In this document: in pieces, positions 1-40,634 of the stretch
How positions within the stretch are numbered: position 1 is the stretch's first letter
Layout of the letters: each line of letters opens with the position of its first letter
Assembly (NCBI GenBank): GCA_964592085.1
Contig: CAZQDO010000002.1
Span: 1 to 40,634 of the forward strand
Direction: 5' to 3'
Source: an uncultured Anaerolineae bacterium
GTDB taxonomy: Bacteria > Chloroflexota > Anaerolineae > VGOG01
Length of the DNA stretch: 40,634 bases
Position numbers and translations under genes: made by a program
Notes under the pieces: generated by a model
What the model saw: only the letters and a program-made list of their open reading frames with translations
Told to the model about the DNA's origin: nothing
Databases searched by the model: none

Positions 1-1
1 G

Positions 2-193
2 GTGAAGACCATTGACGAAGGGATCGAGATCCTGACGGGAGTCAAGGCCGGTGCCAGGCAAGAGGATGGAACCTTCGAAGAGGGTTCAGTGAATGACCTG
101 GTGGATGAGCGTCTGCGGGAACTGGCGGAGATGATGCGGGATTTCGGCAAGGAGGGTAAAGAGGAGGGCGAGGGAGGTGAGGAGGAGGAATGA
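2..193 (+). CDS. Lon-like ATP-dependent protease, C-terminal fragment (5' end upstream of window)
   Basis: ORF is open to the window start. The visible tail (TIDEGIEILTG...GTFEEGSVNDLVDERLRELA) resembles C-termini of Lon-like S16 proteases and is followed by an acidic E/G-rich end. Only 63 aa are visible. Confidence 0.45.
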   Translation: MKTIDEGIEILTGVKAGARQEDGTFEEGSVNDLVDERLRELAEMMRDFGKEGKEEGEGGEEEE

Positions 194-221
194 GTAACGA
201 GGCAATGAGGAGGTGTCGTCT

Positions 222-1943
222 ATGACCAAACCCATTCGGATGGAGCTTAGACAAAAGGTGTGTTTTGTTACCATAGCCTTGCTGGTGCTCATCATGGTCG
301 TGAGCCAGACGGGCCTTCTGAGACCGTCGTTGGCTTGCGCGGACGGCCCCCCATCCCTGGCTGGCCGCGTGATTGACCCACAGGGCGAGCCAGTGCGCGG
401 CGCAGAGGTGGCCGCTTACCTGAACGATGCAGAGGAGCCGACCGTCGTCGGCGAGAGCCAGCCCGATGGTGTCTTCATGCTCGACCTGCCCGATGACGCC
501 ATAGACTCGCTGCGGGTGGAGATCGAGCGTCCCCACTTTACGGCGACCGCGTGGGTAGCCGGGGCTGACGACCTGGCCCACCTTCGCCAGGGCAACACCC
601 TGCGGTTGCCCGACATCACCCTGGAGCGGCGGCTGACCCTGGGCTTCTGGATAGCGACGCTGACCTTCGTGGCCATCCTGCTGCTCATCGCCCTGGAGAA
701 GCTGCACAACGCCATGGCCGCGCTGTTGGGTGTGGCAGTGGTGCTGGGCACCAGCTTCGTGGGCGGCGCCATCCGCCCCGATCTGTTCATCTTCGACTTT
801 GAACGTGCCATCGAATACGTGAACTTTGATGTGATCTTTCTGGTGATGGGCATGATGATCGTCATCGGCGTCATCGAGGAGACGGGCATCTTCCAATGGC
901 TGGCTTACCAGGCCTATCGTCTCTCTGGTGGGCGGGCCTGGCTGCTGGTGGTCATTCTGATGATCATCACTGCCGTGGCCTCCGCGCTGCTGGACAACAT
1001 GACCACCATGCTGCTCATGACGCCCATGACCATCCAGATCGCGCTGGCGGTGGGCATCAATCCGCTGTCGCTGTTGATGCCGGAAGTGCTGGCCTCCAAC
1101 GTGGGCGGCATCAGCACCCTCATCGGCACGCCGACTAACATCCTCATTGGCTCCTACGCCGGCTTCACCTTCAACGACTTTCTCGTCAACCTGACGCCAG
1201 GCGTGGTGCTGGCCCTGGTCGCCCTGACGGTCTACGTCCTGGTCTATTATCGCCGGCAACTGCTGACTCAGGGCGACGGATTGTCGGAGGCCCTGCTGGA
1301 GCGACTGAAGGAGAGTGGGCGCATCACCCAGCCCCAGAAGCTCACCAAAGCGGGCATTGTGTTCGCTGTGATGCTGATCTTCTTCGTCATCGGCGAGCGC
1401 ATCCACCTGGTGCCAGCGGTGACGGCCATCCTGGGCGCGGTGGCTATGCTGATGTGGGTCACGCCCGATATCGAGGGAATGTTGAAAGTGGTGGACTGGA
1501 CGACGCTGATGTTCTTCATCGCCTTGTTTATGCTCGTCGGCGCCATCCAGGAGGTGGGGCTCATCAGCCTCATCGCTGCTGGAATCAAAGCGGTGGTGGG
1601 CGAGAACCTGTCAGTTGCGCTGCTGGTGCTGGTCTGGGCGGGGGCTATCCTATCAGGCGTCATTGCCAACATCCCCTTCACGGCGGCCATGCTGCCTGTA
1701 GTCGGCTTTCTCACGCGCACGGTGCCGGGTGCGGGGAGCAAAGTGCTATTCTACGGACTGTCGGTGGGATCGGCTCTGGGGGGCAACAGCTCCCTCATCG
1801 GCGCTTCGGCCAACCTGGTGACGGCCGGCATCGCCGAGCGGGCAGGGTATCCCATCACTTACAGGAACTTCATGAAAGTCGGTTTCCCGGCTATGATCGT
1901 CACCGTGGCTGTCGGGACACTGTGGCTCTTTATCCGTTTTTAG
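222..1943 (+). CDS. ArsB/NhaD-superfamily (CitMHS/SLC13-like) permease with an N-terminal carboxypeptidase-regulatory-like domain
   Basis: The 576-aa ORF begins at GTG 213, but GAGGAGG at 207-213 favours ATG 222. It has an N-terminal TM/signal helix, then a GRVIDPQGEPVRGAEV beta-sandwich-type motif. About 10 hydrophobic helices follow, with permease-like motifs (SALLDNMTT, IANIPFTAAMLPV, SSLIGASANLV). Confidence 0.65.
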   Translation: MTKPIRMELRQKVCFVTIALLVLIMVVSQTGLLRPSLACADGPPSLAGRVIDPQGEPVRGAEVAAYLNDAEEPTVVGESQPDGVFMLDLPDDAIDSLRVEIERPHFTATAWVAGADDLAHLRQGNTLRLPDITLERRLTLGFWIATLTFVAILLLIALEKLHNAMAALLGVAVVLGTSFVGGAIRPDLFIFDFERAIEYVNFDVIFLVMGMMIVIGVIEETGIFQWLAYQAYRLSGGRAWLLVVILMIITAVASALLDNMTTMLLMTPMTIQIALAVGINPLSLLMPEVLASNVGGISTLIGTPTNILIGSYAGFTFNDFLVNLTPGVVLALVALTVYVLVYYRRQLLTQGDGLSEALLERLKESGRITQPQKLTKAGIVFAVMLIFFVIGERIHLVPAVTAILGAVAMLMWVTPDIEGMLKVVDWTTLMFFIALFMLVGAIQEVGLISLIAAGIKAVVGENLSVALLVLVWAGAILSGVIANIPFTAAMLPVVGFLTRTVPGAGSKVLFYGLSVGSALGGNSSLIGASANLVTAGIAERAGYPITYRNFMKVGFPAMIVTVAVGTLWLFIRF

Positions 1944-1953
1944 GGAGGTTACT

Positions 1954-2379
1954 ATGGGCAAAATCTTATGTGCCACCCGTGGCGGCGAGGCCAGTTACCG
2001 CACCCAGGACGCGGCCATCGCCCTGGCCCAGGAGCGTGGCGACGAGTTGTTATTCCTCTTCGTAGTGGATACCCGTTTTCTGGACAAGGGGAGGCGTGCT
2101 GTCCGCCCCGATGTGGTGGCCGAGGAGATGGGCCACATGGGCGAGTTTCTATTGACCATGGCCCAGGAGCGAGCCCAAAAGCAGGGGGTAGCCGCCGATT
2201 ACCTGCTCCGTCGTGGCAGGTTCCGTGACGAGTTGAAGGCGGCGGCTCGTGAGGAAGGCGTTGGCCTGGTGGTTTTGGGCCGGCCGTCCGGTGAGGAAAG
2301 CGCCTTCGTGCCAGCCGACCTGCAAGCCTTTGCGGCTGAAATCGAGGCTGAGACGGGCGTAGAAGCTGTTATCGTGTGA
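1954..2379 (+). CDS. universal stress protein (UspA-family, adenine-nucleotide alpha-hydrolase fold)
   Basis: 141 aa. N-terminal KILCATRGGEAS, central LLFLFVVD and C-terminal GLVVLGRPSG fit the USP pattern. The ORF starts 10 nt after the upstream stop. Confidence 0.7.
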   Translation: MGKILCATRGGEASYRTQDAAIALAQERGDELLFLFVVDTRFLDKGRRAVRPDVVAEEMGHMGEFLLTMAQERAQKQGVAADYLLRRGRFRDELKAAAREEGVGLVVLGRPSGEESAFVPADLQAFAAEIEAETGVEAVIV

Positions 2380-2403
2380 TCGTCTCCATAAGCTCAGAGA
2401 GGC

Positions 2404-2433
2404 CAGGGGCGGCCGGTTGGAACCGCCTCTGGA
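2404..2433 (+). terminator. hairpin downstream of USP gene (no U-tract)
   Basis: CCAGGGGCGG (2404-2413) pairs with CCGCCTCTGG (2424-2433), including one G-U pair, around a 10-nt loop. Confidence 0.3.
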
Positions 2434-2504
2434 GAGCATTCCGTGCCCTCACTGGTGCGAGTTTCATCGCCATCCAAATTAAGGTGGAAGAGGGGTGATT
2501 GAGT

Positions 2505-3254
2505 ATGCAAGACCCATTCTGGCATGTGGCCTTCTACGGTGGCTTTGCAGGATTAGCTACGCTGGCCGGAATCTACATCGTGTTGACGAGAGAAGCATGG
2601 GCGCGCCGGAGCTCCATCTATCTCATCAGCTTTGCTTCTGGCGCATTGCTGGCGGCTTCTCTGCTGGACATCCTTCCCGAATCCCTGGAGTTGAATGAGA
2701 ACGCCGTGATCTACGCCCTGCTGAGCTTCCTGGCCTTCTACGTCCTGGAGCAGAACGTGGTGGTGCACGCTGGCCACGAGGATCCGGACTGCTCTGAGGA
2801 GAGCGAGATGCACCATCGGCATACGTTGGGAGTGATTTCTTTCCTGGGCATCGGCTTTCACTCCCTTCTCGATGGAGTGATCATTGGCGCTGGTTTCGCG
2901 GACAGTGCCGTCACCGGCATCATCGCCACTGTCGGCGTGATCCTGCACGAGTTTCCGGAGGGCCTCTCTATGATGGCCATCCTCCTCCATGCCGGGCTGA
3001 CCCGGTCCAGGGCGCTGACCTATTCCGTCGTGGTGGCTTTGGCCACACCGGTAGGGGCCATTGTTTCCTACGTGGCCCTGCAGGGAATCAGGGCGGAGGT
3101 ATTAGGAGGGCTGCTGGGCATAGCGGCAGGCTCTTTCTTGTATATTGCCGCTTCGGACCTCATCCCGGAAACCCGGCGCCAGTCCAGCCCCTACAACGTC
3201 CCCCTGGTCATCGGGGGGATGGCGGTTTTGTTTGTGTTGAAGCTGATGTTGTGA
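2505..3254 (+). CDS. ZIP-family divalent metal (Zn/Fe) transporter, copy 1
   Basis: HEFPEGLSMMAILL signature helix, a His-rich cytosolic loop (HAGHEDPDCSEESEMHHRH), and 7-8 TM helices. The ORF opens at TTG 2499; the first ATG is at 2505. Confidence 0.8.
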   Translation: MQDPFWHVAFYGGFAGLATLAGIYIVLTREAWARRSSIYLISFASGALLAASLLDILPESLELNENAVIYALLSFLAFYVLEQNVVVHAGHEDPDCSEESEMHHRHTLGVISFLGIGFHSLLDGVIIGAGFADSAVTGIIATVGVILHEFPEGLSMMAILLHAGLTRSRALTYSVVVALATPVGAIVSYVALQGIRAEVLGGLLGIAAGSFLYIAASDLIPETRRQSSPYNVPLVIGGMAVLFVLKLML

Positions 3255-3265
3255 GCCTGGGGTAA

Positions 3266-3372
3266 CTGTTCACCCTCTCGCAGGTTCAGAGGTGGTTCTT
3301 TGGCAGAAACAGGCTGCAACATCGAATTTGAGGTGTTGAGCAAACCATTTGCGAACCTGCGGGAGGGTAGGC
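3266..3372 (+). mobile_element. MITE-like inverted-repeat element, copy 1 (most diverged)
   Basis: Left end CTGTTCACCCTCTCGCAGGTT and right end AACCTGCGGGAGGGTAGGC are inverted repeats. The termini match those at 17166-17278 and 26845-26960. Confidence 0.6.
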
Positions 3373-3422
3373 CTAAAGCTTGCACTGATGGTCAGTGCAC
3401 TGGCTTGAAGGAGGAGCATATC

Positions 3423-4421
3423 ATGTTAGGGCCATTCAGGTCCATCACACTGGGAATCATCGTCACCGTCACCCTCGCACTTGCAGCTTGCGGCGGGGCG
3501 GGCGATGAGGACACCCGCCATTTCAGGATTGGTCTGGTGACCAACAATCCAAATGGCCTCATAAACGTTCAGGGCTTCAGGGACGAGATGGCAGAACTCG
3601 GCTACGTCGAAGGGGAGAATGTCACCTACGTGTTCGCAGGACACCCGACGCAGGGCGACGAGCTCGACGCCGTGCTCGAAAGCCTGGTTGCCGCAAAGGT
3701 TGACCTGATTTTCACGGCCGGCACACCAACGGGCGTCGCTGCTCATCGCATCACGGAGGGAACGAACGTGCCCGTTGTCTTTGGCGTCATCGCCGACCCG
3801 ATAGCGGCGGGTGTTATGGAAGATCTGGCCAGGCCCGGTGGCAACATGACCGGCGTGAAAATCAGCGAGAATCAGGCCCGGCGCCTGGAACTGCTGCTGG
3901 AAATCGCGCCAGGTGTCCAACGGGTCTTTGTTCCTTACAACCCTGAGGATGCAGCCCCAACTAGCGCCGCAGCACAGCTCAACGAGATTGCCCCTGGCCT
4001 CGGTGTGGAAATTGTGGAGGGCCATGCTCGGAATGATGATGAGGTCACTGAATTACTTCACAGTATCCCCCAGGATGTGGACGCCATCTTTATGCTCCCT
4101 GATAGCACGGTCAATGCACGCCTGGCCGATCTTGTAGCCATTGCTCTTGACCGGAAGCTGCCCGTCTCGGGGCCGAGCATGGTCCAGGTTGAGGGGGGCG
4201 CACTGACCGCTTATGGGATCATCCACTATAAAGCGGGGGCACAAGCTGCCCACATTGCTGACCGGGTTCTGAAAGGCGCTGATCCTGGCGGATTGCCTGT
4301 CGAGACAGCCGAATTCTACCTGGGCATTAACCTCCAGACGGCTGAGGCCATTGGGCTTGAAGTCCCGTATGAGATTCTGCAGCAGGCCGAAACCATCATT
4401 CGCGCTGAAGAGCAAGAATAG
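3423..4421 (+). CDS. ABC-transporter-type solute-binding lipoprotein (ABC_sub_bind-like); no permease or ATPase genes adjacent
   Basis: ATG 3423 follows AAGGAGGAG. There is a lipoprotein signal with a lipobox (TLALAACGG). FRIGLVTNNPNG..., DLIFTAGTP and VPVVFGVIADP fit the periplasmic-binding fold. The 3300-3422 ORF extension runs through the MITE and is rejected. Confidence 0.65.
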   Translation: MLGPFRSITLGIIVTVTLALAACGGAGDEDTRHFRIGLVTNNPNGLINVQGFRDEMAELGYVEGENVTYVFAGHPTQGDELDAVLESLVAAKVDLIFTAGTPTGVAAHRITEGTNVPVVFGVIADPIAAGVMEDLARPGGNMTGVKISENQARRLELLLEIAPGVQRVFVPYNPEDAAPTSAAAQLNEIAPGLGVEIVEGHARNDDEVTELLHSIPQDVDAIFMLPDSTVNARLADLVAIALDRKLPVSGPSMVQVEGGALTAYGIIHYKAGAQAAHIADRVLKGADPGGLPVETAEFYLGINLQTAEAIGLEVPYEILQQAETIIRAEEQE

Positions 4422-4440
4422 CAAGTTGAGGAGAACCTGT

Positions 4441-7400
4441 ATGCTCAAAAGCTTGCGCTTTCGATTTACGCTGATCTTCATTGGCTTAGCCATAGGCCCA
4501 TTGATTCTCGTGGGGGCCATCACTGGACAGCGCAGTTTTGCCAGCCTCGAAGGACAGAGCCTGGCATTGCAGCGCGAGATTGCAGCGAGCGTGGGAAGCC
4601 AGGTCAGGGCCTTTGTCGAGGGACGGATGAGCGAGCTCGTTCTTCTCGACAAGGTGTACGGATTAGGAGTGCGTGAACTCGATGAGCAACGGGCGATACT
4701 GAGCAACGTCTTGCTGTATCAGCGGGCCTATCAAGAGGTAGCGCTGCTTAACCTGGAAGGACAGGAGCGAATTCGACTGTCCCGCACCAATGTCATTCTG
4801 GGCGATGATCTCCAGAGCCGGGCTGGAAATACGGAATACCTGTGGCCAGCTACACGTGGCGAGACCTATTTCAGCCCGGTTCGCTTCGACGAAACGATTC
4901 GAGAGCCGCTGATTACGATTTCCGTTCACCTGTTTGACCAGCACAGCGGAGAGGTCGTATCCGTATTGGTGGCCGACTTGAGGTTCAAGAAGATCTGGGA
5001 ACTGCTGGCCATGATTGAATTGGCGGATAAGGGCGATGCCTACGTCGTTGATCAGGCGGGGCGGATCGTCGCGCACAGGAGCCCGACTGTCGTTTTAGGT
5101 GGCACCACGATAGATCTTCCAGAGGCGGATGGCCGTGCAGAGGGCTTGTCTGGAGCGGAGGTCATCGTCGCCAGAGACATCCTTCAGTTTGGCAATCAGG
5201 AGCTTATCGTCCTCGCCGAGCAACCCGTTTCGACCGCCCTCGAACTGGCTGTCAATAGCTTGCGGGTTACGGTGGCTGCCACATCGGTGGCCTTTGGGTT
5301 GGCGGTTATTCTCGTTGTGTTGACGACTCGTCAAATCATCAGGCCGATTGAGACGCTGGCCACCTCTGTGCACGCTATCAGCGACGGTGACTTTTCCCGT
5401 CGAGTGGCAGTTCCCCCGTTCCAGGATGAGATCGCTGACCTGGCGCGCTCTTTCAATTCCATGGCTCGCGCCTTGCAGGAGCGGGAAGAGACGTTACAGG
5501 CGCAGAATGAGGCACTGCAGGCTGAGATTGCCGACCGCAAGCGGGCAGAGGAGGCATTGCGAATCAGTGAAGAGCGGTTTGCCCTGGCCGTGCGCGGCTC
5601 GAATGATGGCTTGTGGGATTGGGACATTCTAAACGACTCGCTCTACTGGTCTCCGCGTTTGAAGGAGTTGCTTGGGTATGCTGAAGATGAACTCGACGTT
5701 GACTTTAGCACGTTTGAATCACATCTGCATCCAGATGACAGAGGGCGCACGAAAGCAGCCATAGAAGCCCATTTGAAGGATCGGGGGCTGTACGACGTCG
5801 AGCAGCGGCTACGCACCAAATCGGGTGAGTATCGTTGCTTCCGTGCCCGGGGCCAGGCGCTTTGGGACGAGGACGGAAATCCCCTTCGCATGGTTGGTTC
5901 CACCACCGATATAACCGAGCGCAAGCGGGTGGAGGAAGAGATCAAAACCAAAAACCAGTTTTTGGAGAGTCTCATCGAGCAATCACCACTTCCAACTTTT
6001 GTGATAGACTCGGGGGGAATTTGCGTGATGGTCAACAAAGCATTTCTGAAGGCCTACCATGTTCCCCAAAAAGAGATGGTTCTGGGACACAATGCTCTAA
6101 CAGAACCTGCGAACGTGCGCCAGGGCGTGGTCAAGTACATGAAGGAGGCTTTGGGCGGGAAAATAGTTGAAACACCCGAAATGGAGTTCTTTTCACCTTA
6201 TGGAAACAAAAGGACGGTGACAAGAAGCAGGTTATTCCCAATATTTGATACAACCAACCAGCTAACCAATGTTGTCGTGATGCATGAGGATGTCACCGAG
6301 CACAAGCGGGTGAAGGAGGCTTTGGGAGAATCTCACGAAAGGTTTCTCACCGTCGTAGACAGTATTGACGCGCACGTTTATGCTGCCGATATGGAGACCT
6401 ATGAGATCCTGTTCATGAATAGGAAGATGCGAGACGACTTCGGCGGCGATCTGGTCGGGAAAATCTGCTGGGATGTGTTCCGTGGCGATTCTAAGCCTTG
6501 TAGTCACTGTACCAATGACAAGCTGATTGACGCTGACGGCAACCCTACGGGAGTACATATCTGGGAAGGACACAACCCAATCACCGAAAGATGGTACATG
6601 AACTATGATCGAGCTATCAAGTGGATTGATGGCCGTCTTGTCCGATTGCAGATCGCCACGGACATCACCGAGCGCAAGCGGGCGGAGGAGGCGCTACGAC
6701 AGTACACTACTCAGTTAGAGGCGCTGCGAGGGATGGGTCTGGAACTGACCTCTCAGTTGGACCTCAACGCTCTCCTCCGCTCCGTCGTCTCGTGGGCCGT
6801 CGAACTGCTGAGGGGCGTCTCTGGCAGCTTCTACCTCTACCGACCGGACCTGGATGCACTGGAGCTGACTGTTTCCATAGGTATCGAGTCGGAGCCTAGC
6901 AATCAGCTCCTCCTCCACCGGGGTGAGGGCCTCTCCGGTAAGGTCCTGGAAACTGGCGAATCGCTCATTGTGGACGACTATCAACACTGGGAGGGGCGGG
7001 CAACCGCGTGGGAGGGCTACTCCTTCACGGCAGTCGTGGCCGTGCCGGTTCGCTGGGGAGATCAGTTCCTGGGGGTGCTGAACGTTGATGCAGATTCCCC
7101 GCACGCCTTCTGTCCGGCGGACATTGAACTGCTGGACTTGTTCGCCACCCAGGCGGCTATCGCCATCCGCAACGCCCGGCTGTACGAGGTGGCTCAGCAA
7201 GAAATAGCCGAGCGCAAGCAAGCAGAGGACAAGCTGAAGGGGTACTCGCAGCGGTTGGAGGAGATGGTGGAGGAGCGCACCCAGGAGCTCCGAGATGCCC
7301 ACGAGCGACTGATGCGCAGGGAGAAACTGGCCATCATGGGCCAACTGGCCGGCGGGGTAGCCCACGAACTGCGCAACCCATTGGGGACGATCTCCAATGC

Positions 7401-7980
7401 CACGTACTACCTCAAGATGGTCCTTCCCGATGCTGAAGAGACCGTCAAGGAGTACCTGGATATGATCATTCAAACGGTCCGCGACTCAGACAAGATCATC
7501 TCCGATCTGCTGGATTTCTCGCGCACCAGGATTCCCGATAGGGAGAAGGTGGCGGTCTCTGAGCTGGTGGCCCAGGTGTTGGAGCAACGACCTCCCCCTG
7601 AGAGGGTGGAAGTGATTGCCCAGATTGCGTCGGACCTGCCCCCGGTGTACGTAGACCGTCATCAGATGTGCCAGGTGTTAGGTAACCTGGTGACCAATGC
7701 CTACCAGTCCATGCCAGAGGGTGGCGACCTGACCATTAGCGCTCAGGCACAGGAGGGGGCAGTCGCTCTTTTGTTAGCAGATACCGGCGTTGGTATCTCT
7801 GAAGAAAATATGGCTAAGCTGTTCGAGCCGCTGTTCACCACCAGGGCCAAGGGGCTCGGGCTGGGGTTGATGGTGGTCAAGACTTTGGTGGAAGGCAACG
7901 GGGGGAGCATAGAGGTCGAGAGCGAGGAGGGGAAGGGGAGCACGTTCACGGTGAGGTTGCCGGTGGCGGGCTATCGGTGA
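4441..7980 (+). CDS. large sensor histidine kinase: TM - extracytoplasmic sensor - TM - HAMP - coiled coil - 3x PAS - GAF - HisKA - HATPase_c
   Basis: ATG 4441 gives MLKSLRFRFTLIFIGLAIGPLIL (TM1). HAMP lies around IIRPIETLA...DEIADLARSFNSMA. TDITERKR-type PAS boundaries repeat at least three times. The GAF has GEGLSGKVLETGES. The H-box is HELRNPLG; the N/G boxes are NLVTNAYQS and DTGVGI...GLGLGL. There is no receiver domain and no response regulator next to it. Confidence 0.85.
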   Translation: MLKSLRFRFTLIFIGLAIGPLILVGAITGQRSFASLEGQSLALQREIAASVGSQVRAFVEGRMSELVLLDKVYGLGVRELDEQRAILSNVLLYQRAYQEVALLNLEGQERIRLSRTNVILGDDLQSRAGNTEYLWPATRGETYFSPVRFDETIREPLITISVHLFDQHSGEVVSVLVADLRFKKIWELLAMIELADKGDAYVVDQAGRIVAHRSPTVVLGGTTIDLPEADGRAEGLSGAEVIVARDILQFGNQELIVLAEQPVSTALELAVNSLRVTVAATSVAFGLAVILVVLTTRQIIRPIETLATSVHAISDGDFSRRVAVPPFQDEIADLARSFNSMARALQEREETLQAQNEALQAEIADRKRAEEALRISEERFALAVRGSNDGLWDWDILNDSLYWSPRLKELLGYAEDELDVDFSTFESHLHPDDRGRTKAAIEAHLKDRGLYDVEQRLRTKSGEYRCFRARGQALWDEDGNPLRMVGSTTDITERKRVEEEIKTKNQFLESLIEQSPLPTFVIDSGGICVMVNKAFLKAYHVPQKEMVLGHNALTEPANVRQGVVKYMKEALGGKIVETPEMEFFSPYGNKRTVTRSRLFPIFDTTNQLTNVVVMHEDVTEHKRVKEALGESHERFLTVVDSIDAHVYAADMETYEILFMNRKMRDDFGGDLVGKICWDVFRGDSKPCSHCTNDKLIDADGNPTGVHIWEGHNPITERWYMNYDRAIKWIDGRLVRLQIATDITERKRAEEALRQYTTQLEALRGMGLELTSQLDLNALLRSVVSWAVELLRGVSGSFYLYRPDLDALELTVSIGIESEPSNQLLLHRGEGLSGKVLETGESLIVDDYQHWEGRATAWEGYSFTAVVAVPVRWGDQFLGVLNVDADSPHAFCPADIELLDLFATQAAIAIRNARLYEVAQQEIAERKQAEDKLKGYSQRLEEMVEERTQELRDAHERLMRREKLAIMGQLAGGVAHELRNPLGTISNATYYLKMVLPDAEETVKEYLDMIIQTVRDSDKIISDLLDFSRTRIPDREKVAVSELVAQVLEQRPPPERVEVIAQIASDLPPVYVDRHQMCQVLGNLVTNAYQSMPEGGDLTISAQAQEGAVALLLADTGVGISEENMAKLFEPLFTTRAKGLGLGLMVVKTLVEGNGGSIEVESEEGKGSTFTVRLPVAGYR

Positions 7981-8022
7981 CCCAGCGCGGCGGTAGCGCG
8001 GCGAGATCTACCAGGAGTGTGA

Positions 8023-9105
8023 ATGGAAGCACAGTTGACGACGGATGTGACGCAGATTTCCCCCTCGCCTTTCATCACGGCAGACCTGCCTGGCATGGGC
8101 GGGGAAATGAAGGCGGAGCCGGCCCATTTCGCGGTTGAGGAGATCCCCCTGTATGAGCCAGTGGGGGAGGGCCAGCACGTCTACGTGTGTCTGACCCGCG
8201 AGGGGTGGACCACTCGCGCCCTGCAACGACGACTGGCACGTCTCTTCGGTCTGCGCGAAGTAGATGTAGGTTATGCAGGCCTGAAGGACAAGCATGCCCG
8301 CGTCACGCAAACGTTCTCTCTGCTTCTGCGAGACGTGGACGAGGCGACCGTGGCTCGCCGTATTGAGGAGAGCCTGCCGGTTGAAGTGGGATGGGTTCAG
8401 CGACATCGCAATAAGCTGAAGAGAGGGCATTTGTTGGGCAATCGCTTCCGCATCGTCGTGTTGCGCCCGGAGCCCGAAGCGCTGGCGCGGGCTGAGGCCG
8501 TCACGCAGGCGTTGCAGGCGCGCGGGCTGCCCAATTTCTACGGCCATCAGCGATTTGGAATCAACGGCGACAATGCGCGGCAAGGTCGTGAGGTGTTATT
8601 GGGACGAGGGCCGCGTGAGCGGTGGCTGAGGCGCTTCTTGCTCTCGGCGTATCAGGCGGCTTTGTTCAATGCCTGGCTGACTGAGCGCATCCGGCGCGGT
8701 TGGTTTGAGCGTTTGCTGACTGGCGACATCGCCAAGAAGACAGATACCGGCGGCCTGTTCGAGGTCGCAGATGCCCAGGTCGAGCTCGCGCGTTTCCAAG
8801 AGAGAGAGATCACCTACACCGGTCCGATCTACGGTGCGCGCATGCGTTGGGCAAGCGGCGAACCCGGCCAGTTGGAGCGGAAGATACTGGAGGACGCAGG
8901 CGTGACAATGGAGATGCTTCGTCGAGCGCGGCTGGATGGTAGTCGTCGTCCGGCCCGGCTGTTCCTGAGTGATCTTTGTATCGAGCCGCTTCCAGATGGG
9001 CTGGTGTTCGAGTTCTCGCTGCCCAAAGGGGCCTACGCGACGACCGTCTTGCGGGAGTTTATGAAAGCAGAGGTGACAGCCTTACCGGAGAAGCAGGTGG
9101 GCTAG
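8023..9105 (+). CDS. truD: tRNA pseudouridine(13) synthase TruD
   Basis: 360 aa. [25 protein letters not shown] (catalytic Asp motif GxKD) and NFYGHQRFG are TruD hallmarks. Confidence 0.85.
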
Positions 9106-9136
9106 TTTCAGTGCGTGCTGCACAGGAGGTGCCGCC

Positions 9137-10561
9137 ATGACGACTGCTTTGTGGTGGGTGCGCCGTGACTTGCGTCTGACGGACAACCAGTCCCTGGCCG
9201 CAGCCTTGACCCACGCCGACCTCGTGATCCCCGTCTTCGTGCTGGATCCGACGCTGCTGAATTCGCCCTACGTCGGGCCGAAGCGGGTGGCCTTCTTGCT
9301 GAGCGGTCTGCGGGCGCTGGACGCTGACCTGCGTATCCGAGGCAGCCGTCTGATCGTCCGCCAGGGCGTGCCCAGGGATGAACTCGCCGCCCTGTTGACC
9401 GAGTGCGGCGCCGGGGCCATCTTTGCCGAGGAGGACTTCTCACCCTACGCTCGGCAGCGCGACAGCGGCGTGGCCGAGCGATTGCCTCTGCACCTGGTCG
9501 GCGCTCCTATCGTCCATCGACCGGGAGCTGTCCTGAAGGCTGACGGTGCGCCCTACACGGTCTTCACGCCCTTTGGCCGCAAGTGGAAGGCCCTTCCGCC
9601 ACCACAAGCGGATGAGATTCTTCCGCCCCCAGATCGGATCCTCACGCCTTCAGGGGTGAACAGCCTGCCCATACCCACCGAACCGGCGCTCTCCCCCGAC
9701 GTGCCTTTTCTGCCAGGCGAAGCGGAAGCTCAACGCCGTCTTGGGGCCTTTGTGGGTGGTGAGGATCCGCCCATCTACCGCTACGCCACGATGCGTGATC
9801 GTCTGGATGTAGATGAGACCTCGCAGCTTTCTCCCTACTTGCGCTTCGGCGTGCTCTCCGCCCGCCAGGCAGTGGTAGCTTCCCTCGATGCGATAGCGGC
9901 GGCCCCTGATGCCGAGGACCGCGAAGGCGCCGAGACCTGGCTCAACGAGCTCATCTGGCGCGAGTTCTTCGTGCACATTCTTTACCACTTCCCCTACGTC
10001 CTGCAACAGAGCTTTCGTGCTGACCTGAGGACGATTCCCTGGGAGAACGCCCCGGGGGACTTCGCTGCCTGGTGTGAAGGGCGCACCGGCTACCCGGTGG
10101 TGGACGCCGCCATGCGACAGTTGGCCCAGACCGGCTGGATGCACAACCGGGCGCGTATGATCGTGGCCTCGTTTCTGGTGAAGCACCTGTTGGTTGACTG
10201 GCGCTGGGGAGAACGCTACTTCATGCAGCACCTGGTGGATGGTGATCCGGCGGCCAACAACGGCGGCTGGCAGTGGACGGCCGGCACCGGCACGGACGCC
10301 GCGCCCTACTTCCGCATCTTCAACCCTGTGTTGCAGGGCAGGAAGTACGACCCCCAGGGCGGCTTCGTGCGCCGTTGGGTGCCCGAGTTGGCCCGCCTGC
10401 CCGACAAGTTCATCCACCAGCCGTGGGAGATGCCCCTTCATGTTCAGCGGGAAGTTGGTTGCATCGTCGGGAAGGACTACCCCGCGCCTATCGTGGATCA
10501 TGCATGGGCACGGGAGCGGGCGTTGGCGACCTATGCACGGGCCAGGGAGGGACATAGATGA
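9137..10561 (+). CDS. phrB: deoxyribodipyrimidine (CPD) photolyase, class I / cryptochrome-photolyase family
   Basis: [13 protein letters not shown] at the N-terminus. The FAD-binding signature is [13 protein letters not shown]...[28 protein letters not shown]...[13 protein letters not shown]. Confidence 0.9.
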
Positions 10562-11127
10562 CTCACAGCTACCGCTCGGCATCTCTCGAAGCCTACGTCT
10601 CTGTGGACGTTGAGGCGGCAGGGCCTAACCCCAGCCAGTACTCTCTGCTATCCATCGGCGCCTGCCTGGTGTCCGATCCTCAGTGTACCTTCTACGTAGA
10701 GCTACAGCCCGTCAACGGCAACTTCACTCCAGAGGCACTGGTGGTCTCCCGCCTGTCGCTGGAGGAACTGGCCGAAGGCGGGCTGCCGCCGGCCGAGGCC
10801 CTGGCCTGCTTCGAGGCATGGCTGGCAGCCGAGGTCCCCCCTGCTCACCAACCCATCTTCGTGGCCTTTAACGCGCCTTTTGACTGGATGTTCGTCAACG
10901 ACTACTTCCACCGCTTCCTGGGGCGAAACCCCTTCGGCCACGCCGCTCTTGACCTGAAGGCCTTCTACATGGGGTTGACTGGCGTTCGCTGGTCGGAGAC
11001 CAGCATGCGCTACGTCGCCGCTCGCTACTTGGCCAACCGCCAGCTCACACACCACGCCCTGCGCGACGCCCAGGACCAGGCTGAGCTGTTCCAGAAGATG
11101 CTGGCTGAAGCAGCGGGTCGAGGGTAG
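10558..11127 (+). CDS. DEDDh-type 3'-5' exonuclease (DnaQ-like fold)
   Basis: The start ATG overlaps the photolyase stop (ATGA). Exo I is VDVEAAG, Exo II is [10 protein letters not shown], and Exo III is HHALRDAQD (H-x4-D). Confidence 0.7.
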
Positions 11128-11157
11128 AATGTACAGTGAAGTCCCTTCGCCCGGATG

Positions 11158-11212
11158 ATGACTTTGGTCATAGACAGATGACCGCTCTATTGATATAATT
11201 GGGACAGGTTTC
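11158..11212 (+). promoter_or_regulatory. conserved intergenic promoter/terminator-like module, copy A (hairpin arm degraded)
   Basis: ATGACTTTGGTCAT palindrome (11158-11171), TAGACA, a 17-nt spacer, and TATAAT (11194-11199). The geometry matches copies at 21150, 21811 and 34021. It lies about 45 nt upstream of the TspO-like start. Confidence 0.55.
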
Positions 11213-11245
11213 AAAGTAAACAAAACTGAAAGGCGGAGGTTATTG

Positions 11246-12028
11246 ATGAAGAAAGATAATCTGAGACAATGGGTCAATGTGCTGGCAGTGATTGCAGTCA
11301 TTGTGATTAATGGGCTGGCCAACGCCCTGCCGCTCAACGGGCAGACCACCGGCGAAATCTCTGATCGGTTCCAGGTCTACTTCGTGCCGGCTGGCTACGT
11401 GTTCGCCATCTGGGGGCTGATCTACGTGGCACTGATCGCCTTCGCCGTGTACCAGGCGCTGCCTGCCCAGCGGGACAACCCGCGCCTGCGCAGCATCGGC
11501 TATCTGTTCGCCCTGAGTTGTGCGGCCAACATCGCCTGGATCTTTCTCTGGCACTATGAGGTCTTCCCACTGACCCTGGTGGCCATGCTGTCGCTCTTGC
11601 TGCTGCTGATCGCCATCTACTTGCGCCTGGACATCGGCCGCGCTCAGGTTCCTGCAGCCGAGAAGTGGCTGGTGCACATCCCGTTCAGCATTTACCTGGG
11701 CTGGATCACGGTAGCGACCATCGCCAACGTGACCTCGCTCCTGGACTATCTGAACTGGAGCGGGTGGGGCATTAGCCCTGAGGCGTGGACGGTCATCATG
11801 CTGGTCGCCGGTGTCGGCATTGCCTCGGCGGTGAGCCTCACCCGGGGCGACGTGGCCTACATGCTGGTCATCGTGTGGGCCTTCGCGGGCATCGCCGTCA
11901 AGCACGCTGGCACGCCGGTGGTGGCGACCGCCGCCTGGGTGACGACGGCGCTGGCGGCCCTGATGGTGGTGGTGGGTTTCCTTTACAGGAAACGGCTCAA
12001 GGAAAGACTTGGGAAGGGGATGAAATGA
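11246..12028 (+). CDS. TspO/MBR-related tryptophan-rich membrane protein (long form)
   Basis: GGAGGT sits 5 nt before ATG 11246. Multi-pass, Trp/aromatic-rich; NALPLNGQTTGEISDRF...FVPAGYVFAIWGLIY...IAWIFLWHY resembles proteins annotated as tryptophan-rich sensory protein. The assignment is from memory of the family, not a search. Confidence 0.55.
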   Translation: MKKDNLRQWVNVLAVIAVIVINGLANALPLNGQTTGEISDRFQVYFVPAGYVFAIWGLIYVALIAFAVYQALPAQRDNPRLRSIGYLFALSCAANIAWIFLWHYEVFPLTLVAMLSLLLLLIAIYLRLDIGRAQVPAAEKWLVHIPFSIYLGWITVATIANVTSLLDYLNWSGWGISPEAWTVIMLVAGVGIASAVSLTRGDVAYMLVIVWAFAGIAVKHAGTPVVATAAWVTTALAALMVVVGFLYRKRLKERLGKGMK

Positions 12029-12510
12029 GCCAGCGAATTGCATTGAACGTCCAAGCGCCCGGTTTTGCTCTTGAGGATTTTGATGGGCGAACGGTAAGGC
12101 TCTCGGATTACCGTGGGCAGAAACATGTGCTCTTGGTCTTTAACCGTGGCTTCACGTGACCGTTCTGCCGCCGGCACATGGCACAGTTGCGTCAAGACTA
12201 TGAGAAATTCGTGGAAAAGAACGCCGAGGTGATCGTGATCGGCCCGGAAGACAAGGCGACCTATGCTGACTACTGGCAAAGGGAGAACCTGCCCTTCATC
12301 GGTTTGCCCGACCCTCAACACTCCGTGCTGAAACTGTATGGTCAGGAGGTCAACTTGTTCAAACTGGGGCGTATGCCAGCTCAGGTGATCGTGGACTGGG
12401 AGGGTATAGCTCGCTATGTTCACTATGGTCACTCGATGAGCGACATTCCGCCCAATGAAGAACTCCTGGCCCTGCTCGACGAGTTGAATCAGGAAGGGAA
12501 AGCAAAGTGA
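12025..12510 (+). CDS. peroxiredoxin-like / AhpC-TSA (thioredoxin-fold) protein with in-frame TGA at the redox motif: candidate selenoprotein (T-U-P-F-C)
   Basis: Two track ORFs (ending 12159, restarting 12178) share one frame and are separated only by TGA 12157-12159. Read-through gives ...HVLLVFNRGFT-U-PFCRRHMAQLRQDYEKF..., the canonical position of the first Cys of a CxxC/Prx motif. The start overlaps the upstream stop (ATGA) and the stop overlaps the downstream start (GTGA). Confidence 0.6.
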
Positions 12511-13499
12511 TTCCCAACCAATGGTACGTCGTGATGGATCCTGAGCAAGTTAAAGACCGGCCCGTGGGCGTGACGCGCCTGGGCGAAAAGCTGGTCTTCT
12601 GGCGGGATGACACAGGCAAGGTGAGTTGCCTGCGCGACAAATGCGTTCACCGGGGCGTTCAACTCAGCAAGGGCAAGGTGACAGGCGGGTATATCCAGTG
12701 TCCGTTTCATGGCTTCGAGTACGATGCCACTGGTCGCGTCAAGCTCATCCCAGCCAACGGCAAGAATACGCCCGTGCCGGAGCGCTTCAAAGTCCACAGC
12801 TATCCCACCTACGAAAATCACGGCTTCATCTGGATCTGGTGGGGCGAGGAGCCGCCGGACGGCCTCAAGCCGCCGCGTTTCTTCGACGACCTGGACGATA
12901 GCTTCTCCTACGGCAGGGCCTATGACCCCTGGGATGCCCACTATTCCCGCGTCATCGAGAACCAGCTCGACGTGGTGCACCTACCCTTCGTGCACCACAA
13001 CACCATCGGGCGCGGCGGGCGCACGCTGGTGGATGGCCCTGTGGTCCGCTGGATGGATGAGGACATGTTCTTCGTCTACGTCTTCAACCGGGTGGACGAC
13101 GGCACGCCGCCGCGCAGTCCAGAGGAGTTGACGTCCTCGGAGGGCCAAGTGTACCTGGAGTTCATTTTCCCCAACCTGTGGCAGAATCACATCTCGGAAC
13201 AGACGCGCGTTGTGGCCGCCTTCGTGCCGGTGGATGAAGCCCACACCATCCTCTACTTGCGCTTCTACCAGAACTTCGTGCGGCTGCCGCTACTGCGCGA
13301 TCTGTTCAACTGGTTATCCATGCCGTTCAACTTGCTGATCGCTCATCAGGATCGGCGTGTGGTGGTCACGCAGCAACCCAAGCCCTCCGGGCTCAAGATC
13401 GGCGAGAAGCTGATCCAGGGCGACCGGCCCATCGTGGAGTACCGCCGGCGGCGACAAGAACTTCTGGATGAAGTCGCCCGGCCGTCCACGTCGGATTAA
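12507..13499 (+). CDS. Rieske [2Fe-2S] non-heme-iron oxygenase, single-subunit type (PaO/KshA-like architecture)
   Basis: The Rieske motif is CVHRG-x16-CPFHGF. The mononuclear iron motif is ENQLDVVHLPFVHHN (E/D-N-x2-D-x2-H-x4-H). 330 aa with no beta-subunit gene. Confidence 0.8.
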   Translation: MIPNQWYVVMDPEQVKDRPVGVTRLGEKLVFWRDDTGKVSCLRDKCVHRGVQLSKGKVTGGYIQCPFHGFEYDATGRVKLIPANGKNTPVPERFKVHSYPTYENHGFIWIWWGEEPPDGLKPPRFFDDLDDSFSYGRAYDPWDAHYSRVIENQLDVVHLPFVHHNTIGRGGRTLVDGPVVRWMDEDMFFVYVFNRVDDGTPPRSPEELTSSEGQVYLEFIFPNLWQNHISEQTRVVAAFVPVDEAHTILYLRFYQNFVRLPLLRDLFNWLSMPFNLLIAHQDRRVVVTQQPKPSGLKIGEKLIQGDRPIVEYRRRRQELLDEVARPSTSD

Positions 13500-13515
13500 G
13501 CACACCTTCAGGCGA

Positions 13516-13574
13516 CGGAGTCCCCAACTTGTTGGGGGTATGGTGCAATGAACCCGAACAAGTTCGGGACTCCG
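13516..13574 (+). promoter_or_regulatory. paired 16-bp palindromes / long imperfect hairpin between the Rieske and MFS genes
   Basis: CCCCAACTTGTTGGGG (13522-13537) and CCCGAACAAGTTCGGG (13553-13568) are each self-complementary. They are flanked by CGGAGT / ACTCCG, so the whole region can also fold as one 22-bp-arm hairpin. Confidence 0.45.
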
Positions 13575-13634
13575 CTGCCGCGAGGTTGTTGCCCCAGGTA
13601 TCAAAATCAAAGTGATGGGCTAAATAGGTGGAAA

Positions 13635-14846
13635 ATGGATGTAAGAAGACGTCTTGCTTTGCTCTTCGCTTTTGTTTTTGTTGACGTACTCGGTTTCAGC
13701 CTGATCCTGCCGCTGTTGCCCTACTACGCCGAGACCTTTGGGGCCACACCTACCCTCGTTGGGCTGTTGCTGGGCGCCAACGCGGCAGCCCAATTCATCG
13801 GGGCGCCGATCATCGGGCGACTCTCTGACCGCTACGGGCGGCGGCCCTTGTTGATCCTCAGCATCGCTGGCACGGTGGTCAGCTTTGTGATACTTGGCCT
13901 GGCGAACTCGTTGGAGATGCTTTTCGCCAGCCGCATCCTGGACGGACTTCTGGGAGGCAACGTCTCGCTGGCCCAGGCCTACATTACCGACGTGACCGAC
14001 GACAAGAACCGGGCCAGGGGACTGGGTCTCATCGGAGCCGCCTTCGGTCTGGGGTTCATCTTTGGCCCAGCGTTGGGCGGTGCGCTCAGCACCGGGGGAA
14101 ACTACAGTTTGCCTGCCTTCGTGGCCGCTGGCTTGTCGGCCCTCAACTTGTTGGGCGTGCTCATCTGGCTGCCGGAGTCGCTGCCCCCAGAAAGACGCGC
14201 CCAAATGGCCAGTCACCCTCGTACCGCGTTCACAGCTCGCGCGTTGCGGGAAGCGTTGCGTCGTCCCTGCGTTGGCCCACTGTTGCAGGTGACCCTCTTC
14301 TACGGCCTGGCCTTCACCATCTTTCAGACCATCTTTACGCTCTTCGCTGAAAGACGGTTGAGCCTGGACTCGCGAGCCGTGGGCTATGTGTTCACCTACG
14401 TGGGTTTGCTTATCGTGGCTATACAGGGCGGTGGGATGGGACTCCTGACCAAACGCTTCAGCGAAAAGCATCTCATCTTCGGTGGAACGATCCTTCTGAC
14501 CTTTTCGTTGTTAGCGTGGGCACTGACCCCGACGCTGTGGCTGTTGTTGCTGGTGCTGGCCCCGCTGTCCCTGGCCAGCGGCGTGCTCAGGGTTTCCATC
14601 AACAGCGCGCTGACCAAATCGGTCTATCCGGAGGAGGTGGGGGGGACATTGGGCATGTCCGCTTCACTGGAGAGTCTGACGCGGGTCGTGTCGCCCATTG
14701 TGGGTGGGTTCCTGCTTGATAATCTGGGAACGGCGGCCCCAGGCATTGCGGGTGCCCTGCTCATGAGTTTGCTGATTCCCTTCGTGTGGAGGCGGGTGCT
14801 TTTCGTGCCGGATTTGGTATGCCCTGAGCCGATATTAGAGGGATAA
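13635..14846 (+). CDS. MFS transporter (drug:H+ antiporter / Tet-like, 12 TM)
   Basis: ATG 13635 gives MDVRRRLALLFAFVFVDVLGFSLILPLLPYY. MFS motif A is GRLSDRYGRRPLL. The upstream ORF extension (13548) runs through the palindromes and is rejected. Confidence 0.8.
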   Translation: MDVRRRLALLFAFVFVDVLGFSLILPLLPYYAETFGATPTLVGLLLGANAAAQFIGAPIIGRLSDRYGRRPLLILSIAGTVVSFVILGLANSLEMLFASRILDGLLGGNVSLAQAYITDVTDDKNRARGLGLIGAAFGLGFIFGPALGGALSTGGNYSLPAFVAAGLSALNLLGVLIWLPESLPPERRAQMASHPRTAFTARALREALRRPCVGPLLQVTLFYGLAFTIFQTIFTLFAERRLSLDSRAVGYVFTYVGLLIVAIQGGGMGLLTKRFSEKHLIFGGTILLTFSLLAWALTPTLWLLLLVLAPLSLASGVLRVSINSALTKSVYPEEVGGTLGMSASLESLTRVVSPIVGGFLLDNLGTAAPGIAGALLMSLLIPFVWRRVLFVPDLVCPEPILEG

Positions 14847-14927
14847 GGAGGATCCTATAAGACATGGACGCATTATCTTAGCCCAGGAACTTGAATGAGA
14901 CCGACTATCGAGAAAGGAGGAATTGAA

Positions 14928-15698
14928 ATGAACAATGAGCGGACTTTTACAGGGTTGCGCAGATTTAACGCAGCGATGGGTTTGCTCCACCTGGTGCAGG
15001 GGATCCTGATGATCGTTCTCAGCAACGATACCACCTATCCCATCACCACCGCCTACCTCAAGTTCGATTTCGAGAACTTCAAACTGACCTCGAATCTTCA
15101 GGAGACGGGAGAGCTGTTGTTTGGCCCGGCTGTCGCGGTGTTCCTGCTACTCTCGGCCGTGGCGCACTTCAGCCTGTCCACCTTCGGCTACAAGTGGTAC
15201 GTGAGGAATCTCAAGAAGGGCATGAACCCCGCCCGCTTCTACGAGTACGCCCTCAGTTCGTCGCTGATGATCGTCTTGATAGCCATGCTGGTAGGCATGT
15301 ACGACCTGCCCAGCCTGATCCTGATCTTCTCGCTGAACGCCATGATGAATCTGTTCGGCCACATGATGGAACTGCACAACCAGACAACGCCTCGCACCAA
15401 CTGGACGGCCTTCATCTACGGCTGTATCGCCGGGATCGTGCCGTGGATTACGATTGTGATGTATTTGGTTGGCGCGGCCCAATCGGTGGATGCCAAGCCG
15501 CCAGCGTTCGTATACGCCATCATCGCCTCCATCTTCGTGTTCTTCAACATCTTCGCGGTCAACATGTTCTTGCAGTACAAGAAGGTTGGCCCGTGGAAGA
15601 ACTACCTGTTTGGAGAGCGGATGTTCATCGTGCTGAGCCTGGTCGCCAAGACGGCCCTGGCCTGGCAGATATTCGCTGGCACCTTGGCCCCTGTTTAA
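14928..15698 (+). CDS. heliorhodopsin (inverted-topology type-1-like rhodopsin)
   Basis: AGGAGG sits 7 nt before ATG 14928. By eye it aligns along its whole length with the heliorhodopsin 48C12 sequence as I remember it. Matching segments are FNAAMGLLHLVQ, AVAHFS, RFYEYALSSSLMIVLIA (counterion Glu), YGCIAGIVPW, FVYAII.SIFVFFN, LQYKK.G.W.NYL.GER..IVLSLVAKTALAWQIFAGTL (Schiff-base Lys). Confidence 0.9.
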   Translation: MNNERTFTGLRRFNAAMGLLHLVQGILMIVLSNDTTYPITTAYLKFDFENFKLTSNLQETGELLFGPAVAVFLLLSAVAHFSLSTFGYKWYVRNLKKGMNPARFYEYALSSSLMIVLIAMLVGMYDLPSLILIFSLNAMMNLFGHMMELHNQTTPRTNWTAFIYGCIAGIVPWITIVMYLVGAAQSVDAKPPAFVYAIIASIFVFFNIFAVNMFLQYKKVGPWKNYLFGERMFIVLSLVAKTALAWQIFAGTLAPV

Positions 15699-15710
15699 TC
15701 AGAGGATTGT

Positions 15711-16187
15711 ATGAGCCGCTTGAGGCCTGACAAATTGCACGTCCGGTTTGCTGCCGGGGCAAGCCCAGACGGGCCGAGCACTCCCCGCCACTACACCCTG
15801 ACCCACTCCGACGCGACGGGGGACCTGTATCTCACCATCGGGCCGGACTACGACCGCCGGCAGATCTCAGGGTGGTATACCCGCTTAATGCGAGACGAGG
15901 TGCTGGCCGAGTGGCGGCAAGAGAAGGATGGCCCAGCCCTCCACGTTCACTGTCACGTGAGCGGTGGGTTGGTGATCGGCTCGGCTGGCTGGCGATATGC
16001 CATCTTCCAAAGAGAGTTGCCGCTGGTGTTGGAGGCCTTTCGCTTTGGCGACCGGCGGCTCTTTGAGATCGAGCCTGGGCTGGATCGGGCGCCCATTTGG
16101 GTGCATTTCCACGCCGCACAGCTTGGCTACAATAAGACCGAGTCGTGGGGCGTTCCCGCCGATTACCCTGAGAGGGGAGAGGCGTGA
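15711..16187 (+). CDS. Staygreen (SGR) family protein, Mg-dechelatase homologue
   Basis: Starts 12 nt after the heliorhodopsin stop. PRHYTLTHSD, GWYTRLMRDEVLAEW, LHVHCHVSGG, IFQRELPLVLEAF, IWVHFH and ESWG match the conserved SGR-domain blocks of plant SGR1 and bacterial homologues. Confidence 0.85.
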   Translation: MSRLRPDKLHVRFAAGASPDGPSTPRHYTLTHSDATGDLYLTIGPDYDRRQISGWYTRLMRDEVLAEWRQEKDGPALHVHCHVSGGLVIGSAGWRYAIFQRELPLVLEAFRFGDRRLFEIEPGLDRAPIWVHFHAAQLGYNKTESWGVPADYPERGEA

Positions 16188-17248
16188 GGCATTGGATGTT
16201 TGTTTGCCTTATCGTGGTCGTGGTGTTGCTGGTCATTCTGTTGGTCGGCCCCTTGGTGATCCCCTTGCCTCCGCTGGAGGGCGCTGTGCCGCCGCAGAAG
16301 TTGGCCGATCCCGACAGCCGTTTCGTTGACATAAACGGCCTACAAGTGCACTACAAGATGGCGGGCCAGGGTGAGCCTACGGCGGAAAACCTCGCGTTGG
16401 TGCTGCTGCACGGCTTCGCTGCCAGCGTCTTCTCCTGGCGCGAAGTCATGGATCCGCTGTCCGAAATCGGCACGGTGATGGCCTTCGACCGGCCCGCCTT
16501 CGGCCTGACCGAGCGCCCCCTGCCGGGCGAGTGGGTGGGTGAGAGCCCCTACGGTGCCGAGGCACAGATAGAGTTGACCGTTGGCTTGCTGGACGAGCTG
16601 GGGTTGGATCGGGCGATTCTGGTGGGCAACTCCGCTGGAGGCACCATCGCTATGCTCACGGCCTTGACCTATCCAGAGCGGGTGCAGGCTTTGGTGCTGG
16701 CGGATCCCGCCGTCTATGCCCACGGTGGCTGGATGGGCCTCGCCCGTTTCTTCGCCAACACGCCGCAGACGCAACGAATTGGGCCGCTGTTAGTTCGGAG
16801 GATCCGCGCCTGGGGGATGGACTTCGCTCGCTCTGCCTGGCACGATCCGTCGAAGATCACAGCCGAGGTTTGGGAGGGATACCTGAAGCCGCTACGGGCG
16901 GAGAACTGGGATCGGGGCCTATGGGAGTGGGTTCGCGCCAGCCAGTCCCACGATTTGGCGGAGCGGCTGGCTGAGATTCGGATGCCCTGCCTGGTCATCA
17001 CCGGCGACGATGACCGCATCGTGCCGGCGGAGCAGAGCGTCCGTCTGGCCGGTGAGCTGCCTGACGCCGAATTGGTGGTCATCCCAGACTGCGGCCACAT
17101 TCCCCACGAGGAGTGCCCGGAGGCGTTTTTGCAGGCAGTGGCCGATTTCTTGGACAAGCTGCCAACTGCTCACCCTCCCGCAGGTTTGGTCGGTGGTATC
17201 GGGCAAAACGTTAACTTCGGGCAAATATCCGGGCACCCTGTCCGATAA
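16184..17248 (+). CDS. membrane-anchored alpha/beta-hydrolase (serine esterase; pheophytinase/MhpC-like fold)
   Basis: GTG 16184 overlaps the SGR stop (GTGA); the alternative ATG is 16196. N-terminal TM helix (FVCLIVVVVLLVILLVGPLV), LLHGFAAS oxyanion region, GNSAGG nucleophile elbow and DCGHIPHEE catalytic His. The last ~29 codons (from ~17160) are encoded by MITE copy 2. Confidence 0.8.
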   Translation: MRHWMFVCLIVVVVLLVILLVGPLVIPLPPLEGAVPPQKLADPDSRFVDINGLQVHYKMAGQGEPTAENLALVLLHGFAASVFSWREVMDPLSEIGTVMAFDRPAFGLTERPLPGEWVGESPYGAEAQIELTVGLLDELGLDRAILVGNSAGGTIAMLTALTYPERVQALVLADPAVYAHGGWMGLARFFANTPQTQRIGPLLVRRIRAWGMDFARSAWHDPSKITAEVWEGYLKPLRAENWDRGLWEWVRASQSHDLAERLAEIRMPCLVITGDDDRIVPAEQSVRLAGELPDAELVVIPDCGHIPHEECPEAFLQAVADFLDKLPTAHPPAGLVGGIGQNVNFGQISGHPVR

Positions 17249-17278
17249 AGGCAACCTGCGGGAGGGTAGGCTGAGTAG
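17166..17278 (+). mobile_element. MITE-like inverted-repeat element, copy 2
   Basis: CTGCTCACCCTCCCGCAGGTT ... AACCTGCGGGAGGGTAGGCTGAGTAG. The interior is homologous to copy 3 (..ATCGGGCAAAACGTTAACTTCGGGCAAAT.. versus ..ATCAGGGAAAACGCTAACTCTGGGCAGAT..). It overlaps the 3' end of the hydrolase ORF and supplies its stop codon. Confidence 0.7.
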
Positions 17279-17296
17279 TCAACTCGAAGGAGGAAG

Positions 17297-18559
17297 ATGA
17301 TGCAACTTCAAGACGTACTGGCTGTTGTGCTCGGCGGCGGGCGGGGAGCCCGCCTGTATCCGCTGACCAAGATGCGAGCCAAACCGGCAGTACCCATCGC
17401 CGGCAAATACCGTCTGATTGACGTCCCTATCAGCAATTGTATCAACTCTGGCATCACCCGCATCTTCGTCCTCACCCAGTTCCTTTCGGCTTCCCTCCAT
17501 CGCCACGTCTATCAGACCTACAAGTTCGATGCCTTCTCCGGAGGCTTCGTCGAGATTCTGGCCGCCGAGCAGACGTTGACCCGAGCCGACTGGTACCAGG
17601 GGACGGCGGACGCGGTTCGCCAACAGGTGCACCGCTTCCTGAGCCGAGAGCCGGAGGACGTGCTGATCCTTGCTGGCGACCACCTCTACCGCATGGACTA
17701 TGGCCAGTTCGTCCGTTTTCATCGGGAGAGCCGGGCCGACGTCACCGTCGCTGTCCTTCCTGTCTCGGCGGCGGATGCGCCCCGCTACGGCATCCTCCAG
17801 ACCAGTGATGAAGGGCGCATTGTCGCCTTCCGGGAGAAGCCTCAGGGGGCAGAGGAACTGGCGGGGCTGGAAAGCCGCCACGGAGACGAACGACCCTACC
17901 TGGCCTCAATGGGCATCTACGTCTTCAGGATGGACGTGCTGGTTCGCCTGCTGCAAGAGAGCAGCGGCGACGATTTCGGCAAGCACGTCATCCCGGCGGC
18001 CATTGAGTCGGTGCGTGTTTACGCCTTCCCCTTCGATGGCTACTGGGAGGACATTGGCACCATCTCCGCTTTCTACGAGGCCAACCTGGCCCTGACTCGG
18101 CAAGACCCGCCCTTTGACTTCTACGATCCCCATCGGCGCATCTACACCCGTCCCCGCTTCCTGCCCCCCTCGCGGATAGATGGCTGCCGGATGGAACGGG
18201 TGGTGGTAGCGGAGGGCTGCTGGCTATACGATTCGGACATTGAGGAATGTATCATTGGCCTGCGCAGCGTGGTGCGACCAGGGGCACAGTTGCGTCAGGT
18301 GGTGATGATGGGGGCCGACTTTTACGAGGACGACGACGAAAGGACGGAAAACCGCCGCCTGGGGCGGCCTCACGTGGGCGTTGGGCAGGGTGCTCACATC
18401 GAACGGGCGATCATTGACAAGAACGCCCGCATTGGGCAGGGGGTCGTCATCCGATCCCACGAGGGAGAGCCGGACCGCGAAGAGGAGCACTACGCCATCC
18501 GAGATGGCATCGTGGTCATCCCCAAGAACGCCGTCATACCGGAGGGGATGACCCTTTGA
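17297..18559 (+). CDS. glgC: glucose-1-phosphate adenylyltransferase
   Basis: [42 protein letters not shown], then the left-handed beta-helix C-terminal region. 420 aa. Confidence 0.9.
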
Positions 18560-18590
18560 AAGAAAGATGAAACGAAAGGAGTCCAGACCA

Positions 18591-20858
18591 ATGAAGAAAG
18601 CGATTCTACTACTCACACTTTTTGCCATGCTGGTGACAGGGAGCGTCGTCACCGCAGCACCACCGAGCCAGGTGCCCGACGGGGAGACGTACATCGTGCA
18701 AGCGGGCGACTGGCTCCTGAAGATCGCCGAGAAGTTCTACGGCGATGCGGCCGCCTACCGCATCATCGTGGAGGCCACCAATGCCAAAGCCGCTGAAGAC
18801 GCCAGCTTTGTCGTGATTGACGACCCTAGCCTGATCAGGGTGGGACAGAAGCTGTGGATCCCATCTCCCGAAGTGGCGACCGAGGTCGTTGCCTACGTGC
18901 CACCTGTGCCCTCCGAAACCCATGATGGATACTGCTGGACCAACTTCTTGAACTCGCCCTACTCGTGGAGCTGTATGGTTGACAGCCAGATTTTCGAGCC
19001 TTGCCTCACCGCGACGAACGGTGAAACCATCGTCTGCAACATTGATCCACTGGACGAGGGCAAGCATTTCGGCCTGAACCTGACTGAACCGCTCCCTGAG
19101 CCGCAAGAAGCTCAACCAGATGCTCCGATATCGGGGATGACCTGGTTGCTGGAATTGGGCGATGGCGTCGTTTGCGGCCTGTTCAGTGGTGCATCCATTG
19201 GGTTCGATGAGAAGCGCGTGAACTACGGCTGCACCGACGGCACGGACATTCTGGGTGACCCGCAGCCCGGCACTGTCTGGACCGTCGAACAAATCGTGGT
19301 GGGTCATGACGAGGACGGTTTCTTCATCGAAGAGTCGGAAATCGTGCCGGTGATCAGAGCCTGGCAGCCAGGTAATCCCACCACCGACGGAAAAGGACTG
19401 ACCCTGGAGGCCCTGCAAAACGCTGTGTATCAGGGCATCTACGACGAACCCGTACAACTGACCGATGGGCAGTACGAAGGCGAGCCCTTCGTTCCAGGTG
19501 GCGCGTCACGGCCAACGGTCACACTGCACCCAGAGGTCTACGCCTTCGGCGATCTCAACGGCGATGGGGTGGACGATGCGGCGGTGATTCTGATCGAGAG
19601 CTCCGGTGGCAGTGGCAGCTTCCTCTATCTGGCGGCCGTCGTCAATGAAAGTGGGGCACCGGTGAACGTCGCTACCCAGTTCGTGGGGGATCGCGAGCAG
19701 GTACAGGCGATCAGCGTTGAGGCTGGTGAGATCACTCTCGAAATGGTCGCCCACGGCCCGGATGATCCCATGTGCTGCCCGACCCAGGAAGTGACGAAGG
19801 TGTACCAGTTGCAGGATGACCAACTGGTTGAGGTGCTCGTGGGTCTGGAAGGCACAACGTGGGTACTGGTCTCTTATGGCGATCCAAGCGATCCTCAGGC
19901 TGTTCTGGAAGGCACTGAGATCACGGTCGTATTCGACAGTGCTGAAGGTAGAGTCAGCGGCTCTGCGGGCTGCAACAGCTACTTCGGGTCGTATGAGGTT
20001 GACGAGGGCACAATCACCTTTGGCCTGCTGGGCGCTACCCTGATGGCGTGCCTTGAGCCAGAAGGGGTCATGGAGCAGGAAGCGGCCTATTTTGCGGCGC
20101 TGGACTCGGTTGTTACCTATCACATTCAGGGTGACAAGCTGGAGATGGGGGATACAGACGGCGCGCTGGTGCTGCAATTCACCGCTGTAAGCGAAGCGGC
20201 GCCGACCGAGGTGGTTGATGGGGAAGCGTACGTCGTGCAACCAGGCGACTGGCTCACGAAGATCGCCAGGAACTTTTACGGTGATGCCGATGCCTACCGT
20301 GTCATCGTGGAGGCCACCAACGCCAAAGCCGCTGATGATGCGAGCTTCGCCATCATTGACAACCCCAGCCTGATCAGAGTGGGGCAGAAGCTATGGATCC
20401 CTGCCCAGCCGGGTAGTCTGACCCTGGAGGCCCTGCGAAACGCTGTGTATCAGGGCATCTACGATGAGCCTGTGCAACTGACCGATGGGAAGTATGAAGG
20501 CGAGTCCTTCGTTCCAGGTGGCGCGTCACGGCCAACAGTCACGCTGTATCCTGAGGTCTACGCCTTCGGCGATCTCAACGGCGATGGGGTAGATGATGCG
20601 GCAGTGATTCTGATCGAGAGCTCCGGTGGCAGTGGCAGCTTCCTCTATCTGGCGGCCGTCCTCAATGAGGGGGGGACACCCGTGAACATCGCTACCCAGT
20701 TCGTGGGGGATCGCGAGCAGGTACAGGCGATCAGCATTGAGGCTGGCGAGGTCACCCTCGAAATGGTCGCCCACGGCCCCGGTGATCCCATGTGCTGTCC
20801 GACCCAGGAAGTCACGAAGAGATATCGGTTGCAGGGCGATCAACTGGTTGAGCTGTGA
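18591..20858 (+). CDS. secreted multidomain protein: LysM - Cys-rich domain - repeat domain R - META (HslJ-like) - LysM - repeat domain R
   Basis: The signal peptide MKKAILLLTLFAMLVTGSVVTAAPP follows AAGGAG. There are two LysM motifs (Y.VQ.GDWL.KIA..FYGD...Y..I..ATN...IRVGQKLWIP). The META-like segment is WVLVSYGD...GSAGCNSYFGSYEV...ATLMAC. The R domain contains FGDLNGDGVDDAAV. Confidence 0.75.
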   Translation: MKKAILLLTLFAMLVTGSVVTAAPPSQVPDGETYIVQAGDWLLKIAEKFYGDAAAYRIIVEATNAKAAEDASFVVIDDPSLIRVGQKLWIPSPEVATEVVAYVPPVPSETHDGYCWTNFLNSPYSWSCMVDSQIFEPCLTATNGETIVCNIDPLDEGKHFGLNLTEPLPEPQEAQPDAPISGMTWLLELGDGVVCGLFSGASIGFDEKRVNYGCTDGTDILGDPQPGTVWTVEQIVVGHDEDGFFIEESEIVPVIRAWQPGNPTTDGKGLTLEALQNAVYQGIYDEPVQLTDGQYEGEPFVPGGASRPTVTLHPEVYAFGDLNGDGVDDAAVILIESSGGSGSFLYLAAVVNESGAPVNVATQFVGDREQVQAISVEAGEITLEMVAHGPDDPMCCPTQEVTKVYQLQDDQLVEVLVGLEGTTWVLVSYGDPSDPQAVLEGTEITVVFDSAEGRVSGSAGCNSYFGSYEVDEGTITFGLLGATLMACLEPEGVMEQEAAYFAALDSVVTYHIQGDKLEMGDTDGALVLQFTAVSEAAPTEVVDGEAYVVQPGDWLTKIARNFYGDADAYRVIVEATNAKAADDASFAIIDNPSLIRVGQKLWIPAQPGSLTLEALRNAVYQGIYDEPVQLTDGKYEGESFVPGGASRPTVTLYPEVYAFGDLNGDGVDDAAVILIESSGGSGSFLYLAAVLNEGGTPVNIATQFVGDREQVQAISIEAGEVTLEMVAHGPGDPMCCPTQEVTKRYRLQGDQLVEL
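19398..19835 (+). repeat. intragenic duplication, unit 1 (domain R)
   Basis: A near-identical nucleotide copy lies exactly 1020 nt downstream (20418-20855), with scattered, mostly third-position or conservative substitutions by eye. Confidence 0.85.
20418..20855 (+). repeat. intragenic duplication, unit 2 (domain R)
   Basis: Copy of 19398-19835. It runs to the last sense codon of the gene. Confidence 0.85.
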
Positions 20859-20867
20859 GATAAGGTA

Positions 20868-20901
20868 AGGTGCAACGCACTTTGAGAAGTGCGTTGCACC
20901 T
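20868..20901 (+). terminator. perfect 13-bp stem hairpin after the LysM/META gene
   Basis: AGGTGCAACGCAC - TTTGAGAA - GTGCGTTGCACCT. There is no clean U-tract. Confidence 0.55.
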
Positions 20902-20913
20902 GGCCATATTCTG

Positions 20914-21123
20914 TTTGAGAAGTGGAACATAGACACGGAGGACTGGCGACAGCTAGGCGCGGAGGCCATTGCGTCGACGGTGGTGGACCAGGCATATCCG
21001 GGCGCTATTGTGCTATTCCACGATGGTGGTGGCGATCAGTCCCAGACGGTGGAGGCGTTGGAAACAATCCTCGAGACCCTGAGCAATGAGGGGTACGTTT
21101 TCGAGGTGGTGGTGTGCCCGTAG
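20914..21123 (+). pseudogene. 3' remnant of a polysaccharide deacetylase (NodB-homology) gene
   Basis: The frame is open only from 20869 and has no plausible start. It translates to [13 protein letters not shown]...[11 protein letters not shown]...[22 protein letters not shown], the C-terminal ~70 aa of the NodB fold (W..D..DW, LxHD motif). The N-terminal catalytic motifs are absent. Confidence 0.55.
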
Positions 21124-21149
21124 GGGAGAAACAGGCAAAGCGCTTGAAA

Positions 21150-21206
21150 GTGATTTTCGTCATATACAGACGGTTGCTCTGGTGATATAATGAGGGCAAC
21201 CGTTTT
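21150..21206 (+). promoter_or_regulatory. conserved intergenic promoter/terminator-like module, copy B (upstream of ferritin)
   Basis: GTGATTTTCGTCAT, TATACA, a 17-nt spacer and TATAAT (21186-21191). The hairpin CGGTTGC/GCAACCG brackets the -10-like box and is followed by TTTTT. Confidence 0.6.
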
Positions 21207-21257
21207 TAGGTGAGTGAAGGTCTGCCAAAAAATAAAGAGAAAAGGAGATAAGCAGCG

Positions 21258-21752
21258 ATGTTAAACAAGCCCATGCAGGACGCAATGAACGAGCAGATCA
21301 AGAACGAGCTCTACTCTGCCTACATCTACCTCTCAATGTCAGCCTACTTCGAGGACACCAGTCTCCCCGGCTTTGCCCACTGGATGCGAGTGCAGGCGCA
21401 GGAGGAGCAGGAGCACGCGATGAAGTTCTACCACTTCATCAACGAGCGGGGTGGCCGTGTTGTCCTTCAGGCCATTGATCAGCCGCCTATGGAATTTGAG
21501 TCACCCCTCGATGTGTTCGAGCGCACCCTCGAACATGAGCAGAGAGTGACGGGTTTGATTCATCAACTGTACGCCCTCGGCGTTCAGGAGCAGGACTACG
21601 CCAGCCAGATCTTTCTGCAGTGGTTCGTGACAGAGCAGGTCGAGGAAGAGGCCAACGCTACTCAGATCGTAGAGACGCTGAAGCTCATCGGCGATAAGCG
21701 CCATGCTCTCCTCATGCTGGATCGAGAGCTGGGCAGCCGGGGAGCTGACTAG
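21258..21752 (+). CDS. ftn: ferritin (non-heme, Ftn-type)
   Basis: MNEQIKNELYSAYIYLSMSAYF...HWMRVQAQEEQEHAMKFYHFINERGG contains the ferroxidase-centre Glu/His ligands. 164 aa. Confidence 0.9.
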   Translation: MLNKPMQDAMNEQIKNELYSAYIYLSMSAYFEDTSLPGFAHWMRVQAQEEQEHAMKFYHFINERGGRVVLQAIDQPPMEFESPLDVFERTLEHEQRVTGLIHQLYALGVQEQDYASQIFLQWFVTEQVEEEANATQIVETLKLIGDKRHALLMLDRELGSRGAD

Positions 21753-21810
21753 ACGAGCCACCGGCTGAGAAATGCGTCGGAGTGCGGACGTGGGTCTGCC
21801 CGATGCCTGA

Positions 21811-21870
21811 ATGACTTTTGTCATAGACAGTCGGCTGCCCTGGGGATATGATAAGGGCAGCCATTTTTTT
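21811..21870 (+). promoter_or_regulatory. conserved intergenic promoter/terminator-like module, copy C (between ferritin and copA)
   Basis: Perfect palindrome ATGACTTTTGTCAT (21811-21824), TAGACA, a 17-nt spacer and TATGAT (21847-21852). The hairpin GGCTGCCC/GGGCAGCC is followed by T7. Confidence 0.6.
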
Positions 21871-21964
21871 GAGAACATGGATGGACAGGATTTACGGCTT
21901 ATCCTACCAGTCCGTTAAATCCCGCCAGTCCGTTGTTCCTCTCTTTGGAAAAGGAGGTAACCAA

Positions 21965-24505
21965 ATGACAAAACAGGTCACTTTGCCAGTCCAGGGCATG
22001 ACCTGCGCCTCGTGCGTGGTGCACGTGGAGGGGGCTCTGAAAGGCGTTGAGGGGGTGAGCGCAGCTAACGTCAACCTGGCCACCGAAACGGCCAGCGTGG
22101 AGTTCACTCCTGAGGGGGCGGAGGTGAGCCAGTTGATTTCGGCCGTGCGTGACGTTGGCTACGATGTGGCTACTGAAAAGGTGTCCCTGCCCATCGGCGG
22201 GATGACCTGCGCCAGTTGCGTGGCTCACGTCGAAGGGGCATTGGCCGACATTCCTGGCGTGGTGAGCGCCAACGTCAACCTGGCCACCGAAAAGGCTGCA
22301 GTAGAATACATCCCCACCATGACCGGGCTGCCCGATTTCCGCCGTGCCGTGGCCGAGGTGGGCTACGAGGTATTGCCTACTGCGGAGGAGAAAGCAGAAG
22401 AGGAACTCTCCCGCGAGGTACGCAAGATGCAGGACGCACGACGCAGGATGCTGCTGGCCTGGGCCTTCACCATCCCCATCATCCTGTGGATGCTGCCGGA
22501 GATGCTGGCCGGCCTGGCCTGGCCCAACGAGACGATTTTCAAGCTGGGGATGCTGCTGCTGGCCACGCCGGTGCTCTTCTGGGTCGGGCAGCACACCTAC
22601 GTGGCGGCCTGGCGCTCGACGACGCACGGCGCGCCCAACATGGACGCCCTGATCGCTATGGGCACTGGGGCCTCTTTTCTCACTGGCATCGCCACGTTCT
22701 TCGCCCCCATCCCCACCTACGCCGGGGTGTCAGCCATGATCATGGCCTTCCACCTGACCGGCCGCTACGTGGAGGCCAGCGCCAAGGGGCGAGCATCGCA
22801 GGCCATCCGCAAGCTGCTGGAGCTGGGGGCCAAGACCGCCCGCATCCTCGTAGATGGCGACGAGAGAGAGGTTCACATTGACGAAGTGCAGCCGGGCGAC
22901 GTGATGCTCGTCCGGCCCGGTGAGCAGATTCCCACCGACGGGATCGTGGTGCGTGGCGAGAGCGCGGTGGACGAGTCCATGGCCACCGGCGAATCCATGC
23001 CCGTCAACAAGCGCGCGGGCGACGAGGTGATCGGGGCTACGGTCAACCAGGACGGGCTGCTCAAAGTACGGGCCACCCGGGTGGGCAAGGACACCTTCCT
23101 GGCTCAGGTGGTGCGCCTGGTCGAGCAGGCTCAAGGCACCAAAGTGCCCATCCAGGCCTTCGCCGACCGGGTGACGGCCGTCTTCGTGCCCATCGTCCTG
23201 GCCGTGGCCCTGCTCACTTTTCTGGCCTGGCTGCTGTTCCCCGATACGCTGAGGCCCATCGCTGTGTGGGCCAGCCGTTTCCTGCCCTGGGTGGACCCCA
23301 ACCTGAATACGTTCACCCTGGCCTTGATCACCGCCGTCTCCGTGCTGGTCATCGCCTGCCCCTGCGCCCTGGGGCTGGCTACGCCCACGGCGTTGATGGT
23401 CGGCAGCGGCATCGGAGCCGAGAATGGCATCCTCATCCGCTCCGGCGAAGCAATCCAGGCCATGCGCGACGTGCGGGTGGTGGTGTTCGACAAGACGGGG
23501 ACGCTCACCAAAGGGCAACCTGAGGTGACGGACCAAATATCCAATGCCCAATATCAAATGTCAAGCGTGAAACGTGAAACGTCAAACGTGAAACGTCAAT
23601 CTGTCGCTGAGGAATTGCTCTACTGGGCAGCGTCGGTGGAGGTGGGGAGCGAGCATCCGCTGGGTAGAGCGGTGGTGCGTAAGGCCGAGGAGCAAGGGAT
23701 TGCGCTGGGAGACCTGACCGAGTTCGAGACACTGCGTGGCAAGGGCGTGCGAGGCATCGTGGATGGGAAGAGGGTGTTGGTGGGCAGCCGGGCGCTGATG
23801 GAGGAAAACGGTGTAGAGGTGACGTCGATGGAAGACGAGATGCGTCGCCTGGAGGACGAAGGGAAGACGGCCATGTTGGTCACTGTGTACGAGGATGGAG
23901 TCCCGAACTTGTTCGGGGTCCTGGCCGTGGCCGACACCCTCAAAGACGACGCCGTGGCCGCCGTCCGCGAACTGAAGGCGCTGGGCTTGCGCACAGTGAT
24001 GATCACCGGCGACAACCAGCGCACGGCACAAGCTATTGCCCGTCAAGTAGGCATTGACCACGTACTGGCCGAGGTGCTGCCGGAGGACAAGCTGGTCGAG
24101 GTCAAACGATTGCAGGCGGAAACCGATGGATTGGTGGCTATGGTCGGCGACGGCATCAACGACGCGCCGGCCCTGACCCAGGCTGATGTGGGCATCGCCA
24201 TCGGCACCGGCACGGACATCGCCATTGAGGCCGCCGACGTCACCCTGGTGCGCGGCGATCTCTCCGGCGTGGTCAGTGCCGTCAAGCTCTCCCGGGCCAC
24301 CTTCAACAAAGTGATACAAGGGCTATTCTGGGCCTTCTTCTACAACGTGGTCATGATCCCCCTGGCCATCCTGGGGATGATGCACCCCGTGCTGGCCGAG
24401 ATCGCCATGGCCACCAGTTCGATCACCGTGGTCACCAACGCCAATTTGCTGCGACGAGTGAACATCCGTCCTGTAGGGCAAAATGCCATTTTGCCCACTA
24501 TGTGA
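21965..24505 (+). CDS. copA: Cu(I)-translocating P1B-1-type ATPase with two N-terminal HMA domains
   Basis: AAGGAGG precedes ATG 21965. There are two GMTCASC motifs, a TM CPC ([11 protein letters not shown]), DKTGTLT and GDGINDAP, plus YN in TM7 and MATSS in TM8. The 21848 ORF extension reads through module C and is rejected. Confidence 0.9.
23560..23601 (+). repeat. six tandem heptanucleotide units inside copA (GTCAAGC GTGAAAC GTGAAAC GTCAAAC GTGAAAC GTCAATC)
   Basis: Read directly from the sequence. It is an AT-rich patch in a GC-rich gene and encodes [14 protein letters not shown] just after [15 protein letters not shown], where P1B ATPases normally run quickly into the SEHPL motif. Confidence 0.85.
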
Positions 24506-24516
24506 AAAGGATACCC

Positions 24517-26661
24517 ATGCCAACCAAGACATTCACCGTAGAGGGGTTAACCTGTGTAGATTGTGCGGAAAGAGTCCAGGCGGCCGTAAGCCAGGTGGAA
24601 GGCGTAAACGATTGCCAGGTTGATCACGCGGCTGGCACACTGACAGTTTCATCAGCGACGCCAGGTCTAGCCACGAACCAGATTGCCAAAGCGGTGAGCT
24701 CAGCAGGCTACAGGTTGGTCACTGACCGCCGCCGGGAAGGGAATCCTATTTTGGGCTTCGTGCGCTTCATCTTGTCGAAGCGGGAGACAGCGATGACGGC
24801 TGTGGCCGGGCTGATGACGTTGCTGGGACTGACCTTTGCGGTGGCTGGCGCGCCGCCCTGGAGCCGGACGATCCTTTTCGCAGCGGCCATTCTCGTAGGT
24901 GGGATCCCAGTAGCGCACCACGCCTGGCAAGAAATGTGGCTGGCTCGAAGTCTGGGCATCAACGCGCTGATGGTGATCGCCGTCGTTGGCGCGGCCTTCA
25001 TTGGGGAATGGGCAGAGGCGGCCATTGTGGTGGTGCTTTTCTCGTTGGGCGAGGCGCTGGAGGGATACGCCGCGGAGCAGGCGCGCGGTGCTCTGGATGG
25101 TCTGCTCGACCTGGCCCCGCCGGTGGCTCTGAAGCTCCTGCCCGCTGGTGACACTCAAGAGGTCGCAGTGGAGCAACTGGCCATAGGGGACCGGGTGCTT
25201 ATCCGGCCGGGCGACCGGGTTAGCGTCGATGGCCTGGTGCTGGCCGGACGGAGCACAGTGGATCAATCGCCGATCACCGGTGAAAGCGTGCCGGTGGAAA
25301 AAGCGCCGGGCGATGAAATCTTTGCCGGGTCCATCAACGGGGAGAGCGCCCTGGAGGTGGAGGTGACCCGCCTGGCGGCCGACAACACCCTCAGCCGCAT
25401 GGTGGCGCTGGTGCGAGAGGCGCAGTCACGGCAAGCACCGGTGCAGCGCTTCATTGACCGCTTTGCGCGGGTCTACACGCCAGCGGTGGCAGGAGTGGCC
25501 GCACTGGTGGCCATCGTCCCGCCGCTGGTTTTCGGGCAACCCTTCTGGGGAAGCTACGGCTGGCTGATGCGGGCGCTACAGATGCTGGTGATTGCCTGCC
25601 CTTGCGCTCTGGTGATCAGCACGCCGGTCAGCCTGGTGAGCGCCATGACCAATGCCGCGTCGCGCGGGGTGCTGATCAAAGGCGGGCGCTACCTGGAGGC
25701 ATTGAGCCGAGTCAGAGTCTTTGCCCTCGACAAGACCGGCACTCTGACCGAGGGTCGCCCTGTCGTAACGGAGATTGTGGAGATTTGTACCTGCGGGGAG
25801 TGCCCAGAGGATTGTGGTCTGCAACATGCGGCCTCGCTGGAGGCGCAGTCATCTCACCCACTGGCTCGGGCGCTGCTGGCAGAGGCTGCTGCGAGGGGAG
25901 TGACCGTGCCCGGCGCCCAGAGCGTCACCGTGCTGAGCGGGCGGGGGATGGAGGGCATTGTGAACGACAAACAGGTCACGGTCGCCAGCCATGCCCATTT
26001 TGACGAGTATATCCCCCACCAGGCATCGGTGTGCCAATTGGCCGACGAGCTGGCTGCCCAGGGCAAGACGGTGATTCTGGTACGGCACGACGACGAGGTG
26101 TGCGCCCTGTTTGGCGTGGCCGATGTGCCTCGCACCAACGCGCGCCAGGCGGTGGCCGATCTGAAAGCCCGCGATGGCGTCCGCATCGTGATGCTGACCG
26201 GTGACAATCCAATTGTGGCGACAGAGATCGGCCGTCAGGTCGGGGTGGACGAAGTGCGCGCCGGGCTTCTGCCGGAGGAAAAGGTGTCGGCTGTCGCTGC
26301 GCTGGCAGAGGAATATCAGACGGTGGCCATGGTCGGCGACGGCGTGAACGATGCCCCGGCGCTGGCCCAGGCGGACGTGGGTATCGCCATGGGGGGTGCG
26401 GGCTCGGCCCAGGCGATGGAGACAGCCGACGTGGTGCTGATGGGCGACGACCTGGCCCAACTGCCCTTTATCGTGGGGCTCAGCCGCAGGACGAGAGGGA
26501 TTGTGACAGCCAACATCACCTTTGCCCTGGCAGTCAAGGCGGTCATCTTCGCTCTGGCGACGGCGGGCCTGGCCACGTTGTGGATGGCGGTGGCAGCCGA
26601 CGTCGGGGCATCGCTGGCGGTGATCCTGAACGGCATGCGATTGCGTCGGATGAAGGCTTGA
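24517..26661 (+). CDS. Zn/Cd/Pb-type (P1B-2, ZntA/CadA-like) heavy-metal ATPase
   Basis: The ORF opens at GTG 24502, overlapping the copA stop. ATG 24517 has AAAGGA upstream. The single HMA has GLTCVDC. Other motifs are TM CPC (ACPCALVISTP), DKTGTLT, GDGVNDAP, Lys in NITFALAVKAV, and Asp in AADVGASLAVILNGMRL, typical of the Zn/Cd subtype. Confidence 0.85.
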   Translation: MPTKTFTVEGLTCVDCAERVQAAVSQVEGVNDCQVDHAAGTLTVSSATPGLATNQIAKAVSSAGYRLVTDRRREGNPILGFVRFILSKRETAMTAVAGLMTLLGLTFAVAGAPPWSRTILFAAAILVGGIPVAHHAWQEMWLARSLGINALMVIAVVGAAFIGEWAEAAIVVVLFSLGEALEGYAAEQARGALDGLLDLAPPVALKLLPAGDTQEVAVEQLAIGDRVLIRPGDRVSVDGLVLAGRSTVDQSPITGESVPVEKAPGDEIFAGSINGESALEVEVTRLAADNTLSRMVALVREAQSRQAPVQRFIDRFARVYTPAVAGVAALVAIVPPLVFGQPFWGSYGWLMRALQMLVIACPCALVISTPVSLVSAMTNAASRGVLIKGGRYLEALSRVRVFALDKTGTLTEGRPVVTEIVEICTCGECPEDCGLQHAASLEAQSSHPLARALLAEAAARGVTVPGAQSVTVLSGRGMEGIVNDKQVTVASHAHFDEYIPHQASVCQLADELAAQGKTVILVRHDDEVCALFGVADVPRTNARQAVADLKARDGVRIVMLTGDNPIVATEIGRQVGVDEVRAGLLPEEKVSAVAALAEEYQTVAMVGDGVNDAPALAQADVGIAMGGAGSAQAMETADVVLMGDDLAQLPFIVGLSRRTRGIVTANITFALAVKAVIFALATAGLATLWMAVAADVGASLAVILNGMRLRRMKA

Positions 26662-26694
26662 GTTATATTTGAAATGAAGAAGGAGGTGAGCAAA

Positions 26695-26844
26695 ATGGCA
26701 ATAGACCCAGTCTGCAAGATGGAAGTGGATCCCAAGAAAGCCCCAGGCAAGAGCGAGTACAAGGGCAAGACCTACTATTTCTGTGCCCCAGGCTGCAAGG
26801 TGGCCTTTGACAAGGATCCGGAGAAGTACCTCAAGGGAGAGTAG
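26695..26844 (+). CDS. YHS/TRASH-domain metal-binding mini-protein (49 aa; below the ORF-track cutoff)
   Basis: AGGAGGTGAG precedes ATG 26695. It translates to MAIDPVCKMEVDPKKAPGKSEYKGKTYYFCAPGCKVAFDKDPEKYLKGE, the classic C-x-M...YYFC..GC..F YHS pattern. Confidence 0.8.
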   Translation: MAIDPVCKMEVDPKKAPGKSEYKGKTYYFCAPGCKVAFDKDPEKYLKGE

Positions 26845-26960
26845 CTGTTCACCCTCCCGCAGGTTTAGCCAGTAATATCAGGGAAAACGCTAACTCTGGG
26901 CAGATGTTCAGACACCTGCCCTTTCCCCACAAGCAACCTGCGGGAGGGTAGACTGAGTAG
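26845..26960 (+). mobile_element. MITE-like inverted-repeat element, copy 3
   Basis: CTGTTCACCCTCCCGCAGGTT ... AACCTGCGGGAGGGTAGACTGAGTAG. It starts immediately after the YHS stop codon. Confidence 0.7.
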
Positions 26961-27070
26961 ATCCAAGATTCTCAGAAGAGGCGGCTCCCATGCCTGTCCT
27001 GAGCGTAGCCGAAGGGCTGCCGGTTCGCGGGCGTGGGAGCCCGCTCTGCTCAGAACATGGATCTACTGAG
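26961..27070. mobile_element. second, unrelated palindromic element nested at the end of MITE copy 3
   Basis: ~29-bp imperfect arms: ATCCAAGATTCTCAGAAGAGGCGGCTCCCA and TGGGAGCCCGCTCTGCTCAGAACATGGAT. Direct repeats ACTGAGTA flank it (26952-26959 and 27072-27079), resembling a target-site duplication. Confidence 0.5.
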
Positions 27071-27311
27071 ACTGAGTAAGGACTTCAGCTTTATCAACAT
27101 ACACGCCCCCTACAACGAGATCGAGAAGTACGTCAATCATCTTCCTCAGGACAGGGATGCCAAGATTGTGCTGTACTGTCGCAGTGGGCCTCTGAGTGCT
27201 GCCGCTAGCAAAACGCTGGTTGAGATGGGGTACACGAAGGTGATAGATGTGGAGGGCGGGATGAAGGCATGGCAGGCAGCCGGATATGAGCTGCTATACC
27301 GGTCGAAGTGA
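27057..27311 (+). CDS. rhodanese-domain protein, probably 5'-truncated by the repeat insertions
   Basis: DFSFINIHAPYNEIE...DAKIVLYCRSGPLSAAASKTLVEMGYTKVIDVEGGMKAWQAAGY has the active-site loop CRSGPLS. The N-terminal codons (MDLLRLSK) are encoded by the palindromic element and its flanking repeat. No signal or leader region remains. Confidence 0.55.
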   Translation: MDLLRLSKDFSFINIHAPYNEIEKYVNHLPQDRDAKIVLYCRSGPLSAAASKTLVEMGYTKVIDVEGGMKAWQAAGYELLYRSK

Positions 27312-27322
27312 GGAGGTATCCG

Positions 27323-27718
27323 ATGAGTGAGAAGAGATATGGCATAACTACCTGGCTTGACTTGCCGTATGAGGAAGCCGTGGAGAAGACGAAGGCGGCC
27401 TTGCAAGAGGAGGGTTTCGGCGTCTTGACCGAGATTGATGTCAAGGCCACATTCAAGAAGAAGCTGGATGCGGACTTCCGAAAGTACGTTATCCTGGGGG
27501 CTTGCAATCCTCCGCTGGCCCACCGCGCGCTCCAGGCGGAGCTGGAAGTTGGATTGCTGCTGCCGTGCAACGTCATCGTCTACGAAGAGGATGGCGGGAC
27601 GGTCGTCTCGGCCATTGATCCCCTGGCGGCGATGAGCATCGCGGAGAGTCCGGCGCTGGAGGAAGTGGTCACGACGGTCAACGCCAAGCTGAACCGTGTA
27701 ATCGAAGCACTTGGGTGA
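27323..27718 (+). CDS. DUF302-family protein
   Basis: AGGAGG sits 6 nt before ATG 27323. AVEKTKAALQEEGFGVLTEIDVKATFKKKL...KYVILGACNPPLAHRAL...GLLLPCNVIVYE fits DUF302. Confidence 0.75.
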   Translation: MSEKRYGITTWLDLPYEEAVEKTKAALQEEGFGVLTEIDVKATFKKKLDADFRKYVILGACNPPLAHRALQAELEVGLLLPCNVIVYEEDGGTVVSAIDPLAAMSIAESPALEEVVTTVNAKLNRVIEALG

Positions 27719-27749
27719 TTTGCACCAGAGGTACTGATGTCAAGAAGTG

Positions 27750-29420
27750 TCAGTAGGGCAGGAAGGCCGTCACCTTTGCGCCCTTTCCGGGACTGGATTC
27801 GATGGAAAGGTGGCCGCCGAACATCAAAGCCCGCTCTCGCATGCCCATCAAACCAAAATGCCCGTCTCGTGCCAACTCCCAGGGTCGCTCCGGCGCCGTG
27901 AATCCCACGCCGTCGTCCTCAACGTAGATGGTCAACCCCTCATCGGCAAAGCGGACCTCCAGGCGCACGTGCGAGGCCTGGGCATGTCTGGCCACGTTGT
28001 TCAGTGCTTCCTGAGCGATGCGGAAGGCCGTCAGCTCCAGATCGAGAGGCAAGCGTTGTATGTCGCCAGTTGCTTCAAACGTGGCCCGCAAGTCACCCCG
28101 TTGATCCAGCTCCCTCACCAGCGTTTCCAGGGCCGGCAGGAATCCGAGGTCTTCCAAATAGGTGGGCCGCAGATCACGGGTGAAGCGGCGGATGTCCTGC
28201 AGGATACCGGTGGTCATCTCCTTCAACTCGGCCAGACGGGAGCTAGCCAAGGCGGGGTCCCCAGTCAGTGCCTTCTGAGCCATCTCAATCCGCTGTGCCA
28301 GACCAATGAGACCCTGGGTGGTGTCATCGTGCAACTCGCGGGCCAGACGGTGTCGTTCCTCCTCCTGCCCACGGGTGAGGAAGGCCAGGTAGTCTCTGAT
28401 GCTGGTTTGATATTCCTGCAACTGGTCAGCCATCTGATCGAGGGCGAGGCGTAGATCCTCGATCTCCCCTACTCCCCCCACCGGCGTCTCGGTGGCGCTG
28501 AAATCGCCCCAGGCCAGGCGGAGGGCTTGCTGGCCCAGGGCCTGCAGCGGGCGGATGATGTAGCGAAGGCCGAAAGCCGTGGCTAACAGGGACATCAAGG
28601 TAGCCGCTACAATGATGACGGGGGTGAGCTGCGAGTAACGCAGGATAGGGGCTAGGACATCTTCCCAGGGTTCCTGGACGATGACTTGCCAACCCGTTTG
28701 CGGTACAGCAGCGTAAGCGATGGCCACCTCCTGGTCGTCGCGGCCTGGGTGGAATATCGAGCCGGTGTCAAGCCCCAGTTGAGATGGGTCCGGATGATAG
28801 ATGATGCGCCCCTCGCCGTCCGTCAGATAGATCGCTCCTCGCTTGCCCACCTGCACCTGGGCCAAGATCCTCTCCAATCTCAGCTCGTCCACGCCTACCG
28901 CGCCGGCCAACACCCCGGTCGCCTGATCGTAGGTCACCGGCACACCTAGCAGAAACGACTCCTTGCCTCCGATTTCGGCAACGGGCGAGAAGGCCGGCTG
29001 CCCCGAAACTGCAACCTGCCTGGCCAATTCCTGAAGAAAGCGATCCCCCTGCCAGTCCATTACCCATTCATTGGCGGCCAGCACGTTGCCCTGGGCGTCG
29101 AGCAGGGCGATGCGGCCTTGGAACATCCTGTAGGCTGCGGTGTCTTCGGCCAAAACGTCTTGCAGGGCTGGTACCTCGAGGTGTCGAAAAGCCTCCTGAG
29201 CGGCGAGTTCCTGCAGAGCAATCAGGTGTCCGCTCAGTTCCTCGCTGACCAGGCCGGCATAGGCCAGGGCCAGGTTTCTGTCACGCTCCTCCACCAGGGT
29301 GCGCATGGACTGCTGGTGACTGTAGATGCCGGTGAAGGAGATACCGATCAGCAGCAGGGTCAAGGGCAGGATGGTCCATAGAATGATCTGAGCCTGCAAA
29401 CCGCGCAATTTGCTCCACAT
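27750..29420 (-). CDS. sensor histidine kinase, NarL/LiaS class (TM - Cache-like sensor - TM - HAMP - HisKA_3 - HATPase_c)
   Basis: The H-box is RLARELHDDTTQGL. There is an N-box region and a GxG-type ATP lid (DDGVGF; GHFGLMGMRERA). Two TM helices flank a ~250-aa extracytoplasmic domain. Confidence 0.85.
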   Translation of the reverse strand: MWSKLRGLQAQIILWTILPLTLLLIGISFTGIYSHQQSMRTLVEERDRNLALAYAGLVSEELSGHLIALQELAAQEAFRHLEVPALQDVLAEDTAAYRMFQGRIALLDAQGNVLAANEWVMDWQGDRFLQELARQVAVSGQPAFSPVAEIGGKESFLLGVPVTYDQATGVLAGAVGVDELRLERILAQVQVGKRGAIYLTDGEGRIIYHPDPSQLGLDTGSIFHPGRDDQEVAIAYAAVPQTGWQVIVQEPWEDVLAPILRYSQLTPVIIVAATLMSLLATAFGLRYIIRPLQALGQQALRLAWGDFSATETPVGGVGEIEDLRLALDQMADQLQEYQTSIRDYLAFLTRGQEEERHRLARELHDDTTQGLIGLAQRIEMAQKALTGDPALASSRLAELKEMTTGILQDIRRFTRDLRPTYLEDLGFLPALETLVRELDQRGDLRATFEATGDIQRLPLDLELTAFRIAQEALNNVARHAQASHVRLEVRFADEGLTIYVEDDGVGFTAPERPWELARDGHFGLMGMRERALMFGGHLSIESSPGKGAKVTAFLPY

Positions 29421-30095
29421 CTAGTCCCTCACTTCCTCCAGCACGATCCACCCTTGCTGTACGGCCAGGAGCACAGCCTCGGTGCGCGTGTCCACATCCA
29501 GCTTGCCGAAGATGTTGGCCAGGTGACCTTGCACCGTGCGGTGACTGATGCTCAGTTCTCGCCCAATGGCTTTGTTGGTCAGGCCCTTGGCTACCAGGCG
29601 CAGTACTTCCAGCTCTCGGTCCGTGAGCGTTTCTATCATTGCCTGGGCGCCGGCGGGACGCCCCGTAGTCAACTGGGTCACCACCTTCTGGGTCACCGCC
29701 GGGTCCAGAACCGATTCCCCTCGATGCACACCCCGAACAGCCTCCACTAACTCGCTGGACTCGGCTGTCTTGAGGACATACCCGTTAGCTCCGGCTTTCA
29801 GCAGGGCAAAGATGTAGGGATCATCATCGTAGGCCGTGAGCACCAGCACCTTGACCTCTGAATACCGGGCCTTGATGCGACGGGTAGCCTCAATGCCCGT
29901 AAGAATGGGCATTCGAATGTCCAACACTGCCACGTCTGGCCGCAGTTCAGCCACCTGCTTGATGGCTTCTTGCCCGTTGGTCGCTTCGCCCACGACCTGG
30001 ATGTCTCCCTCCTCTTCGAGGAACTGTCTGATGCCCTTGCGCACCACAGCGTGATCGTCCGCCAGAACCACCTTGATCTTTTCTCTCACCACCAT
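29421..30095 (-). CDS. response regulator, NarL/LuxR family (REC + HTH)
   Basis: ATG at 30095 follows GGGAGGG. VVLADDH, DVAVLDIRMP, LVLTAYDD and the C-terminal LTDRELEVLRLVAKGLTNKAIGRELSISHRTVQGH are present. The longer 274-aa ORF extension is unlikely. The stop abuts the kinase start. Confidence 0.85.
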   Translation of the reverse strand: MVVREKIKVVLADDHAVVRKGIRQFLEEEGDIQVVGEATNGQEAIKQVAELRPDVAVLDIRMPILTGIEATRRIKARYSEVKVLVLTAYDDDPYIFALLKAGANGYVLKTAESSELVEAVRGVHRGESVLDPAVTQKVVTQLTTGRPAGAQAMIETLTDRELEVLRLVAKGLTNKAIGRELSISHRTVQGHLANIFGKLDVDTRTEAVLLAVQQGWIVLEEVRD

Positions 30096-30319
30096 TTCAC
30101 CCTCCCGGGTTGAGTATACCACATTTGGGCCTCGGCCGCAAAAGGTACTTGTATGAATAGGGCAATTCTCTGACCGAGGCGCAGCGGGCTCTGTCAGAGA
30201 CCTTCGCCCATCGAGAGAGAATAGGCCATTTTGCCTATCGTCCAACAGGCCGAAAAGCTCTGGTGAGAATGGGAAAAAGATGGTATCATAGAAACAGAAC
30301 TTTGAAGGAGGTGAGAGTC

Positions 30320-30562
30320 ATGATGTTTGGTGGTGGAGTGTTGTTGATGTGGTTGCTGCCTCTGCTGGCGATCGGTTTGATCGTTGTCATCGCAGTGGCA
30401 GTGGCCGGCGGCGGGCTGGGGATATTCCGCCAGATCGGGGGGACAGTCAACGGGCCGGCAGGGCAGGGTTCAGCCTTCAGCACTAAGGTCTGTCCAACCT
30501 GCCAGCGGCCCCTGCAAGCTGACTGGCGGGTGTGCCCTTACGACGGCACTGAAGTTCGATAG
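30320..30562 (+). CDS. small membrane protein with a C-terminal zinc-ribbon-like CxxC...C motif
   Basis: GAAGGAGG precedes ATG 30320. One TM helix (VLLMWLLPLLAIGLIVVIAVAVAG), then CPTCQRPLQADWRVCPYDG. Confidence 0.5.
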   Translation: MMFGGGVLLMWLLPLLAIGLIVVIAVAVAGGGLGIFRQIGGTVNGPAGQGSAFSTKVCPTCQRPLQADWRVCPYDGTEVR

Positions 30563-30611
30563 AAAGAAACGCAAAAACCAAAAACAATCTTTGAAGGAGG
30601 AAATCTCGACA

Positions 30612-31418
30612 ATGCAAACGACAAATAAGATCTGGAAACGAATCGCATTAGTACTGGCTCTGACCGTGGTGGGCGCATTGGGAATCGGTGGCTGGTTGGC
30701 CACTCGTGCCTATGCTCATTGGCCGGGGGGAGGCTATGGAGGCTACGGCATGATGGGCAGTTGGGGTTACGGAGGCTACCAGAGCTGTGGAGGCTATGGC
30801 ATGATGGGTCCTTGGGGCGGTGCTTATCCTGAAGGCACGCAGACCCTGACCATGGATCAGGCCAGGACAGCCGTGGAGCAATCCCTGGCAGGCTGGAATA
30901 ACGACGATCTGGAAGTGGCCGAAGTGATGGAGTTCAGCAATCACTTTTACGCCATCGTCCACGAGGAAAGCACCGGCATCGGCGCCTTCGAGGTGCTGGT
31001 GGACAAGGTGACCGGCACGCTGTACCCCGAGCCAGGTCCCAACATGATGTGGAACCTGAAATACGGCATGATGAGCGGCTATGGCATGGGGATGATGGGA
31101 GGTGGCTATGGCTACGGTGGCATGATGGGTAGTGGGCAAGGCTATGGGGGCACGAGGGACGGCATGCATGACCCTGACCCCTCGCCGACCATGCCCATTG
31201 ACGAAGCCCAGGCCATTGAGTTGGCCCAAGAGTACCTGGATGCAGTGCGGCCCGTCACCACGGCCGACGAAGATGTCGACGCCTTCTACGGGTACTACAC
31301 CCTGCACGTCCTGACCGACGGCGAGGTGAGCGGTATGCTCAGCGTCAATGGCTACACCGGCCAGGTATGGTATCACACCTGGCACGGAGCCTTCGTGGAT
31401 ATGACTGAGCATGACTGA
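30612..31418 (+). CDS. secreted Gly/Tyr/Met-rich protein with two PepSY-like globular modules; candidate extracytoplasmic Cu(I) binder
   Basis: ATG 30612, with a signal or anchor (IALVLALTVVGALGIGGWLATRAYA). There are two low-complexity blocks, GGYGGYGMMGSWGYGG..GGYGMMGPWGG and GYGMGMMGGGYGYGGMMGSGQGYGG. Each is followed by a ~75-aa module (TMDQARTAVEQ...LVDKVTGTLY and MPIDEAQAIELAQEYL...VNGYTGQVWY). Confidence 0.55.
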   Translation: MQTTNKIWKRIALVLALTVVGALGIGGWLATRAYAHWPGGGYGGYGMMGSWGYGGYQSCGGYGMMGPWGGAYPEGTQTLTMDQARTAVEQSLAGWNNDDLEVAEVMEFSNHFYAIVHEESTGIGAFEVLVDKVTGTLYPEPGPNMMWNLKYGMMSGYGMGMMGGGYGYGGMMGSGQGYGGTRDGMHDPDPSPTMPIDEAQAIELAQEYLDAVRPVTTADEDVDAFYGYYTLHVLTDGEVSGMLSVNGYTGQVWYHTWHGAFVDMTEHD

Positions 31419-31570
31419 GACTTGATGGTCCAGACTTCCGAGGTCTTGTGGAGCAGCTTCGGGCGAGAAATTGCCCGCAGGAGCAACACGGTCTTGCCAC
31501 TGAAAAGCCATCCTTTGACCTCGGGAAACCGTACCATCAGGGGCACTGAGCCGTTCTCCTTCCTGCTGGG

Positions 31571-31612
31571 AAGGGTTCCCCACTGGCTATCTATGGGCGG
31601 GGAACCCTTTCT
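31571..31612 (+). terminator. 11-bp stem hairpin with a short T-run
   Basis: AAGGGTTCCCC (31571-31581) pairs with GGGGAACCCTT (31599-31609), followed by TCTC. Confidence 0.45.
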
Positions 31613-31655
31613 CATGTCCGCCAAATGGCGTGGCTGGAAACGGGTCAAATCCATC

Positions 31656-31684
31656 TTGTCATAAGGCGGTCGCTATGGTATAAT
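31656..31684 (+). promoter_or_regulatory. near-consensus sigma70-type promoter for copB
   Basis: TTGTCA, a 17-nt spacer and TATAAT with an extended -10 TG (TGGTATAAT). It lies about 60 nt upstream of ATG 31747. Confidence 0.55.
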
Positions 31685-31746
31685 GTGTTAAGGTTATGTG
31701 ATCGGCTTGAACGTTCAGGCCGGTCGCGGAAAGGAGGTAGTGTACG

Positions 31747-34002
31747 ATGGAACAAAGCGTGACATTAGCACTCAAGGAGTACATAGGCCCTGACTGCCCC
31801 TGCCGTCTGGAAGACCGCATTCAGGCGCTCCGCGGCGTGCACGAGGCCTACATCAACCCGGTGGCCGACACAATCCGCCTGGTCTACAATTCCGACGTGG
31901 TGAGCCTGGAGCACCTCAAGCATACGCTGGCTCAACTGGGCTGCGCCTGCGAAGGCGAGGAACAGCGGACGGCTCACGCTCATATCGAGCACGAGCACCA
32001 CAAAGCGGAGGGCCACGACCACCACGCCATGATGGAGCAGGACTTCCGACGCCGCTTCTGGGTGGTGCTGGCCCTCACCATCCCGGTACTGCTGCTCTCG
32101 CCCACCATCCAGCAGTGGTTCGGTTTCTCGCTGACCTTTCCAGGCTATCGCTACCTGCTGTTCGCCATGGCCACGGTCATCACCTTCTACGGCACCTGGC
32201 CCTTCTACAAGAACGCCCGCAAGGCGCTGCGGAGCGGCGTGCTGGACATGAGCGTGCTGGTGAGCATCGCTGTCTCAGCGGGCTATCTGTTCAGCGTTGG
32301 CGCCACCTTCTTCTTCACGGCAGTGGACTTCTACTGGGAGATCAGCACCCTGGTGGCGGTGCTGCTGCTGGGCCACTGGCTGGAGATGCGGGCCGTGCGC
32401 GGCACCGCTGGCGCGCTCAAAGAGCTGACCAAGCTCATCCCACCCATGGCCAACCGTGTCGCTGAAGATGGCAGCGTCGAGGAGGTGCCCACGTCGGAGG
32501 TGCGGAAGGGCGACTTGCTGTTAGTGCGTCCCGGCGACAAGGTGCCCATGGATGGCCGCGTGGTCGAGGGACAGAGCAGCGTCAATGAGGCCATGATCAC
32601 CGGCGAATCGAAGCCGGTGGGCAAAGTTGTCGGCGATGAGGTCATTGGCGGCACGCTCAATGGTGAAGGCGCGCTCCGCATCCGCGTGGAGAAGACTGGC
32701 GAGGAAACGGCCCTGGCCCAGATCATCAACCTGGTCAAAGAGGCGCAGGCCTCCAAGCCGCCCGTGCAGCGGCTGGCCGACCGCGCTGCCCACTGGCTGA
32801 CCATCGTCGCCGTGGTGGTGGCGTTGATCACTTTTCTGTTTTGGTTCTTCATCAGCGCACAATCGGCGGTCTTCGCCCTCACCCTGGCGGTGACTGTGCT
32901 GGTCATCGCCTGTCCCCACGCCCTGGGATTGGCCATTCCGGTGGTCACGACCATTTCGACCTCCCTGGGTGCACGCAACGGTATGCTCATCCGCAATGCC
33001 GAGGCCACCGAGACGGCCCGTCGCCTGGACGCCGTGATCTTCGACAAGACGGGGACGCTGACCAAAGGGGAGTTCGGGGTGACGGACGTGGTGACATTTG
33101 GGGGTTGGGACGAGGACACATTGCTGCGGCGCGTGGCGGCGGCGGAGGTCAATTCCGAGCACACCATTGCTCAGGGCATCGTGCGCGCCGCCCAGGAACG
33201 GGGCTCGGTCAGAGACCTTCGCCCAACATTGCCGCAGGCGACTGACTTCGAGGCGATCCCCGGCAAAGGGGCGAAGGCCACTGTCGAAGGGAGTCACCTC
33301 TTCATCGGCAACCGGGCGCTGATGGAACAGATCGGTGTGGCGGTGCCGCACGACCCGCGCCTGGTCGAACTTGGCAGGCAGGGGAAGACGGTGGTCTACG
33401 CGGCAGCCGATGGTAGCCTGGTGGGCGCCATCGCCCTGGCAGATATGGTCCGTGACGAGTCGCGGGAGGCGGTGCGGGCGCTGAAGCGGATAGGTTTGGA
33501 GGTGGCCATGCTCACCGGCGACAGCCGCCCCGTGGCCGACTGGGTTGCTGGAGAACTGGGGCTGGACACCATCTTCGCCGAGGTGCGGCCGGAGCAGAAA
33601 GCCGACAAGGTGAAGGAGCTGCAGCGGCAAGGCAAGGTGGTGGCTATGGTGGGCGACGGCATCAACGATGCTCCCGCCCTGGTGCAGGCTGACGTGGGCA
33701 TTGCCATTGGCGCCGGCACCGACGTGGCGGTGGAGTCAGCGCAGGTAGTGCTGGTCAAGAACGACCCCCGCGACGTGGTGCGCCTGATCCGCCTCAGCCG
33801 GGCGACCATGAGCAAGATGCGCCAGAACCTGGTTTGGGCCACCGCCTACAACATCATCGCCATCCCCATGGCGGCGGGGCTGCTGCAACCACTGGGCATC
33901 GTCCTGCGGCCTGAATGGGGCGCGCTCATCATGTCGGCCAGCACGGTCATCGTGGCCGTCAACGCGCTGCTGCTGCGGCAAGTCGAGTTGGGCGCGACTT
34001 GA
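31747..34002 (+). CDS. copB: P1B-3-type (CopB-like) copper ATPase with a His-rich N-terminus
   Basis: His-rich [17 protein letters not shown], a TM CPH motif ([11 protein letters not shown]), [17 protein letters not shown] in TM7 and MSAST in TM8. The N-terminal HMA-like fold is degenerate and lacks CxxC. Confidence 0.85.
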
Positions 34003-34020
34003 TGGTCAGACGCAACGTGA

Positions 34021-34077
34021 ATGACTTTTGTCATAGACAGACGGCTGTCCTGATGATATAATTGGGACAGCCGTTTT
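34021..34077 (+). promoter_or_regulatory. conserved intergenic promoter/terminator-like module, copy D (between copB and the methyltransferase)
   Basis: ATGACTTTTGTCAT (34021-34034), TAGACA, a 17-nt spacer and TATAAT (34057-34062). The 9-bp hairpin CGGCTGTCC/GGACAGCCG is followed by TTTT. Confidence 0.6.
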
Positions 34078-34123
34078 GTGGTGAAAGGCTCTCTCGTCGT
34101 GACCTGACCAGGAGAGGCAAATA

Positions 34124-34948
34124 ATGGTTGGACGAAAACGCCAAATCGTTAAGATCAATTCCGTGCCGCTCTACGATCCCTTTAGCGTGGACTACGACCG
34201 CTTTGTCAACTGGGAGGAGCGGCTGGCGTATGAGCTACCCTTCGTTGAGCAGCATTTGACCGCCAGCGGCGCGCGGCGCATATTGGACACGGCCTGTGGC
34301 ACCGGGATGCACGCCATTGCCCTGACACAGCGGGGTTACGACGTGACCGGTGCAGACCTGAGCGCGGGCATGGTCGAGCGAGCGCGGCAGAACACTGCCG
34401 CTGTAGGAGTGGAGGCGCGCTTCGTCGTCGCTGGCTTTGGCGAGCTGGCGGTGAAGCTTGCCCTGAGCAGCGTCGAAGGGGTCGGGAACGGGTTCGACGC
34501 AGTGCTCTGCCTGGGCAACAGCCTGCCCCACGTGCTGACCGCTGAAGCGCTGCACGAGACGCTGGCCGACTTCGCGGCTGTTCTGCGACCCGGCGGGCTG
34601 TTGCTCATCCAGAACCGCAACTTCGATGCGGCGATGGCTTCTCGCGCGCGCTGGATGCTCCCCCAAGCCCACCACGAAGATAACCGCGAGTGGCTCTTCC
34701 TGCGCTTCTACGATTTCAACCCGGACAGCACCCTGACATTCAACGTGGTCACGTTGCGGCGCAACGAGGTGGGCGAATGGGTGCAGCAGGTCGAGGCAAC
34801 CACGTTGTGCCCGCTGCTGCACGCTGAACTACTGGACGCACTCGCAACAGCCGGATTCAGCGACGCCGTCTGCTACGGCGACATGACTGGCGCGCCCTTC
34901 GACCCAGAGACAAGCGGAAACCTGATCATCACAGCGAGGAGGGAGTGA
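34124..34948 (+). CDS. class I SAM-dependent methyltransferase
   Basis: Motif I is ILDTACGTGMHAIALTQRGYDVTGADLSAGMVERAR; post-I/II blocks include DAVLCLGNSLPH. Confidence 0.75.
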   Translation: MVGRKRQIVKINSVPLYDPFSVDYDRFVNWEERLAYELPFVEQHLTASGARRILDTACGTGMHAIALTQRGYDVTGADLSAGMVERARQNTAAVGVEARFVVAGFGELAVKLALSSVEGVGNGFDAVLCLGNSLPHVLTAEALHETLADFAAVLRPGGLLLIQNRNFDAAMASRARWMLPQAHHEDNREWLFLRFYDFNPDSTLTFNVVTLRRNEVGEWVQQVEATTLCPLLHAELLDALATAGFSDAVCYGDMTGAPFDPETSGNLIITARRE

Positions 34949-34949
34949 T

Positions 34950-35711
34950 ATGCGCATCTTAGCCGTCATCTCAGGCGAATACGGTCAGCGGCACGTGGAC
35001 AATATCCGCGCCCACGGCCCCGCAGACTGGGTGGTCGAGGTCTGGCAGTCGCCGGCCGTGCTGCCGCCGGTGATAGACTACCCTGAGGACTATCTGCCCG
35101 ACACGCTCCCGCCGGCCGACCTGATCCTCTCCTTCGGCGAGCATCCCGGCGTGGCGGAGCTGCTCCCCGACATCGCGAAGATGACGGGCGGCCAGGCAGT
35201 GGTGGCGGCGGTGGATAGCGAGGCATGGCTGCCACGGGGACTGGCCCGGCAGTTGCGGGGCTGGCTCCAGAACATAGGCGTGGTGTGCGTGACGCCCAAG
35301 CCCCTGTGCTCGCTGACTGAGACCCACTACAGCATCGCCCGCCGCCAGCGGATCGAGTACGACAATCCCCTGATCGCCGAATTTGCCCGCTACTTCGGCG
35401 CGCCAGACCTGCGCATCGCCGTAGACCCCGACTCGCGCCTCATCACCTCGGCCGAGGTGGTGAGGGACGCTGTTTGCGGCTGTGCTCGCTACGTGGCCGA
35501 GAGGCTGGTAGGCGTTTCGGCCGACGACGCGGAGGAAAAGGCTGGGTTGTTGCACCATCACTATCCCTGCCTGGCCACCATGGGAATAGACAGTGACTTC
35601 GGCGACACCCTGATGCACATCTCCGGCAATTACTTGAAGAACAACGTCCGCCCCCAGGTCAAGCCGTTCAAGCAAGTACGCTACCTGGCAACGGGAGAGC
35701 GGAGTGAGTAG
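34950..35711 (+). CDS. DUF166-family protein (function unknown)
   Basis: Starts 1 nt after the methyltransferase stop. MRILAVISGEYGQRHVDNIR..., HPGVAELLPDIA and the conserved Cys pattern (CVTPKPLCSL, AVCGCARYVAERLVG) resemble DUF166/COG1810 as I recall it. Confidence 0.5.
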   Translation: MRILAVISGEYGQRHVDNIRAHGPADWVVEVWQSPAVLPPVIDYPEDYLPDTLPPADLILSFGEHPGVAELLPDIAKMTGGQAVVAAVDSEAWLPRGLARQLRGWLQNIGVVCVTPKPLCSLTETHYSIARRQRIEYDNPLIAEFARYFGAPDLRIAVDPDSRLITSAEVVRDAVCGCARYVAERLVGVSADDAEEKAGLLHHHYPCLATMGIDSDFGDTLMHISGNYLKNNVRPQVKPFKQVRYLATGERSE

Positions 35712-35838
35712 GCCTGAGGAACCAGGTTTTCCCACCCCGCAGTGCTTCCAGGGGTGTCGAGAGCGCCCACGCTGGGGTGAGTTCCAGGTACAAGAGATTC
35801 CAAAAACCTGGTTTCTGAGTCATAGTTAGGAGGAGTTT

Positions 35839-36603
35839 ATGTTAGAATCTCTATTGGGGCGTAGCCTGACCCTGCTGGGCACGTTGGCCACTGTCGGCAC
35901 AGGGTTAGCCACTGGTGTAGGGGCGCTGCCCATCCTGTTTGTCCACAGCATCTCCGACCGTTTGCTCGACGCCATGTTGGGCTTTGCCGCCGGGGTGATG
36001 CTGGCCGCCACCGCCTTCAGCCTCATCATCCCGGCCATTGAGCTGGGCGGGGTGTGGATCGCTGTGGTGGGCATCTTGGTTGGGGCAGCGTTCCTGGCCC
36101 TGCTGGACAGGTTCCTCCCCCACGAACACCTGATCATGGGCCACGAGGGACCGGCGTCGGCCATGCGGCGGGTCTGGCTGCTGATCATCGCCATCACCCT
36201 CCACAATTTCCCCGAGGGTCTGGCCGTCGGGGTCAGCTATGGCGGCGGCGACATCCCTATGGCCACTTCCCTGGCCATCGCCATCGGCTTGCAGAACATG
36301 CCCGAGGGATTGGCGGTGGCGCTGCCCCTGTTGCGAGAGAAATACAGCAAAGCAAAAGCCCTGGGGTATGCGCTGCTCTCCGGCCTGGTGGAACCCATCG
36401 CCGGGATATTCGGGGTAGTGGCCGTGCAGATCGCCCGGCCGCTGCTGCCTCTGGGATTGGCCTTCGCCGCCGGCGCGATGCTCTACGTGGTCAGCGACGA
36501 GATCATCCCTGAGACCCACCGCAAGGGCTTCGAGCGCGAGGGCACCTGGGGCGTGATGATCGGCTTCGTGGTGATGATGCTGTTGGACAATCTGTTTGGG
36601 TAA
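35839..36603 (+). CDS. ZIP-family divalent metal transporter, copy 2 (ZupT/GufA-like)
   Basis: AGGAGGAG precedes ATG 35839. The motifs are LHNFPEGLAVGV and GLQNMPEGLAVALPL. 254 aa, multi-pass. Confidence 0.85.
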   Translation: MLESLLGRSLTLLGTLATVGTGLATGVGALPILFVHSISDRLLDAMLGFAAGVMLAATAFSLIIPAIELGGVWIAVVGILVGAAFLALLDRFLPHEHLIMGHEGPASAMRRVWLLIIAITLHNFPEGLAVGVSYGGGDIPMATSLAIAIGLQNMPEGLAVALPLLREKYSKAKALGYALLSGLVEPIAGIFGVVAVQIARPLLPLGLAFAAGAMLYVVSDEIIPETHRKGFEREGTWGVMIGFVVMMLLDNLFG

Positions 36604-36665
36604 GGCTGGGCGAGAGGATCATTGCGATGAAGAAGCAAGGCATCCCTGTGACCGAATGAATGAAG

Positions 36666-36704
36666 AAGGCCACGAGAGCTGCGATTCGCAGCTCTCGTGG
36701 CCTT
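36666..36704. terminator. bidirectional terminator between convergent genes
   Basis: Perfect 18-bp stem AAGGCCACGAGAGCTGCG - ATT - CGCAGCTCTCGTGGCCTT, followed by TTTG. Confidence 0.75.
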
Positions 36705-36776
36705 TTGCTTGTTCCGAGCGCTTCCAGCGCGCTCAGTGTAGGCTTCGTCGAAGGGGGCTGCCCTGAGCCATTCAAT

Positions 36777-38336
36777 CTACTGATAGAGGAGTCGCGGGGA
36801 GATCACGTAAGCCTCGCCCGCCTCCTCGCGATCACCCTTGGGGCCATCGGCCGAGTCGGCTCCCACGATGATGTCAGCGAAGCCGTCACCATCCACATCG
36901 CCGGTGGCCACCGAGGTGCCGGCCTGGTCGCCGGCGTCGGTGCCCCAGATGGTCAGGGCATCCCCGTAGGCCAGGTCTAGAATGCCTCCGATGGTTGGCG
37001 ACCCCATCACGATTCTCGCCTCACCAGCTTTGCTTTGGCTTTCGTCCACACCGCCGGCGAAATTTGCTCCGATGACGATCTCGTCGCAACCATCGCCGTT
37101 CACGTCGCCGCTGGCCACGGAGATTCCGGCCCTATCGCCCCTATCGGCTCCGTAAACGGTGAGGTCGGCTTGTGTGCGCAGGTCTACCGATCTCATGTAA
37201 GGGGTCTCGGCGATGGAATCGGAGCCCAGCACCACGTGAACCTCGCCGGCCCAGGTGCGACGATTGGATGGACCATCGGCATAGGTGGCTCCCACCAGGA
37301 GATCGTCGTAGCCATCTCCATTGACGTCTCCACTGGCCACCGACGTGCCGGCCCGGTCCTGGGTATCGGCGCCAAAGATGACCAGGTCGGACCCTCTGCG
37401 GAGGTCGCACACCCTACTCTCGAAGCGCTCCGAACTCAGAACGACGTAGGCTCCGCCAGCCTGGGGGCGATCGTTGTAGGGGCCGTCGGTCCACAAGGCT
37501 CCGACGAGGAGGTCGCCAAACTGGTCGCCGTTGAGATCACCGACAGCTACGGAGGCGCCGACGTGGTCGGCCTTCTCCTCGCCGTAGATGATCAGGTCGG
37601 CCTGGCCGTACATTTCCATGGTGGGTGGGAGGGAGCCCGACCCCAGCACGACGTAGACCTCACCGGCGTCCTCGCGGCGGTGTCCTGGGCCTAGCCCGTC
37701 GGCCCACTCGGCTCCGATGACGATGTCGGCATACGGGTCATTGTTGACGTTGCCGGTGGCCAGTGAGGTGCCGATTTGGTCGCGGAGATCGGGGCCGAAC
37801 ATGACGACGTCAGCCTGGGTACTGAGGTCTATGGAGCCGGCAATGGAGGCGGAGCCGTACACGACGTGGACCTCGCCACATTCGACGCGGCTGTTGCCTG
37901 GGCCATCGGCCCACTCCGCTGCGATCACGATGTCGGCGAATCCGTCCCCGTTGACATCGCCGCTGGCGACGGCGCTGCCGGCATAGTCACGGGCGCCGGC
38001 ACCATAGATGACCACGTCGGACTGGGAGGCGAGGTCTACCGTGCCATAGACATCGGCCGGACCAAACACCACGTAGACACGGCCAGCGAACTTGCGTCGG
38101 TCATCAGGCCCATTGGACTGGAAGGCCCCGATGATGACGTCCTCCAGGCCATCGCCGTTCACGTCTCCGCTGGCGACGGCGTAGCCGGTGTAGTCGTTGT
38201 CGTTGGCCCCACAGATCGTCATGTGCCCATGGGTTTCTGAGGCAACGTCGCCATCAGCCCCGACAACCGAAAACGAGCCGAAGAGTGTGGTGAGCGTCAA
38301 AGCGAGAATCAGCAGTAGAGTCGTCTTCCTTACCAT
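36777..38336 (-). CDS. secreted FG-GAP/integrin-alpha-like beta-propeller repeat protein
   Basis: Signal peptide MVRKTTLLLILALTLTTLFG. About eight repeats of the form G.SVASGDVNGDG..D..IGA...DG.....AGE..VV.G. Confidence 0.8.
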   Translation of the reverse strand: MVRKTTLLLILALTLTTLFGSFSVVGADGDVASETHGHMTICGANDNDYTGYAVASGDVNGDGLEDVIIGAFQSNGPDDRRKFAGRVYVVFGPADVYGTVDLASQSDVVIYGAGARDYAGSAVASGDVNGDGFADIVIAAEWADGPGNSRVECGEVHVVYGSASIAGSIDLSTQADVVMFGPDLRDQIGTSLATGNVNNDPYADIVIGAEWADGLGPGHRREDAGEVYVVLGSGSLPPTMEMYGQADLIIYGEEKADHVGASVAVGDLNGDQFGDLLVGALWTDGPYNDRPQAGGAYVVLSSERFESRVCDLRRGSDLVIFGADTQDRAGTSVASGDVNGDGYDDLLVGATYADGPSNRRTWAGEVHVVLGSDSIAETPYMRSVDLRTQADLTVYGADRGDRAGISVASGDVNGDGCDEIVIGANFAGGVDESQSKAGEARIVMGSPTIGGILDLAYGDALTIWGTDAGDQAGTSVATGDVDGDGFADIIVGADSADGPKGDREEAGEAYVISPRLLYQ

Positions 38337-38619
38337 GAGTATCCTCCTTTGTTGCTTACTAGAGTTTGTTCACAACACTGGTCCGGGCAGACCTCCCCTT
38401 TGCTCCATCCTGATCCAGGCAGTGGCTTCCCGCTATTTACGGTGGCTCACCACACCGACAACCGCCACAGCCTGAACCACGATAGAAGCGCCGATATATC
38501 TCTATTTTACCACGTTTCGACCGTTTTTTGCTTGATGTTTCCTTTGCGACTGCACACTGGTTACCCTACGGTTGCCCTACGGCTGCCTGGCCAGGTGATG
38601 AGAATCTCTGCACTATAGC

Positions 38620-38657
38620 AAAGGCCACCAAAGCAGTTCCCAGCTTTGGTGGCCTTT
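38620..38657 (-). terminator. terminator of the BNR-like/dockerin gene
   Basis: Perfect 15-bp stem AAAGGCCACCAAAGC - 8-nt loop - GCTTTGGTGGCCTTT, about 55 nt downstream of the minus-strand stop. Confidence 0.7.
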
Positions 38658-38712
38658 CGCTTACTGTAAGCCCCGTGGAAGGACATGATGATCTACGGTT
38701 CAACTTGCTTAC

Positions 38713-40056
38713 TCACTCACAACTCTCTCCCCAGTCCACCGCCACCAGCATGACGTCCACGATGTCTATGAGGCAGTCGTCGTTCAGGTCGTAGCGGGCC
38801 TCGTAGTTGGGCGTAGCGGGGTTACCGTCTGGGTCAGGGTTCTCACAAGAAGTCCCCCAGCGGCTGGCCATCAGCATCACGTCCATGATGTCCACGTCGC
38901 CATCATCATCCACGTCGCTAGGGAGAACGCAGGCAGGTCGCGTGCTGTAGAAGATGTCCCAGTTGAAGGCAGAGACCTCCTCGGCCCAGGCGGCGTGAAC
39001 GGTGCTGTCGTTGAGAAACAACGCGGGGTCGGAAATGCCGAAAACGTCGCTGGCCACCTGCTCGCGGTCAGACCACGTGCCGCTGGTGGCGTATAGCTCG
39101 CGTCCCACGATGACGCTGCCCTCGTCCCATAGCAGAAACCCGTGGCCGGCCGAGTTGATACCCAGCGCCGGGAATTTGGCGCTCTCCAACGTGCCCGACA
39201 CGTCGTCGGCCTGGGTCCAGTCGCCCGATTGCCCGGATGCATGGTAGATGGCCGTGTTGGGGCCAAGGGCTTCCTGCCAGACGATGTGCACGGTGTTGTC
39301 GGGTGCCACTGCGATGGAGGGGACTGTCGAGGCATCATCTGGCGTGGCGGAGATGTTCTCCGGAAGGGACCAGGAACCCCCGCTGAACTGCATGTACCAG
39401 ATCTCGTCCAGGCCGGTGTCCGTGTCCTCACTCTGCCAGGCCAGGTGAAGGACGCCGTCGGAGCCGATGGCCAGTGCCGGCGCACTGCCCGACCCATTGG
39501 GGATGGGGAACGTTGACCACGCGCTTCCATCGCTCGACTGCCCGTGGTAGAGAGTTGTCTCCCCGCCCGTGTTGTCCGCCCAGATGATGTGTAGGCTGTT
39601 GCCGGGCGCGGAGGCGATGACGGGCGCAGAGGAGACGCCGGAGGTGGCGGAGACGTTCACCGGCAGTGTCCAGCCGCCACCATCCCAGCGGGTGTAGAAG
39701 ACGTCGAAGATACCTCCCATCTCGGAGACGAAGGCCATGTGCACCCCGTCGCTGCTGTCGAGGGCCAGCGACGGGCTGTCGCCCAGCACCGCCTCGGCCG
39801 GCGCCGACCACGAGCCGCTGCTGCCGCTGGTGTGGTAGATGCTCTCTTCCTCTTCCCACGCCACGTGTACGGTTCCGCTTCCCGTGACCACCAGGCTCGG
39901 CACCCGCGAATCGGTGGCGGTGTTGGCAAGGTTTTCCGAAGTCGCCCACACCTGTAGCGCGCTGGCAGCCAGGGGGGCATCCCCGGCGGCGGCTGAGGAT
40001 GCCCCGATCACTATCACACTACAGAGAACGGTAACGAGAAGAGAGGCTCTGTGCAT
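38713..40056 (-). CDS. secreted BNR/sialidase-like repeat protein with a C-terminal dockerin-type module
   Basis: Signal peptide MHRASLLVTVLCSVIVIGASSAAAG. There are repeated S.DG..H.AW / W(S/T)..(V/I) blades. The C-terminus has duplicated Ca-binding loops, DVDDDGDVDIMDVMLMASRWG and DLNDDCLIDIVDVMLVAVDWG. The ATG overlaps the upstream stop (TGATG). Confidence 0.65.
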   Translation of the reverse strand: MHRASLLVTVLCSVIVIGASSAAAGDAPLAASALQVWATSENLANTATDSRVPSLVVTGSGTVHVAWEEEESIYHTSGSSGSWSAPAEAVLGDSPSLALDSSDGVHMAFVSEMGGIFDVFYTRWDGGGWTLPVNVSATSGVSSAPVIASAPGNSLHIIWADNTGGETTLYHGQSSDGSAWSTFPIPNGSGSAPALAIGSDGVLHLAWQSEDTDTGLDEIWYMQFSGGSWSLPENISATPDDASTVPSIAVAPDNTVHIVWQEALGPNTAIYHASGQSGDWTQADDVSGTLESAKFPALGINSAGHGFLLWDEGSVIVGRELYATSGTWSDREQVASDVFGISDPALFLNDSTVHAAWAEEVSAFNWDIFYSTRPACVLPSDVDDDGDVDIMDVMLMASRWGTSCENPDPDGNPATPNYEARYDLNDDCLIDIVDVMLVAVDWGESCE

Positions 40057-40634
40057 CAATCACCCTCGAAGACTTTGATGCGGTGGGCTACCAGGGTGCC
40101 GTTGCCCTGGGCCAGGACGGTCACGCGAACCAGAGCACCGATCTCGACCTCACCGTGCTGGGTATCTATCACCGTGTCCGGCGTGACCTCGATCAAAACC
40201 GTGTTACCGTCTTCGGTGGTGATGGTCCAGGTTCCGACGTGATCCCCCGTCCCCGGCAGTGCGGCGATGATGCCTCGAATCGCCGCCGGCTCAAGATTGC
40301 CGCTGGGGTCCTTGACCTCGATCTCGGTGGCGCGCACCGTCTGTGGCCCTACCTTTATCCCCTTGACCTCGGCCAGCAATCCCACCTGCGGGGGGACGCC
40401 GGTGATGATGGTGGACTCGGTGATGAGCACGGTGACGCCGCCGACGATCCACACGTCATCCTCGATTCTCTCGATACGGCCCCTGAACTCGACCTCCTCA
40501 TTGGGGGGCTTGGCCACGATGAGCTTGGCCAGCACAGTGCGGTTGTCCAGCAAGAAGCCCTGTACCTTCACGTGGGCGCCCACCCGTAGCTCACCTTCGA
40601 TGCGGGTGAACTCGTCAATCAGCACGTCAACCAG
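40056..40634 (-). CDS. DUF5666-like beta-rich repeat protein, C-terminal part (5' end beyond the window)
   Basis: The frame stays open to the window end. There are repeated V.V.G......(V/I)A..I.V modules (VKVQGFLLDNRTVLAKLIV, AEVKGIKVGPQTVRATEIEV, VRVTVLAQGNGTLVAHRIKV). Confidence 0.45.
   Translation of the reverse strand: MVDVLIDEFTRIEGELRVGAHVKVQGFLLDNRTVLAKLIVAKPPNEEVEFRGRIERIEDDVWIVGGVTVLITESTIITGVPPQVGLLAEVKGIKVGPQTVRATEIEVKDPSGNLEPAAIRGIIAALPGTGDHVGTWTITTEDGNTVLIEVTPDTVIDTQHGEVEIGALVRVTVLAQGNGTLVAHRIKVFEGD

What the first reader, a model, noticed from the sequence alone, without database searches (positions are those of the whole stretch)
11246..17248. A plant-like chlorophyll-breakdown enzyme set (SGR + serine esterase + Rieske oxygenase), TspO-like protein, peroxiredoxin and exporter clustered around the heliorhodopsin
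Seen in sequence: a single co-directional run holds seven genes.
- TspO/MBR-like membrane protein (11246-12028)
- thiol peroxidase-like protein (12025-12510)
- single-subunit Rieske/mononuclear-iron oxygenase (12507-13499; CxH...CxxH and ENxxDxxHxxxxH)
- MFS transporter
- heliorhodopsin
- SGR
- alpha/beta-hydrolase
The first three are chained by 4-nt start/stop overlaps (ATGA, GTGA).

Established knowledge: the plant PAO/phyllobilin pathway uses SGR (Mg-dechelatase), pheophytinase (an alpha/beta-hydrolase) and PAO (a Rieske-type oxygenase that opens the macrocycle). TspO proteins bind tetrapyrroles and have been linked to light/oxygen-dependent porphyrin turnover. Free tetrapyrroles generate singlet oxygen and peroxides in light.

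Inference: the block could be a complete import/sense - demetallate - dephytylate - ring-open - detoxify - export route for phototoxic tetrapyrroles. That would give bacterial SGR homologues a physiological context. The Rieske and esterase subfamily assignments are not secure from motifs alone.
Basis: partly seen in the sequence, partly recalled or inferred. Interest (0 to 1): 0.8.

Follow-up and report, generated by a model that had tools for sequence, protein, structure and literature searches.

The report
Light-stress gene island with SGR
An Anaerolineae-like bacterium keeps a homologue of the plant chlorophyll Mg-dechelatase (SGR) directly behind a light-sensing heliorhodopsin, inside a shuffled set of light/UV-damage protection genes; this gives prokaryotic SGR a first physiological context, but it is not a plant-like chlorophyll-breakdown pathway.

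Summary
The seven genes are real, at the stated coordinates, with the stated 4-nt overlaps. SGR is solid: 60% identical to the crystallised Anaerolineae Mg-dechelatase, with all essential residues kept.

The "plant-like set" fails on the other two enzymes:
- The Rieske protein is VanA/DdmC/NdmA-like with no PaO domain. It is never adjacent to SGR in 78 related loci.
- The hydrolase is a generic membrane-anchored Abhydrolase_1 esterase. It sits next to heliorhodopsin as often as next to SGR.

Across 78 SGR loci from different species (Chloroflexota, Bathyarchaeia and others), 60 carry the same recurring families in ever-changing order:
- membrane and transport proteins: heliorhodopsin, MFS, TspO (canonical or divergent);
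- redox and protein repair: Sec-peroxiredoxin-like protein, MsrA/B;
- DNA repair: photolyase, UvdE, YbgA-like protein;
- a B12/MerR (CarH/LitR-type) photoreceptor, DUF1295 and two α/β-hydrolase families.

So the block is one version of a mosaic light/UV/photo-oxidative-stress island. The constant pairings are heliorhodopsin→SGR and TspO→SGR, which support a tetrapyrrole-photosensitiser role for SGR. No held paper links heliorhodopsin and the dechelatase.

Also found: the "thiol peroxidase" has a conserved in-frame UGA and a SECIS-like hairpin, so it is probably a selenoprotein.

The parts
9137..10561 (+). DNA photolyase. It lies outside the finding's coordinates but belongs to the same recurring island.
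   Evidence: Pfam DNA_photolyase + FAD_binding_7. Orthologues lie within 10 kb of SGR in 7 of 78 loci and next to the Rieske orthologue in L083, L085 and L086.
10558..11127 (+). DEDDh (RNase T-like) exonuclease, overlapping the photolyase stop by 4 nt. Its membership of the island is uncertain.
   Evidence: Pfam RNase_T at 31.5 bits. It is found near SGR only in the closest relative, L001.
11171..11199 (+). Sigma-70-like promoter (TAGACA-17-TATAAT with TG extension) in the 115-nt gap before the TspO-like gene.
   Evidence: 11 of 12 matches, the best site in 7.9-18.7 kb. Its function is not shown.
11246..12028 (+). Tryptophan-rich membrane protein of about 8 helices, distantly TspO/MBR-like.
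   Evidence: Pfam TspO_MBR 24.2 bits against cut-off 24; 6 of 8 family members hit, best E 3.3e-7. NCBI and JGI name relatives TspO/benzodiazepine receptor. Solved TspO structures were not recovered by profile or Foldseek. It is directly adjacent to SGR in 5 loci, the position canonical TspO holds in 3 others.
12025..12510 (+). Peroxiredoxin/thioredoxin-fold redox protein with a UxxC motif; a probable selenoprotein.
   Evidence: AhpC-TSA 82 bits. The best NCBIfam match is SelL-related redox protein, 78.6 bits against cut-off 120. The in-frame TGA is conserved in all 11 orthologues.
12157..12159 (+). In-frame UGA, the probable selenocysteine codon (GFT-U-PFC).
   Evidence: TGA at the same codon in 11 of 11 orthologues from different species, with the reading frame conserved on both sides.
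12179..12194 (+). SECIS-like hairpin (UGGCAC-AGUU-GCGUCA) starting 22 nt after the UGA.
   Evidence: a 6-bp stem conserved in 12 sequences, with one compensatory change and G-U changes, and an invariant rare TTG Leu codon in the loop. The window copy has one A.C mismatch. The energy z-score of the single sequence is not significant.
12507..13499 (+). Alpha-only Rieske non-haem-iron monooxygenase of the VanA/DdmC/NdmA type.
   Evidence: Rieske + VanA_C, no PaO. PDB best hits are DdmC 8e-26, NdmA and SxtT. CxH...CxxH and DxxHxxxxH motifs are seen in the sequence. It is followed by an MFS gene here and in L042, L083 and L085.
13548..14846 (+). 12-TM DHA1-type MFS transporter, a probable exporter. 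The true start may lie at about 13635.
   Evidence: MFS_1 185 bits. It is Tet(A/B/C)-like at 199 bits, below the cut-off of 475. An orthologue sits directly upstream of SGR in 9 of 78 loci.
14895..15698 (+). Heliorhodopsin.
   Evidence: Pfam 339 bits; NCBIfam HeR equivalog 367 bits against cut-off 100. Lys252 (window numbering), the presumed retinal-binding Lys by position in the last helix, is invariant in the 13-sequence alignment. It sits directly upstream of SGR in 10 of 78 SGR loci.
15711..16187 (+). SGR / Staygreen Mg-dechelatase homologue.
   Evidence: Staygreen 166 bits. It is 60% identical without gaps to PDB 7Y5Y. R26, Y28, T29, H32, D34, D62 and D114, shown to be essential in AbSGR-h (PMC8531759), are all present.
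16184..17248 (+). Membrane-anchored alpha/beta-fold serine hydrolase (GNSAGG nucleophile elbow, Asp and His present). Its start overlaps the SGR stop by 4 nt.
   Evidence: Abhydrolase_1 115 bits, no chlorophyllase family. PDB best hits are esterase Est1 and meta-cleavage-product hydrolases. An N-terminal hydrophobic helix is seen in the sequence. It is adjacent to SGR in 5 loci and adjacent to HeR without SGR in L117, L149 and L153.

Best explanation
The block 11.2-17.2 kb, together with the photolyase just upstream, is one arrangement of a mosaic light/UV/photo-oxidative-stress island. The island is widespread in Anaerolineae and other Chloroflexota and also occurs in Bathyarchaeia.

Its members are drawn from a common pool and are reshuffled even between close relatives. 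The pool has these groups:
- Light sensors: heliorhodopsin, and elsewhere a MerR+B12 CarH/LitR-type regulator.
- DNA repair: photolyase, UvdE, YbgA-like protein.
- Protein and redox repair: MsrA/B, and a selenocysteine UxxC peroxiredoxin-like protein.
- Membrane/lipid enzymes: DUF1295, DegV, PlsY.
- Carotenoid genes.
- A 'photosensitiser-handling' group: SGR, TspO-type membrane proteins, a DHA1 MFS exporter and membrane-anchored esterases.

In the window these genes are probably transcribed from the promoter at 11171.

Proposed working (inferred):
1. Under light, lipophilic Mg-tetrapyrroles reach the membrane, for example chlorophyll derivatives acquired from phototrophic neighbours or necromass.
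2. TspO-type proteins bind them and SGR removes the Mg.
3. The products are further processed or expelled, with the esterase and MFS as candidates.
4. The Sec-redoxin deals with peroxides or disulfides.
5. Heliorhodopsin supplies the light signal.

The Rieske monooxygenase plus MFS pair is a separate island module of unknown substrate. It is not a PAO equivalent.

Shown: family identities, conservation of catalytic residues, and non-random mosaic co-localisation. Inferred: light induction, the in-vivo substrate, and the order of steps.
For: Recurrent neighbours:
- 60 of 78 SGR loci contain at least one of the recurrent families, and 32 of 78 contain HeR, photolyase, MerR-B12, UvdE or a YbgA-like gene. 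Families were identified.
- Gene orders differ from locus to locus.
- The association crosses phyla and domains: Dehalococcoidia L049, L050 and L072; Bathyarchaeota L051 and L056; archaeon L068.

Direct co-directional neighbours of SGR:
- HeR 10, MFS 9, TspO-like 5, canonical TspO 3, MsrB 5.
- Two unrelated alpha/beta-hydrolase families, 5 each.

Views from other genes:
- Rieske-centred contigs put the Rieske orthologue among MerR-B12, photolyase, UvdE, YbgA-like, DUF1475, SDR, MFS and HeR genes in 5 of 7 cases.
- HeR-centred metagenome loci show ABH-HeR-Prx, DUF1295/DUF1475/DegV and HeR-SGR arrangements.

Reshuffling and enzyme identity:
- The close relative L001 (SGR 85%, HeR 92%) has HeR-SGR about 6 kb away from PHR-Exo-ABH-GlgC, and there ABH follows Exo directly. 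The six-gene block is therefore relocated between close relatives.
- SGR keeps every residue needed for Mg-dechelatase activity in AbSGR-h.

Literature:
- HeRs were already linked to photolyase, UvdE, peroxiredoxin and oxidative-stress genes (PMC8612252).
- Photolyase and alpha/beta-hydrolase are listed among HeR neighbour classes (PMC11109279).
Against: - No light-regulator gene is in the 40-kb window, and no CarH-type 11-bp repeat operator is seen at the 11171 promoter. Light control here is therefore inferred only from relatives.
- The island is loose. SGR follows HeR in only 4 of 57 HeR-centred loci, and many HeR loci with long flanks have no island gene. 18 of 78 SGR loci have none.
- Most loci are from one phylum, so part of the signal is inherited synteny. 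The housekeeping gene TruD recurs in 3-4 loci, not far below Rieske at 5.
- There was no random-locus control from the same genomes; the chance expectation is my estimate.
- Pheophytin and pheophorbide are still photosensitisers, so dechelation alone does not detoxify.
- The TspO-like assignment is weak.
- By the positive-inside rule, the hydrolase domain may face outward while SGR is cytoplasmic. This is an inference from the sequence.
Confidence: 0.6

Rival explanations
1. The block is a dedicated, complete, plant-like chlorophyll catabolic route:
1. TspO imports or senses the pigment.
2. SGR removes the Mg.
3. The esterase dephytylates, like PPH.
4. The Rieske enzyme opens the macrocycle, like PAO.
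5. The peroxiredoxin detoxifies.
6. The MFS exports.
For: - SGR is authentic.
- SGR and the hydrolase overlap by 4 nt.
- An alpha/beta-hydrolase of one of two unrelated families is the direct co-directional neighbour of SGR in 10 of 78 loci. That looks like non-orthologous replacement of a needed esterase.
- TspO-type genes sit directly upstream of SGR in 8 loci.
- PAO and this protein both belong to the alpha-only Rieske oxygenases (established knowledge).
Against: - The Rieske protein has VanA_C, not PaO, even at E<=10, and 0 of the 120 closest protein clusters have PF08417.
- It is 330 aa with no C-terminal membrane anchor or CxxC. Plant PAO is about 540 aa and has both (from memory).
- Its nearest solved relatives are O-/N-demethylases and hydroxylases.
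- The Rieske gene is never adjacent to SGR. SGR is present in 1 of 7 Rieske-centred contigs.
- The trio SGR + hydrolase + Rieske occurs in only 2 of 78 loci.
- The hydrolase has no chlorophyllase domain and pairs with HeR in loci without SGR.
- The SGR-ABH junction is lineage-specific.
- No RCC-reductase-like gene and no Rieske reductase partner is in the window.
Confidence: 0.12
2. A heliorhodopsin-centred regulatory module. HeR is a light-activated 'helper' that binds and modulates the products of its neighbouring genes (SGR, the MFS pump, the hydrolase). This has been shown for HeR with photolyase, glutamine synthetase and an ABC exporter. The genes cluster because they are HeR clients, not because they form a pathway. 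This reading is compatible with the best explanation.
For: - HeR-to-SGR with a gap of about 10-60 nt in 10 of 78 SGR loci and in the window (12 nt).
- MFS-HeR-SGR and ABH-HeR-Prx arrangements recur.
- Published HeR-photolyase and HeR-ABC transporter interactions, and alpha/beta-hydrolase as a listed HeR neighbour class (PMC9769723; PMC11109279).
Against: - No interaction data exist for SGR.
- Most SGR loci (63 of 78) have no HeR within 10 kb, and most HeR loci have no SGR.
- TspO-SGR and MFS-SGR pairs exist without HeR.
Confidence: 0.15
3. There is no functional unit. The arrangement is inherited synteny plus chance in a long co-directional stretch of an Anaerolineae chromosome.
For: - The whole stretch 0.2-26.6 kb is on the + strand.
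- TruD, a housekeeping gene, also recurs near SGR in 3-4 loci.
- Most loci come from one phylum.
Against: - The same families recur in different orders and orientations, and in archaea.
- Other flank genes (Exo, GlgC, LysM) recur only in the closest relative.
- The top recurrent clusters are almost all light/UV/redox families.
- Translational-coupling overlaps are present.
Confidence: 0.08

Closest known systems
AbSGR-h, the Anaerolineae SGR homologue (PDB 7Y5Y), and plant STAY-GREEN Mg-dechelatase
   Same: - Staygreen domain.
- 60% identity over 152 residues without gaps.
- D34 and D62 (catalysis) and R26, Y28, T29, H32 and D114 are conserved.
   Different: - The activity of this particular protein is untested.
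[quoted passage not shown]
- Here the gene is embedded in a light-stress island behind a heliorhodopsin. No held paper mentions both heliorhodopsin and dechelatase.
Heliorhodopsin-associated gene neighbourhoods (photolyase, alpha/beta-hydrolase, ABC transporter, glutamine synthetase, redox genes)
   Same: - HeR lies next to photolyase, an alpha/beta-hydrolase, a peroxiredoxin-type protein and an efflux transporter.
- The general 'light-induced oxidative-stress mitigation' framework applies (PMC8612252; PMC11109279; PMC9769723).
   Different: - SGR, TspO-type proteins and the VanA-type Rieske oxygenase are not among the published neighbour classes. The main text of PMC8612252 has no occurrence of 'stay', 'TspO', 'Rieske' or 'tetrapyrrole'.
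- The transporter is an MFS, not an ABC transporter.
CarH/LitR (MerR + B12-binding) light regulons of non-phototrophic bacteria
   Same: - In related loci the same genes sit beside a MerR_1 + B12-binding_2 + B12-binding regulator: 9 of 78 SGR loci, and L082, L083 and L097.
- Photolyase and carotenoid genes are classical targets of these regulators (PMC9758184, PMC8156234).
   Different: - No such regulator is in this window, and no operator was recognised at the 11171 promoter.
- The regulators in the relatives are about 440-450 aa, longer than CarH (the CarH length is from memory).
- The SGR, TspO, HeR and Sec-redoxin content is not described for these regulons.
Plant PAO/phyllobilin pathway (SGR, PPH, PAO, RCCR)
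   Same: - An SGR enzyme.
- An adjacent serine esterase with a GNSxGG elbow.
- A Rieske/mononuclear-iron oxygenase in the same run.
   Different: - The Rieske protein lacks the PaO domain and groups with VanA/DdmC/NdmA.
- The esterase cannot be assigned to PPH, and the chlorophyllase family test is not met.
- There is no RCCR.
- The three genes rarely co-occur.
Bacterial TspO (tryptophan-rich sensory protein), a porphyrin-binding membrane protein
   Same: - Tryptophan-rich membrane protein with a marginal TspO_MBR match.
- It occupies the same position, directly upstream of SGR, that canonical TspO (167 bits) occupies in L026, L044 and L054.
   Different: - About 8 predicted helices and 261 aa, against 5 helices and about 160 aa.
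- Solved TspO structures were not recovered by profile search or Foldseek. hhalign against canonical TspO gave only 12% probability.
Prx-like/SelL-type UxxC selenoproteins of bacteria
   Same: - Thioredoxin-fold AhpC/TSA protein with U at the redox motif.
- Conserved UGA and a downstream hairpin with G/U in the loop.
   Different: - It scores below the NCBIfam SelL-related cut-off (78.6 against 120).
- A consistent placement in a heliorhodopsin/SGR light island is not, to my knowledge, described.

Membership tests
SGR / Staygreen Mg-dechelatase | Staygreen domain above the Pfam gathering score. | tested here: met
   PF12638, 166.3 bits against cut-off 27. Profile hit to 7Y5Y with E 2.5e-72.
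SGR / Staygreen Mg-dechelatase | Residues essential in AbSGR-h: D34 and D62 for catalysis; R26, Y28, T29 and D114 for structure; H32. | tested here: met
   All are present at identical positions in a gapless alignment. The residue list comes from PMC8531759. They are invariant in the 16-sequence alignment.
SGR / Staygreen Mg-dechelatase | Mg-dechelating activity on chlorophyll a or its derivatives. | not testable with these tools
   Shown only for the 60%-identical AbSGR-h (PMC8531759, PMC11006732).
PAO / Tic55 / PTC52 / CAO Rieske oxygenases | Rieske CxH...CxxH centre and mononuclear-iron DxxHxxxxH motif. | tested here: met
   PF00355 at 87 bits. The motifs CVH...CPFH and DVVHLPFVH are seen in the translation. 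These features are shared by all Rieske oxygenases and are not specific to PAO.
PAO / Tic55 / PTC52 / CAO Rieske oxygenases | C-terminal PaO domain (PF08417). | tested here: not met
   Not reported even at E<=10; VanA_C is found instead (62 bits), with weak KshA_C. None of the 120 closest homologue clusters carries PF08417.
PAO / Tic55 / PTC52 / CAO Rieske oxygenases | Phylogenetic placement inside the PAO clade against VanA, DdmC, KshA and CMO. | not testable with these tools
   No PAO-family reference sequences could be obtained. As a proxy, the best solved relatives are DdmC 8e-26, NdmA 3e-25 and SxtT 4e-25, with KshA at 1e-15. The best NCBIfam match is the sterol demethylase SdmA, 72 bits against cut-off 600.
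Pheophytinase (PPH) | Alpha/beta-hydrolase fold with a Ser-Asp-His triad (GNSxGG elbow). | tested here: met
   Abhydrolase_1 at 115 bits. GNSAGG, DDDR and GH are seen in the sequence. This is not specific: MCP hydrolases and many esterases share it.
Pheophytinase (PPH) | Orthology to plant or cyanobacterial PPH and phytol-ester hydrolysis. | not testable with these tools
   No PPH reference sequence or model is in the available libraries.
Chlorophyllase (CLH) | Chlorophyllase Pfam families PF07224 / PF12740. | tested here: not met
   Neither family is among the 13 listed at E<=10.
TspO/MBR | Match to PF03073 above the gathering score. | tested here: inconclusive
   24.2 bits against cut-off 24.0 for the window protein. 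6 of 8 family members match, best E 3.3e-7. hhalign against a canonical TspO gave E 0.0023 and 12% probability.
TspO/MBR | Five-helix TspO fold similar to solved structures. | tested here: not met
   The AlphaFold model (pLDDT 71, pTM 0.63) has about 8 helices. Foldseek against the PDB gave no hit with E<=0.001 and no TspO. A profile search of PDB sequences found no TspO at E<=1. Model quality limits this test.
Heliorhodopsin | HeR equivalog model and a conserved Lys in the last helix (presumed retinal-binding Lys). | tested here: met
   NF038020 at 367 bits against cut-off 100. K252 is invariant in the 13-sequence alignment; its role as the Schiff-base Lys was not checked against a reference heliorhodopsin.
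Bacterial selenoprotein | In-frame UGA at a redox Cys position, conserved in orthologues, with coding continuing downstream. | tested here: met
   TGA in 11 of 11 orthologues plus the window, with the flanking peptide conserved.
Bacterial selenoprotein | bSECIS hairpin shortly after the UGA. | tested here: inconclusive
   A 6-bp stem with an AGUU loop lies 22-38 nt after the UGA, with 1 compensatory change and an invariant TTG codon. The sequence is also constrained by coding, the folding z-score is -0.63, and there is no Rfam hit.
Bacterial selenoprotein | Sec machinery (selA, selB, selC, selD) in the genome. | not testable with these tools
   No tRNA genes are in the window. The rest of the genome is not available.
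CarH/LitR light regulon | A MerR+B12-binding regulator encoded with or near its targets. | tested here: not met
   No homologue is in the window. One is present in 9 of 78 related SGR loci and beside Rieske or HeR orthologues in L082, L083 and L097.
CarH/LitR light regulon | An operator overlapping the target promoter. | tested here: inconclusive
   ACA triplets spaced 11 bp apart overlap the promoters upstream of the regulator gene in L018 and L043. Nothing comparable is at window 11171-11199. The k-mer enrichment found only -35-like words.
Tet-type DHA1 MFS efflux pumps | Score above the NCBIfam Tet(A/B/C) family cut-off. | tested here: not met
   198.6 bits against cut-off 475. It is a general MFS_1 member (185 bits). 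The direction of transport is inferred.

The most novel reading that the evidence does not exclude
Prokaryotic SGR homologues are light-stress enzymes. They are co-transcribed with, and possibly controlled by, heliorhodopsin. They work at the membrane with TspO-type porphyrin binders, membrane-anchored esterases and an MFS pump, and strip Mg from and dispose of chlorophyll-type photosensitisers picked up from phototrophic neighbours. This photoprotective demetallation module would be the ancestral function from which green plants later recruited SGR, by horizontal transfer, for chlorophyll breakdown.
Probability: 0.3. Interest if true: 0.8.

Novelty: new variant of a known kind. Interest (0 to 1): 0.6.

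Why it matters
Bacterial and archaeal SGR homologues are active Mg-dechelatases in vitro and are thought to be the source of the plant enzyme. Their physiological role is explicitly described as unknown (PMC8531759).

Here SGR is shown to be a recurrent member of a light/UV/photo-oxidative-stress island, typically right behind a heliorhodopsin, a TspO-type protein or an MFS pump. That turns the open question into testable predictions:
- light-induced expression;
- protection against chlorophyll-sensitised photodamage;
- possible HeR-SGR coupling.

It also adds a new client candidate to the short list of heliorhodopsin partners. It widens the gene content of light regulons in non-phototrophic Chloroflexota and archaea. 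It warns against reading 'Rieske + esterase + SGR' as a plant-like PAO pathway.

Tried and rejected
- Searching for PAO or chlorophyllase signatures with Pfam at E<=10 found none.
- Confirming the TspO fold gave nothing usable. A profile search of PDB sequences, an AlphaFold model from 15 close homologues (pLDDT 71) with Foldseek against the PDB, and hhalign against canonical TspO and against the Dehalococcoidia 'c18' membrane family were all negative or weak.
- Looking for a shared operator came up empty. An 8-mer enrichment over 128 upstream regions of island genes returned only -35-like and AT-rich words. Inspection of the regions upstream of MerR-B12 genes showed ACA triplets 11 bp apart in L018 and L043 but nothing matching at the window promoter.
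- An Rfam scan of the window gave no hits, so no riboswitch or SECIS family. There are no tRNA genes.
- Looking up the window's own SGR protein to learn its source record failed; it is not on record.
- Searching the window for island members seen elsewhere (MerR-B12, UvdE, YbgA-like, DUF1295, DUF1475, MsrA/B, PNPOx, SDR-DUF1731, DegV) found them all absent.
- I considered and rejected 'operon proven by co-directionality', because 26 kb are co-directional.
- I considered and rejected a phototroph recycling its own pigment. No photosynthesis genes were seen in the window or in the 20-kb loci, and SGR occurs in Dehalococcoidia and Bathyarchaeia. Whole genomes were not checked.

Full report
**1. 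Observation**

They carry the stated families:

| Gene | Coordinates | Family evidence |
|---|---|---|
| TspO/MBR-like | 11246-12028 | Marginal: 24.2 bits against a gathering score of 24.0 |
| AhpC-TSA/Redoxin protein | 12025-12510 | 82 bits |
| Rieske + VanA_C oxygenase | 12507-13499 | 87 and 62 bits |
| MFS_1 transporter | 13548-14846 | 185 bits |
| Heliorhodopsin | 14895-15698 | NCBIfam equivalog 367 bits |
| Staygreen protein (SGR) | 15711-16187 | 166 bits |
| Abhydrolase_1 serine hydrolase | 16184-17248 | 115 bits |

- The 4-nt overlaps ATGA (12025-12028) and GTGA (12507-12510) are real. A third one, GTGA at 16184-16187, joins SGR and the hydrolase.
- The redoxin ORF contains an in-frame TGA at 12157-12159.
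- Co-directionality is uninformative, because all long ORFs from 213 to 26661 are on the + strand.
- A good sigma-70-like promoter (11/12 match, TG-extended) lies at 11171-11199 in the 115-nt gap before the TspO-like gene. No convincing terminator follows until after the hydrolase. An operon from the TspO-like gene to the hydrolase is plausible but not shown.
- The rest of the window encodes transporters, histidine kinases, ferritin and P-type ATPases, with no photosynthesis genes.

**2. The individual proteins**

SGR:
- It aligns without gaps to the crystallised Anaerolineae homologue 7Y5Y at 60% identity.
- It keeps D34 and D62 (catalysis), R26, Y28, T29 and D114 (structure) and H32. These were shown by mutagenesis to be needed for Mg-dechelatase activity (PMC8531759).

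Rieske protein:
- It has the 2Fe-2S and mononuclear-iron motifs, but its catalytic domain is VanA_C. The PaO domain that marks PAO, Tic55, PTC52 and CAO is not found even at E<=10.
- All 120 closest homologue clusters (70-86% identity, mostly Anaerolineae) are Rieske + VanA_C.
- Its best solved relatives are dicamba O-demethylase DdmC, caffeine N-demethylase NdmA and the saxitoxin hydroxylase SxtT. The best NCBIfam hit is the sterol demethylase SdmA, far below its cut-off.

Hydrolase:
- It has an N-terminal hydrophobic anchor, a GNSAGG elbow and Asp/His.
- Its nearest structures are carboxylesterases and meta-cleavage-product hydrolases.
- Neither chlorophyllase family is matched.
- A PPH-specific test was not possible.

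TspO-like protein:
- It is tryptophan-rich, and 6 of 8 family members hit TspO_MBR. NCBI and JGI call relatives TspO.
- A profile search of the PDB, an AlphaFold model (pLDDT 71, about 8 helices) with Foldseek, and hhalign against a canonical TspO gave no or weak support.

**3. Neighbourhood conservation, SGR-centred**

A scan of one genome per GTDB species returned 351 SGR-encoding stretches. The best 80 were fetched with up to 10 kb of flank. They come mostly from Anaerolineae and other Chloroflexota, but also from Dehalococcoidia, Bathyarchaeia, Hadarchaeota, Thorarchaeota and a Bacillota MAG.

tblastn with the window's proteins, and de novo clustering of all ORFs, show that orthologues of the window genes recur near SGR:

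| Family | Loci of 78 | Directly adjacent, same strand |
|---|---|---|
| MFS | 16 | 9 |
| HeR | 15 | 10 |
| Redoxin (Prx) | 11 | 1 |
| TspO-like | 8 | 5 |
| Hydrolase (ABH) | 8 | 5 |
| Photolyase | 7 | 2 |
| Rieske | 5 | 0 |

Other flank genes of the window serve as controls. Exo, GlgC and LysM occur in 1, 1 and 0 loci, and only in the closest relative. TruD occurs in 3-4.

The recurrent families that are not in the window are the more informative result:
- a MerR + B12-binding regulator with CarH/LitR architecture (9 loci);
- UvdE (7);
- a 2-thiouracil-desulfurase/DUF1722 YbgA-like protein (8);
- DUF1295 (7);
- MsrA (6) and MsrB (7);
- a PNPOx-like protein (11);
- an SDR with DUF1731 (10);
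- DegV (14);
- DUF1475 (12) and DUF4345 (6), both small membrane proteins;
- a second alpha/beta-hydrolase family, Abhydrolase_5 (7);
- canonical TspO at 167 bits (4 loci, directly upstream of SGR in 3);
- a canonical Cys-peroxiredoxin;
- phytoene synthase, phytoene desaturase and lycopene cyclase.

Sixty of the 78 loci carry at least one of these families. Thirty-two carry HeR, photolyase, MerR-B12, UvdE or YbgA-like. By my estimate a random gene would have one of those five within 10 kb in a few percent of cases. That expectation is an inference, not a computed control.

Gene order differs from locus to locus, and the link holds in archaea (L051, L056, L068).

**4. Other viewpoints**

Rieske-centred:
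- Seven long contigs carrying Rieske orthologues were inspected.
- Five place the gene among MerR-B12, photolyase, UvdE, YbgA-like, DUF1475, SDR-DUF1731, MFS and HeR genes.
- SGR is present in one of the seven.
- The Rieske gene is followed by an MFS gene in L083 and L085, as in the window and in L042.

HeR-centred:
- Eighty metagenome loci of HeRs 59-93% identical were fetched.
- SGR lies directly downstream in 4 of the 57 loci with enough flank.
- ABH-HeR-Prx recurs without SGR (L117, L149, L153).
- DUF1295, DUF1475, DegV and DUF4345 recur. Many loci have no island gene at all.

Close relatives are rearranged:
- L001 (SGR 85%, HeR 92% identity) has HeR-SGR about 6 kb from PHR-Exo-ABH-GlgC.
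- There the hydrolase starts with ATG right after the exonuclease. In the window the six genes from TspO-like to SGR sit between them, and the SGR stop overlaps a GTG start.
- The SGR-hydrolase coupling in the window is therefore lineage-specific.

**5. Interpretation**

The block is one arrangement of a mosaic island devoted to light, UV and photo-oxidative stress.
- The best-conserved local pairs around SGR are membrane protein followed by SGR (HeR, MFS, TspO-type, DUF1475, and a Dehalococcoidia-specific family without a Pfam match). SGR followed by a membrane-anchored esterase or MsrB is also common.
- SGR is a proven tetrapyrrole enzyme family, and TspO proteins bind porphyrins (established knowledge). 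This supports a role for SGR in handling Mg-tetrapyrrole photosensitisers under light.
The order of steps, the in-vivo substrate and light induction are inferred.
- The 'plant-like SGR + PPH + PAO' reading is not supported. The Rieske enzyme is not of the PAO type and is not SGR-linked, the esterase is not specifically SGR-linked, and the trio co-occurs in only 2 of 78 loci.
- An overlapping alternative is that these proteins are clients of heliorhodopsin, as shown for photolyase and an ABC exporter (PMC9769723, PMC11109279).

**6. Relation to the literature**

- Photolyase and alpha/beta-hydrolase are among ten published HeR neighbour classes (PMC11109279).
- CarH/LitR light regulons are well known.
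- SGR, TspO and this Rieske family are not mentioned in those analyses. No paper in the held library contains both 'heliorhodopsin' and 'dechelatase'.
- The role of bacterial SGR is stated to be unknown.
- I therefore rate this as a new variant of a known kind: a HeR/light-stress island whose new, recurrent member is SGR.

**7. Side finding: a probable selenoprotein**

- The redoxin's TGA is conserved in all 11 orthologues, with the frame conserved on both sides.
- It is followed, 22 nt later, by a conserved 6-bp hairpin with an AGUU loop. That hairpin shows one compensatory change and an invariant TTG codon.
- The protein is probably a UxxC selenoprotein. The best NCBIfam model is SelL-related redox protein, below its cut-off.
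- Sec machinery could not be checked.

**8. Limits**

- No random-locus control was run.
- Most loci come from one phylum.
- No expression or biochemical data exist for this block.
- No PAO or PPH reference sequences were available for trees.
- The TspO-like assignment remains weak.
- No regulator or operator was found in the window.

Noticed in passing
window 12157-12194 (gene 12025-12510): The 'thiol peroxidase' has an in-frame TGA (GFT-U-PFC) that is conserved in 11 of 11 orthologues, followed by a conserved hairpin UGGCGC-AGUU-GCGCCA. It is probably a UxxC selenoprotein.
   Followed up: yes
window 11128-16187 compared with L001 6960-7260: In the closest relative (L001) the hydrolase follows the exonuclease directly and starts with ATG. 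In the window the six genes from TspO-like to SGR lie between them, and the SGR stop overlaps a GTG start. The block has moved between close relatives.
   Followed up: partly
L026, L044, L054 (canonical TspO directly upstream of SGR); L052: A canonical 163-aa TspO/MBR (167 bits) occupies the same position before SGR that the divergent 261-aa TspO-like protein occupies in the window's family. This suggests functional equivalence.
   Followed up: partly
L058, L063-L067, L069 (e.g. L069:9052-9591): In Dehalococcoidia a conserved membrane protein of about 178 aa, with no Pfam match, sits just upstream of SGR. It is preceded by STAS/DUF1990, FAD amine-oxidase-like, SDR and steroid-5-alpha-reductase-like genes. 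It shows no detectable similarity to the TspO-like family.
   Followed up: partly
L015, L022, L027, L031, L043, L075, L076: A second, unrelated membrane-anchored alpha/beta-hydrolase family (Abhydrolase_5, 190 bits) follows SGR where the window's Abhydrolase_1 type is absent. This may be non-orthologous replacement of an esterase partner.
   Followed up: partly
L018 1-98; L043 about 7040-7150: The promoters upstream of the MerR+B12 regulator genes carry ACA triplets spaced 11 bp apart, overlapping the region between -35 and -10. This is reminiscent of CarH operators. The regulators are about 440-450 aa, with a C-terminal extension.
   Followed up: no
L002, L053 (e.g. L053:1-3164): Carotenoid genes (phytoene desaturase, phytoene synthase, lycopene cyclase) lie a few genes upstream of SGR in two loci, fitting the photoprotection theme. 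They could also supply the retinal precursor for heliorhodopsin.
   Followed up: no
window 18567-20858: This large secreted protein contains two near-identical internal copies of a long module. Each copy has a LysM-like stretch (GDWL.KIA..FYGD...) and a segment of about 150 aa ending in ...MCCPTQEVTK. This was seen by eye in the translation; the domains were not tested.
   Followed up: no
window 21258-26661: A ferritin-like gene is followed by two heavy-metal P-type ATPases with HMA domains (metal homeostasis), immediately downstream of the island region. No link to the finding was established.
   Followed up: no
window 13548-13635 and 14895-14928: The longest-ORF starts of the MFS and heliorhodopsin genes probably overshoot. 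Homology begins about 29 and about 11 codons downstream respectively, so the real intergenic gaps are larger than 48 nt.
   Followed up: no

Follow-up and report, generated by a model that had tools for sequence, protein, structure and literature searches.

A predicted UxxC selenoprotein with a peroxiredoxin-like fold, widespread in Chloroflexota, with a short candidate SECIS hairpin inside its gene

Introduction

Peroxiredoxin-like (Prx-like) proteins with a UxxC motif are an established selenoprotein family (PMC1088965, PMC13188914). Prx-like thiol:disulfide oxidoreductase selenoproteins with UxxC or UxxU in a PF00578 domain, for which WP_010940744.1 is the reference, have been "predicted with high confidence" (PMC1088965, PMC1794560, PMC13188914). 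In the published bacterial SECIS (bSECIS) model, the element has a loop of 3-9 nt, a stem of 4-16 bp, a distance of 16-37 nt from the UGA, a G at loop position 1 or 2 with G or U after it, and a minimum free energy (MFE) of -7.5 kcal/mol or lower (PMC13188914).

The Sec-decoding trait is present in Chloroflexi (PMC5322559, PMC1794560), and tRNA-Sec has been found there (PMC5389517). The 2006 census gave only three selenoproteins for the phylum (PMC1794560). SelB is encoded by Anaerolineales single-cell genomes and by Anaerolinea thermophila, and SelB together with Sec-FDH occurs in Anaerolineales; in A. thermophila, no Sec enzyme is annotated alongside SelB (PMC4959059).

Here we describe a gene of an uncultured Anaerolineae bacterium that is interrupted in frame by a TGA at a redox-active position. 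Conceptually, neither UxxC Prx-like selenoproteins, known since 2004-2005, nor their evolutionary interconversion with Cys forms is new, both being textbook cases; what is new is a widespread member that has gone unannotated. At least 80 genomes at species level, most of them from Chloroflexota and two from cultured isolates, encode this predicted selenoprotein, which would add to a phylum with few recorded.

Results and discussion

A single in-frame TGA interrupts a gene coupled to both neighbours

The window is the whole stretch analysed, 40,634 nt of contig CAZQDO010000002.1; its relevant features are collected in Table 1. The frame of interest translates as MSQRIALNVQAPGFALEDFDGRTVRLSDYRGQKHVLLVFNRGFT*PFCRRHMAQLRQDYEKF...GKAK*, and the TGA at codon 45 is its single internal stop. 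As originally predicted, one open reading frame ends at 12159, another restarts in the same frame at ATG 12178, and nothing else interrupts them. Read through, the TGA stands in the context FNRGFT-U-PFC-RRH of an AhpC/TSA-fold protein. The tight coupling claimed for both ends was also found: an ATGA overlap (12025-12028) links the gene to a 261-aa ORF whose stop is 12026-12028, and a GTGA overlap (12507-12510) links it to a 330-aa ORF starting at GTG 12507. By these overlaps, the gene is translationally coupled with both neighbours. When the window was scanned for another ORF split across a TGA, only off-frame noise appeared, as is typical of G+C-rich DNA.

Table 1. Coordinates of the features discussed (window numbering)
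Feature	Position	Strand	Basis or remark
Upstream overlapping gene, TspO/MBR-like membrane protein	11243..12028	+	Pfam PF03073, 3e-05, 24.2 bits (cut-off 24)
Complete selenoprotein gene (candidate Sec)	12025..12510	+	161 codons plus stop, AhpC/TSA (Prx-like) fold
In-frame TGA, proposed selenocysteine codon, residue 45	12157..12159	+	TGA in 80/80 related loci
Redox motif U-P-F-C (Sec45, Pro46, Phe47, Cys48; Sec predicted)	12157..12168	+	Alignment to ResA WCPHC
UUCUGCC, second stretch with frozen synonymous sites	12163..12169	+	TTC 67/71, TGC 80/80
Candidate SECIS hairpin (+23 to +38, counting from the U of UGA)	12179..12194	+	Sole RNAalifold consensus structure
Window-specific synonymous G>A (GCG>GCA), A.C mismatch in hairpin	12183..12183	+	G in 79/81 sequences
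C>U (CGC>CGT), hairpin G-C pair changed to G.U	12192..12192	+	U in 10/81 sequences
Downstream overlapping gene, Rieske [2Fe-2S] oxygenase, VanA_C-type catalytic domain	12507..13499	+	Pfam Rieske 8e-25, VanA_C 8e-17

The TGA is universal among close relatives and lies within constrained coding sequence

For comparison, we took the best 80 of more than 586 genomic relatives, each representing a different species. These genomes showed 64-87% amino acid identity, belonged mostly to Anaerolineae and included the cultured Longilinea arvoryzae and Leptolinea sp. HRD-7; in tblastn, their orthologues covered the whole length of the gene. The aligned codon was TGA in every one of these loci, and likewise in the three closest metagenomic relatives. 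Upstream of it, the 40 codons formed an open frame in 79 of the 80 loci, with pN/pS 0.36 at a saturated pS of about 0.73; over the 100 codons downstream pN/pS was 0.27, again with synonymous sites saturated. The continuity of conservation on both sides of the stop, noticed originally in a single sequence, holds across species. Judged from this comparison, the gene is not a dead one, and the 40 codons 5' of the TGA are under purifying selection.

These data make it highly improbable that the locus is a pseudogene, or a split gene yielding an N-terminal peptide of 44 aa and, from ATG 12178, a separate product of 110 aa. An ATG does lie 7 codons after the TGA, and gene callers and GenBank give only a C-terminal piece of 107-111 aa (e.g. 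GAP15703.1 and BCY16685.1), labelled as truncated "peroxiredoxin", "redoxin domain-containing protein" or "hypothetical protein". However, a nonsense mutation would not persist at the same codon in 80 of 80 species at saturated synonymous divergence, and a split gene does not account for the constraint on the upstream codons. Nor is the restart codon universal, being CTG in L086 and L087, where the TGA is still present. In the 110-aa piece, the fold would miss its first strands, and the active-site motif would be gone.

The TGA site aligns with Cys in homologues and is mistranslated in databases

An alignment with Cys-containing orthologues had been proposed as a check, and in full-length homologues the UGA site indeed aligned with Cys. 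The residue is encoded by TGT or TGC in four loci (L088-L091), and about 10 among the 120 nearest database proteins have Cys at this position. Trp stands there in 77 of the same 120 (clusters). This Trp, together with the UGA-C context, which is a leaky stop in E. coli, could be taken to mean that the UGA is read without Sec machinery, through a reassigned code (UGA as Trp or Gly) or near-cognate insertion of Trp or Cys, or that it is a sequencing error for TGC or TGT. Of all the explanations weighed here, this is the least probable. The Trp is a gene-caller artefact, since all three contigs that we checked have TGA at the site and a true terminal TGA, in L094, is written as Trp as well; the entries apparently come from translation with a UGA=Trp code. 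On the window's contig, TGA is an ordinary stop, ending 15 of 27 confident genes including this gene itself and its upstream neighbour, and Trp in place of a redox Cys would be functionally senseless. An error cannot recur across 80 independent assemblies, and simple read-through needs no dedicated conserved hairpin (see below).

A systematic database error is thereby exposed, in which the active-site residue is either cut away (GenBank fragments of 108-111 aa) or written as Trp. An exact look-up of the full-length protein of two isolates, with X at the Sec site, gave no match in the sequence collection.

The read-through protein has a Prx-like fold with a UxxC motif

The read-through protein matched Pfam AhpC-TSA (PF00578; 3e-23, 82.5 bits against a cut-off of 26) and Redoxin (2e-18), with the match spanning the TGA. 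Its motif region reads R41-G-F-T-U45-P-F-C48, so that a PF00578 domain is combined with UxxC and not TxxU. In alignment, U45 falls on the first Cys of ResA WCPHC and Cys48 on the peroxidatic Cys of archaeal Bcp/Prx. The original prediction had placed the TGA at the first Cys of a CxxC/Prx active site; this stands for a CxxC of the ResA/TlpA type but not for a strict Prx alignment, in which U stands where TxxC has its Thr, and Cys48 is the equivalent of the peroxidatic Cys.

The AF2 model of a Cys homologue, P0016 (pLDDT 92.4), has a Prx fold, and its best PDB matches were Bcp1, Bcp4 and AhpE (TM 0.83-0.88); BCP/PrxQ and AhpE-type peroxiredoxins (e.g. 3drn, 3hjp and 1xvw) are therefore the closest solved folds. 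Because the helix in this model starts at residue 46, residue 45 would sit at the helix N-cap and residue 48 in the first turn. Arg116, a feature in common with these peroxiredoxins, was invariant in two protein alignments. In contrast to peroxiredoxins, the protein is without the PxxxTxxC signature, having an invariant Arg at position -7 and Sec or Cys instead of Thr at -3; on these grounds, its chemistry is more likely of the CxxC type. With ResA and TlpA (CxxC) the likeness is residue for residue, UPFC against ResA WCPHC, and U falls on the N-terminal nucleophilic Cys. Whereas ResA and TlpA are membrane-anchored and extracytoplasmic, the 12025-12510 protein opens with the domain itself, its Pfam match beginning at residue 9, which leaves no space for a signal or anchor.

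Among NCBIfam models, the best match was NF040769 (SelL-related redox protein, 4e-22). It reached 78.6 bits against a cut-off of 120 and covered model positions 3-99 of 173, which places the protein outside this family by the NCBI cut-off. SelL and SelL-related proteins share the Prx-like fold and a redox motif in the same place, but the SelL motif is UxxU and the one found here is UxxC. Features in common with the Prx-like selenoprotein family are PF00578, Sec as the first residue of a thioredoxin-like UxxC and not in the TxxU of true Sec-peroxiredoxins, Cys homologues, and a stem-loop within the coding sequence whose small apical loop contains G. The likeness to the family references is one of domain and motif, and the clade described here, unlike those references, is essentially confined to Chloroflexota/Anaerolineae.

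The universal TGA, the purifying selection on both sides, the minority of Cys homologues and the conserved bSECIS-like hairpin described below together support the original proposal of a Sec codon at the first position of UxxC in a Prx-like, thioredoxin-fold protein. On this comparative evidence, the TGA at 12157-12159 is almost certainly a genuine selenocysteine codon in a small thiol-redox protein widespread in Chloroflexota.

A short hairpin downstream of the UGA is constrained at synonymous sites

The family consensus of the hairpin is U-GGCGC-AGUU-GCGCC-A, that is, 6 bp closed by an AGUU loop with G12186 and U12187 exposed; the window copy reads UGGCAC AGUU GCGUCA. The hairpin begins 19 nt and its loop 25 nt after the UGA. 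Pairing was possible in 98.5% of cells, with a mean pair probability of 0.71. Synonymous codon entropy was close to zero at the hairpin codons, GCG (Ala, 75/77), CAG (Gln, 80/80), TTG (Leu, 80/80) and CGY (80/80), whereas other codons for conserved residues varied freely. In the window, TTG makes up 18% of Leu and GCG 24% of Ala codons. The consensus hairpin agrees with the bSECIS model in every respect (loop 4 nt, stem 6 bp, AGUU, 25 nt from the UGA, -10.8 kcal/mol).

We rely on the synonymous-site constraint, since the stem is invariant, leaving virtually zero covariation and a test without power: one compensatory cell was seen on the stem, not above shuffles. Rfam covariance models gave no match in the window at the gathering threshold or at E <= 10, and chance hits only in L007, which has the consensus hairpin. 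Single-sequence folding of 12157-12220 was uninformative (z-score -0.38). Like the E. coli fdhF-type bSECIS, the element is a coding-region hairpin 3' of the UGA with a small apical loop exposing G and U. It is far shorter, however, at 16 nt, with GU at +30/+31, no bulged U seen and no Rfam match; in fdhF the GU is at +23/+24. It is an unusually clean and minimal SECIS candidate. Among the Cys forms, the one more diverged, L088, has lost the hairpin via synonymous changes, and L089, L090 and L091 retain it intact or nearly so; judged from sequence, the retained hairpin is a fossil.

The window copy fits the bSECIS loop, stem, G and spacing, but its forced energy is only -5.2 kcal/mol, against the cut-off of -7.5, because of the mismatch made by G12183A. 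The hairpin is not the MFE structure of the window copy and is absent from its ensemble. A family of selenoproteins with an impaired or decaying copy in this window, in which the weakened SECIS makes Sec insertion inefficient and translation mostly ends at 12159, would be in keeping with this loss of stability and with the rarity of the change, found in 2 of 81 sequences, the nearest relatives (L083, L084, L085 and L001) having G. We nevertheless consider this improbable. Apart from one synonymous change the copy has no lesion, with an undisturbed frame to either side of the TGA and the overlap coupling kept; L052 carries the same change independently; an alternative hairpin can form; and G12183A could be an assembly error. 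The change at 12192 is common to the window's sub-clade, and L042 has a compensating A-U pair.

That alternative hairpin, 38 nt long and starting at the UGA, folds in the window and in L001 at -11 kcal/mol. As a SECIS candidate it was rejected: L083, although 98% identical, does not keep it, and only 14 nt separate its loop from the UGA, where the model minimum is 16. A different hairpin had been proposed originally, pairing 12162-12169 with 12180-12187 across a C/C mismatch and a 10-nt loop. It can be drawn as described, and the helix was pairable in 94.9% of cells. As a conserved signal it failed: its energy was -0.2 kcal/mol for the window sequence and -0.6 kcal/mol for the consensus of the family, with an ensemble pair probability of 0.01. 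The 12179-12194 hairpin excludes it, using the 3' arm of the earlier helix as its own 5' arm. We retain the earlier helix as a possible competing helix, because its 5' arm, UUCUGCC, is also frozen at synonymous sites.

Proposed decoding of the UGA and the Sec machinery

As a whole, the observations are very probably explained by a Sec-decoded UGA with an in-gene SECIS in a gene for a UxxC thiol-redox protein. The gene would produce one 161-residue cytoplasmic thiol-redox selenoprotein of AhpC/TSA (Prx-like) fold, with the UGA decoded by SelB and Sec-tRNA(Sec). SelB would be recruited by the coding-sequence hairpin, whose G+C-rich stem has 6 bp and whose AGUU loop, 25 nt beyond the UGA, offers a G and a U. 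A UxxC centre made up of Sec45 and Cys48 would lie at the N-terminal end of the first helix and may cycle between selenolate/thiol and selenenylsulfide states, reducing a disulfide, sulfenate or peroxide substrate.

A search of the 40.6-kb window and of some 1.2 Mb of flanks from the 80 loci revealed none of selA, selB, selD and tRNA-Sec. ARAGORN gave no tRNA-Sec in the window and these loci, and tblastn of E. coli SelA, SelB and SelD against them gave weak GTPase hits only. Machinery support for the host comes from the literature and is at order level only. A protein of this kind may be one candidate answer to the presence of SelB without an annotated Sec enzyme in A. thermophila (PMC4959059).

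Gene context

The gene lies among genes for a TspO-like protein, a Rieske oxygenase, a photolyase, a heliorhodopsin, a Staygreen protein and a hydrolase, a context suggesting a possible role in light or oxidative-stress defence. It could be imagined that the selenoprotein is a dedicated part of a light/photo-oxidative-stress module of non-phototrophic Anaerolineae, coupled functionally to heliorhodopsin, photolyase, the TspO-like tetrapyrrole-binding protein, the Staygreen Mg-dechelatase homologue and the Rieske oxygenase, but we regard this as unlikely. If so, it might act on the oxygenase as reductant or repair enzyme, or deal in this way with damage by photosensitising tetrapyrroles, and it would be one of the "missing" selenoproteins behind the retention of SelB in Anaerolineae. 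Naive ORF clustering within +/-4 kb of the family loci gave no universal neighbour, and the light-stress gene set is shared only by the window's wider clade. In 10 loci, a TspO-like homologue is encoded no more than 3.5 kb away from the family gene, and in L005 a Rieske oxygenase takes the same position directly downstream.

Also in favour of Sec decoding, in two unrelated ORFs of the flanks, one in L016 (AhpC/TSA) and one in L040 (DUF1573/OS_HP2-like), a Cys-rich motif likewise coincides with an in-frame TGA, and a hairpin with a G[GU] loop comes after it.

A putative selenocysteine codon in a Prx-like gene

Comparative sequence analysis indicates that 12025-12510 (forward strand) is a genuine selenoprotein gene, of a kind already known: bacterial selenoproteins of the UxxC 'Prx-like' family are well established (PMC1794560, PMC13188914, PMC1088965). 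The new element is the clade, which is Chloroflexota-wide, uses mainly Sec over Cys and falls below NCBIfam cut-offs. In translation, the frame is interrupted only by TGA 12157-12159, and read-through gives 161 residues, among them the motif VLLVFNRGFT-U-PFC-RRHMAQLR. At its start the gene overlaps with the stop of the ORF upstream (ATGA, 12025-12028), and at its stop with the GTG start of the ORF downstream (GTGA, 12507-12510); the frame, the single TGA and the overlaps described in the original prediction are all present in the sequence. TGA is an ordinary stop in this contig, terminating 15 of 27 confident genes, including the Sec gene itself and its upstream neighbour. The window gave neither a tRNA gene nor any hit to Rfam at gathering thresholds. 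With Cys substituted for Sec, the protein matched Pfam AhpC-TSA (3e-23) and Redoxin (2e-18), both matches spanning the TGA; the best NCBIfam model, 'SelL-related redox protein', scored 78.6 bits, below its cut-off of 120.

Employing one genome per species, a scan returned more than 586 relatives, of which the best 80 were retained. Most of these came from Chloroflexota/Anaerolineae MAGs; the isolates Longilinea arvoryzae KOME-1 and Leptolinea sp. HRD-7 were also among them. Among these best 80, the aligned codon was TGA in 80/80; the ranking did not work against Cys forms, since a tblastn score is lowered by a stop codon. The 3 most similar metagenomic copies (89-98% identity) likewise had TGA. 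In 79 of 80 sequences (the window and 79 loci), no further stop interrupts the 40 codons that precede the TGA, the exception being locus L009 (10124 region), with an extra in-frame TGA 15 codons before the Sec codon, where the window has Arg (CGT). Over all pairs, pS was 0.73 (saturated) and pN 0.26 upstream of the TGA, and 0.70 and 0.19 downstream. These values indicate that both halves are under purifying selection in the same frame, which excludes a pseudogene or a chance split.

Misannotation of the probable Sec site in databases

The nearest database proteins (73-100% identity) were fragments of 104-117 residues, every one starting at the Met of MAQLR; these are gene calls truncated at the same place. 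Full-length homologues (55-68% identity) showed C, W, R or L at the Sec site. Among the 120 nearest protein clusters, this site was W in 77, truncated in 24, Cys in 10, Arg in 2 and Leu in 1. For three 'W' proteins (P0003, P0008 and P0054), the codon was TGA in all 3 contigs checked. The W is an artefact of public metagenome gene calls that translate Sec-TGA as Trp, and 77/120 of the nearest database proteins therefore carry the wrong active-site residue. Loci linked to Trp-miscalled proteins were L086, L087, L094 and L095; in L094 a genuine terminal TGA was likewise called W, creating a false 47-residue tail.

The gene of Longilinea arvoryzae was deposited as a 111-aa 'peroxiredoxin' (GAP15703.1) and that of Leptolinea sp. 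HRD-7 as a 108-aa 'hypothetical protein' (BCY16685.1), each entry beginning with the Met that follows the TGA. GenBank holds truncated 108-111-aa entries for this clade even from cultured isolates, and these two isolates would permit a direct test of Sec insertion.

A candidate SECIS hairpin conserved in the family

We aligned the 60 nt from the TGA and calculated synonymous-codon entropy at columns of conserved amino acids. Nucleotide conservation was far above the protein's need. Entropy was near maximum except at codons +8 to +11 (Ala GCG 75/77, Gln CAG 80/80, Leu TTG 80/80, Arg CGC/CGT 80/80) and +2/+3 (TTC 67/71, TGC 80/80); in window genes, TTG serves only 18% of Leu and GCG only 24% of Ala. 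The sole consensus structure found, at codons +8 to +11, is a hairpin with stem U-A, G-C, G-C, C-G, G-C, C-G and loop AGUU, paired in 98.5% of cells, with a consensus energy of -10.8 kcal/mol and a mean ensemble pair probability of 0.71 across the family. The bacterial SECIS model quoted in PMC13188914 has a loop of 3-9 nt with G within the two leading positions, usually followed by G or U, a stem of 4-16 bp, a UGA-to-loop distance of 16-37 nt and MFE <= -7.5 kcal/mol; the family consensus, with 25 nt from UGA to loop, conforms to it. With an invariant stem, covariation is nearly absent (ten G.U variants and, in locus L042, one compensatory A-U), and the argument for a recoding signal is based on synonymous-site constraint, not on covariation.

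A different helix, 12162-12169 with 12180-12187, had been proposed originally. Its pairs are possible in 94.9% of cells, but it was ruled out as the recoding signal, at -0.6 kcal/mol and a pair probability of 0.01. It shares bases 12180-12184 with the conserved hairpin, and its 5' arm, UUCUGCC (12163-12169), is the second frozen stretch (codons +2/+3), which lies outside the stable hairpin and pairs weakly at best with the 5' arm of the latter.

Two synonymous changes separate the window's copy from the consensus hairpin. C12192U, common to its sub-clade, gives a G.U pair; G12183A, giving an A.C mismatch, occurs in only 2/81 sequences and is absent from the window's nearest relatives. Forced into the hairpin, the window sequence reaches -5.2 kcal/mol; its MFE structure is a 38-nt hairpin of -11 kcal/mol that begins at the UGA and that even locus L083, 98% identical, does not conserve. 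The gene is otherwise intact. G12183A may reflect a polymorphism, a mistake in the assembly or a slight weakening of the SECIS; we regard it as a caveat, not as evidence against the family-level conclusion.

Cys forms served as a control, a small sample with the direction as expected. Three loci, L089 (TGC), L090 (TGT) and L091 (TGT), keep the hairpin intact or nearly so, resembling the 'remnant SECIS' cases of PMC1794560; such fossils imply that Sec was converted to Cys recently. In L088 (TGT), which is more diverged, the hairpin has been lost via synonymous TTG>TTA, CGC>CGG and TGC>TGT. Two further loci keep the hairpin with single-base variants of TGA at the Sec codon: L092 (CGA), in which the upstream frame is lost, and L093 (TTA). 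Together with L009, these are probably dead copies or errors.

Sec machinery and other candidate selenoproteins

ARAGORN found no tRNA-Sec, and tblastn with E. coli SelA, SelB and SelD found nothing, in the window or about 1.2 Mb of flanks. The Sec trait is present in Chloroflexi (PMC1794560, PMC5322559), where tRNA-Sec has been found (PMC5389517). Anaerolineales single-cell genomes encode SelB and Sec-containing formate dehydrogenases, and Anaerolinea thermophila encodes SelB without an annotated Sec dehydrogenase (PMC4959059).

In the flanks of family loci, two unrelated ORFs each have a TGA in frame within a Cys-containing motif and, after it, a hairpin with a G[GU] loop. The first (locus L016, from an Anaerolineae MAG) has the motif FFQRCG-U-GPDR and the hairpin GCAGCUCGUCGAGCUGC about 14 nt after the UGA (loop 20 nt from it). 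The second (locus L040), which weakly resembles the NCBIfam OS_HP2 (seleno)protein, has VVEGC-U-PPTP and GACCAUCGGUUCGAUGGUC about 11 nt after the UGA (loop 18 nt from it).

Predicted fold and redox motif

For the Cys homologue P0016, which shares 63% identity with the window protein, the AF2 model (pLDDT 92.4) shows a Prx/Bcp/AhpE-like fold (TM 0.83-0.88). In this model the first long helix begins at residue 46; Sec45 would then be its N-cap residue and Cys48 would lie in its first turn. As had been anticipated, U aligns with Cys of homologues (10/120 nearest clusters; TGC/TGT in L088-L091). In sequence alignments, UPFC matches ResA WCPHC with U opposite the nucleophilic first Cys, and Cys48 matches the peroxidatic Cys of archaeal Bcp. 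Unlike peroxiredoxins, the Sec protein lacks the PxxxTxxC signature: the Pro position is an invariant Arg in the family and the Thr position is Sec or Cys. As no space is left for a signal peptide, the protein is cytoplasmic. Most likely, it works through a selenenylsulfide redox couple at UxxC, either as an atypical peroxidase or as a thiol-disulfide oxidoreductase.

Gene neighbourhood

TruD, photolyase, exonuclease and TspO/MBR-like genes lie on the upstream side; Rieske/VanA_C oxygenase, MFS transporter, heliorhodopsin, Staygreen and alpha/beta hydrolase genes lie downstream. Related loci also have homologues of these near the family gene, with the order shuffled, and more distant members have different neighbours. 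In L088, a heliorhodopsin gene is directly upstream of the Cys form. Heliorhodopsin neighbourhoods are reportedly enriched in redox/oxidative-stress genes, including peroxiredoxin (PMC8612252); together with the neighbourhood, this suggests a possible photo-oxidative-stress role for the Sec gene.

Features of the Sec gene, its neighbourhood and the additional candidates
Feature	Position	Strand	Details	Loci with homologue <=3.5 kb from family gene
Candidate SECIS hairpin	12179-12194	+	nt +23 to +38 from UGA; codons +8 to +11
Photolyase	9137-10561		1.5 kb upstream of Sec gene	4
TspO/MBR-like	11243-12028			10
Rieske/VanA_C oxygenase	12507-13499
MFS transporter				5
Heliorhodopsin	14895-15698	+	Pfam PF18761, 2e-101; 2.4 kb downstream of Sec gene	6
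Staygreen	15711-16187		Mg-dechelatase family, 5e-49	4
Alpha/beta hydrolase	16184-17248			14
L016 candidate selenoprotein, 362-aa membrane-anchored AhpC/TSA	13897-14985	+	TGA 14659-14661; Pfam 3e-27
L040 candidate selenoprotein, DUF1573 type	4892-5410 (+ coordinates)	minus	DUF1573 3.6e-7

The TspO/MBR-like, Rieske/VanA_C, Staygreen and alpha/beta hydrolase genes, grouped on a contig that is apparently from a non-phototrophic member of the Chloroflexota, recall enzymes that break down tetrapyrroles or chlorophyll.

Follow-up and report, generated by a model that had tools for sequence, protein, structure and literature searches.

Chlorophyll breakdown in plants follows the PAO/phyllobilin pathway, in which SGR acts first, followed by PPH and then by PAO. 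A bacterial member of the Staygreen (SGR) family, AbSGR-h of Anaerolineae SM23_63, has been crystallised and is an active Mg-dechelatase homologue (PDB 7Y5Y; PMC8531759, PMC11006732), with high activity and a broad Mg-tetrapyrrole specificity that covers Chl a/b/c, chlorophyllide and protochlorophyllide (PMC11006732). AbSGR-h has been studied in vitro only, and in the searched parts of PMC8531759 and PMC11006732 we found nothing on what it does natively or on the genes around it. Heliorhodopsins (HeRs) bind and modulate the products of genes in their own operons; the cases listed are glutamine synthetase, photolyase and a multidrug pump of the ABC type, and every operon partner tested was reported to bind HeR (PMC11109279). 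SGR is not among the ten groups of HeR operon neighbours described in that study, and none of the papers searched mentions heliorhodopsin alongside a dechelatase or stay-green protein, in keeping with an earlier note on this DNA, which knew of no described HeR-SGR module.

Analysis of the window, by which we mean the whole 40,634-nucleotide stretch of DNA analysed here, revealed genes for HeR (14928-15698), an SGR homologue (15711-16187) and an alpha/beta hydrolase (16184-17248), all on the + strand. The HeR stop is separated from the SGR ATG at 15711 by 12 nt, and the hydrolase gene, which starts with GTG at 16184, overlaps the end of SGR (stop TGA, 16185-16187) by 4 nt (GTGA). No terminator-like site was found on the + strand between about 14400 and 17300, trio junctions included. 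The earlier note had called these three genes, the 12-nt spacing, the overlap at 16184-16187, the end of HeR at 15698 and the lack of a hairpin among the genes; profile searches confirmed the gene calls, and the remaining points also held. The same 4-nt overlap and the trio junctions are repeated in three related loci (L165, L166, L169). Because of the 12-nt gap, the 4-nt overlap, the lack of a terminator-like site and the conservation of HeR-SGR gaps of 15-101 nt, the locus qualifies as a HeR partner operon in the sense of PMC11109279 (same strand, one promoter, short spacing). The suggestion of a HeR-SGR-esterase module nevertheless stood only in part. The packing is operon-like, but the genes are not self-contained; they close, on the 3' side, a longer run of genes in one direction (TspO-like, selenocysteine peroxiredoxin, Rieske, MFS, HeR, SGR, hydrolase) with a photolyase gene just upstream; the trio is thus not a stand-alone module. 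The sequence that comes closest to a sigma-70-like promoter in this region (11171..11199, + strand; TAGACA-17-TATAAT, including a TG; 11/12 positions, a match to consensus only) lies in the sole sizeable intergenic gap of the array (115 nt).

The HeR assignment (256 aa) was confirmed, with matches to Pfam PF18761 (E 2e-101, 338.7 bits; cutoff 26.7) and to the NCBIfam HeR equivalog NF038020 (367 bits; cutoff 100), and with TaHeR (PDB 6IS6, E 2e-77) and 48C12 (6SU3, E 8e-60) as the closest structures. The Schiff-base Lys in SLVAKTALAW (TM7), the counterion Glu in FYEYALSSS (TM3) and the two His residues of TM1/TM2 (LLHLVQ and AVAHFS), motifs already recognised in the earlier note, align with TaHeR; across 15 aligned homologues each is either invariant or conserved to at least 90%, and ICL1, which is positively charged (YVRNLKKGMNPAR), is conserved there as well. 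Further marks of the family are an inverted topology, bound retinal, a long photocycle and a lack of ion pumping. An AGGAGG precedes the start at 14928, which agrees with the deposited 256-aa gene call; the gene ends with TAA (15696-15698).

The SGR homologue (158 aa, cytoplasmic) matched Pfam PF12638 (E 5e-49, 166 bits; cutoff 27) and, over residues 1-153, AbSGR-h (PDB 7Y5Y, E 7e-61, 208 bits). Seven residues (R26, Y28, T29, H32, D34, D62 and D114) are invariant in the SGR alignment; PMC8531759 found these residues to be essential, D34 and D62 as catalytic and R26, Y28, T29 and D114 as structural ones. The window SGR is therefore a close homologue of a proven Mg-dechelatase with a full set of catalytic residues, and is itself predicted to dechelate Mg, which bears out the Staygreen call of the earlier note. 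In vitro removal of Mg from chlorophyll has been reported for SGR homologues of non-phototrophs, Anaerolineae included.

The third gene encodes a 354-aa alpha/beta hydrolase (Abhydrolase_1, E 5e-33) with a catalytic triad made up of Ser in GNSAGG, Asp in TGDDDRIVP and His in CGHIPHEE, and an oxyanion HG in LLHGF. The triad, LLHGF and an N-terminal hydrophobic helix, and with them the anticipated single TM helix, GNSAGG elbow and catalytic His, are kept in 15 orthologues (His motif CGHxPxEE). The positive-inside rule would put this catalytic domain on the outer face of the membrane, away from the cytoplasmic SGR. A chlorophyllase or BchO identity found no support: neither PF07224 nor PF12740 matched the esterase at E up to 0.01, and its score against the BchO-type model TIGR03056 was 82 bits, under the cutoff of 172.6. 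An ABH5 paralogue elsewhere reached E 0.014 at most against chlorophyllase models. On its profile matches, the enzyme is thus a generic esterase, and the description "dephytylase-like" could not be upheld, the nearest architecture being that of the phospholipase PlaF.

This resemblance raises the alternative that the locus serves membrane-lipid repair, with the esterase a PlaF-like phospholipase clearing photo-oxidised acyl chains, HeR acting in lipid remodelling, and SGR having a native substrate other than chlorophyll, its dechelation being promiscuous. PlaF (6I8W) aligns with residues 13-329, TM helix included (E 2e-21), DegV, DUF1295, CMAS, PEMT and PlsY genes recur across the island described below, and a role for HeR in lipid remodelling has been proposed by Chazan et al. 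(bioRxiv 10.1101/2021.02.16.431466). However, PlaF, although among the best PDB matches, fits the hydrolase no better than soluble esterases (Est1) or MCP hydrolases do, SGR retains all residues for Mg-dechelation and has a highly active close homologue, and TspO-related proteins, a tetrapyrrole-binding family, recur beside SGR. We consider lipid repair an unlikely account of the locus as a whole.

The genes upstream in the array are likewise all on the + strand. Directly upstream of HeR is an MFS efflux-type transporter (13548..14846; DHA1, Tet(A)-like; MFS_1 E 2e-54), which scored 199 bits against a Tet family model, below that model's cutoff. It is preceded by a Rieske non-haem-iron oxygenase (12507..13499) whose nearest structures are DdmC, NdmA and SxtT. 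Membership of the pheophorbide a oxygenase family (PAO/Tic55/PTC52) was rejected for this protein, since the Pfam search returned only Rieske and VanA_C domains and no C-terminal PaO domain (PF08417). A candidate selenoprotein of the peroxiredoxin-like AhpC/TSA type (12025..12510) matched AhpC-TSA and Redoxin on its C-terminal part and a SelL-related redox protein model weakly; its in-frame TGA (12157-12159, motif NRGFT-U-PFC) is followed by a SECIS-like hairpin at about 12180-12193. The TGA is conserved in 20/20 homologous loci, with the 3' sequence AUGGCGCAGUUGCGCCA invariant at wobble positions. The first gene of the array encodes a 261-aa TspO/MBR-related membrane protein (11243..12028, with the ATG at 11246 the likelier start) that lies at the threshold of PF03073 (24.2 bits; cutoff 24); five of nine orthologues match TspO_MBR (best E 2e-7), and a profile of the protein found no match in the PDB. 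Just upstream of the array, on the same strand, are a CPD photolyase (9137..10561; FAD_binding_7 E 7e-96, DNA_photolyase E 5e-41, NCBIfam photolyase models) and, overlapping it at its start, a DEDDh (RNase T-like) exonuclease (10558..11127; RNase_T E 3e-7). Photolyase, exonuclease, hydrolase and GlgC genes are contiguous in locus L001.

Some Anaerolineae-related lineages have acquired phototrophy, and SGR could accordingly be imagined to recycle the cell's own (bacterio)chlorophyll in a cryptic phototroph. The 40-kb window contains no photosynthesis or bch genes, however, and MAGs of Dehalococcoidia, Bathyarchaeia, Thor- and Hadarchaeota contain SGRs of this clade too, making endogenous pigment turnover very improbable.

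A census of neighbours within 8 kb of 80 GTDB species-level SGR loci (66 bacterial, 14 archaeal) revealed that the HeR-SGR adjacency, which might have been peculiar to this genome, recurs. HeR was found at 13 of the 66 bacterial loci (20%) against 0.4-0.7 expected, an enrichment with P <1e-12 when every locus counts as independent and 0.0005-0.006 if just 4 independent events are counted. In 10 of the 80 loci, HeR directly adjoins SGR on the same strand (upstream in nine, downstream in L005; gaps 15-228 nt), and further pairs occur in L086, L089 and L113 (gaps 80-101 nt); gaps in pairs with HeR upstream are 15-101 nt. The two genes share a strand in 13 of 14 cases, the arrangement spans at least four SGR subclades with SGR identities down to about 60%, and the exact trio, or Rieske-MFS-HeR-SGR-esterase, was found again in independent metagenomes, so that the operon is shared by many uncultured Chloroflexota. 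Rieske-MFS-HeR-SGR is present in L167 and L169, Rieske-HeR-SGR in L041, and the Rieske gene recurs also in the P0110 contig. A chance adjacency without functional meaning, which could appeal only to the facultative nature of the link, is effectively refuted by these numbers. The link is indeed facultative and not exclusive: at 80% of the bacterial SGR loci no HeR gene lies within 8 kb, and SGR is present at 3 of 57 related HeR loci (5%).

The remaining SGR loci revealed a wider context. Within 8 kb of SGR we found MFS orthologues at 18/80 loci (18/66 bacterial), photolyase at 11/80, a MerR+B12 regulator at 11/80 (and in the P0110 contig) and TspO-like genes at 7/80, of which five count as adjacent, with L006, L034, L052, L054 and L055 among the loci. 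Of the 66 bacterial loci, 28 have at least one light marker (HeR, photolyase, MerR+B12 or RudS) and 15 have an esterase; 10 of the 14 archaeal loci show no island context. Recurrent neighbours also include two types of esterase, SDRs, the selenocysteine peroxiredoxin, RudS, MsrA/B and CarH/LitR-type B12 photoregulators, and the MerR+B12 regulators carry CarH-type 11-bp repeats at their own promoters. MerR_B12-SDR-x-CrtI-like-Phr-Prx-SGR-SDR-MFS arrays occur in L063, L064 and L067, with a variant lacking MFS in L019, and unbiased Pfam annotation yielded the neighbourhood DegV-HeR-MerR/B12-DUF1475-SGR-RudS-MFS-SDR-x-Rieske-ABH5-ABH and others with SGR beside CMAS, photolyase, TspO and DUF1295. 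In published work, operons made up of RudS, photolyase and LitR are induced by light (PMC11417400), photolyase and CFA synthase respond to blue light and singlet oxygen (PMC5241685), and AhpC/TSA, photolyase, MFS, DegV and DUF1295 are over-represented around HeR genes (bioRxiv 10.1101/2021.02.16.431466). The island is reassorted from one genome to the next, and at other loci its members stand under CarH/LitR-type B12 photoregulators. Because the SGR link is non-exclusive and SGR has many alternative stress-gene neighbours, we regard the trio as the tail of a shuffled photo-oxidative-stress island, and its membership of such a light-stress island is very probable.

The same shuffling makes it a serious possibility that HeR, SGR and the esterase are only co-regulated, as independent effectors of one light or photo-oxidative-stress regulon that share promoters, with HeR exerting no action on SGR or the esterase. 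Immediate SGR neighbours are varied (MFS 9, SDR_DUF2867 8, TspO-like 5, ABH 5, ABH5 4, MerR_B12 2), related HeR loci carry DUF1295, ABH, Prx or DegV more often than SGR, the same stress families also adjoin proton pumps (Chazan et al., bioRxiv 10.1101/2021.02.16.431466), and a CarH-like regulator, where present, would suffice to explain light control. The facultative pattern is equally compatible with co-regulation in one regulon and with physical partnership. Against co-regulation alone, HeR-SGR remains a tight same-strand pair across the whole range of SGR identity while its outer neighbours change (MFS, Rieske, ABH, RudS; Prx, DUF1295, ABH5), a classical signature of functional coupling, and the tested HeR operon partners all bound HeR. 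By analogy with these partners, HeR triggering SGR is plausible, although we consider direct control of any neighbour-encoded protein by HeR rather doubtful.

If HeR does act on a neighbour, its true partner could instead be the MFS pump encoded upstream, as with OcHeR, which activates the multidrug ABC pump OmrDE in light (PMC11109279), leaving SGR and the esterase as passengers. This analogy draws on the MFS-HeR-SGR order kept in the window and in six other loci (L031, L086, L113, L165, L167, L169) and on the conserved positive charge of ICL1. However, MFS directly adjoins SGR without HeR in nine loci, and the HeR-SGR pairs of L007, L018, L035, L041 and L057 have no adjacent MFS gene, so that a pump-only partnership appears improbable.

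We tentatively favour a reading in which the three genes are transcribed together and form the 3' end of a photo-oxidative-stress island that is typical of Chloroflexota of the Anaerolineae type, with a proposed function in Mg-tetrapyrrole disposal. The biochemistry, a light-linked disposal of photosensitising Mg-tetrapyrroles, we infer from the genes, and a tetrapyrrole-disposal role for SGR, esterase and MFS together is possible, though put forward with some reserve. Counting against it, pheophytin and pheophorbide are still photosensitisers, so that Mg removal by itself is not detoxifying. The facultative HeR link, the generic esterase with its predicted outward-facing domain, the Rieske protein without a PaO domain, the lack of a CarH-like regulator or operator-like pattern in the window and the archaeal loci without island context weigh on the same side. 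In the proposed sequence, chlorophyll-type Mg-tetrapyrroles from the debris of nearby phototrophs would enter the bacterial membrane and generate singlet oxygen in light; cytoplasmic SGR would remove Mg; the membrane esterase(s) would then cut an ester, either the phytyl ester or that of a damaged lipid; the product would be exported or oxidised by the MFS pump and/or the Rieske oxygenase; and peroxiredoxin and Msr would repair damage. Light dependence would come from HeR, most plausibly through binding or modulating the adjacently encoded SGR, esterase or MFS pump. In its strongest form, a light-gated disarming of foreign chlorophyll-type photosensitisers in Chloroflexota without evident photosynthesis genes and in some archaea, in which HeR would activate or scaffold dechelatase and hydrolase and the product would be oxidised (Rieske) or exported (MFS), the proposal is decidedly unlikely.

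These results provide the first genomic clue to the role of a "stay-green" enzyme in Chloroflexota whose window has no photosynthesis genes. In vitro dechelation is the sole known property of SGR homologues in chlorophyll-less organisms, and their role can now be tested with a defined gene set; the setting amid photolyase, B12 photoregulators, HeR, singlet-oxygen repair and efflux pumps points to a light-linked, photosensitiser-related one. SGR, with the TM esterase, is also an undescribed, recurrent HeR operon partner through which HeR outputs become testable. Tetrapyrrole disposal, if true, would matter for the proposal that plant SGR came from bacteria, and for understanding how heterotrophs living in mats and sediments deal with chlorophyll debris when exposed to light.

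Compared with described HeR partner operons (glutamine synthetase, photolyase, OmrDE; PMC11109279), the window locus likewise has HeR co-directional and tightly spaced with enzyme and transporter genes and conserves the positive cytoplasmic loop; alpha/beta hydrolase, MerR, SDR and photolyase are already among the ten neighbour groups, whereas Staygreen lies outside them. Like AbSGR-h (7Y5Y), the window SGR has the complete residue set, while the genomic link of SGR to HeR, photolyase and CarH-like regulators is reported here. With CarH/LitR operons and the sigmaE-ChrR singlet-oxygen regulon, related loci share photolyase, RudS (DUF1722), CFA-synthase-like proteins, SDRs, DUF1295, TspO and peroxiredoxin/Msr; CarH-type repeats mark the regulator promoters of related loci, whereas the 40-kb window has no CarH-like regulator or operator-like pattern, and we found no paper naming SGR and HeR as members of either regulon. 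The window hydrolase shares with PlaF of Pseudomonas aeruginosa (6I8W), a phospholipase A1, a single N-terminal TM helix joined to an alpha/beta hydrolase domain. Differences from the plant PAO/phyllobilin pathway are that no PPH or chlorophyllase identity can be assigned to the esterase, that the Rieske protein is without a PaO domain, that RCCR is absent and that, because the window lacks photosynthesis genes, the substrates would be exogenous. The two nevertheless share the first enzyme family, encoded here in a cluster that also holds genes for a serine esterase and a Rieske mono-oxygenase, and the same logic of disarming a photosensitiser; a light-gated pathway, if true, would be a new output class for heliorhodopsin and a bacterial functional counterpart of the SGR-PPH-PAO logic of plants, which may even have evolved from it.

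Pfam profile searches and alignment of key residues bore out the three consecutive + strand genes proposed in the earlier note, namely a heliorhodopsin (HeR), a Staygreen/Mg-dechelatase homologue (SGR) and an alpha/beta hydrolase (ABH). The HeR gene (14928-15698, with ORF starts at 14895 and 14928) matched PF18761 (E 2e-101) and the HeR equivalog of NCBIfam (367 bits; cutoff, 100), and its closest solved structures were TaHeR (6IS6, E 2e-77) followed by 48C12 (E 8e-60). An AGGAGG box precedes the start at 14928, the resulting 256-aa product is identical to the public gene call, and the residues named in the earlier note (the Lys of the Schiff base, the counterion Glu and the two His) were kept across 15 aligned homologues. 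Amino acid identities to the homologous loci L165, L167 and L169 were 95-96% for HeR, 81-85% for SGR, 78-82% for the esterase and 87% for the Rieske protein; by this comparison HeR appears to be under unusually strong constraint relative to its co-transcribed neighbours.

The SGR gene (15711-16187; PF12638, E 5e-49) matched AbSGR-h (PDB 7Y5Y), a crystallised, enzymatically active Mg-dechelatase homologue from an Anaerolineae MAG, at E 7e-61 over residues 1-153. All of D34, D62, H32, R26, Y28, T29 and D114, which are required for activity or folding according to the mutagenesis of PMC8531759, were present in the alignment, and PMC11006732 describes demetallation of Chl a/b/c, chlorophyllide and protochlorophyllide by AbSGR-h. 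At the level of sequence, every test of the analogy with chlorophyll catabolism came out in favour of SGR. Three related SGR genes from MAGs labelled Pseudolabrys, Planctomycetaceae and Zixiibacteriota lie on short contigs and are nested within Anaerolineae on the tree, a placement that suggests binning contamination or recent transfer.

The third gene (16184-17248; Abhydrolase_1, E 5e-33) encodes an esterase whose N-terminal hydrophobic helix and Ser (GNSAGG), Asp (TGDDDRIVP) and His (CGHIPHEE) triad were kept in 15 orthologues. From the positive-inside rule applied to MRHW-TM-PLPPLEG, its catalytic domain is probably extracytoplasmic, with SGR cytoplasmic. The proposal that this esterase is dephytylase-like was not supported by these comparisons: it had no match to the chlorophyllase Pfam families, its 82 bits fell short of the 172-bit cutoff of a BchO-related model, amid many unrelated hydrolase models, and its PDB neighbours were generic (Est1, MCP hydrolases and the TM-anchored phospholipase PlaF, 6I8W, covering residues 13-329). 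The second-ranked alternative to the main reading, lipid repair, would make a damaged lipid the substrate of this esterase; PlaF is among its structural neighbours, and SGR, encoded beside it, retains the residues of a dechelatase.

The tight packing described earlier was also confirmed, with the SGR gene starting 12 nt after HeR ends, a GTGA overlap between the SGR stop and the hydrolase start, and no + strand terminator-like site between about 14400 and 17300. The trio closes a very tightly spaced co-directional array, which begins with a photolyase (9137-10561) and a DEDDh exonuclease (10558-11127) and, after a 115-nt gap holding the region's best promoter-like match (11171-11199), continues with a TspO/MBR-related membrane protein (11243-12028), a borderline member of that family, a peroxiredoxin-like (Prx) gene with an in-frame TGA (12025-12510), a Rieske/VanA_C oxygenase (12507-13499) and a Tet(A)-like MFS efflux transporter (13548-14846), all on the + strand; GlgC is an array member after the hydrolase. 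We rejected identification of the Rieske protein as PAO; it carries VanA_C and no PaO domain, and resembles DdmC, NdmA and SxtT. The remaining window genes concern metal homeostasis and two-component systems, the former including two ZIP transporters, ferritin, DUF302 and P-type ATPases, of which there are three, two of them bearing HMA domains (2499-3254, 21258-26661, 27308-27718, 31747-34002 and 35839-36603). A 763-aa LysM/META/LppP-like secreted protein (18567-20858) contains a large internal duplication, in which the LysM segment and a block of ~130 aa (LTLEAL...YQGIYDEPVQLTDG...CCPTQEVTK) each occur twice with high identity. No photosynthesis genes were found within the 40-kb window, an observation that counts against the fourth-ranked alternative, that SGR serves turnover of endogenous pigment.

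The Prx gene of this array most likely encodes a UxxC redox protein containing selenocysteine, judging from comparative conservation of the TGA and of wobble positions instead of single-sequence folding. The in-frame TGA (12157-12159) lies within the motif NRGFT-U-PFC and occupies the same codon in 20 of 20 homologous loci. About 20 nt 3' of it, the 17 nt AUGGCGCAGUUGCGCCA are invariant, including wobble positions, and pair into a hairpin (GGCGC/GCGCC stem, AGUU loop), which in the window (~12180-12193) has one mismatch and one G-U pair; SECIS folding of the single sequence gave an uninformative z-score of -0.63. Gene callers would then have split the gene into two ORFs, as in the homologous locus L165.

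A scan with the SGR alignment, using one genome per GTDB species, yielded at least 586 loci, and the best 80 (66 bacterial and 14 archaeal) were analysed; these came from Anaerolineae, other Chloroflexota, Dehalococcoidia, Bathyarchaeia, Thor- and Hadarchaeota and a few other groups, with the locus nearest to the window (L001) belonging to an Anaerolineae MAG. Because greedy ORF clustering dropped genes to antisense ORFs in high-GC DNA, neighbours within 8 kb were counted by tblastn with the window proteins and representatives of other recurrent families. Among the best 80 loci (adjacent and same-strand cases in brackets), HeR occurred in 14 (10, 13), the MFS pump in 18 (9, 18), peroxiredoxin in 14 (3, 13), photolyase in 11 (1, 11), a MerR + B12-binding regulator in 11 (2, 10), the window-type esterase in 10 (5, 10), SDR-DUF2867 in 10 (8, 8), DegV in 9 (0, 7), RudS (DUF1722) in 8 (2, 8) and SDR-DUF1731 in 8 (0, 6). 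DUF1295 (1, 7), an Abhydrolase_5 esterase (ABH5; 4, 7) and a TspO-like protein (5, 6) were each found in 7 loci, MsrA (0, 5) and MsrB (4, 5) in 6, a CrtI-like protein in 5 (0, 5) and Rieske in 3 (0, 3). At least one of these families was present at 52 of the 66 bacterial loci, a light marker (HeR, photolyase, CarH-like regulator or RudS) at 28, and an esterase at 15. Only 4 of the 14 archaeal loci had any such family, most having unrelated neighbours; the exceptions included TspO-like-SGR (L055), SGR-RudS (L047) and, on one strand of a Bathyarchaeota MAG (L062, 5723-11092), MsrA ... SGR-MsrB-RudS-HeR, indicating that the light-stress association crosses domains.

HeR-SGR adjacency recurs in the neighbourhood survey, with HeR within 8 kb at 13 of 66 bacterial loci compared to the 0.4-0.7 that chance would give for a gene present once or twice per 3-Mb genome. 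This enrichment corresponds to P < 1e-12 if the loci are independent and to 0.0005-0.006 if they represent only four independent events, and chance ranks last among the alternatives. The HeR-upstream arrangement occurred in at least four SGR subclades of an NJ tree, and two loci (L033 and L044) had the trio in the order ABH-HeR-SGR. In the HeR-upstream cases the HeR-SGR gap stayed within 15-101 nt while the outer genes changed by subclade (MFS, Rieske, ABH or RudS 5'; Prx, DUF1295 or ABH5 3'). The third-ranked alternative is that the MFS pump is the true partner of HeR.

Precomputed Pfam annotation of metagenome contigs provided independent, unbiased neighbourhoods. One strand of a 44-kb JGI contig carried DegV-HeR-MerR/B12-DUF1475-SGR-RudS-MFS-SDR/DUF1731-x-Rieske/VanA_C-Abhydrolase_5-Abhydrolase_1, other contigs DegV-DUF4345-DUF1295-Rieske-photolyase-SGR, and another DegV-DUF1295-MFS-SGR-ABH5-DUF1475-CMAS with photolyase, a canonical TspO and SDR on the opposite strand. 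Close relatives shared the arrangement of the window. The order (MFS)-HeR-SGR-ABH-Prx-GlgC, with the 12-nt gap and 4-nt overlap of the window, was found in L165 and L166, DegV-DUF1295-TspO-like-DUF4345-DUF3159-Rieske-MFS-HeR-SGR-ABH in L169, and RudS-DUF1801x2-CMAS-tocopherol cyclase-PlsY-Rieske-MFS-HeR-SGR-ABH5-ABH in L167 and L168. The CFA-synthase-like (CMAS), tocopherol-cyclase-like (PF14249) and PlsY genes of the latter two (1555-4845) lie directly 5' of Rieske-MFS-HeR-SGR; in plants, chlorophyll-derived phytol feeds tocopherol synthesis, a parallel that may be coincidental. The small membrane proteins DUF1475, DUF4345 and DUF3159 recur among these genes and beside SGR (44-kb contig, L163/L164, L161, L169 and L170) and may be further members of the light-stress island.

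Two distinct TM-anchored esterase types, ABH and ABH5, recur directly beside SGR, and in the lineage of the window the esterase gene overlaps that of SGR by 4 nt, which makes the pairing tighter than general stress co-location would require. ABH5 (Abhydrolase_5 plus a TM helix) recurs just 3' of SGR (6491-7264 in L025, 10514-11263 in L163 and 8730-9443 in L167) and is a close homologue of AroC (PDB 9EH6, E 9e-81), a thermophile fold-5 hydrolase mined as a PETase (PMC12177695).

Viewed from HeR, the association was weaker. The 80 JGI metagenome loci with the closest HeR relatives included 57 that ran on for 600 nt or more downstream, and SGR lay there in only three of these (L086, L089 and L113) versus 0.24 expected (P 0.002); DUF1295, esterase, peroxiredoxin, DegV or SDR-DUF2867 were commoner. 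Therefore, the HeR-SGR link is real but facultative, and it is asymmetric, involving ~20% of bacterial SGR loci and ~5% of related HeR loci. Such facultative linkage fits the highest-ranked alternative, co-regulation only, equally well.

With respect to regulation, six SGR loci (L038, L059, L063, L064, L067 and L069) had sigma-70-type promoters with TTGACA-type -35 elements ~100 nt 5' of their MerR+B12 genes, the -35 being embedded in two or three 11-bp-spaced TnnACA-type repeats, the layout of CarH operators. CarH/LitR control of the window was considered and rejected; a MerR+B12 representative had no tblastn match in the 40 kb, a crude operator pattern of three repeats, built from the promoters of related loci, had 0 matches versus 0.56 expected, and the intergenic gaps contained no repeats. 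HeR and photolyase were the only photoactive proteins seen in the window.

The analysis established the protein identities, the operon-like packing, the recurrent linkage and the light-stress setting; beyond these, we infer a pathway in which SGR would demetallate photosensitising Mg-tetrapyrroles taken from the environment, the esterase would cleave an ester, either a phytyl ester or that of a damaged lipid, the product would be removed by the MFS pump and/or the Rieske oxygenase, and damage would be repaired by peroxiredoxin and Msr. Mg-free chlorins are still photosensitisers. Light dependence could come from HeR, by analogy with the binding of HeR to glutamine synthetase, photolyase and OmrDE (PMC11109279). 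The earlier note's observation is confirmed in every detail, and its interpretation as a light-linked tetrapyrrole module is partly supported.

Published work lends support to a light-stress interpretation of these genes. Light-inducible operons made up of RudS (TudS-DUF1722), photolyase and LitR are known (PMC11417400), and in Vibrio, photolyase and CFA synthase belong to a blue-light/singlet-oxygen response under MerR and ChrR (PMC5241685). HeR neighbourhoods are rich in AhpC/TSA, photolyase, SOUL, MFS, DegV and DUF1295 according to bioRxiv 10.1101/2021.02.16.431466, and PMC11109279 sorts the operon neighbours of HeR into ten groups, among them alpha/beta hydrolase, MerR, SDR, photolyase and ABC transporter. 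None of these four reports names Staygreen, nor does the part of Dataset S3 of Chazan et al. that was covered, though the rest of that dataset may list it. Among the papers searched, none mentioned heliorhodopsin together with dechelatase, staygreen or stay-green, in keeping with the suggestion that a HeR-SGR module had not previously been described. Given the gene content and this literature, the most fitting description of the trio is as one segment of a shuffled photo-oxidative-stress island, of which SGR is a frequent, previously unnoticed member. It offers a concrete entry point for testing what outputs HeR has and what SGR natively does in bacteria and archaea. In sum, the trio is a HeR partner operon inside a light-stress island and not a new class of system, the new elements being SGR as a member and the conserved array Rieske-MFS-HeR-SGR-esterase.

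Follow-up and report, generated by a model that had tools for sequence, protein, structure and literature searches.

The window analyzed here, a 40,634-nt stretch of DNA from an uncultured Anaerolineae bacterium, contains four copies (A to D) of a short module, all of them on the + strand, within intergenic gaps and closely 5' of + strand genes (Table 1). The first-pass annotation had placed four modules at these positions and on this strand, which was confirmed, and a repeat search of the window grouped all four as one family. Copy A lies 30 nt past an RNase_T-like gene (10558-11127) and is separated by a 46-nt gap (11200-11245) from a TspO-like gene (ATG at 11246). Copy B has a ferritin gene (21258-21752) downstream; an exact-protein look-up of this ferritin returned a single match, a 2-kb contig. 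Copy C starts 58 nt past the ferritin stop and precedes copA (ATG at 21965, end at 24505), a gene for a second P-type ATPase (24502-26661) and a YHS gene, and copy D starts 18 nt past the stop of a P-type ATPase gene (31747-34002) and precedes a methyltransferase gene (34124-34948) and a DUF166 gene (34950-35711). It had also been stated that each module follows a co-directional gene; this holds for copies A, C and D, whereas copy B follows the truncated remnant of one.

Table 1. Module copies and associated features in the window.
Feature	Position	Strand	Parts
Copy A	11158-11199	+	palindrome ATGACTTTGGTCAT 11158-11171; -35 TAGACA 11171-11176; TG-extended -10 TATAAT 11194-11199
Truncated polysaccharide-deacetylase C-terminal ORF and short spacer, upstream of copy B	20980-21149	+	ORF 20980-21123
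Copy B	21150-21207	+	palindrome GTGATTTTCGTCAT 21150-21163; -35 TATACA 21163-21168; -10 TATAAT 21186-21191
Copy B hairpin		+	5' arm 21169-21180; 3' arm 21193-21204; T-run 21203-21207
Copy C	21811-21870	+	palindrome ATGACTTTTGTCAT 21811-21824; -35 TAGACA 21824-21829; -10 TATGAT 21847-21852
Copy C hairpin		+	5' arm 21833-21841; 3' arm 21854-21862; T-run 21864-21870
Copy D	34021-34084	+	palindrome ATGACTTTTGTCAT 34021-34034; -35 TAGACA 34034-34039; -10 TATAAT 34057-34062
Copy D hairpin		+	5' arm 34040-34052; 3' arm 34063-34075; T-run 34074-34077
Conserved GGTGA, copy D	34080-34084	+	

Results

Anatomy of the window copies

The palindrome described earlier for all four copies is indeed present in each, and it matches ATGAC-N4-GTCAT perfectly in copies A, C and D; in copy B, however, the left half-site is degenerate (GTGAT), giving two mismatches. 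The last base of the palindrome is the first base of the -35 hexamer, and the distance from the palindrome centre to the -10 hexamer, previously given as 29.5 nt, is identical in the four copies. A TG that extends the -10 element was found in three of them, and the core promoter scores 10-11 of 12 hexamer matches in addition to the TG. A hairpin followed by a T-run, which had been attributed to every module, was recovered in copies B, C and D but not in copy A, where the spacer is a variant (GATGACCGCTC...) and both the complementary 3' arm and the T-run are missing. A possible second operator, GACAG-N4-CTGTC, covering the -35 hexamer and the spacer was considered and rejected; its fourth position is T or C about equally.

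When the window was searched for TAGACA-N17-TATAAT with up to 2 mismatches, 6 matches were obtained where 0.29 would be expected, and this number was not reached in any of 100 shuffles. A position-weight matrix built from related copies scored the four window copies at 48-75 bits and the rest of the window never above 20 bits. A relaxed scan of the window yielded no further copies beyond the four, and a search of the whole window against Rfam at gathering thresholds gave 0 matches.

Recurrence of the module and its downstream genes

A genome scan with the palindrome/-35/-10 pattern returned 39 loci compared to roughly 9 expected by chance, and about 28 of the 39 belong to Chloroflexota, mostly Anaerolineae. 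Scanning of metagenomes added 74 loci, bringing the unique copies from both sources to 103, among which 44 possess the conserved spacer GAYGRCTGYYCTGRTGA. Many pattern matches outside Chloroflexota were set aside as coding-sequence coincidences, being located inside a glutamine-amidotransferase-like coding motif (…VIDNYDSFTYNL…; L016, L017, L026, L027, L041, L049, L050, L059, L072, L073 and L108). Genomes and metagenomes of Anaerolineae together contribute about 50 distinct copies of the module. The related copies collected share the dyad, and its centre is 29.5 nt 5' of the -10 hexamer in every copy. Since palindrome, -35 and -10 were prescribed by the pattern search behind L002-L114, their conservation in those loci is circular, and the independent check of the dyad and its phasing comes only from L115-L122, which were retrieved through the regulator protein described below.

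In the copies examined, the distance to the start of the first downstream ORF is usually no more than about 120 nt, and every window copy and every related copy collected shares its strand with a nearby downstream ORF. Annotation of the downstream genes by Pfam revealed, across the Anaerolineae, ferritin, copA, flavodiiron protein, superoxide reductase and hemerythrin/DUF438 genes, as well as genes for DUF255 thioredoxin-like, small 4Fe-4S and DUF166 proteins and rpoD; no hcp gene was present among the genes downstream of the module. The suggestion that the module controls an oxidative/metal-stress regulon gained support from the relatives, whose targets include flavodiiron protein, desulfoferrodoxin, hemerythrin/DUF438, ferritin, DUF255, Fer4 and copA.

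A CRP-family regulator gene adjoins the module in relatives

In L022, a gene encoding a protein with cNMP_binding and HTH_Crp_2 domains ends 15 nt 5' of the module. The regulator has 1241 homologs at E<=1e-20, and the top 120 share at least 71% identity; those of the 120 that bear a source name are called CRP-like or Crp/Fnr-family regulators, and five of these names give Anaerolineae or Chloroflexi as the organism. When loci were retrieved through the identity of the protein, the module was seen to begin 7-10 nt past the regulator stop (L115, L116/L117 and L120-L122), and L118 has a degenerate module copy at the same position. Overall, a CRP-family gene adjoins the module in the relatives L022, L057 and L115-L122; in another clade, ATGACGTTCGTCAT promoters adjoin a convergent CRP-family gene (L036, L062, L076 and L100). 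Within the 40.6-kb window, tblastn for the regulator gene gave only noise, and neither a cNMP_binding nor an HTH_Crp_2 domain was detected in the ORFs submitted to Pfam. The syntenic place of the regulator in the window is occupied by an NTP_transferase gene (17297-18559), a 7-nt gap (18560-18566) and then a META/LysM gene.

The recognition helix of the regulator, TVRDVVGR, has the pattern R-D-x-x-G-R and matches R180-E181-x-x-G-R185 of CRP. R180 has been reported to correlate with the G in the GTGA core (PMC1274295). The earlier assignment of the palindrome as a CRP/FNR-type site, with a predicted centre near -41.5, is supported by an adjacent, conserved CRP-family gene whose product has R180/R185 equivalents fitting this core. 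Alignment showed that the equivalents of the cAMP-contacting residues G71/E72/R82/S83 are replaced (conserved as FNLVP..N-L-A) and that two cysteines are invariant, which is the basis for our guess that the regulator may sense a thiol or redox signal. Among solved structures, GlxR, mycobacterial CRP and Thermus CRP match it best, with DNR ranking 12th, and the regulator reaches no NCBIfam equivalog cut-off.

Hairpin structure and evidence for pairing

The stems in copies B, C and D comprise 12, 9 and 13 pairs, respectively, and are longer than the first-pass annotation had indicated. Their folding energies are -22.4, -19.3 and -26.8 kcal/mol (z of -6.1, -2.9 and -7.5), whereas copy A, with -5.2 kcal/mol and a z of +0.2, does not form the hairpin. 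The corresponding - strand folds were less stable (-11.9, -17.9 and -18.4 kcal/mol for B, C and D), and among 24 copies the + strand fold was the more stable one in 21, the mean advantage being 5.2 kcal/mol. The T-runs are TTTTT in copy B, TTTTTTT in copy C and a weak TTTT in copy D. Nominally, the loop is 12-13 nt long; RNAfold closes it to 6 nt via inner A-U or G·U pairs in copies B and D, but not in copy C. A consensus terminator scan missed these hairpins owing to its loop limit of 3-8 nt, and folding and strand comparison were therefore used instead.

Under a lenient definition of the hairpin (7 or more pairs between spacer and downstream sequence in the MFE fold), nearly every copy qualified and no association with the T-run was seen; an energy threshold was substituted for this test. 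With hairpins so defined, a T-run was present in 23 of 24 hairpin copies as opposed to 9 of 20 hairpin-less copies (Fisher p=3e-4). In the hairpin alignment, 93.6% of the cells were paired, compared to 23-63% in slid controls. Five pairs changed on both sides, a number reached by 4 of 500 shuffles, and the covariation score was reached by none of 500, although the covariation is modest and the aligned set was chosen for having the hairpin. G·U cells outnumbered A·C cells (37 vs 12), and columns 11/39 displayed a series of G-C, G·U and A-U with A·C absent; at the variable pair formed by columns 15/35, the four base combinations occurred about as expected under independence. Comparison of copy B with its ortholog L034 revealed two double stem substitutions (C-G to T-A and T-A to C-G). 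In L020 and L021, a second class of arms with unrelated sequence forms 13 perfect or near-perfect pairs, with a short stretch rich in T after the stem (TTTT in L020, TTTCTGCTT in L021). The covariation, the G·U intermediates, the strand asymmetry and this second arm class bear out the earlier view that compensatory changes reflect selection on pairing.

Taken together, the compensatory changes with G·U pairs, the better fold of the + strand and the co-occurrence of hairpin and T-run are the grounds on which the hairpin reads as a putative intrinsic terminator for the upstream gene. The idea that one module serves as terminator and promoter at once is likewise strengthened by that co-occurrence and by the co-directional ORF found 5' of all four window copies. 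The hairpin is absent from about 40% of the Anaerolineae-type copies, among them copy A and every rpoD copy, yet these also follow co-directional genes; the hairpin is therefore dispensable. The orientation of the upstream gene did not discriminate between the copies with and without a hairpin, since upstream genes are co-directional in both groups.

Remnants of the regulator gene beside dispersed copies

Cassettes that precede DUF166, flavodiiron, copA and unknown genes have a piece of the crp 3' end (..GGCAGGCGGGTAG..) on their 5' side, as does the cassette of the founder Fer4 gene. In relatives, the end of a polysaccharide-deacetylase gene is followed by such a crp remnant and then by the module, and we consider that positions 20980-21149 of the window probably mark a rearranged ancestral cassette site. 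The retention of this remnant by dispersed copies indicates that the cassette spread by duplication, as judged from these sequences. The founder copy, directly after the regulator gene, would drive an operon of Fer4, cysteine desulfurase, ferritin, NifU and TusA. Segmental duplication would then have carried the cassette to other genes, in some cases along with part of the regulator 3' end, and a regulon serving Fe-S cluster supply, iron storage, oxygen-radical detoxification and copper efflux would probably have arisen in this way.

Discussion

Our proposal builds on features established by computation: how the module is put together, how it is conserved across genomes and linked to the regulator gene, how the hairpin pairs statistically and which genes make up the regulon. 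We regard the module as probably a CRP-type class II promoter with an embedded terminator, copied as a regulatory cassette. It would comprise the following parts: (i) a sigma70-type promoter with a -35 TAGACA, a 17-nt spacer and a TG-extended TATAAT; (ii) an operator in the form of a 14-bp inverted repeat, (A/G)TGAC-N4-GTCAT, with its centre 29.5 nt 5' of the -10 hexamer, that is, at about -41.5 assuming a start 7 nt past the hexamer; and (iii) a terminator in which the spacer and the +1 region make up the arms of a G+C-rich hairpin, with the -10 box in the loop and the T-run after it. The operator is most likely bound by a dimer of the conserved Anaerolineae CRP-family regulator, which we infer to act there as a class II activator rather than as a repressor. 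The 5' arm lies upstream of the predicted start of the cassette itself; therefore, the hairpin would form only in read-through RNA from the co-directional upstream gene. In such RNA it would act as an intrinsic terminator, with termination expected at the T-run, and expression of the downstream gene would then depend on the regulated promoter alone. A terminator that overlaps a promoter does not prevent occlusion of that promoter by read-through polymerase. More tentatively, the module may be a 'plug-and-play' insulated promoter cassette of about 60 nt, in which an operator, a promoter and a terminator built around the -10 were copied from the founder site to unrelated genes.

A repressor acting at the palindrome is a rather unlikely alternative. 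The promoter would then be constitutively strong, and a CRP-family or other dimer lying across -48 to -35 would block sigma region 4 or the alpha CTD until released under stress. This possibility draws on the near-consensus core, with 10-11 of 12 hexamer matches plus TG: a promoter with 5/6 at -35, a 17-nt spacer, a TG and a perfect -10 would have no evident need of activation. The palindrome and the -35 hexamer also have one base in common, and stress regulons of anaerobes are often repressor-controlled. Members of the CRP/FNR family bound at -41.5 are classically activators, however, repression being usually exerted from -10 or +1 sites (CRP, FNR, GlxR), and the invariant 29.5-nt phasing in more than 40 copies fits face-of-the-helix activation, bearing in mind that the search pattern fixed this phasing except in L115-L122. 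It is also unlikely that the hairpin in the dispersed copies is without a function of its own, as a terminator of the founder regulator gene that was carried along and is now decaying neutrally. Partial or complete loss of the 3' arm or T-run in L064, L098, L047, L077, L085 and copy A would agree with such decay, as would the conservation of the spacer, i.e. the 5' arm, where the 3' arm is lost and the location of hairpin-less copies after co-directional genes. Decay is difficult to reconcile with the compensatory double changes between orthologous non-founder copies (copy B vs L034), the series without A·C in columns 11/39, the perfect pairing of L020 and L021 with wholly different arms and the joint retention of T-run and hairpin.

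Could the inverted repeat act as DNA, either as the operator of a second dimeric protein or as a cruciform that depends on supercoiling and by which the -10 is exposed or hidden? The -10 element lies at the centre of the dyad, and the spacer arm is strongly conserved in sequence, beyond what pairing requires. We nevertheless judge this to be very unlikely, as evidenced by copies in the same genome that change on both arms, which the specificity of a single protein would not tolerate, by the abundance of G·T over A·C and the poorer folding of the - strand, neither of which is predicted by duplex symmetry, and by a T-run that is found on one side only. Least credible of all is the alternative raised in the first-pass annotation, a small mobile element (MITE- or REP-like) or a small-RNA gene. 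The module is repeated, contains an inverted repeat and appears to have been copied between genes; yet neither terminal inverted repeats nor target duplications were seen, the window and collected related copies all lie on the strand of the nearby downstream ORF, copies are few per genome and they occupy orthologous positions between genomes. A hairpin-containing small RNA could not arise from this promoter, as the 5' arm lies upstream of any possible start, and Rfam gave no match.

If the cassette operates as we propose, one duplication event would be enough to shield a gene from transcription coming from upstream and, at the same time, to place it in the regulon, which would grow by copying of a complete regulatory unit instead of by point mutations that create binding sites; its sensor would be a non-cAMP CRP-family protein whose signal may be thiol or redox state. 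Few members of the Anaerolineae, a class abundant in sediments, digesters and the subsurface, have been cultured. A literature search on a CRP regulon in Anaerolineae gave no relevant match, and no described transcription factor regulon was found for the class. The present finding supplies a candidate regulator, its site and its targets, namely Fe-S assembly, ferritin, flavodiiron protein, superoxide reductase, hemerythrins, copper efflux and rpoD, which bear on oxygen and metal handling by nominal anaerobes. A terminator whose loop is the -10 box of the next gene would be a very compact insulator that may interest synthetic biology, and predictors in genome annotation that treat terminator and promoter separately will miss this architecture. 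The regulator-gene remnant on dispersed copies would represent rare direct evidence of regulon growth by whole-unit copying.

Comparison with known systems

The cassette resembles class II CRP/FNR promoters, such as those with E. coli CRP or FNR at -41.5, in the 5-N4-5 or GTGA-N6-TCA(T/C) geometry of its dyad, in a site that is centred 29.5 nt 5' of the -10 hexamer and abuts the -35, and in a CRP-family protein with R180/G184/R185 equivalents encoded beside the founder copy; unlike in those promoters, its core is near consensus and not weak. In the half-site (A/G)TGAC, G3 is as in CRP sites and C7 as in FNR and HcpR1 sites. In contrast to CRP, the regulator is devoid of the cAMP-contacting G71/E72/R82/S83 equivalents, and in contrast to FNR it has no FNR Cys cluster. 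Similarities to the HcpR/DNR/NnrR-type stress regulons of anaerobes (Rodionov et al., 2005; PMC1274295) include a CRP/FNR-family factor that has no Fe-S cluster motif, a regulator gene beside its targets and an abundance of ferredoxin-like, hemerythrin-like and redox-detoxifying targets. The cassette motif is also closely similar to that of HcpR1, whose sites are of the type TTGACnnnnGTCAA (PMC1274295). Unlike HcpR-type regulons, the targets do not include hcp and do include Fe-S assembly, ferritin, copA and rpoD. Membership in the HcpR regulon was not supported: hcp is not among the downstream genes identified, and the regulator is nearest to GlxR/CRP structures and falls below the equivalog models.

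As in intrinsic (Rho-independent) terminators, a G+C-rich stem of 9-13 pairs is directly followed by 4-7 T, lies closely 3' of a co-directional ORF, tolerates G·U and folds more stably on the transcribed strand. The cassette differs in that the promoter spacer pairs with the initially transcribed region of the following gene to form the stem, with the -10 hexamer in a nominal loop of 12-13 nt that reaches 6 nt only via weak inner pairs. In the literature on terminator-overlapping promoters, no described class with this arrangement was found, and no transposase or insertion sequence was seen in association with the cassette. Reused or 'mobile' promoters of prokaryotes are highly similar promoter segments located 5' of unrelated genes, within and between genomes (PMC3575422), and they imply, as does the cassette, that regulatory DNA can be copied separately from genes. 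Unlike these promoters, the cassette also carries an operator and a terminator, and several of its copies retain a 20-50-nt remnant of the 3' end of the regulator gene.

Four copies of one module in the window

The first-pass annotation had described four similar modules, all on the + strand, and all four were recovered at the same coordinates and grouped by the repeat search in one family (D5). In its full form the module, or cassette, combines a 14-bp palindrome, a -35 box, a spacer that is also the 5' arm of a hairpin, a -10 box, a 3' arm and a T-run. The palindrome is a perfect ATGAC-N4-GTCAT in copies A, C and D, and GTGAT-N4-GTCAT in copy B. Matches to TAGACA-N17-TATAAT with at most two mismatches number six in the window against 0.29 expected, a count reached in 0 of 100 shuffles, and three of the four copies carry a TG extended -10. 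In line with the earlier placement of each module after an upstream co-directional gene, every copy lies in a short gap with a co-directional ORF before it (a gene remnant for copy B) and a co-directional gene after it. The hairpin and T-run had been attributed to all four copies; both are present in B, C and D, and neither is present in A. A search against Rfam gave no match anywhere in the window.

Features of the window, with neighboring genes and fold energies where available
Feature	Position	Upstream	Downstream	Remarks
Copy A	11158 (start)	RNase_T-like exonuclease	TspO-like, peroxiredoxin, Rieske	Fold -5.2 kcal/mol, z +0.2
Copy B	21150 (start)	Truncated deacetylase remnant	Ferritin	Fold -22.4 kcal/mol, z -6.1
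Copy C	21811 (start)	Ferritin	copA, ATPase, YHS	Fold -19.3 kcal/mol, z -2.9
Copy D	34021 (start)	P-type ATPase	Methyltransferase, DUF166	Fold -26.8 kcal/mol, z -7.5; T-run short
Cluster around copy A	9137-16187			Light/tetrapyrrole-flavored
Hydrolase gene	16184-17248
Repeat D16	17166-17270			Spans hydrolase stop codon
Repeat D16	26845-26955	YHS gene		Begins directly behind YHS gene
NTP_transferase gene	17297-18559			Followed by 7-nt gap (18560-18566)
META/LysM gene	18567-20858			763 aa
Deacetylase remnant	20980-21123			47-aa ORF
GGTGA(C)	21210-21214; 34080-34084			2-5 nt past T-run
copA leader	21860-21964		copA (ATG 21965)	About 105 nt
Leader direct repeat	21907-21916; 21926-21935			CCAGTCCGTT
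Sigma70-type promoter	31656-31684		Third P-type ATPase (31747)	TTGTCA, 17 nt, TG-TATAAT; 11/12 matches
Methyltransferase start	34124-34160			MVGRKRQIVKIN

Several features adjoin the cassettes. The gene cluster around copy A comprises a photolyase, a TspO-like protein, a peroxiredoxin fragment, a Rieske/VanA_C oxygenase, an MFS transporter, a heliorhodopsin and a Staygreen (Mg-dechelatase family) protein. The ORF before copy B looks like the C-terminal end of a polysaccharide deacetylase, and the end of a full deacetylase gene precedes a leftover 3' end of the regulator gene (crp remnant) plus module at loci L004, L012 and L057. The copA leader is almost unchanged in the related locus L034; its direct repeat may be a copper-sensor operator or a leader element layered over the cassette. 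At L039, the cassette orthologous to copy D drives a 4Fe-4S protein starting MVKRQIVKINEELCNGCG, with a close homolog in L006, and its alignment with the window methyltransferase diverges directly after the shared starting codons; the copy D locus thus looks like a gene replacement that retained the cassette and the first ~12 codons. The near-consensus promoter at the third P-type ATPase has neither the palindrome nor the cassette spacer. The GGTGA(C) element occurs in many related copies, is kept among paralogous copies, matches the left half-site GTGAC in sequence and in most copies is no Shine-Dalgarno of the downstream gene.

The two copies of a second intergenic repeat, D16, are 78% identical across 72 nt. 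The repeat folds into an extended, imperfect hairpin of ~105 nt (arms CACCCTCCCGCAGGTT and AACCTGCGGGAGGGT; fold -53.5 kcal/mol, z -4.3) and had no match in Rfam at E<=1; a MITE- or REP-like element is one possibility and a long terminator another.

Distribution of the module and its downstream genes

A scan with the pattern TGAY-N4-GTCATAKACA-N17-TATRAT, using one genome per species, gave 39 loci compared with a calculated expectation of ~9 (37 bits, 1.2e12 positions). About 28 of the 39 belong to Chloroflexota, mostly Anaerolineae MAGs, several of which hold 2-5 copies each; a metagenome scan added 74 loci. As the pattern fixed the palindrome, -35 and -10, conservation at those positions in the loci so retrieved (L002-L114) is circular, and the spacer, 3' arm, T-run, flanks and gene content were left free. 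The window spacer GAYGRCTGYYCTGRTGA is common to 44 of 103 unique copies. Part of the matches outside the phylum were rejected as chance hits within a conserved coding motif (…VIDNYDSFTYN…); the remainder are promoters of other clades, with the same palindrome and unrelated spacers.

TGAC-N4-GTCA was also seen at the same distance from the TATAAT box in other Chloroflexota classes, where the spacers are unrelated and a hairpin is absent. In Chloroflexia (L005, L030, L040, L044, L091) it precedes a small gene (119-125 aa) conserved from locus to locus; the Dehalococcoidales loci are L007 and L010/L074, and inspection by eye suggested a TusA-like gene downstream in L010. The phasing of operator and promoter thus seems to predate the Anaerolineae cassette.

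Among the Anaerolineae-type copies, with the variant-spacer copies L020 and L021 excluded, the downstream genes encode small 4Fe-4S proteins (9 copies; Fer4s 7, Fer4b 2), DUF166 (7), CopA (5), ferritin (5), DUF255 thioredoxin-like proteins (4), RpoD (3), DUF438 plus hemerythrin (2), and a flavodiiron protein, a desulfoferrodoxin and a methyltransferase (one each, the last being copy D); for 11 copies the family was not assigned. L020 precedes an MFS transporter and L021 a hemerythrin protein. This census matches the oxidative and metal stress regulon proposed earlier, and the gene content would extend it to Fe-S cluster supply.

A CRP-family candidate regulator

At locus L022, a 221-aa protein with cNMP_binding and HTH_Crp_2 domains stops 15 nt upstream of the module. 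At E<=1e-20 its homologs number 1241, of which the best 120 are at least 71% identical; those that carry a name in their source are called CRP-like or Crp/Fnr-family regulators, and in five cases the name refers to Anaerolineae or Chloroflexi. Contexts of this gene (crp) were retrieved by exact protein identity, independently of the DNA pattern, and revealed a conserved array of NTP_transferase, crp, Fer4, cysteine desulfurase, ferritin, NifU, TusA and DsrE. A PWM scan located the module 7-10 nt past the crp stop codon (the founder copy) in L115, L116/L117 and L120-L122, and no second site within these 20-kb loci. L118/L119 carry inserted repeats and then a degenerate module ahead of the Fer4 gene; in L118, units CCCCGCAG...CTGCGGGG, similar to D16, are inserted in tandem behind crp. 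GCA_964510205.1 is a MAG in which the regulator occurs together with its founder module (L116); modules at rpoD (L003) and copA (L018) lie in it too. Another clade (L036 of Thermodesulfovibrionales; L062, L076, L100) has a ATGACGTTCGTCAT promoter that drives a COX1-like membrane protein, to whose gene a CRP-family gene is convergent, and in Blautia GTGACATATGTCAT lies ahead of a Crp-family gene.

The closest solved relatives of the regulator are GlxR, mycobacterial CRP, Thermus CRP and E. coli CAP (E 1e-21 to 1e-17); no NCBIfam equivalog cut-off was reached. The recognition helix reads TVRDVVGR compared with SRETVGR in CAP, and conservation of its R, G and R across the family exceeds 90%. R180 has been associated with G at the third half-site position (GTGA), and HcpR1-type factors recognize TTGACnnnnGTCAA (Rodionov et al., PMC1274295); the (A/G)TGAC-N4-GTCAT site is consistent with both. 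In a HMMER alignment to GlxR, the cAMP-holding G-E and R-T-S are replaced by N-L and N-L-A, replacements conserved in the regulator family, and C47 and C109 are invariant in 120/120 homologs (best 120 of 1241). We infer an effector other than cAMP, and as a guess the protein might act as a thiol or redox switch.

The window shows synteny to the regulator loci: CitMHS, Usp, Zip and ABC_sub_bind lie close to its start, and the hydrolase and NTP_transferase genes come later. The regulator gene itself is missing, and NTP_transferase is succeeded by the META/LysM gene, the deacetylase fragment, copy B and ferritin. No crp was found in the window by tblastn. All four cassettes are conserved in the nearest relative, the CAYMKL MAG (L034, L039), so the regulator gene is presumably elsewhere in the genome. 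The META/LysM gene, which has large internal duplications (D3, 300 nt at 92%; D4, 215 nt at 80%), occupies the place that in relatives is held, before its homolog, by the regulator gene and a response regulator.

The hairpin as a putative, optional terminator

A 12-pair helix was counted in 28 copies with a 3' arm that had been picked for having a hairpin. In this set, 93.6% of cells are paired compared with 23-63% with a slid partner; both sides change at five pairs (4/500 shuffles reach that number), and the covariation score of 0.261 was reached by 0/500 shuffles. Columns 11/39 hold G-C 15, G·U 9, A-U 4 and A·C 0 times, and overall there are 37 G·U versus 12 A·C cells. The four combinations at columns 15/35 are near the expectation for independence, and hence the covariation is modest. 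Other evidence is less affected by the choice of aligned set. Two compensated pairs distinguish copy B from its ortholog at the L034 ferritin gene, bearing out the compensatory stem changes noted from the window. L020 and L021 have 5' arms quite different from the main class (GACCGTCAATCTT and GACCGCCACTCTT), each with a matching 3' arm and then a T-rich stretch, and differ from each other by two compensated pairs. The + strand RNA fold beats the - strand in 21/24 copies (mean 5.2 kcal/mol), and a T-run is present in 23/24 hairpin copies versus 9/20 without hairpin (p = 3e-4). Together, the pairing, strand and T-run patterns point to a + strand RNA structure with a U-tract, i.e., a putative intrinsic terminator. 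Its loop is long without weak inner pairs.

The promoter spacer doubles as the 5' arm, which puts that arm outside any transcript started by the cassette itself. The hairpin would form only in read-through RNA from the upstream gene, which at the founder copy would be the regulator gene itself. Such a terminator shares sequence with the promoter and could not stop arriving polymerase from occluding it. In ~40% of the Anaerolineae-type copies the 3' arm or T-run is lost, among them copy A, every rpoD copy and those at the flavodiiron and DUF438 genes. These copies likewise follow co-directional genes and retain the spacer sequence. Pairing therefore does not explain why the spacer is conserved; shared ancestry, a role in the promoter or both could do so. 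The predicted terminator is optional and the hairpin dispensable.

Probable spread by duplication and relation to known systems

In several settings the palindrome is preceded by 20-50 nt that match the regulator gene at its 3' end (…GGACTGGAGCGGGAGGCGGCAGGCGGGTAA). Such crp remnants precede founder-position copies where crp is lost (L004, L012, L057, L107, L110), copies driving DUF166 (L008, L066, L075), a flavodiiron gene (L008) and copA (L019), and two copies driving unassigned genes (L064, L098). L057 has a full-length crp and, 3 kb downstream, a crp remnant followed by a module. Duplication of the founder region is the best explanation for the remnants and the shared GGTGA after the T-run. 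Several copies at DUF166 and flavodiiron genes have an additional palindrome, TTATGAGGATTTTCTCATAA, directly ahead of the cassette (L008, rev. 1105; L033; L066; L075), which could be the site of a second factor or a weak hairpin.

The interpretation in the first-pass annotation is supported on all main points, corrected in that copy A has no hairpin and that the hairpin can be dispensed with; a probable regulator family, founder site and copy history are now added. The whole account derives from sequence analysis, and from it we infer the start and termination of transcription, the direction of regulation (activation or repression) and the signal sensed. Taken singly, the parts belong to familiar types, one a putative class II CRP-type promoter and the other a putative intrinsic terminator. 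Joining them so that the -10 box sits inside the terminator loop would be new, as would propagation of the fused unit. Promoter reuse has been described (PMC3575422), and the spread of the cassette resembles it, with the difference that the copied unit here additionally holds an operator and a terminator.
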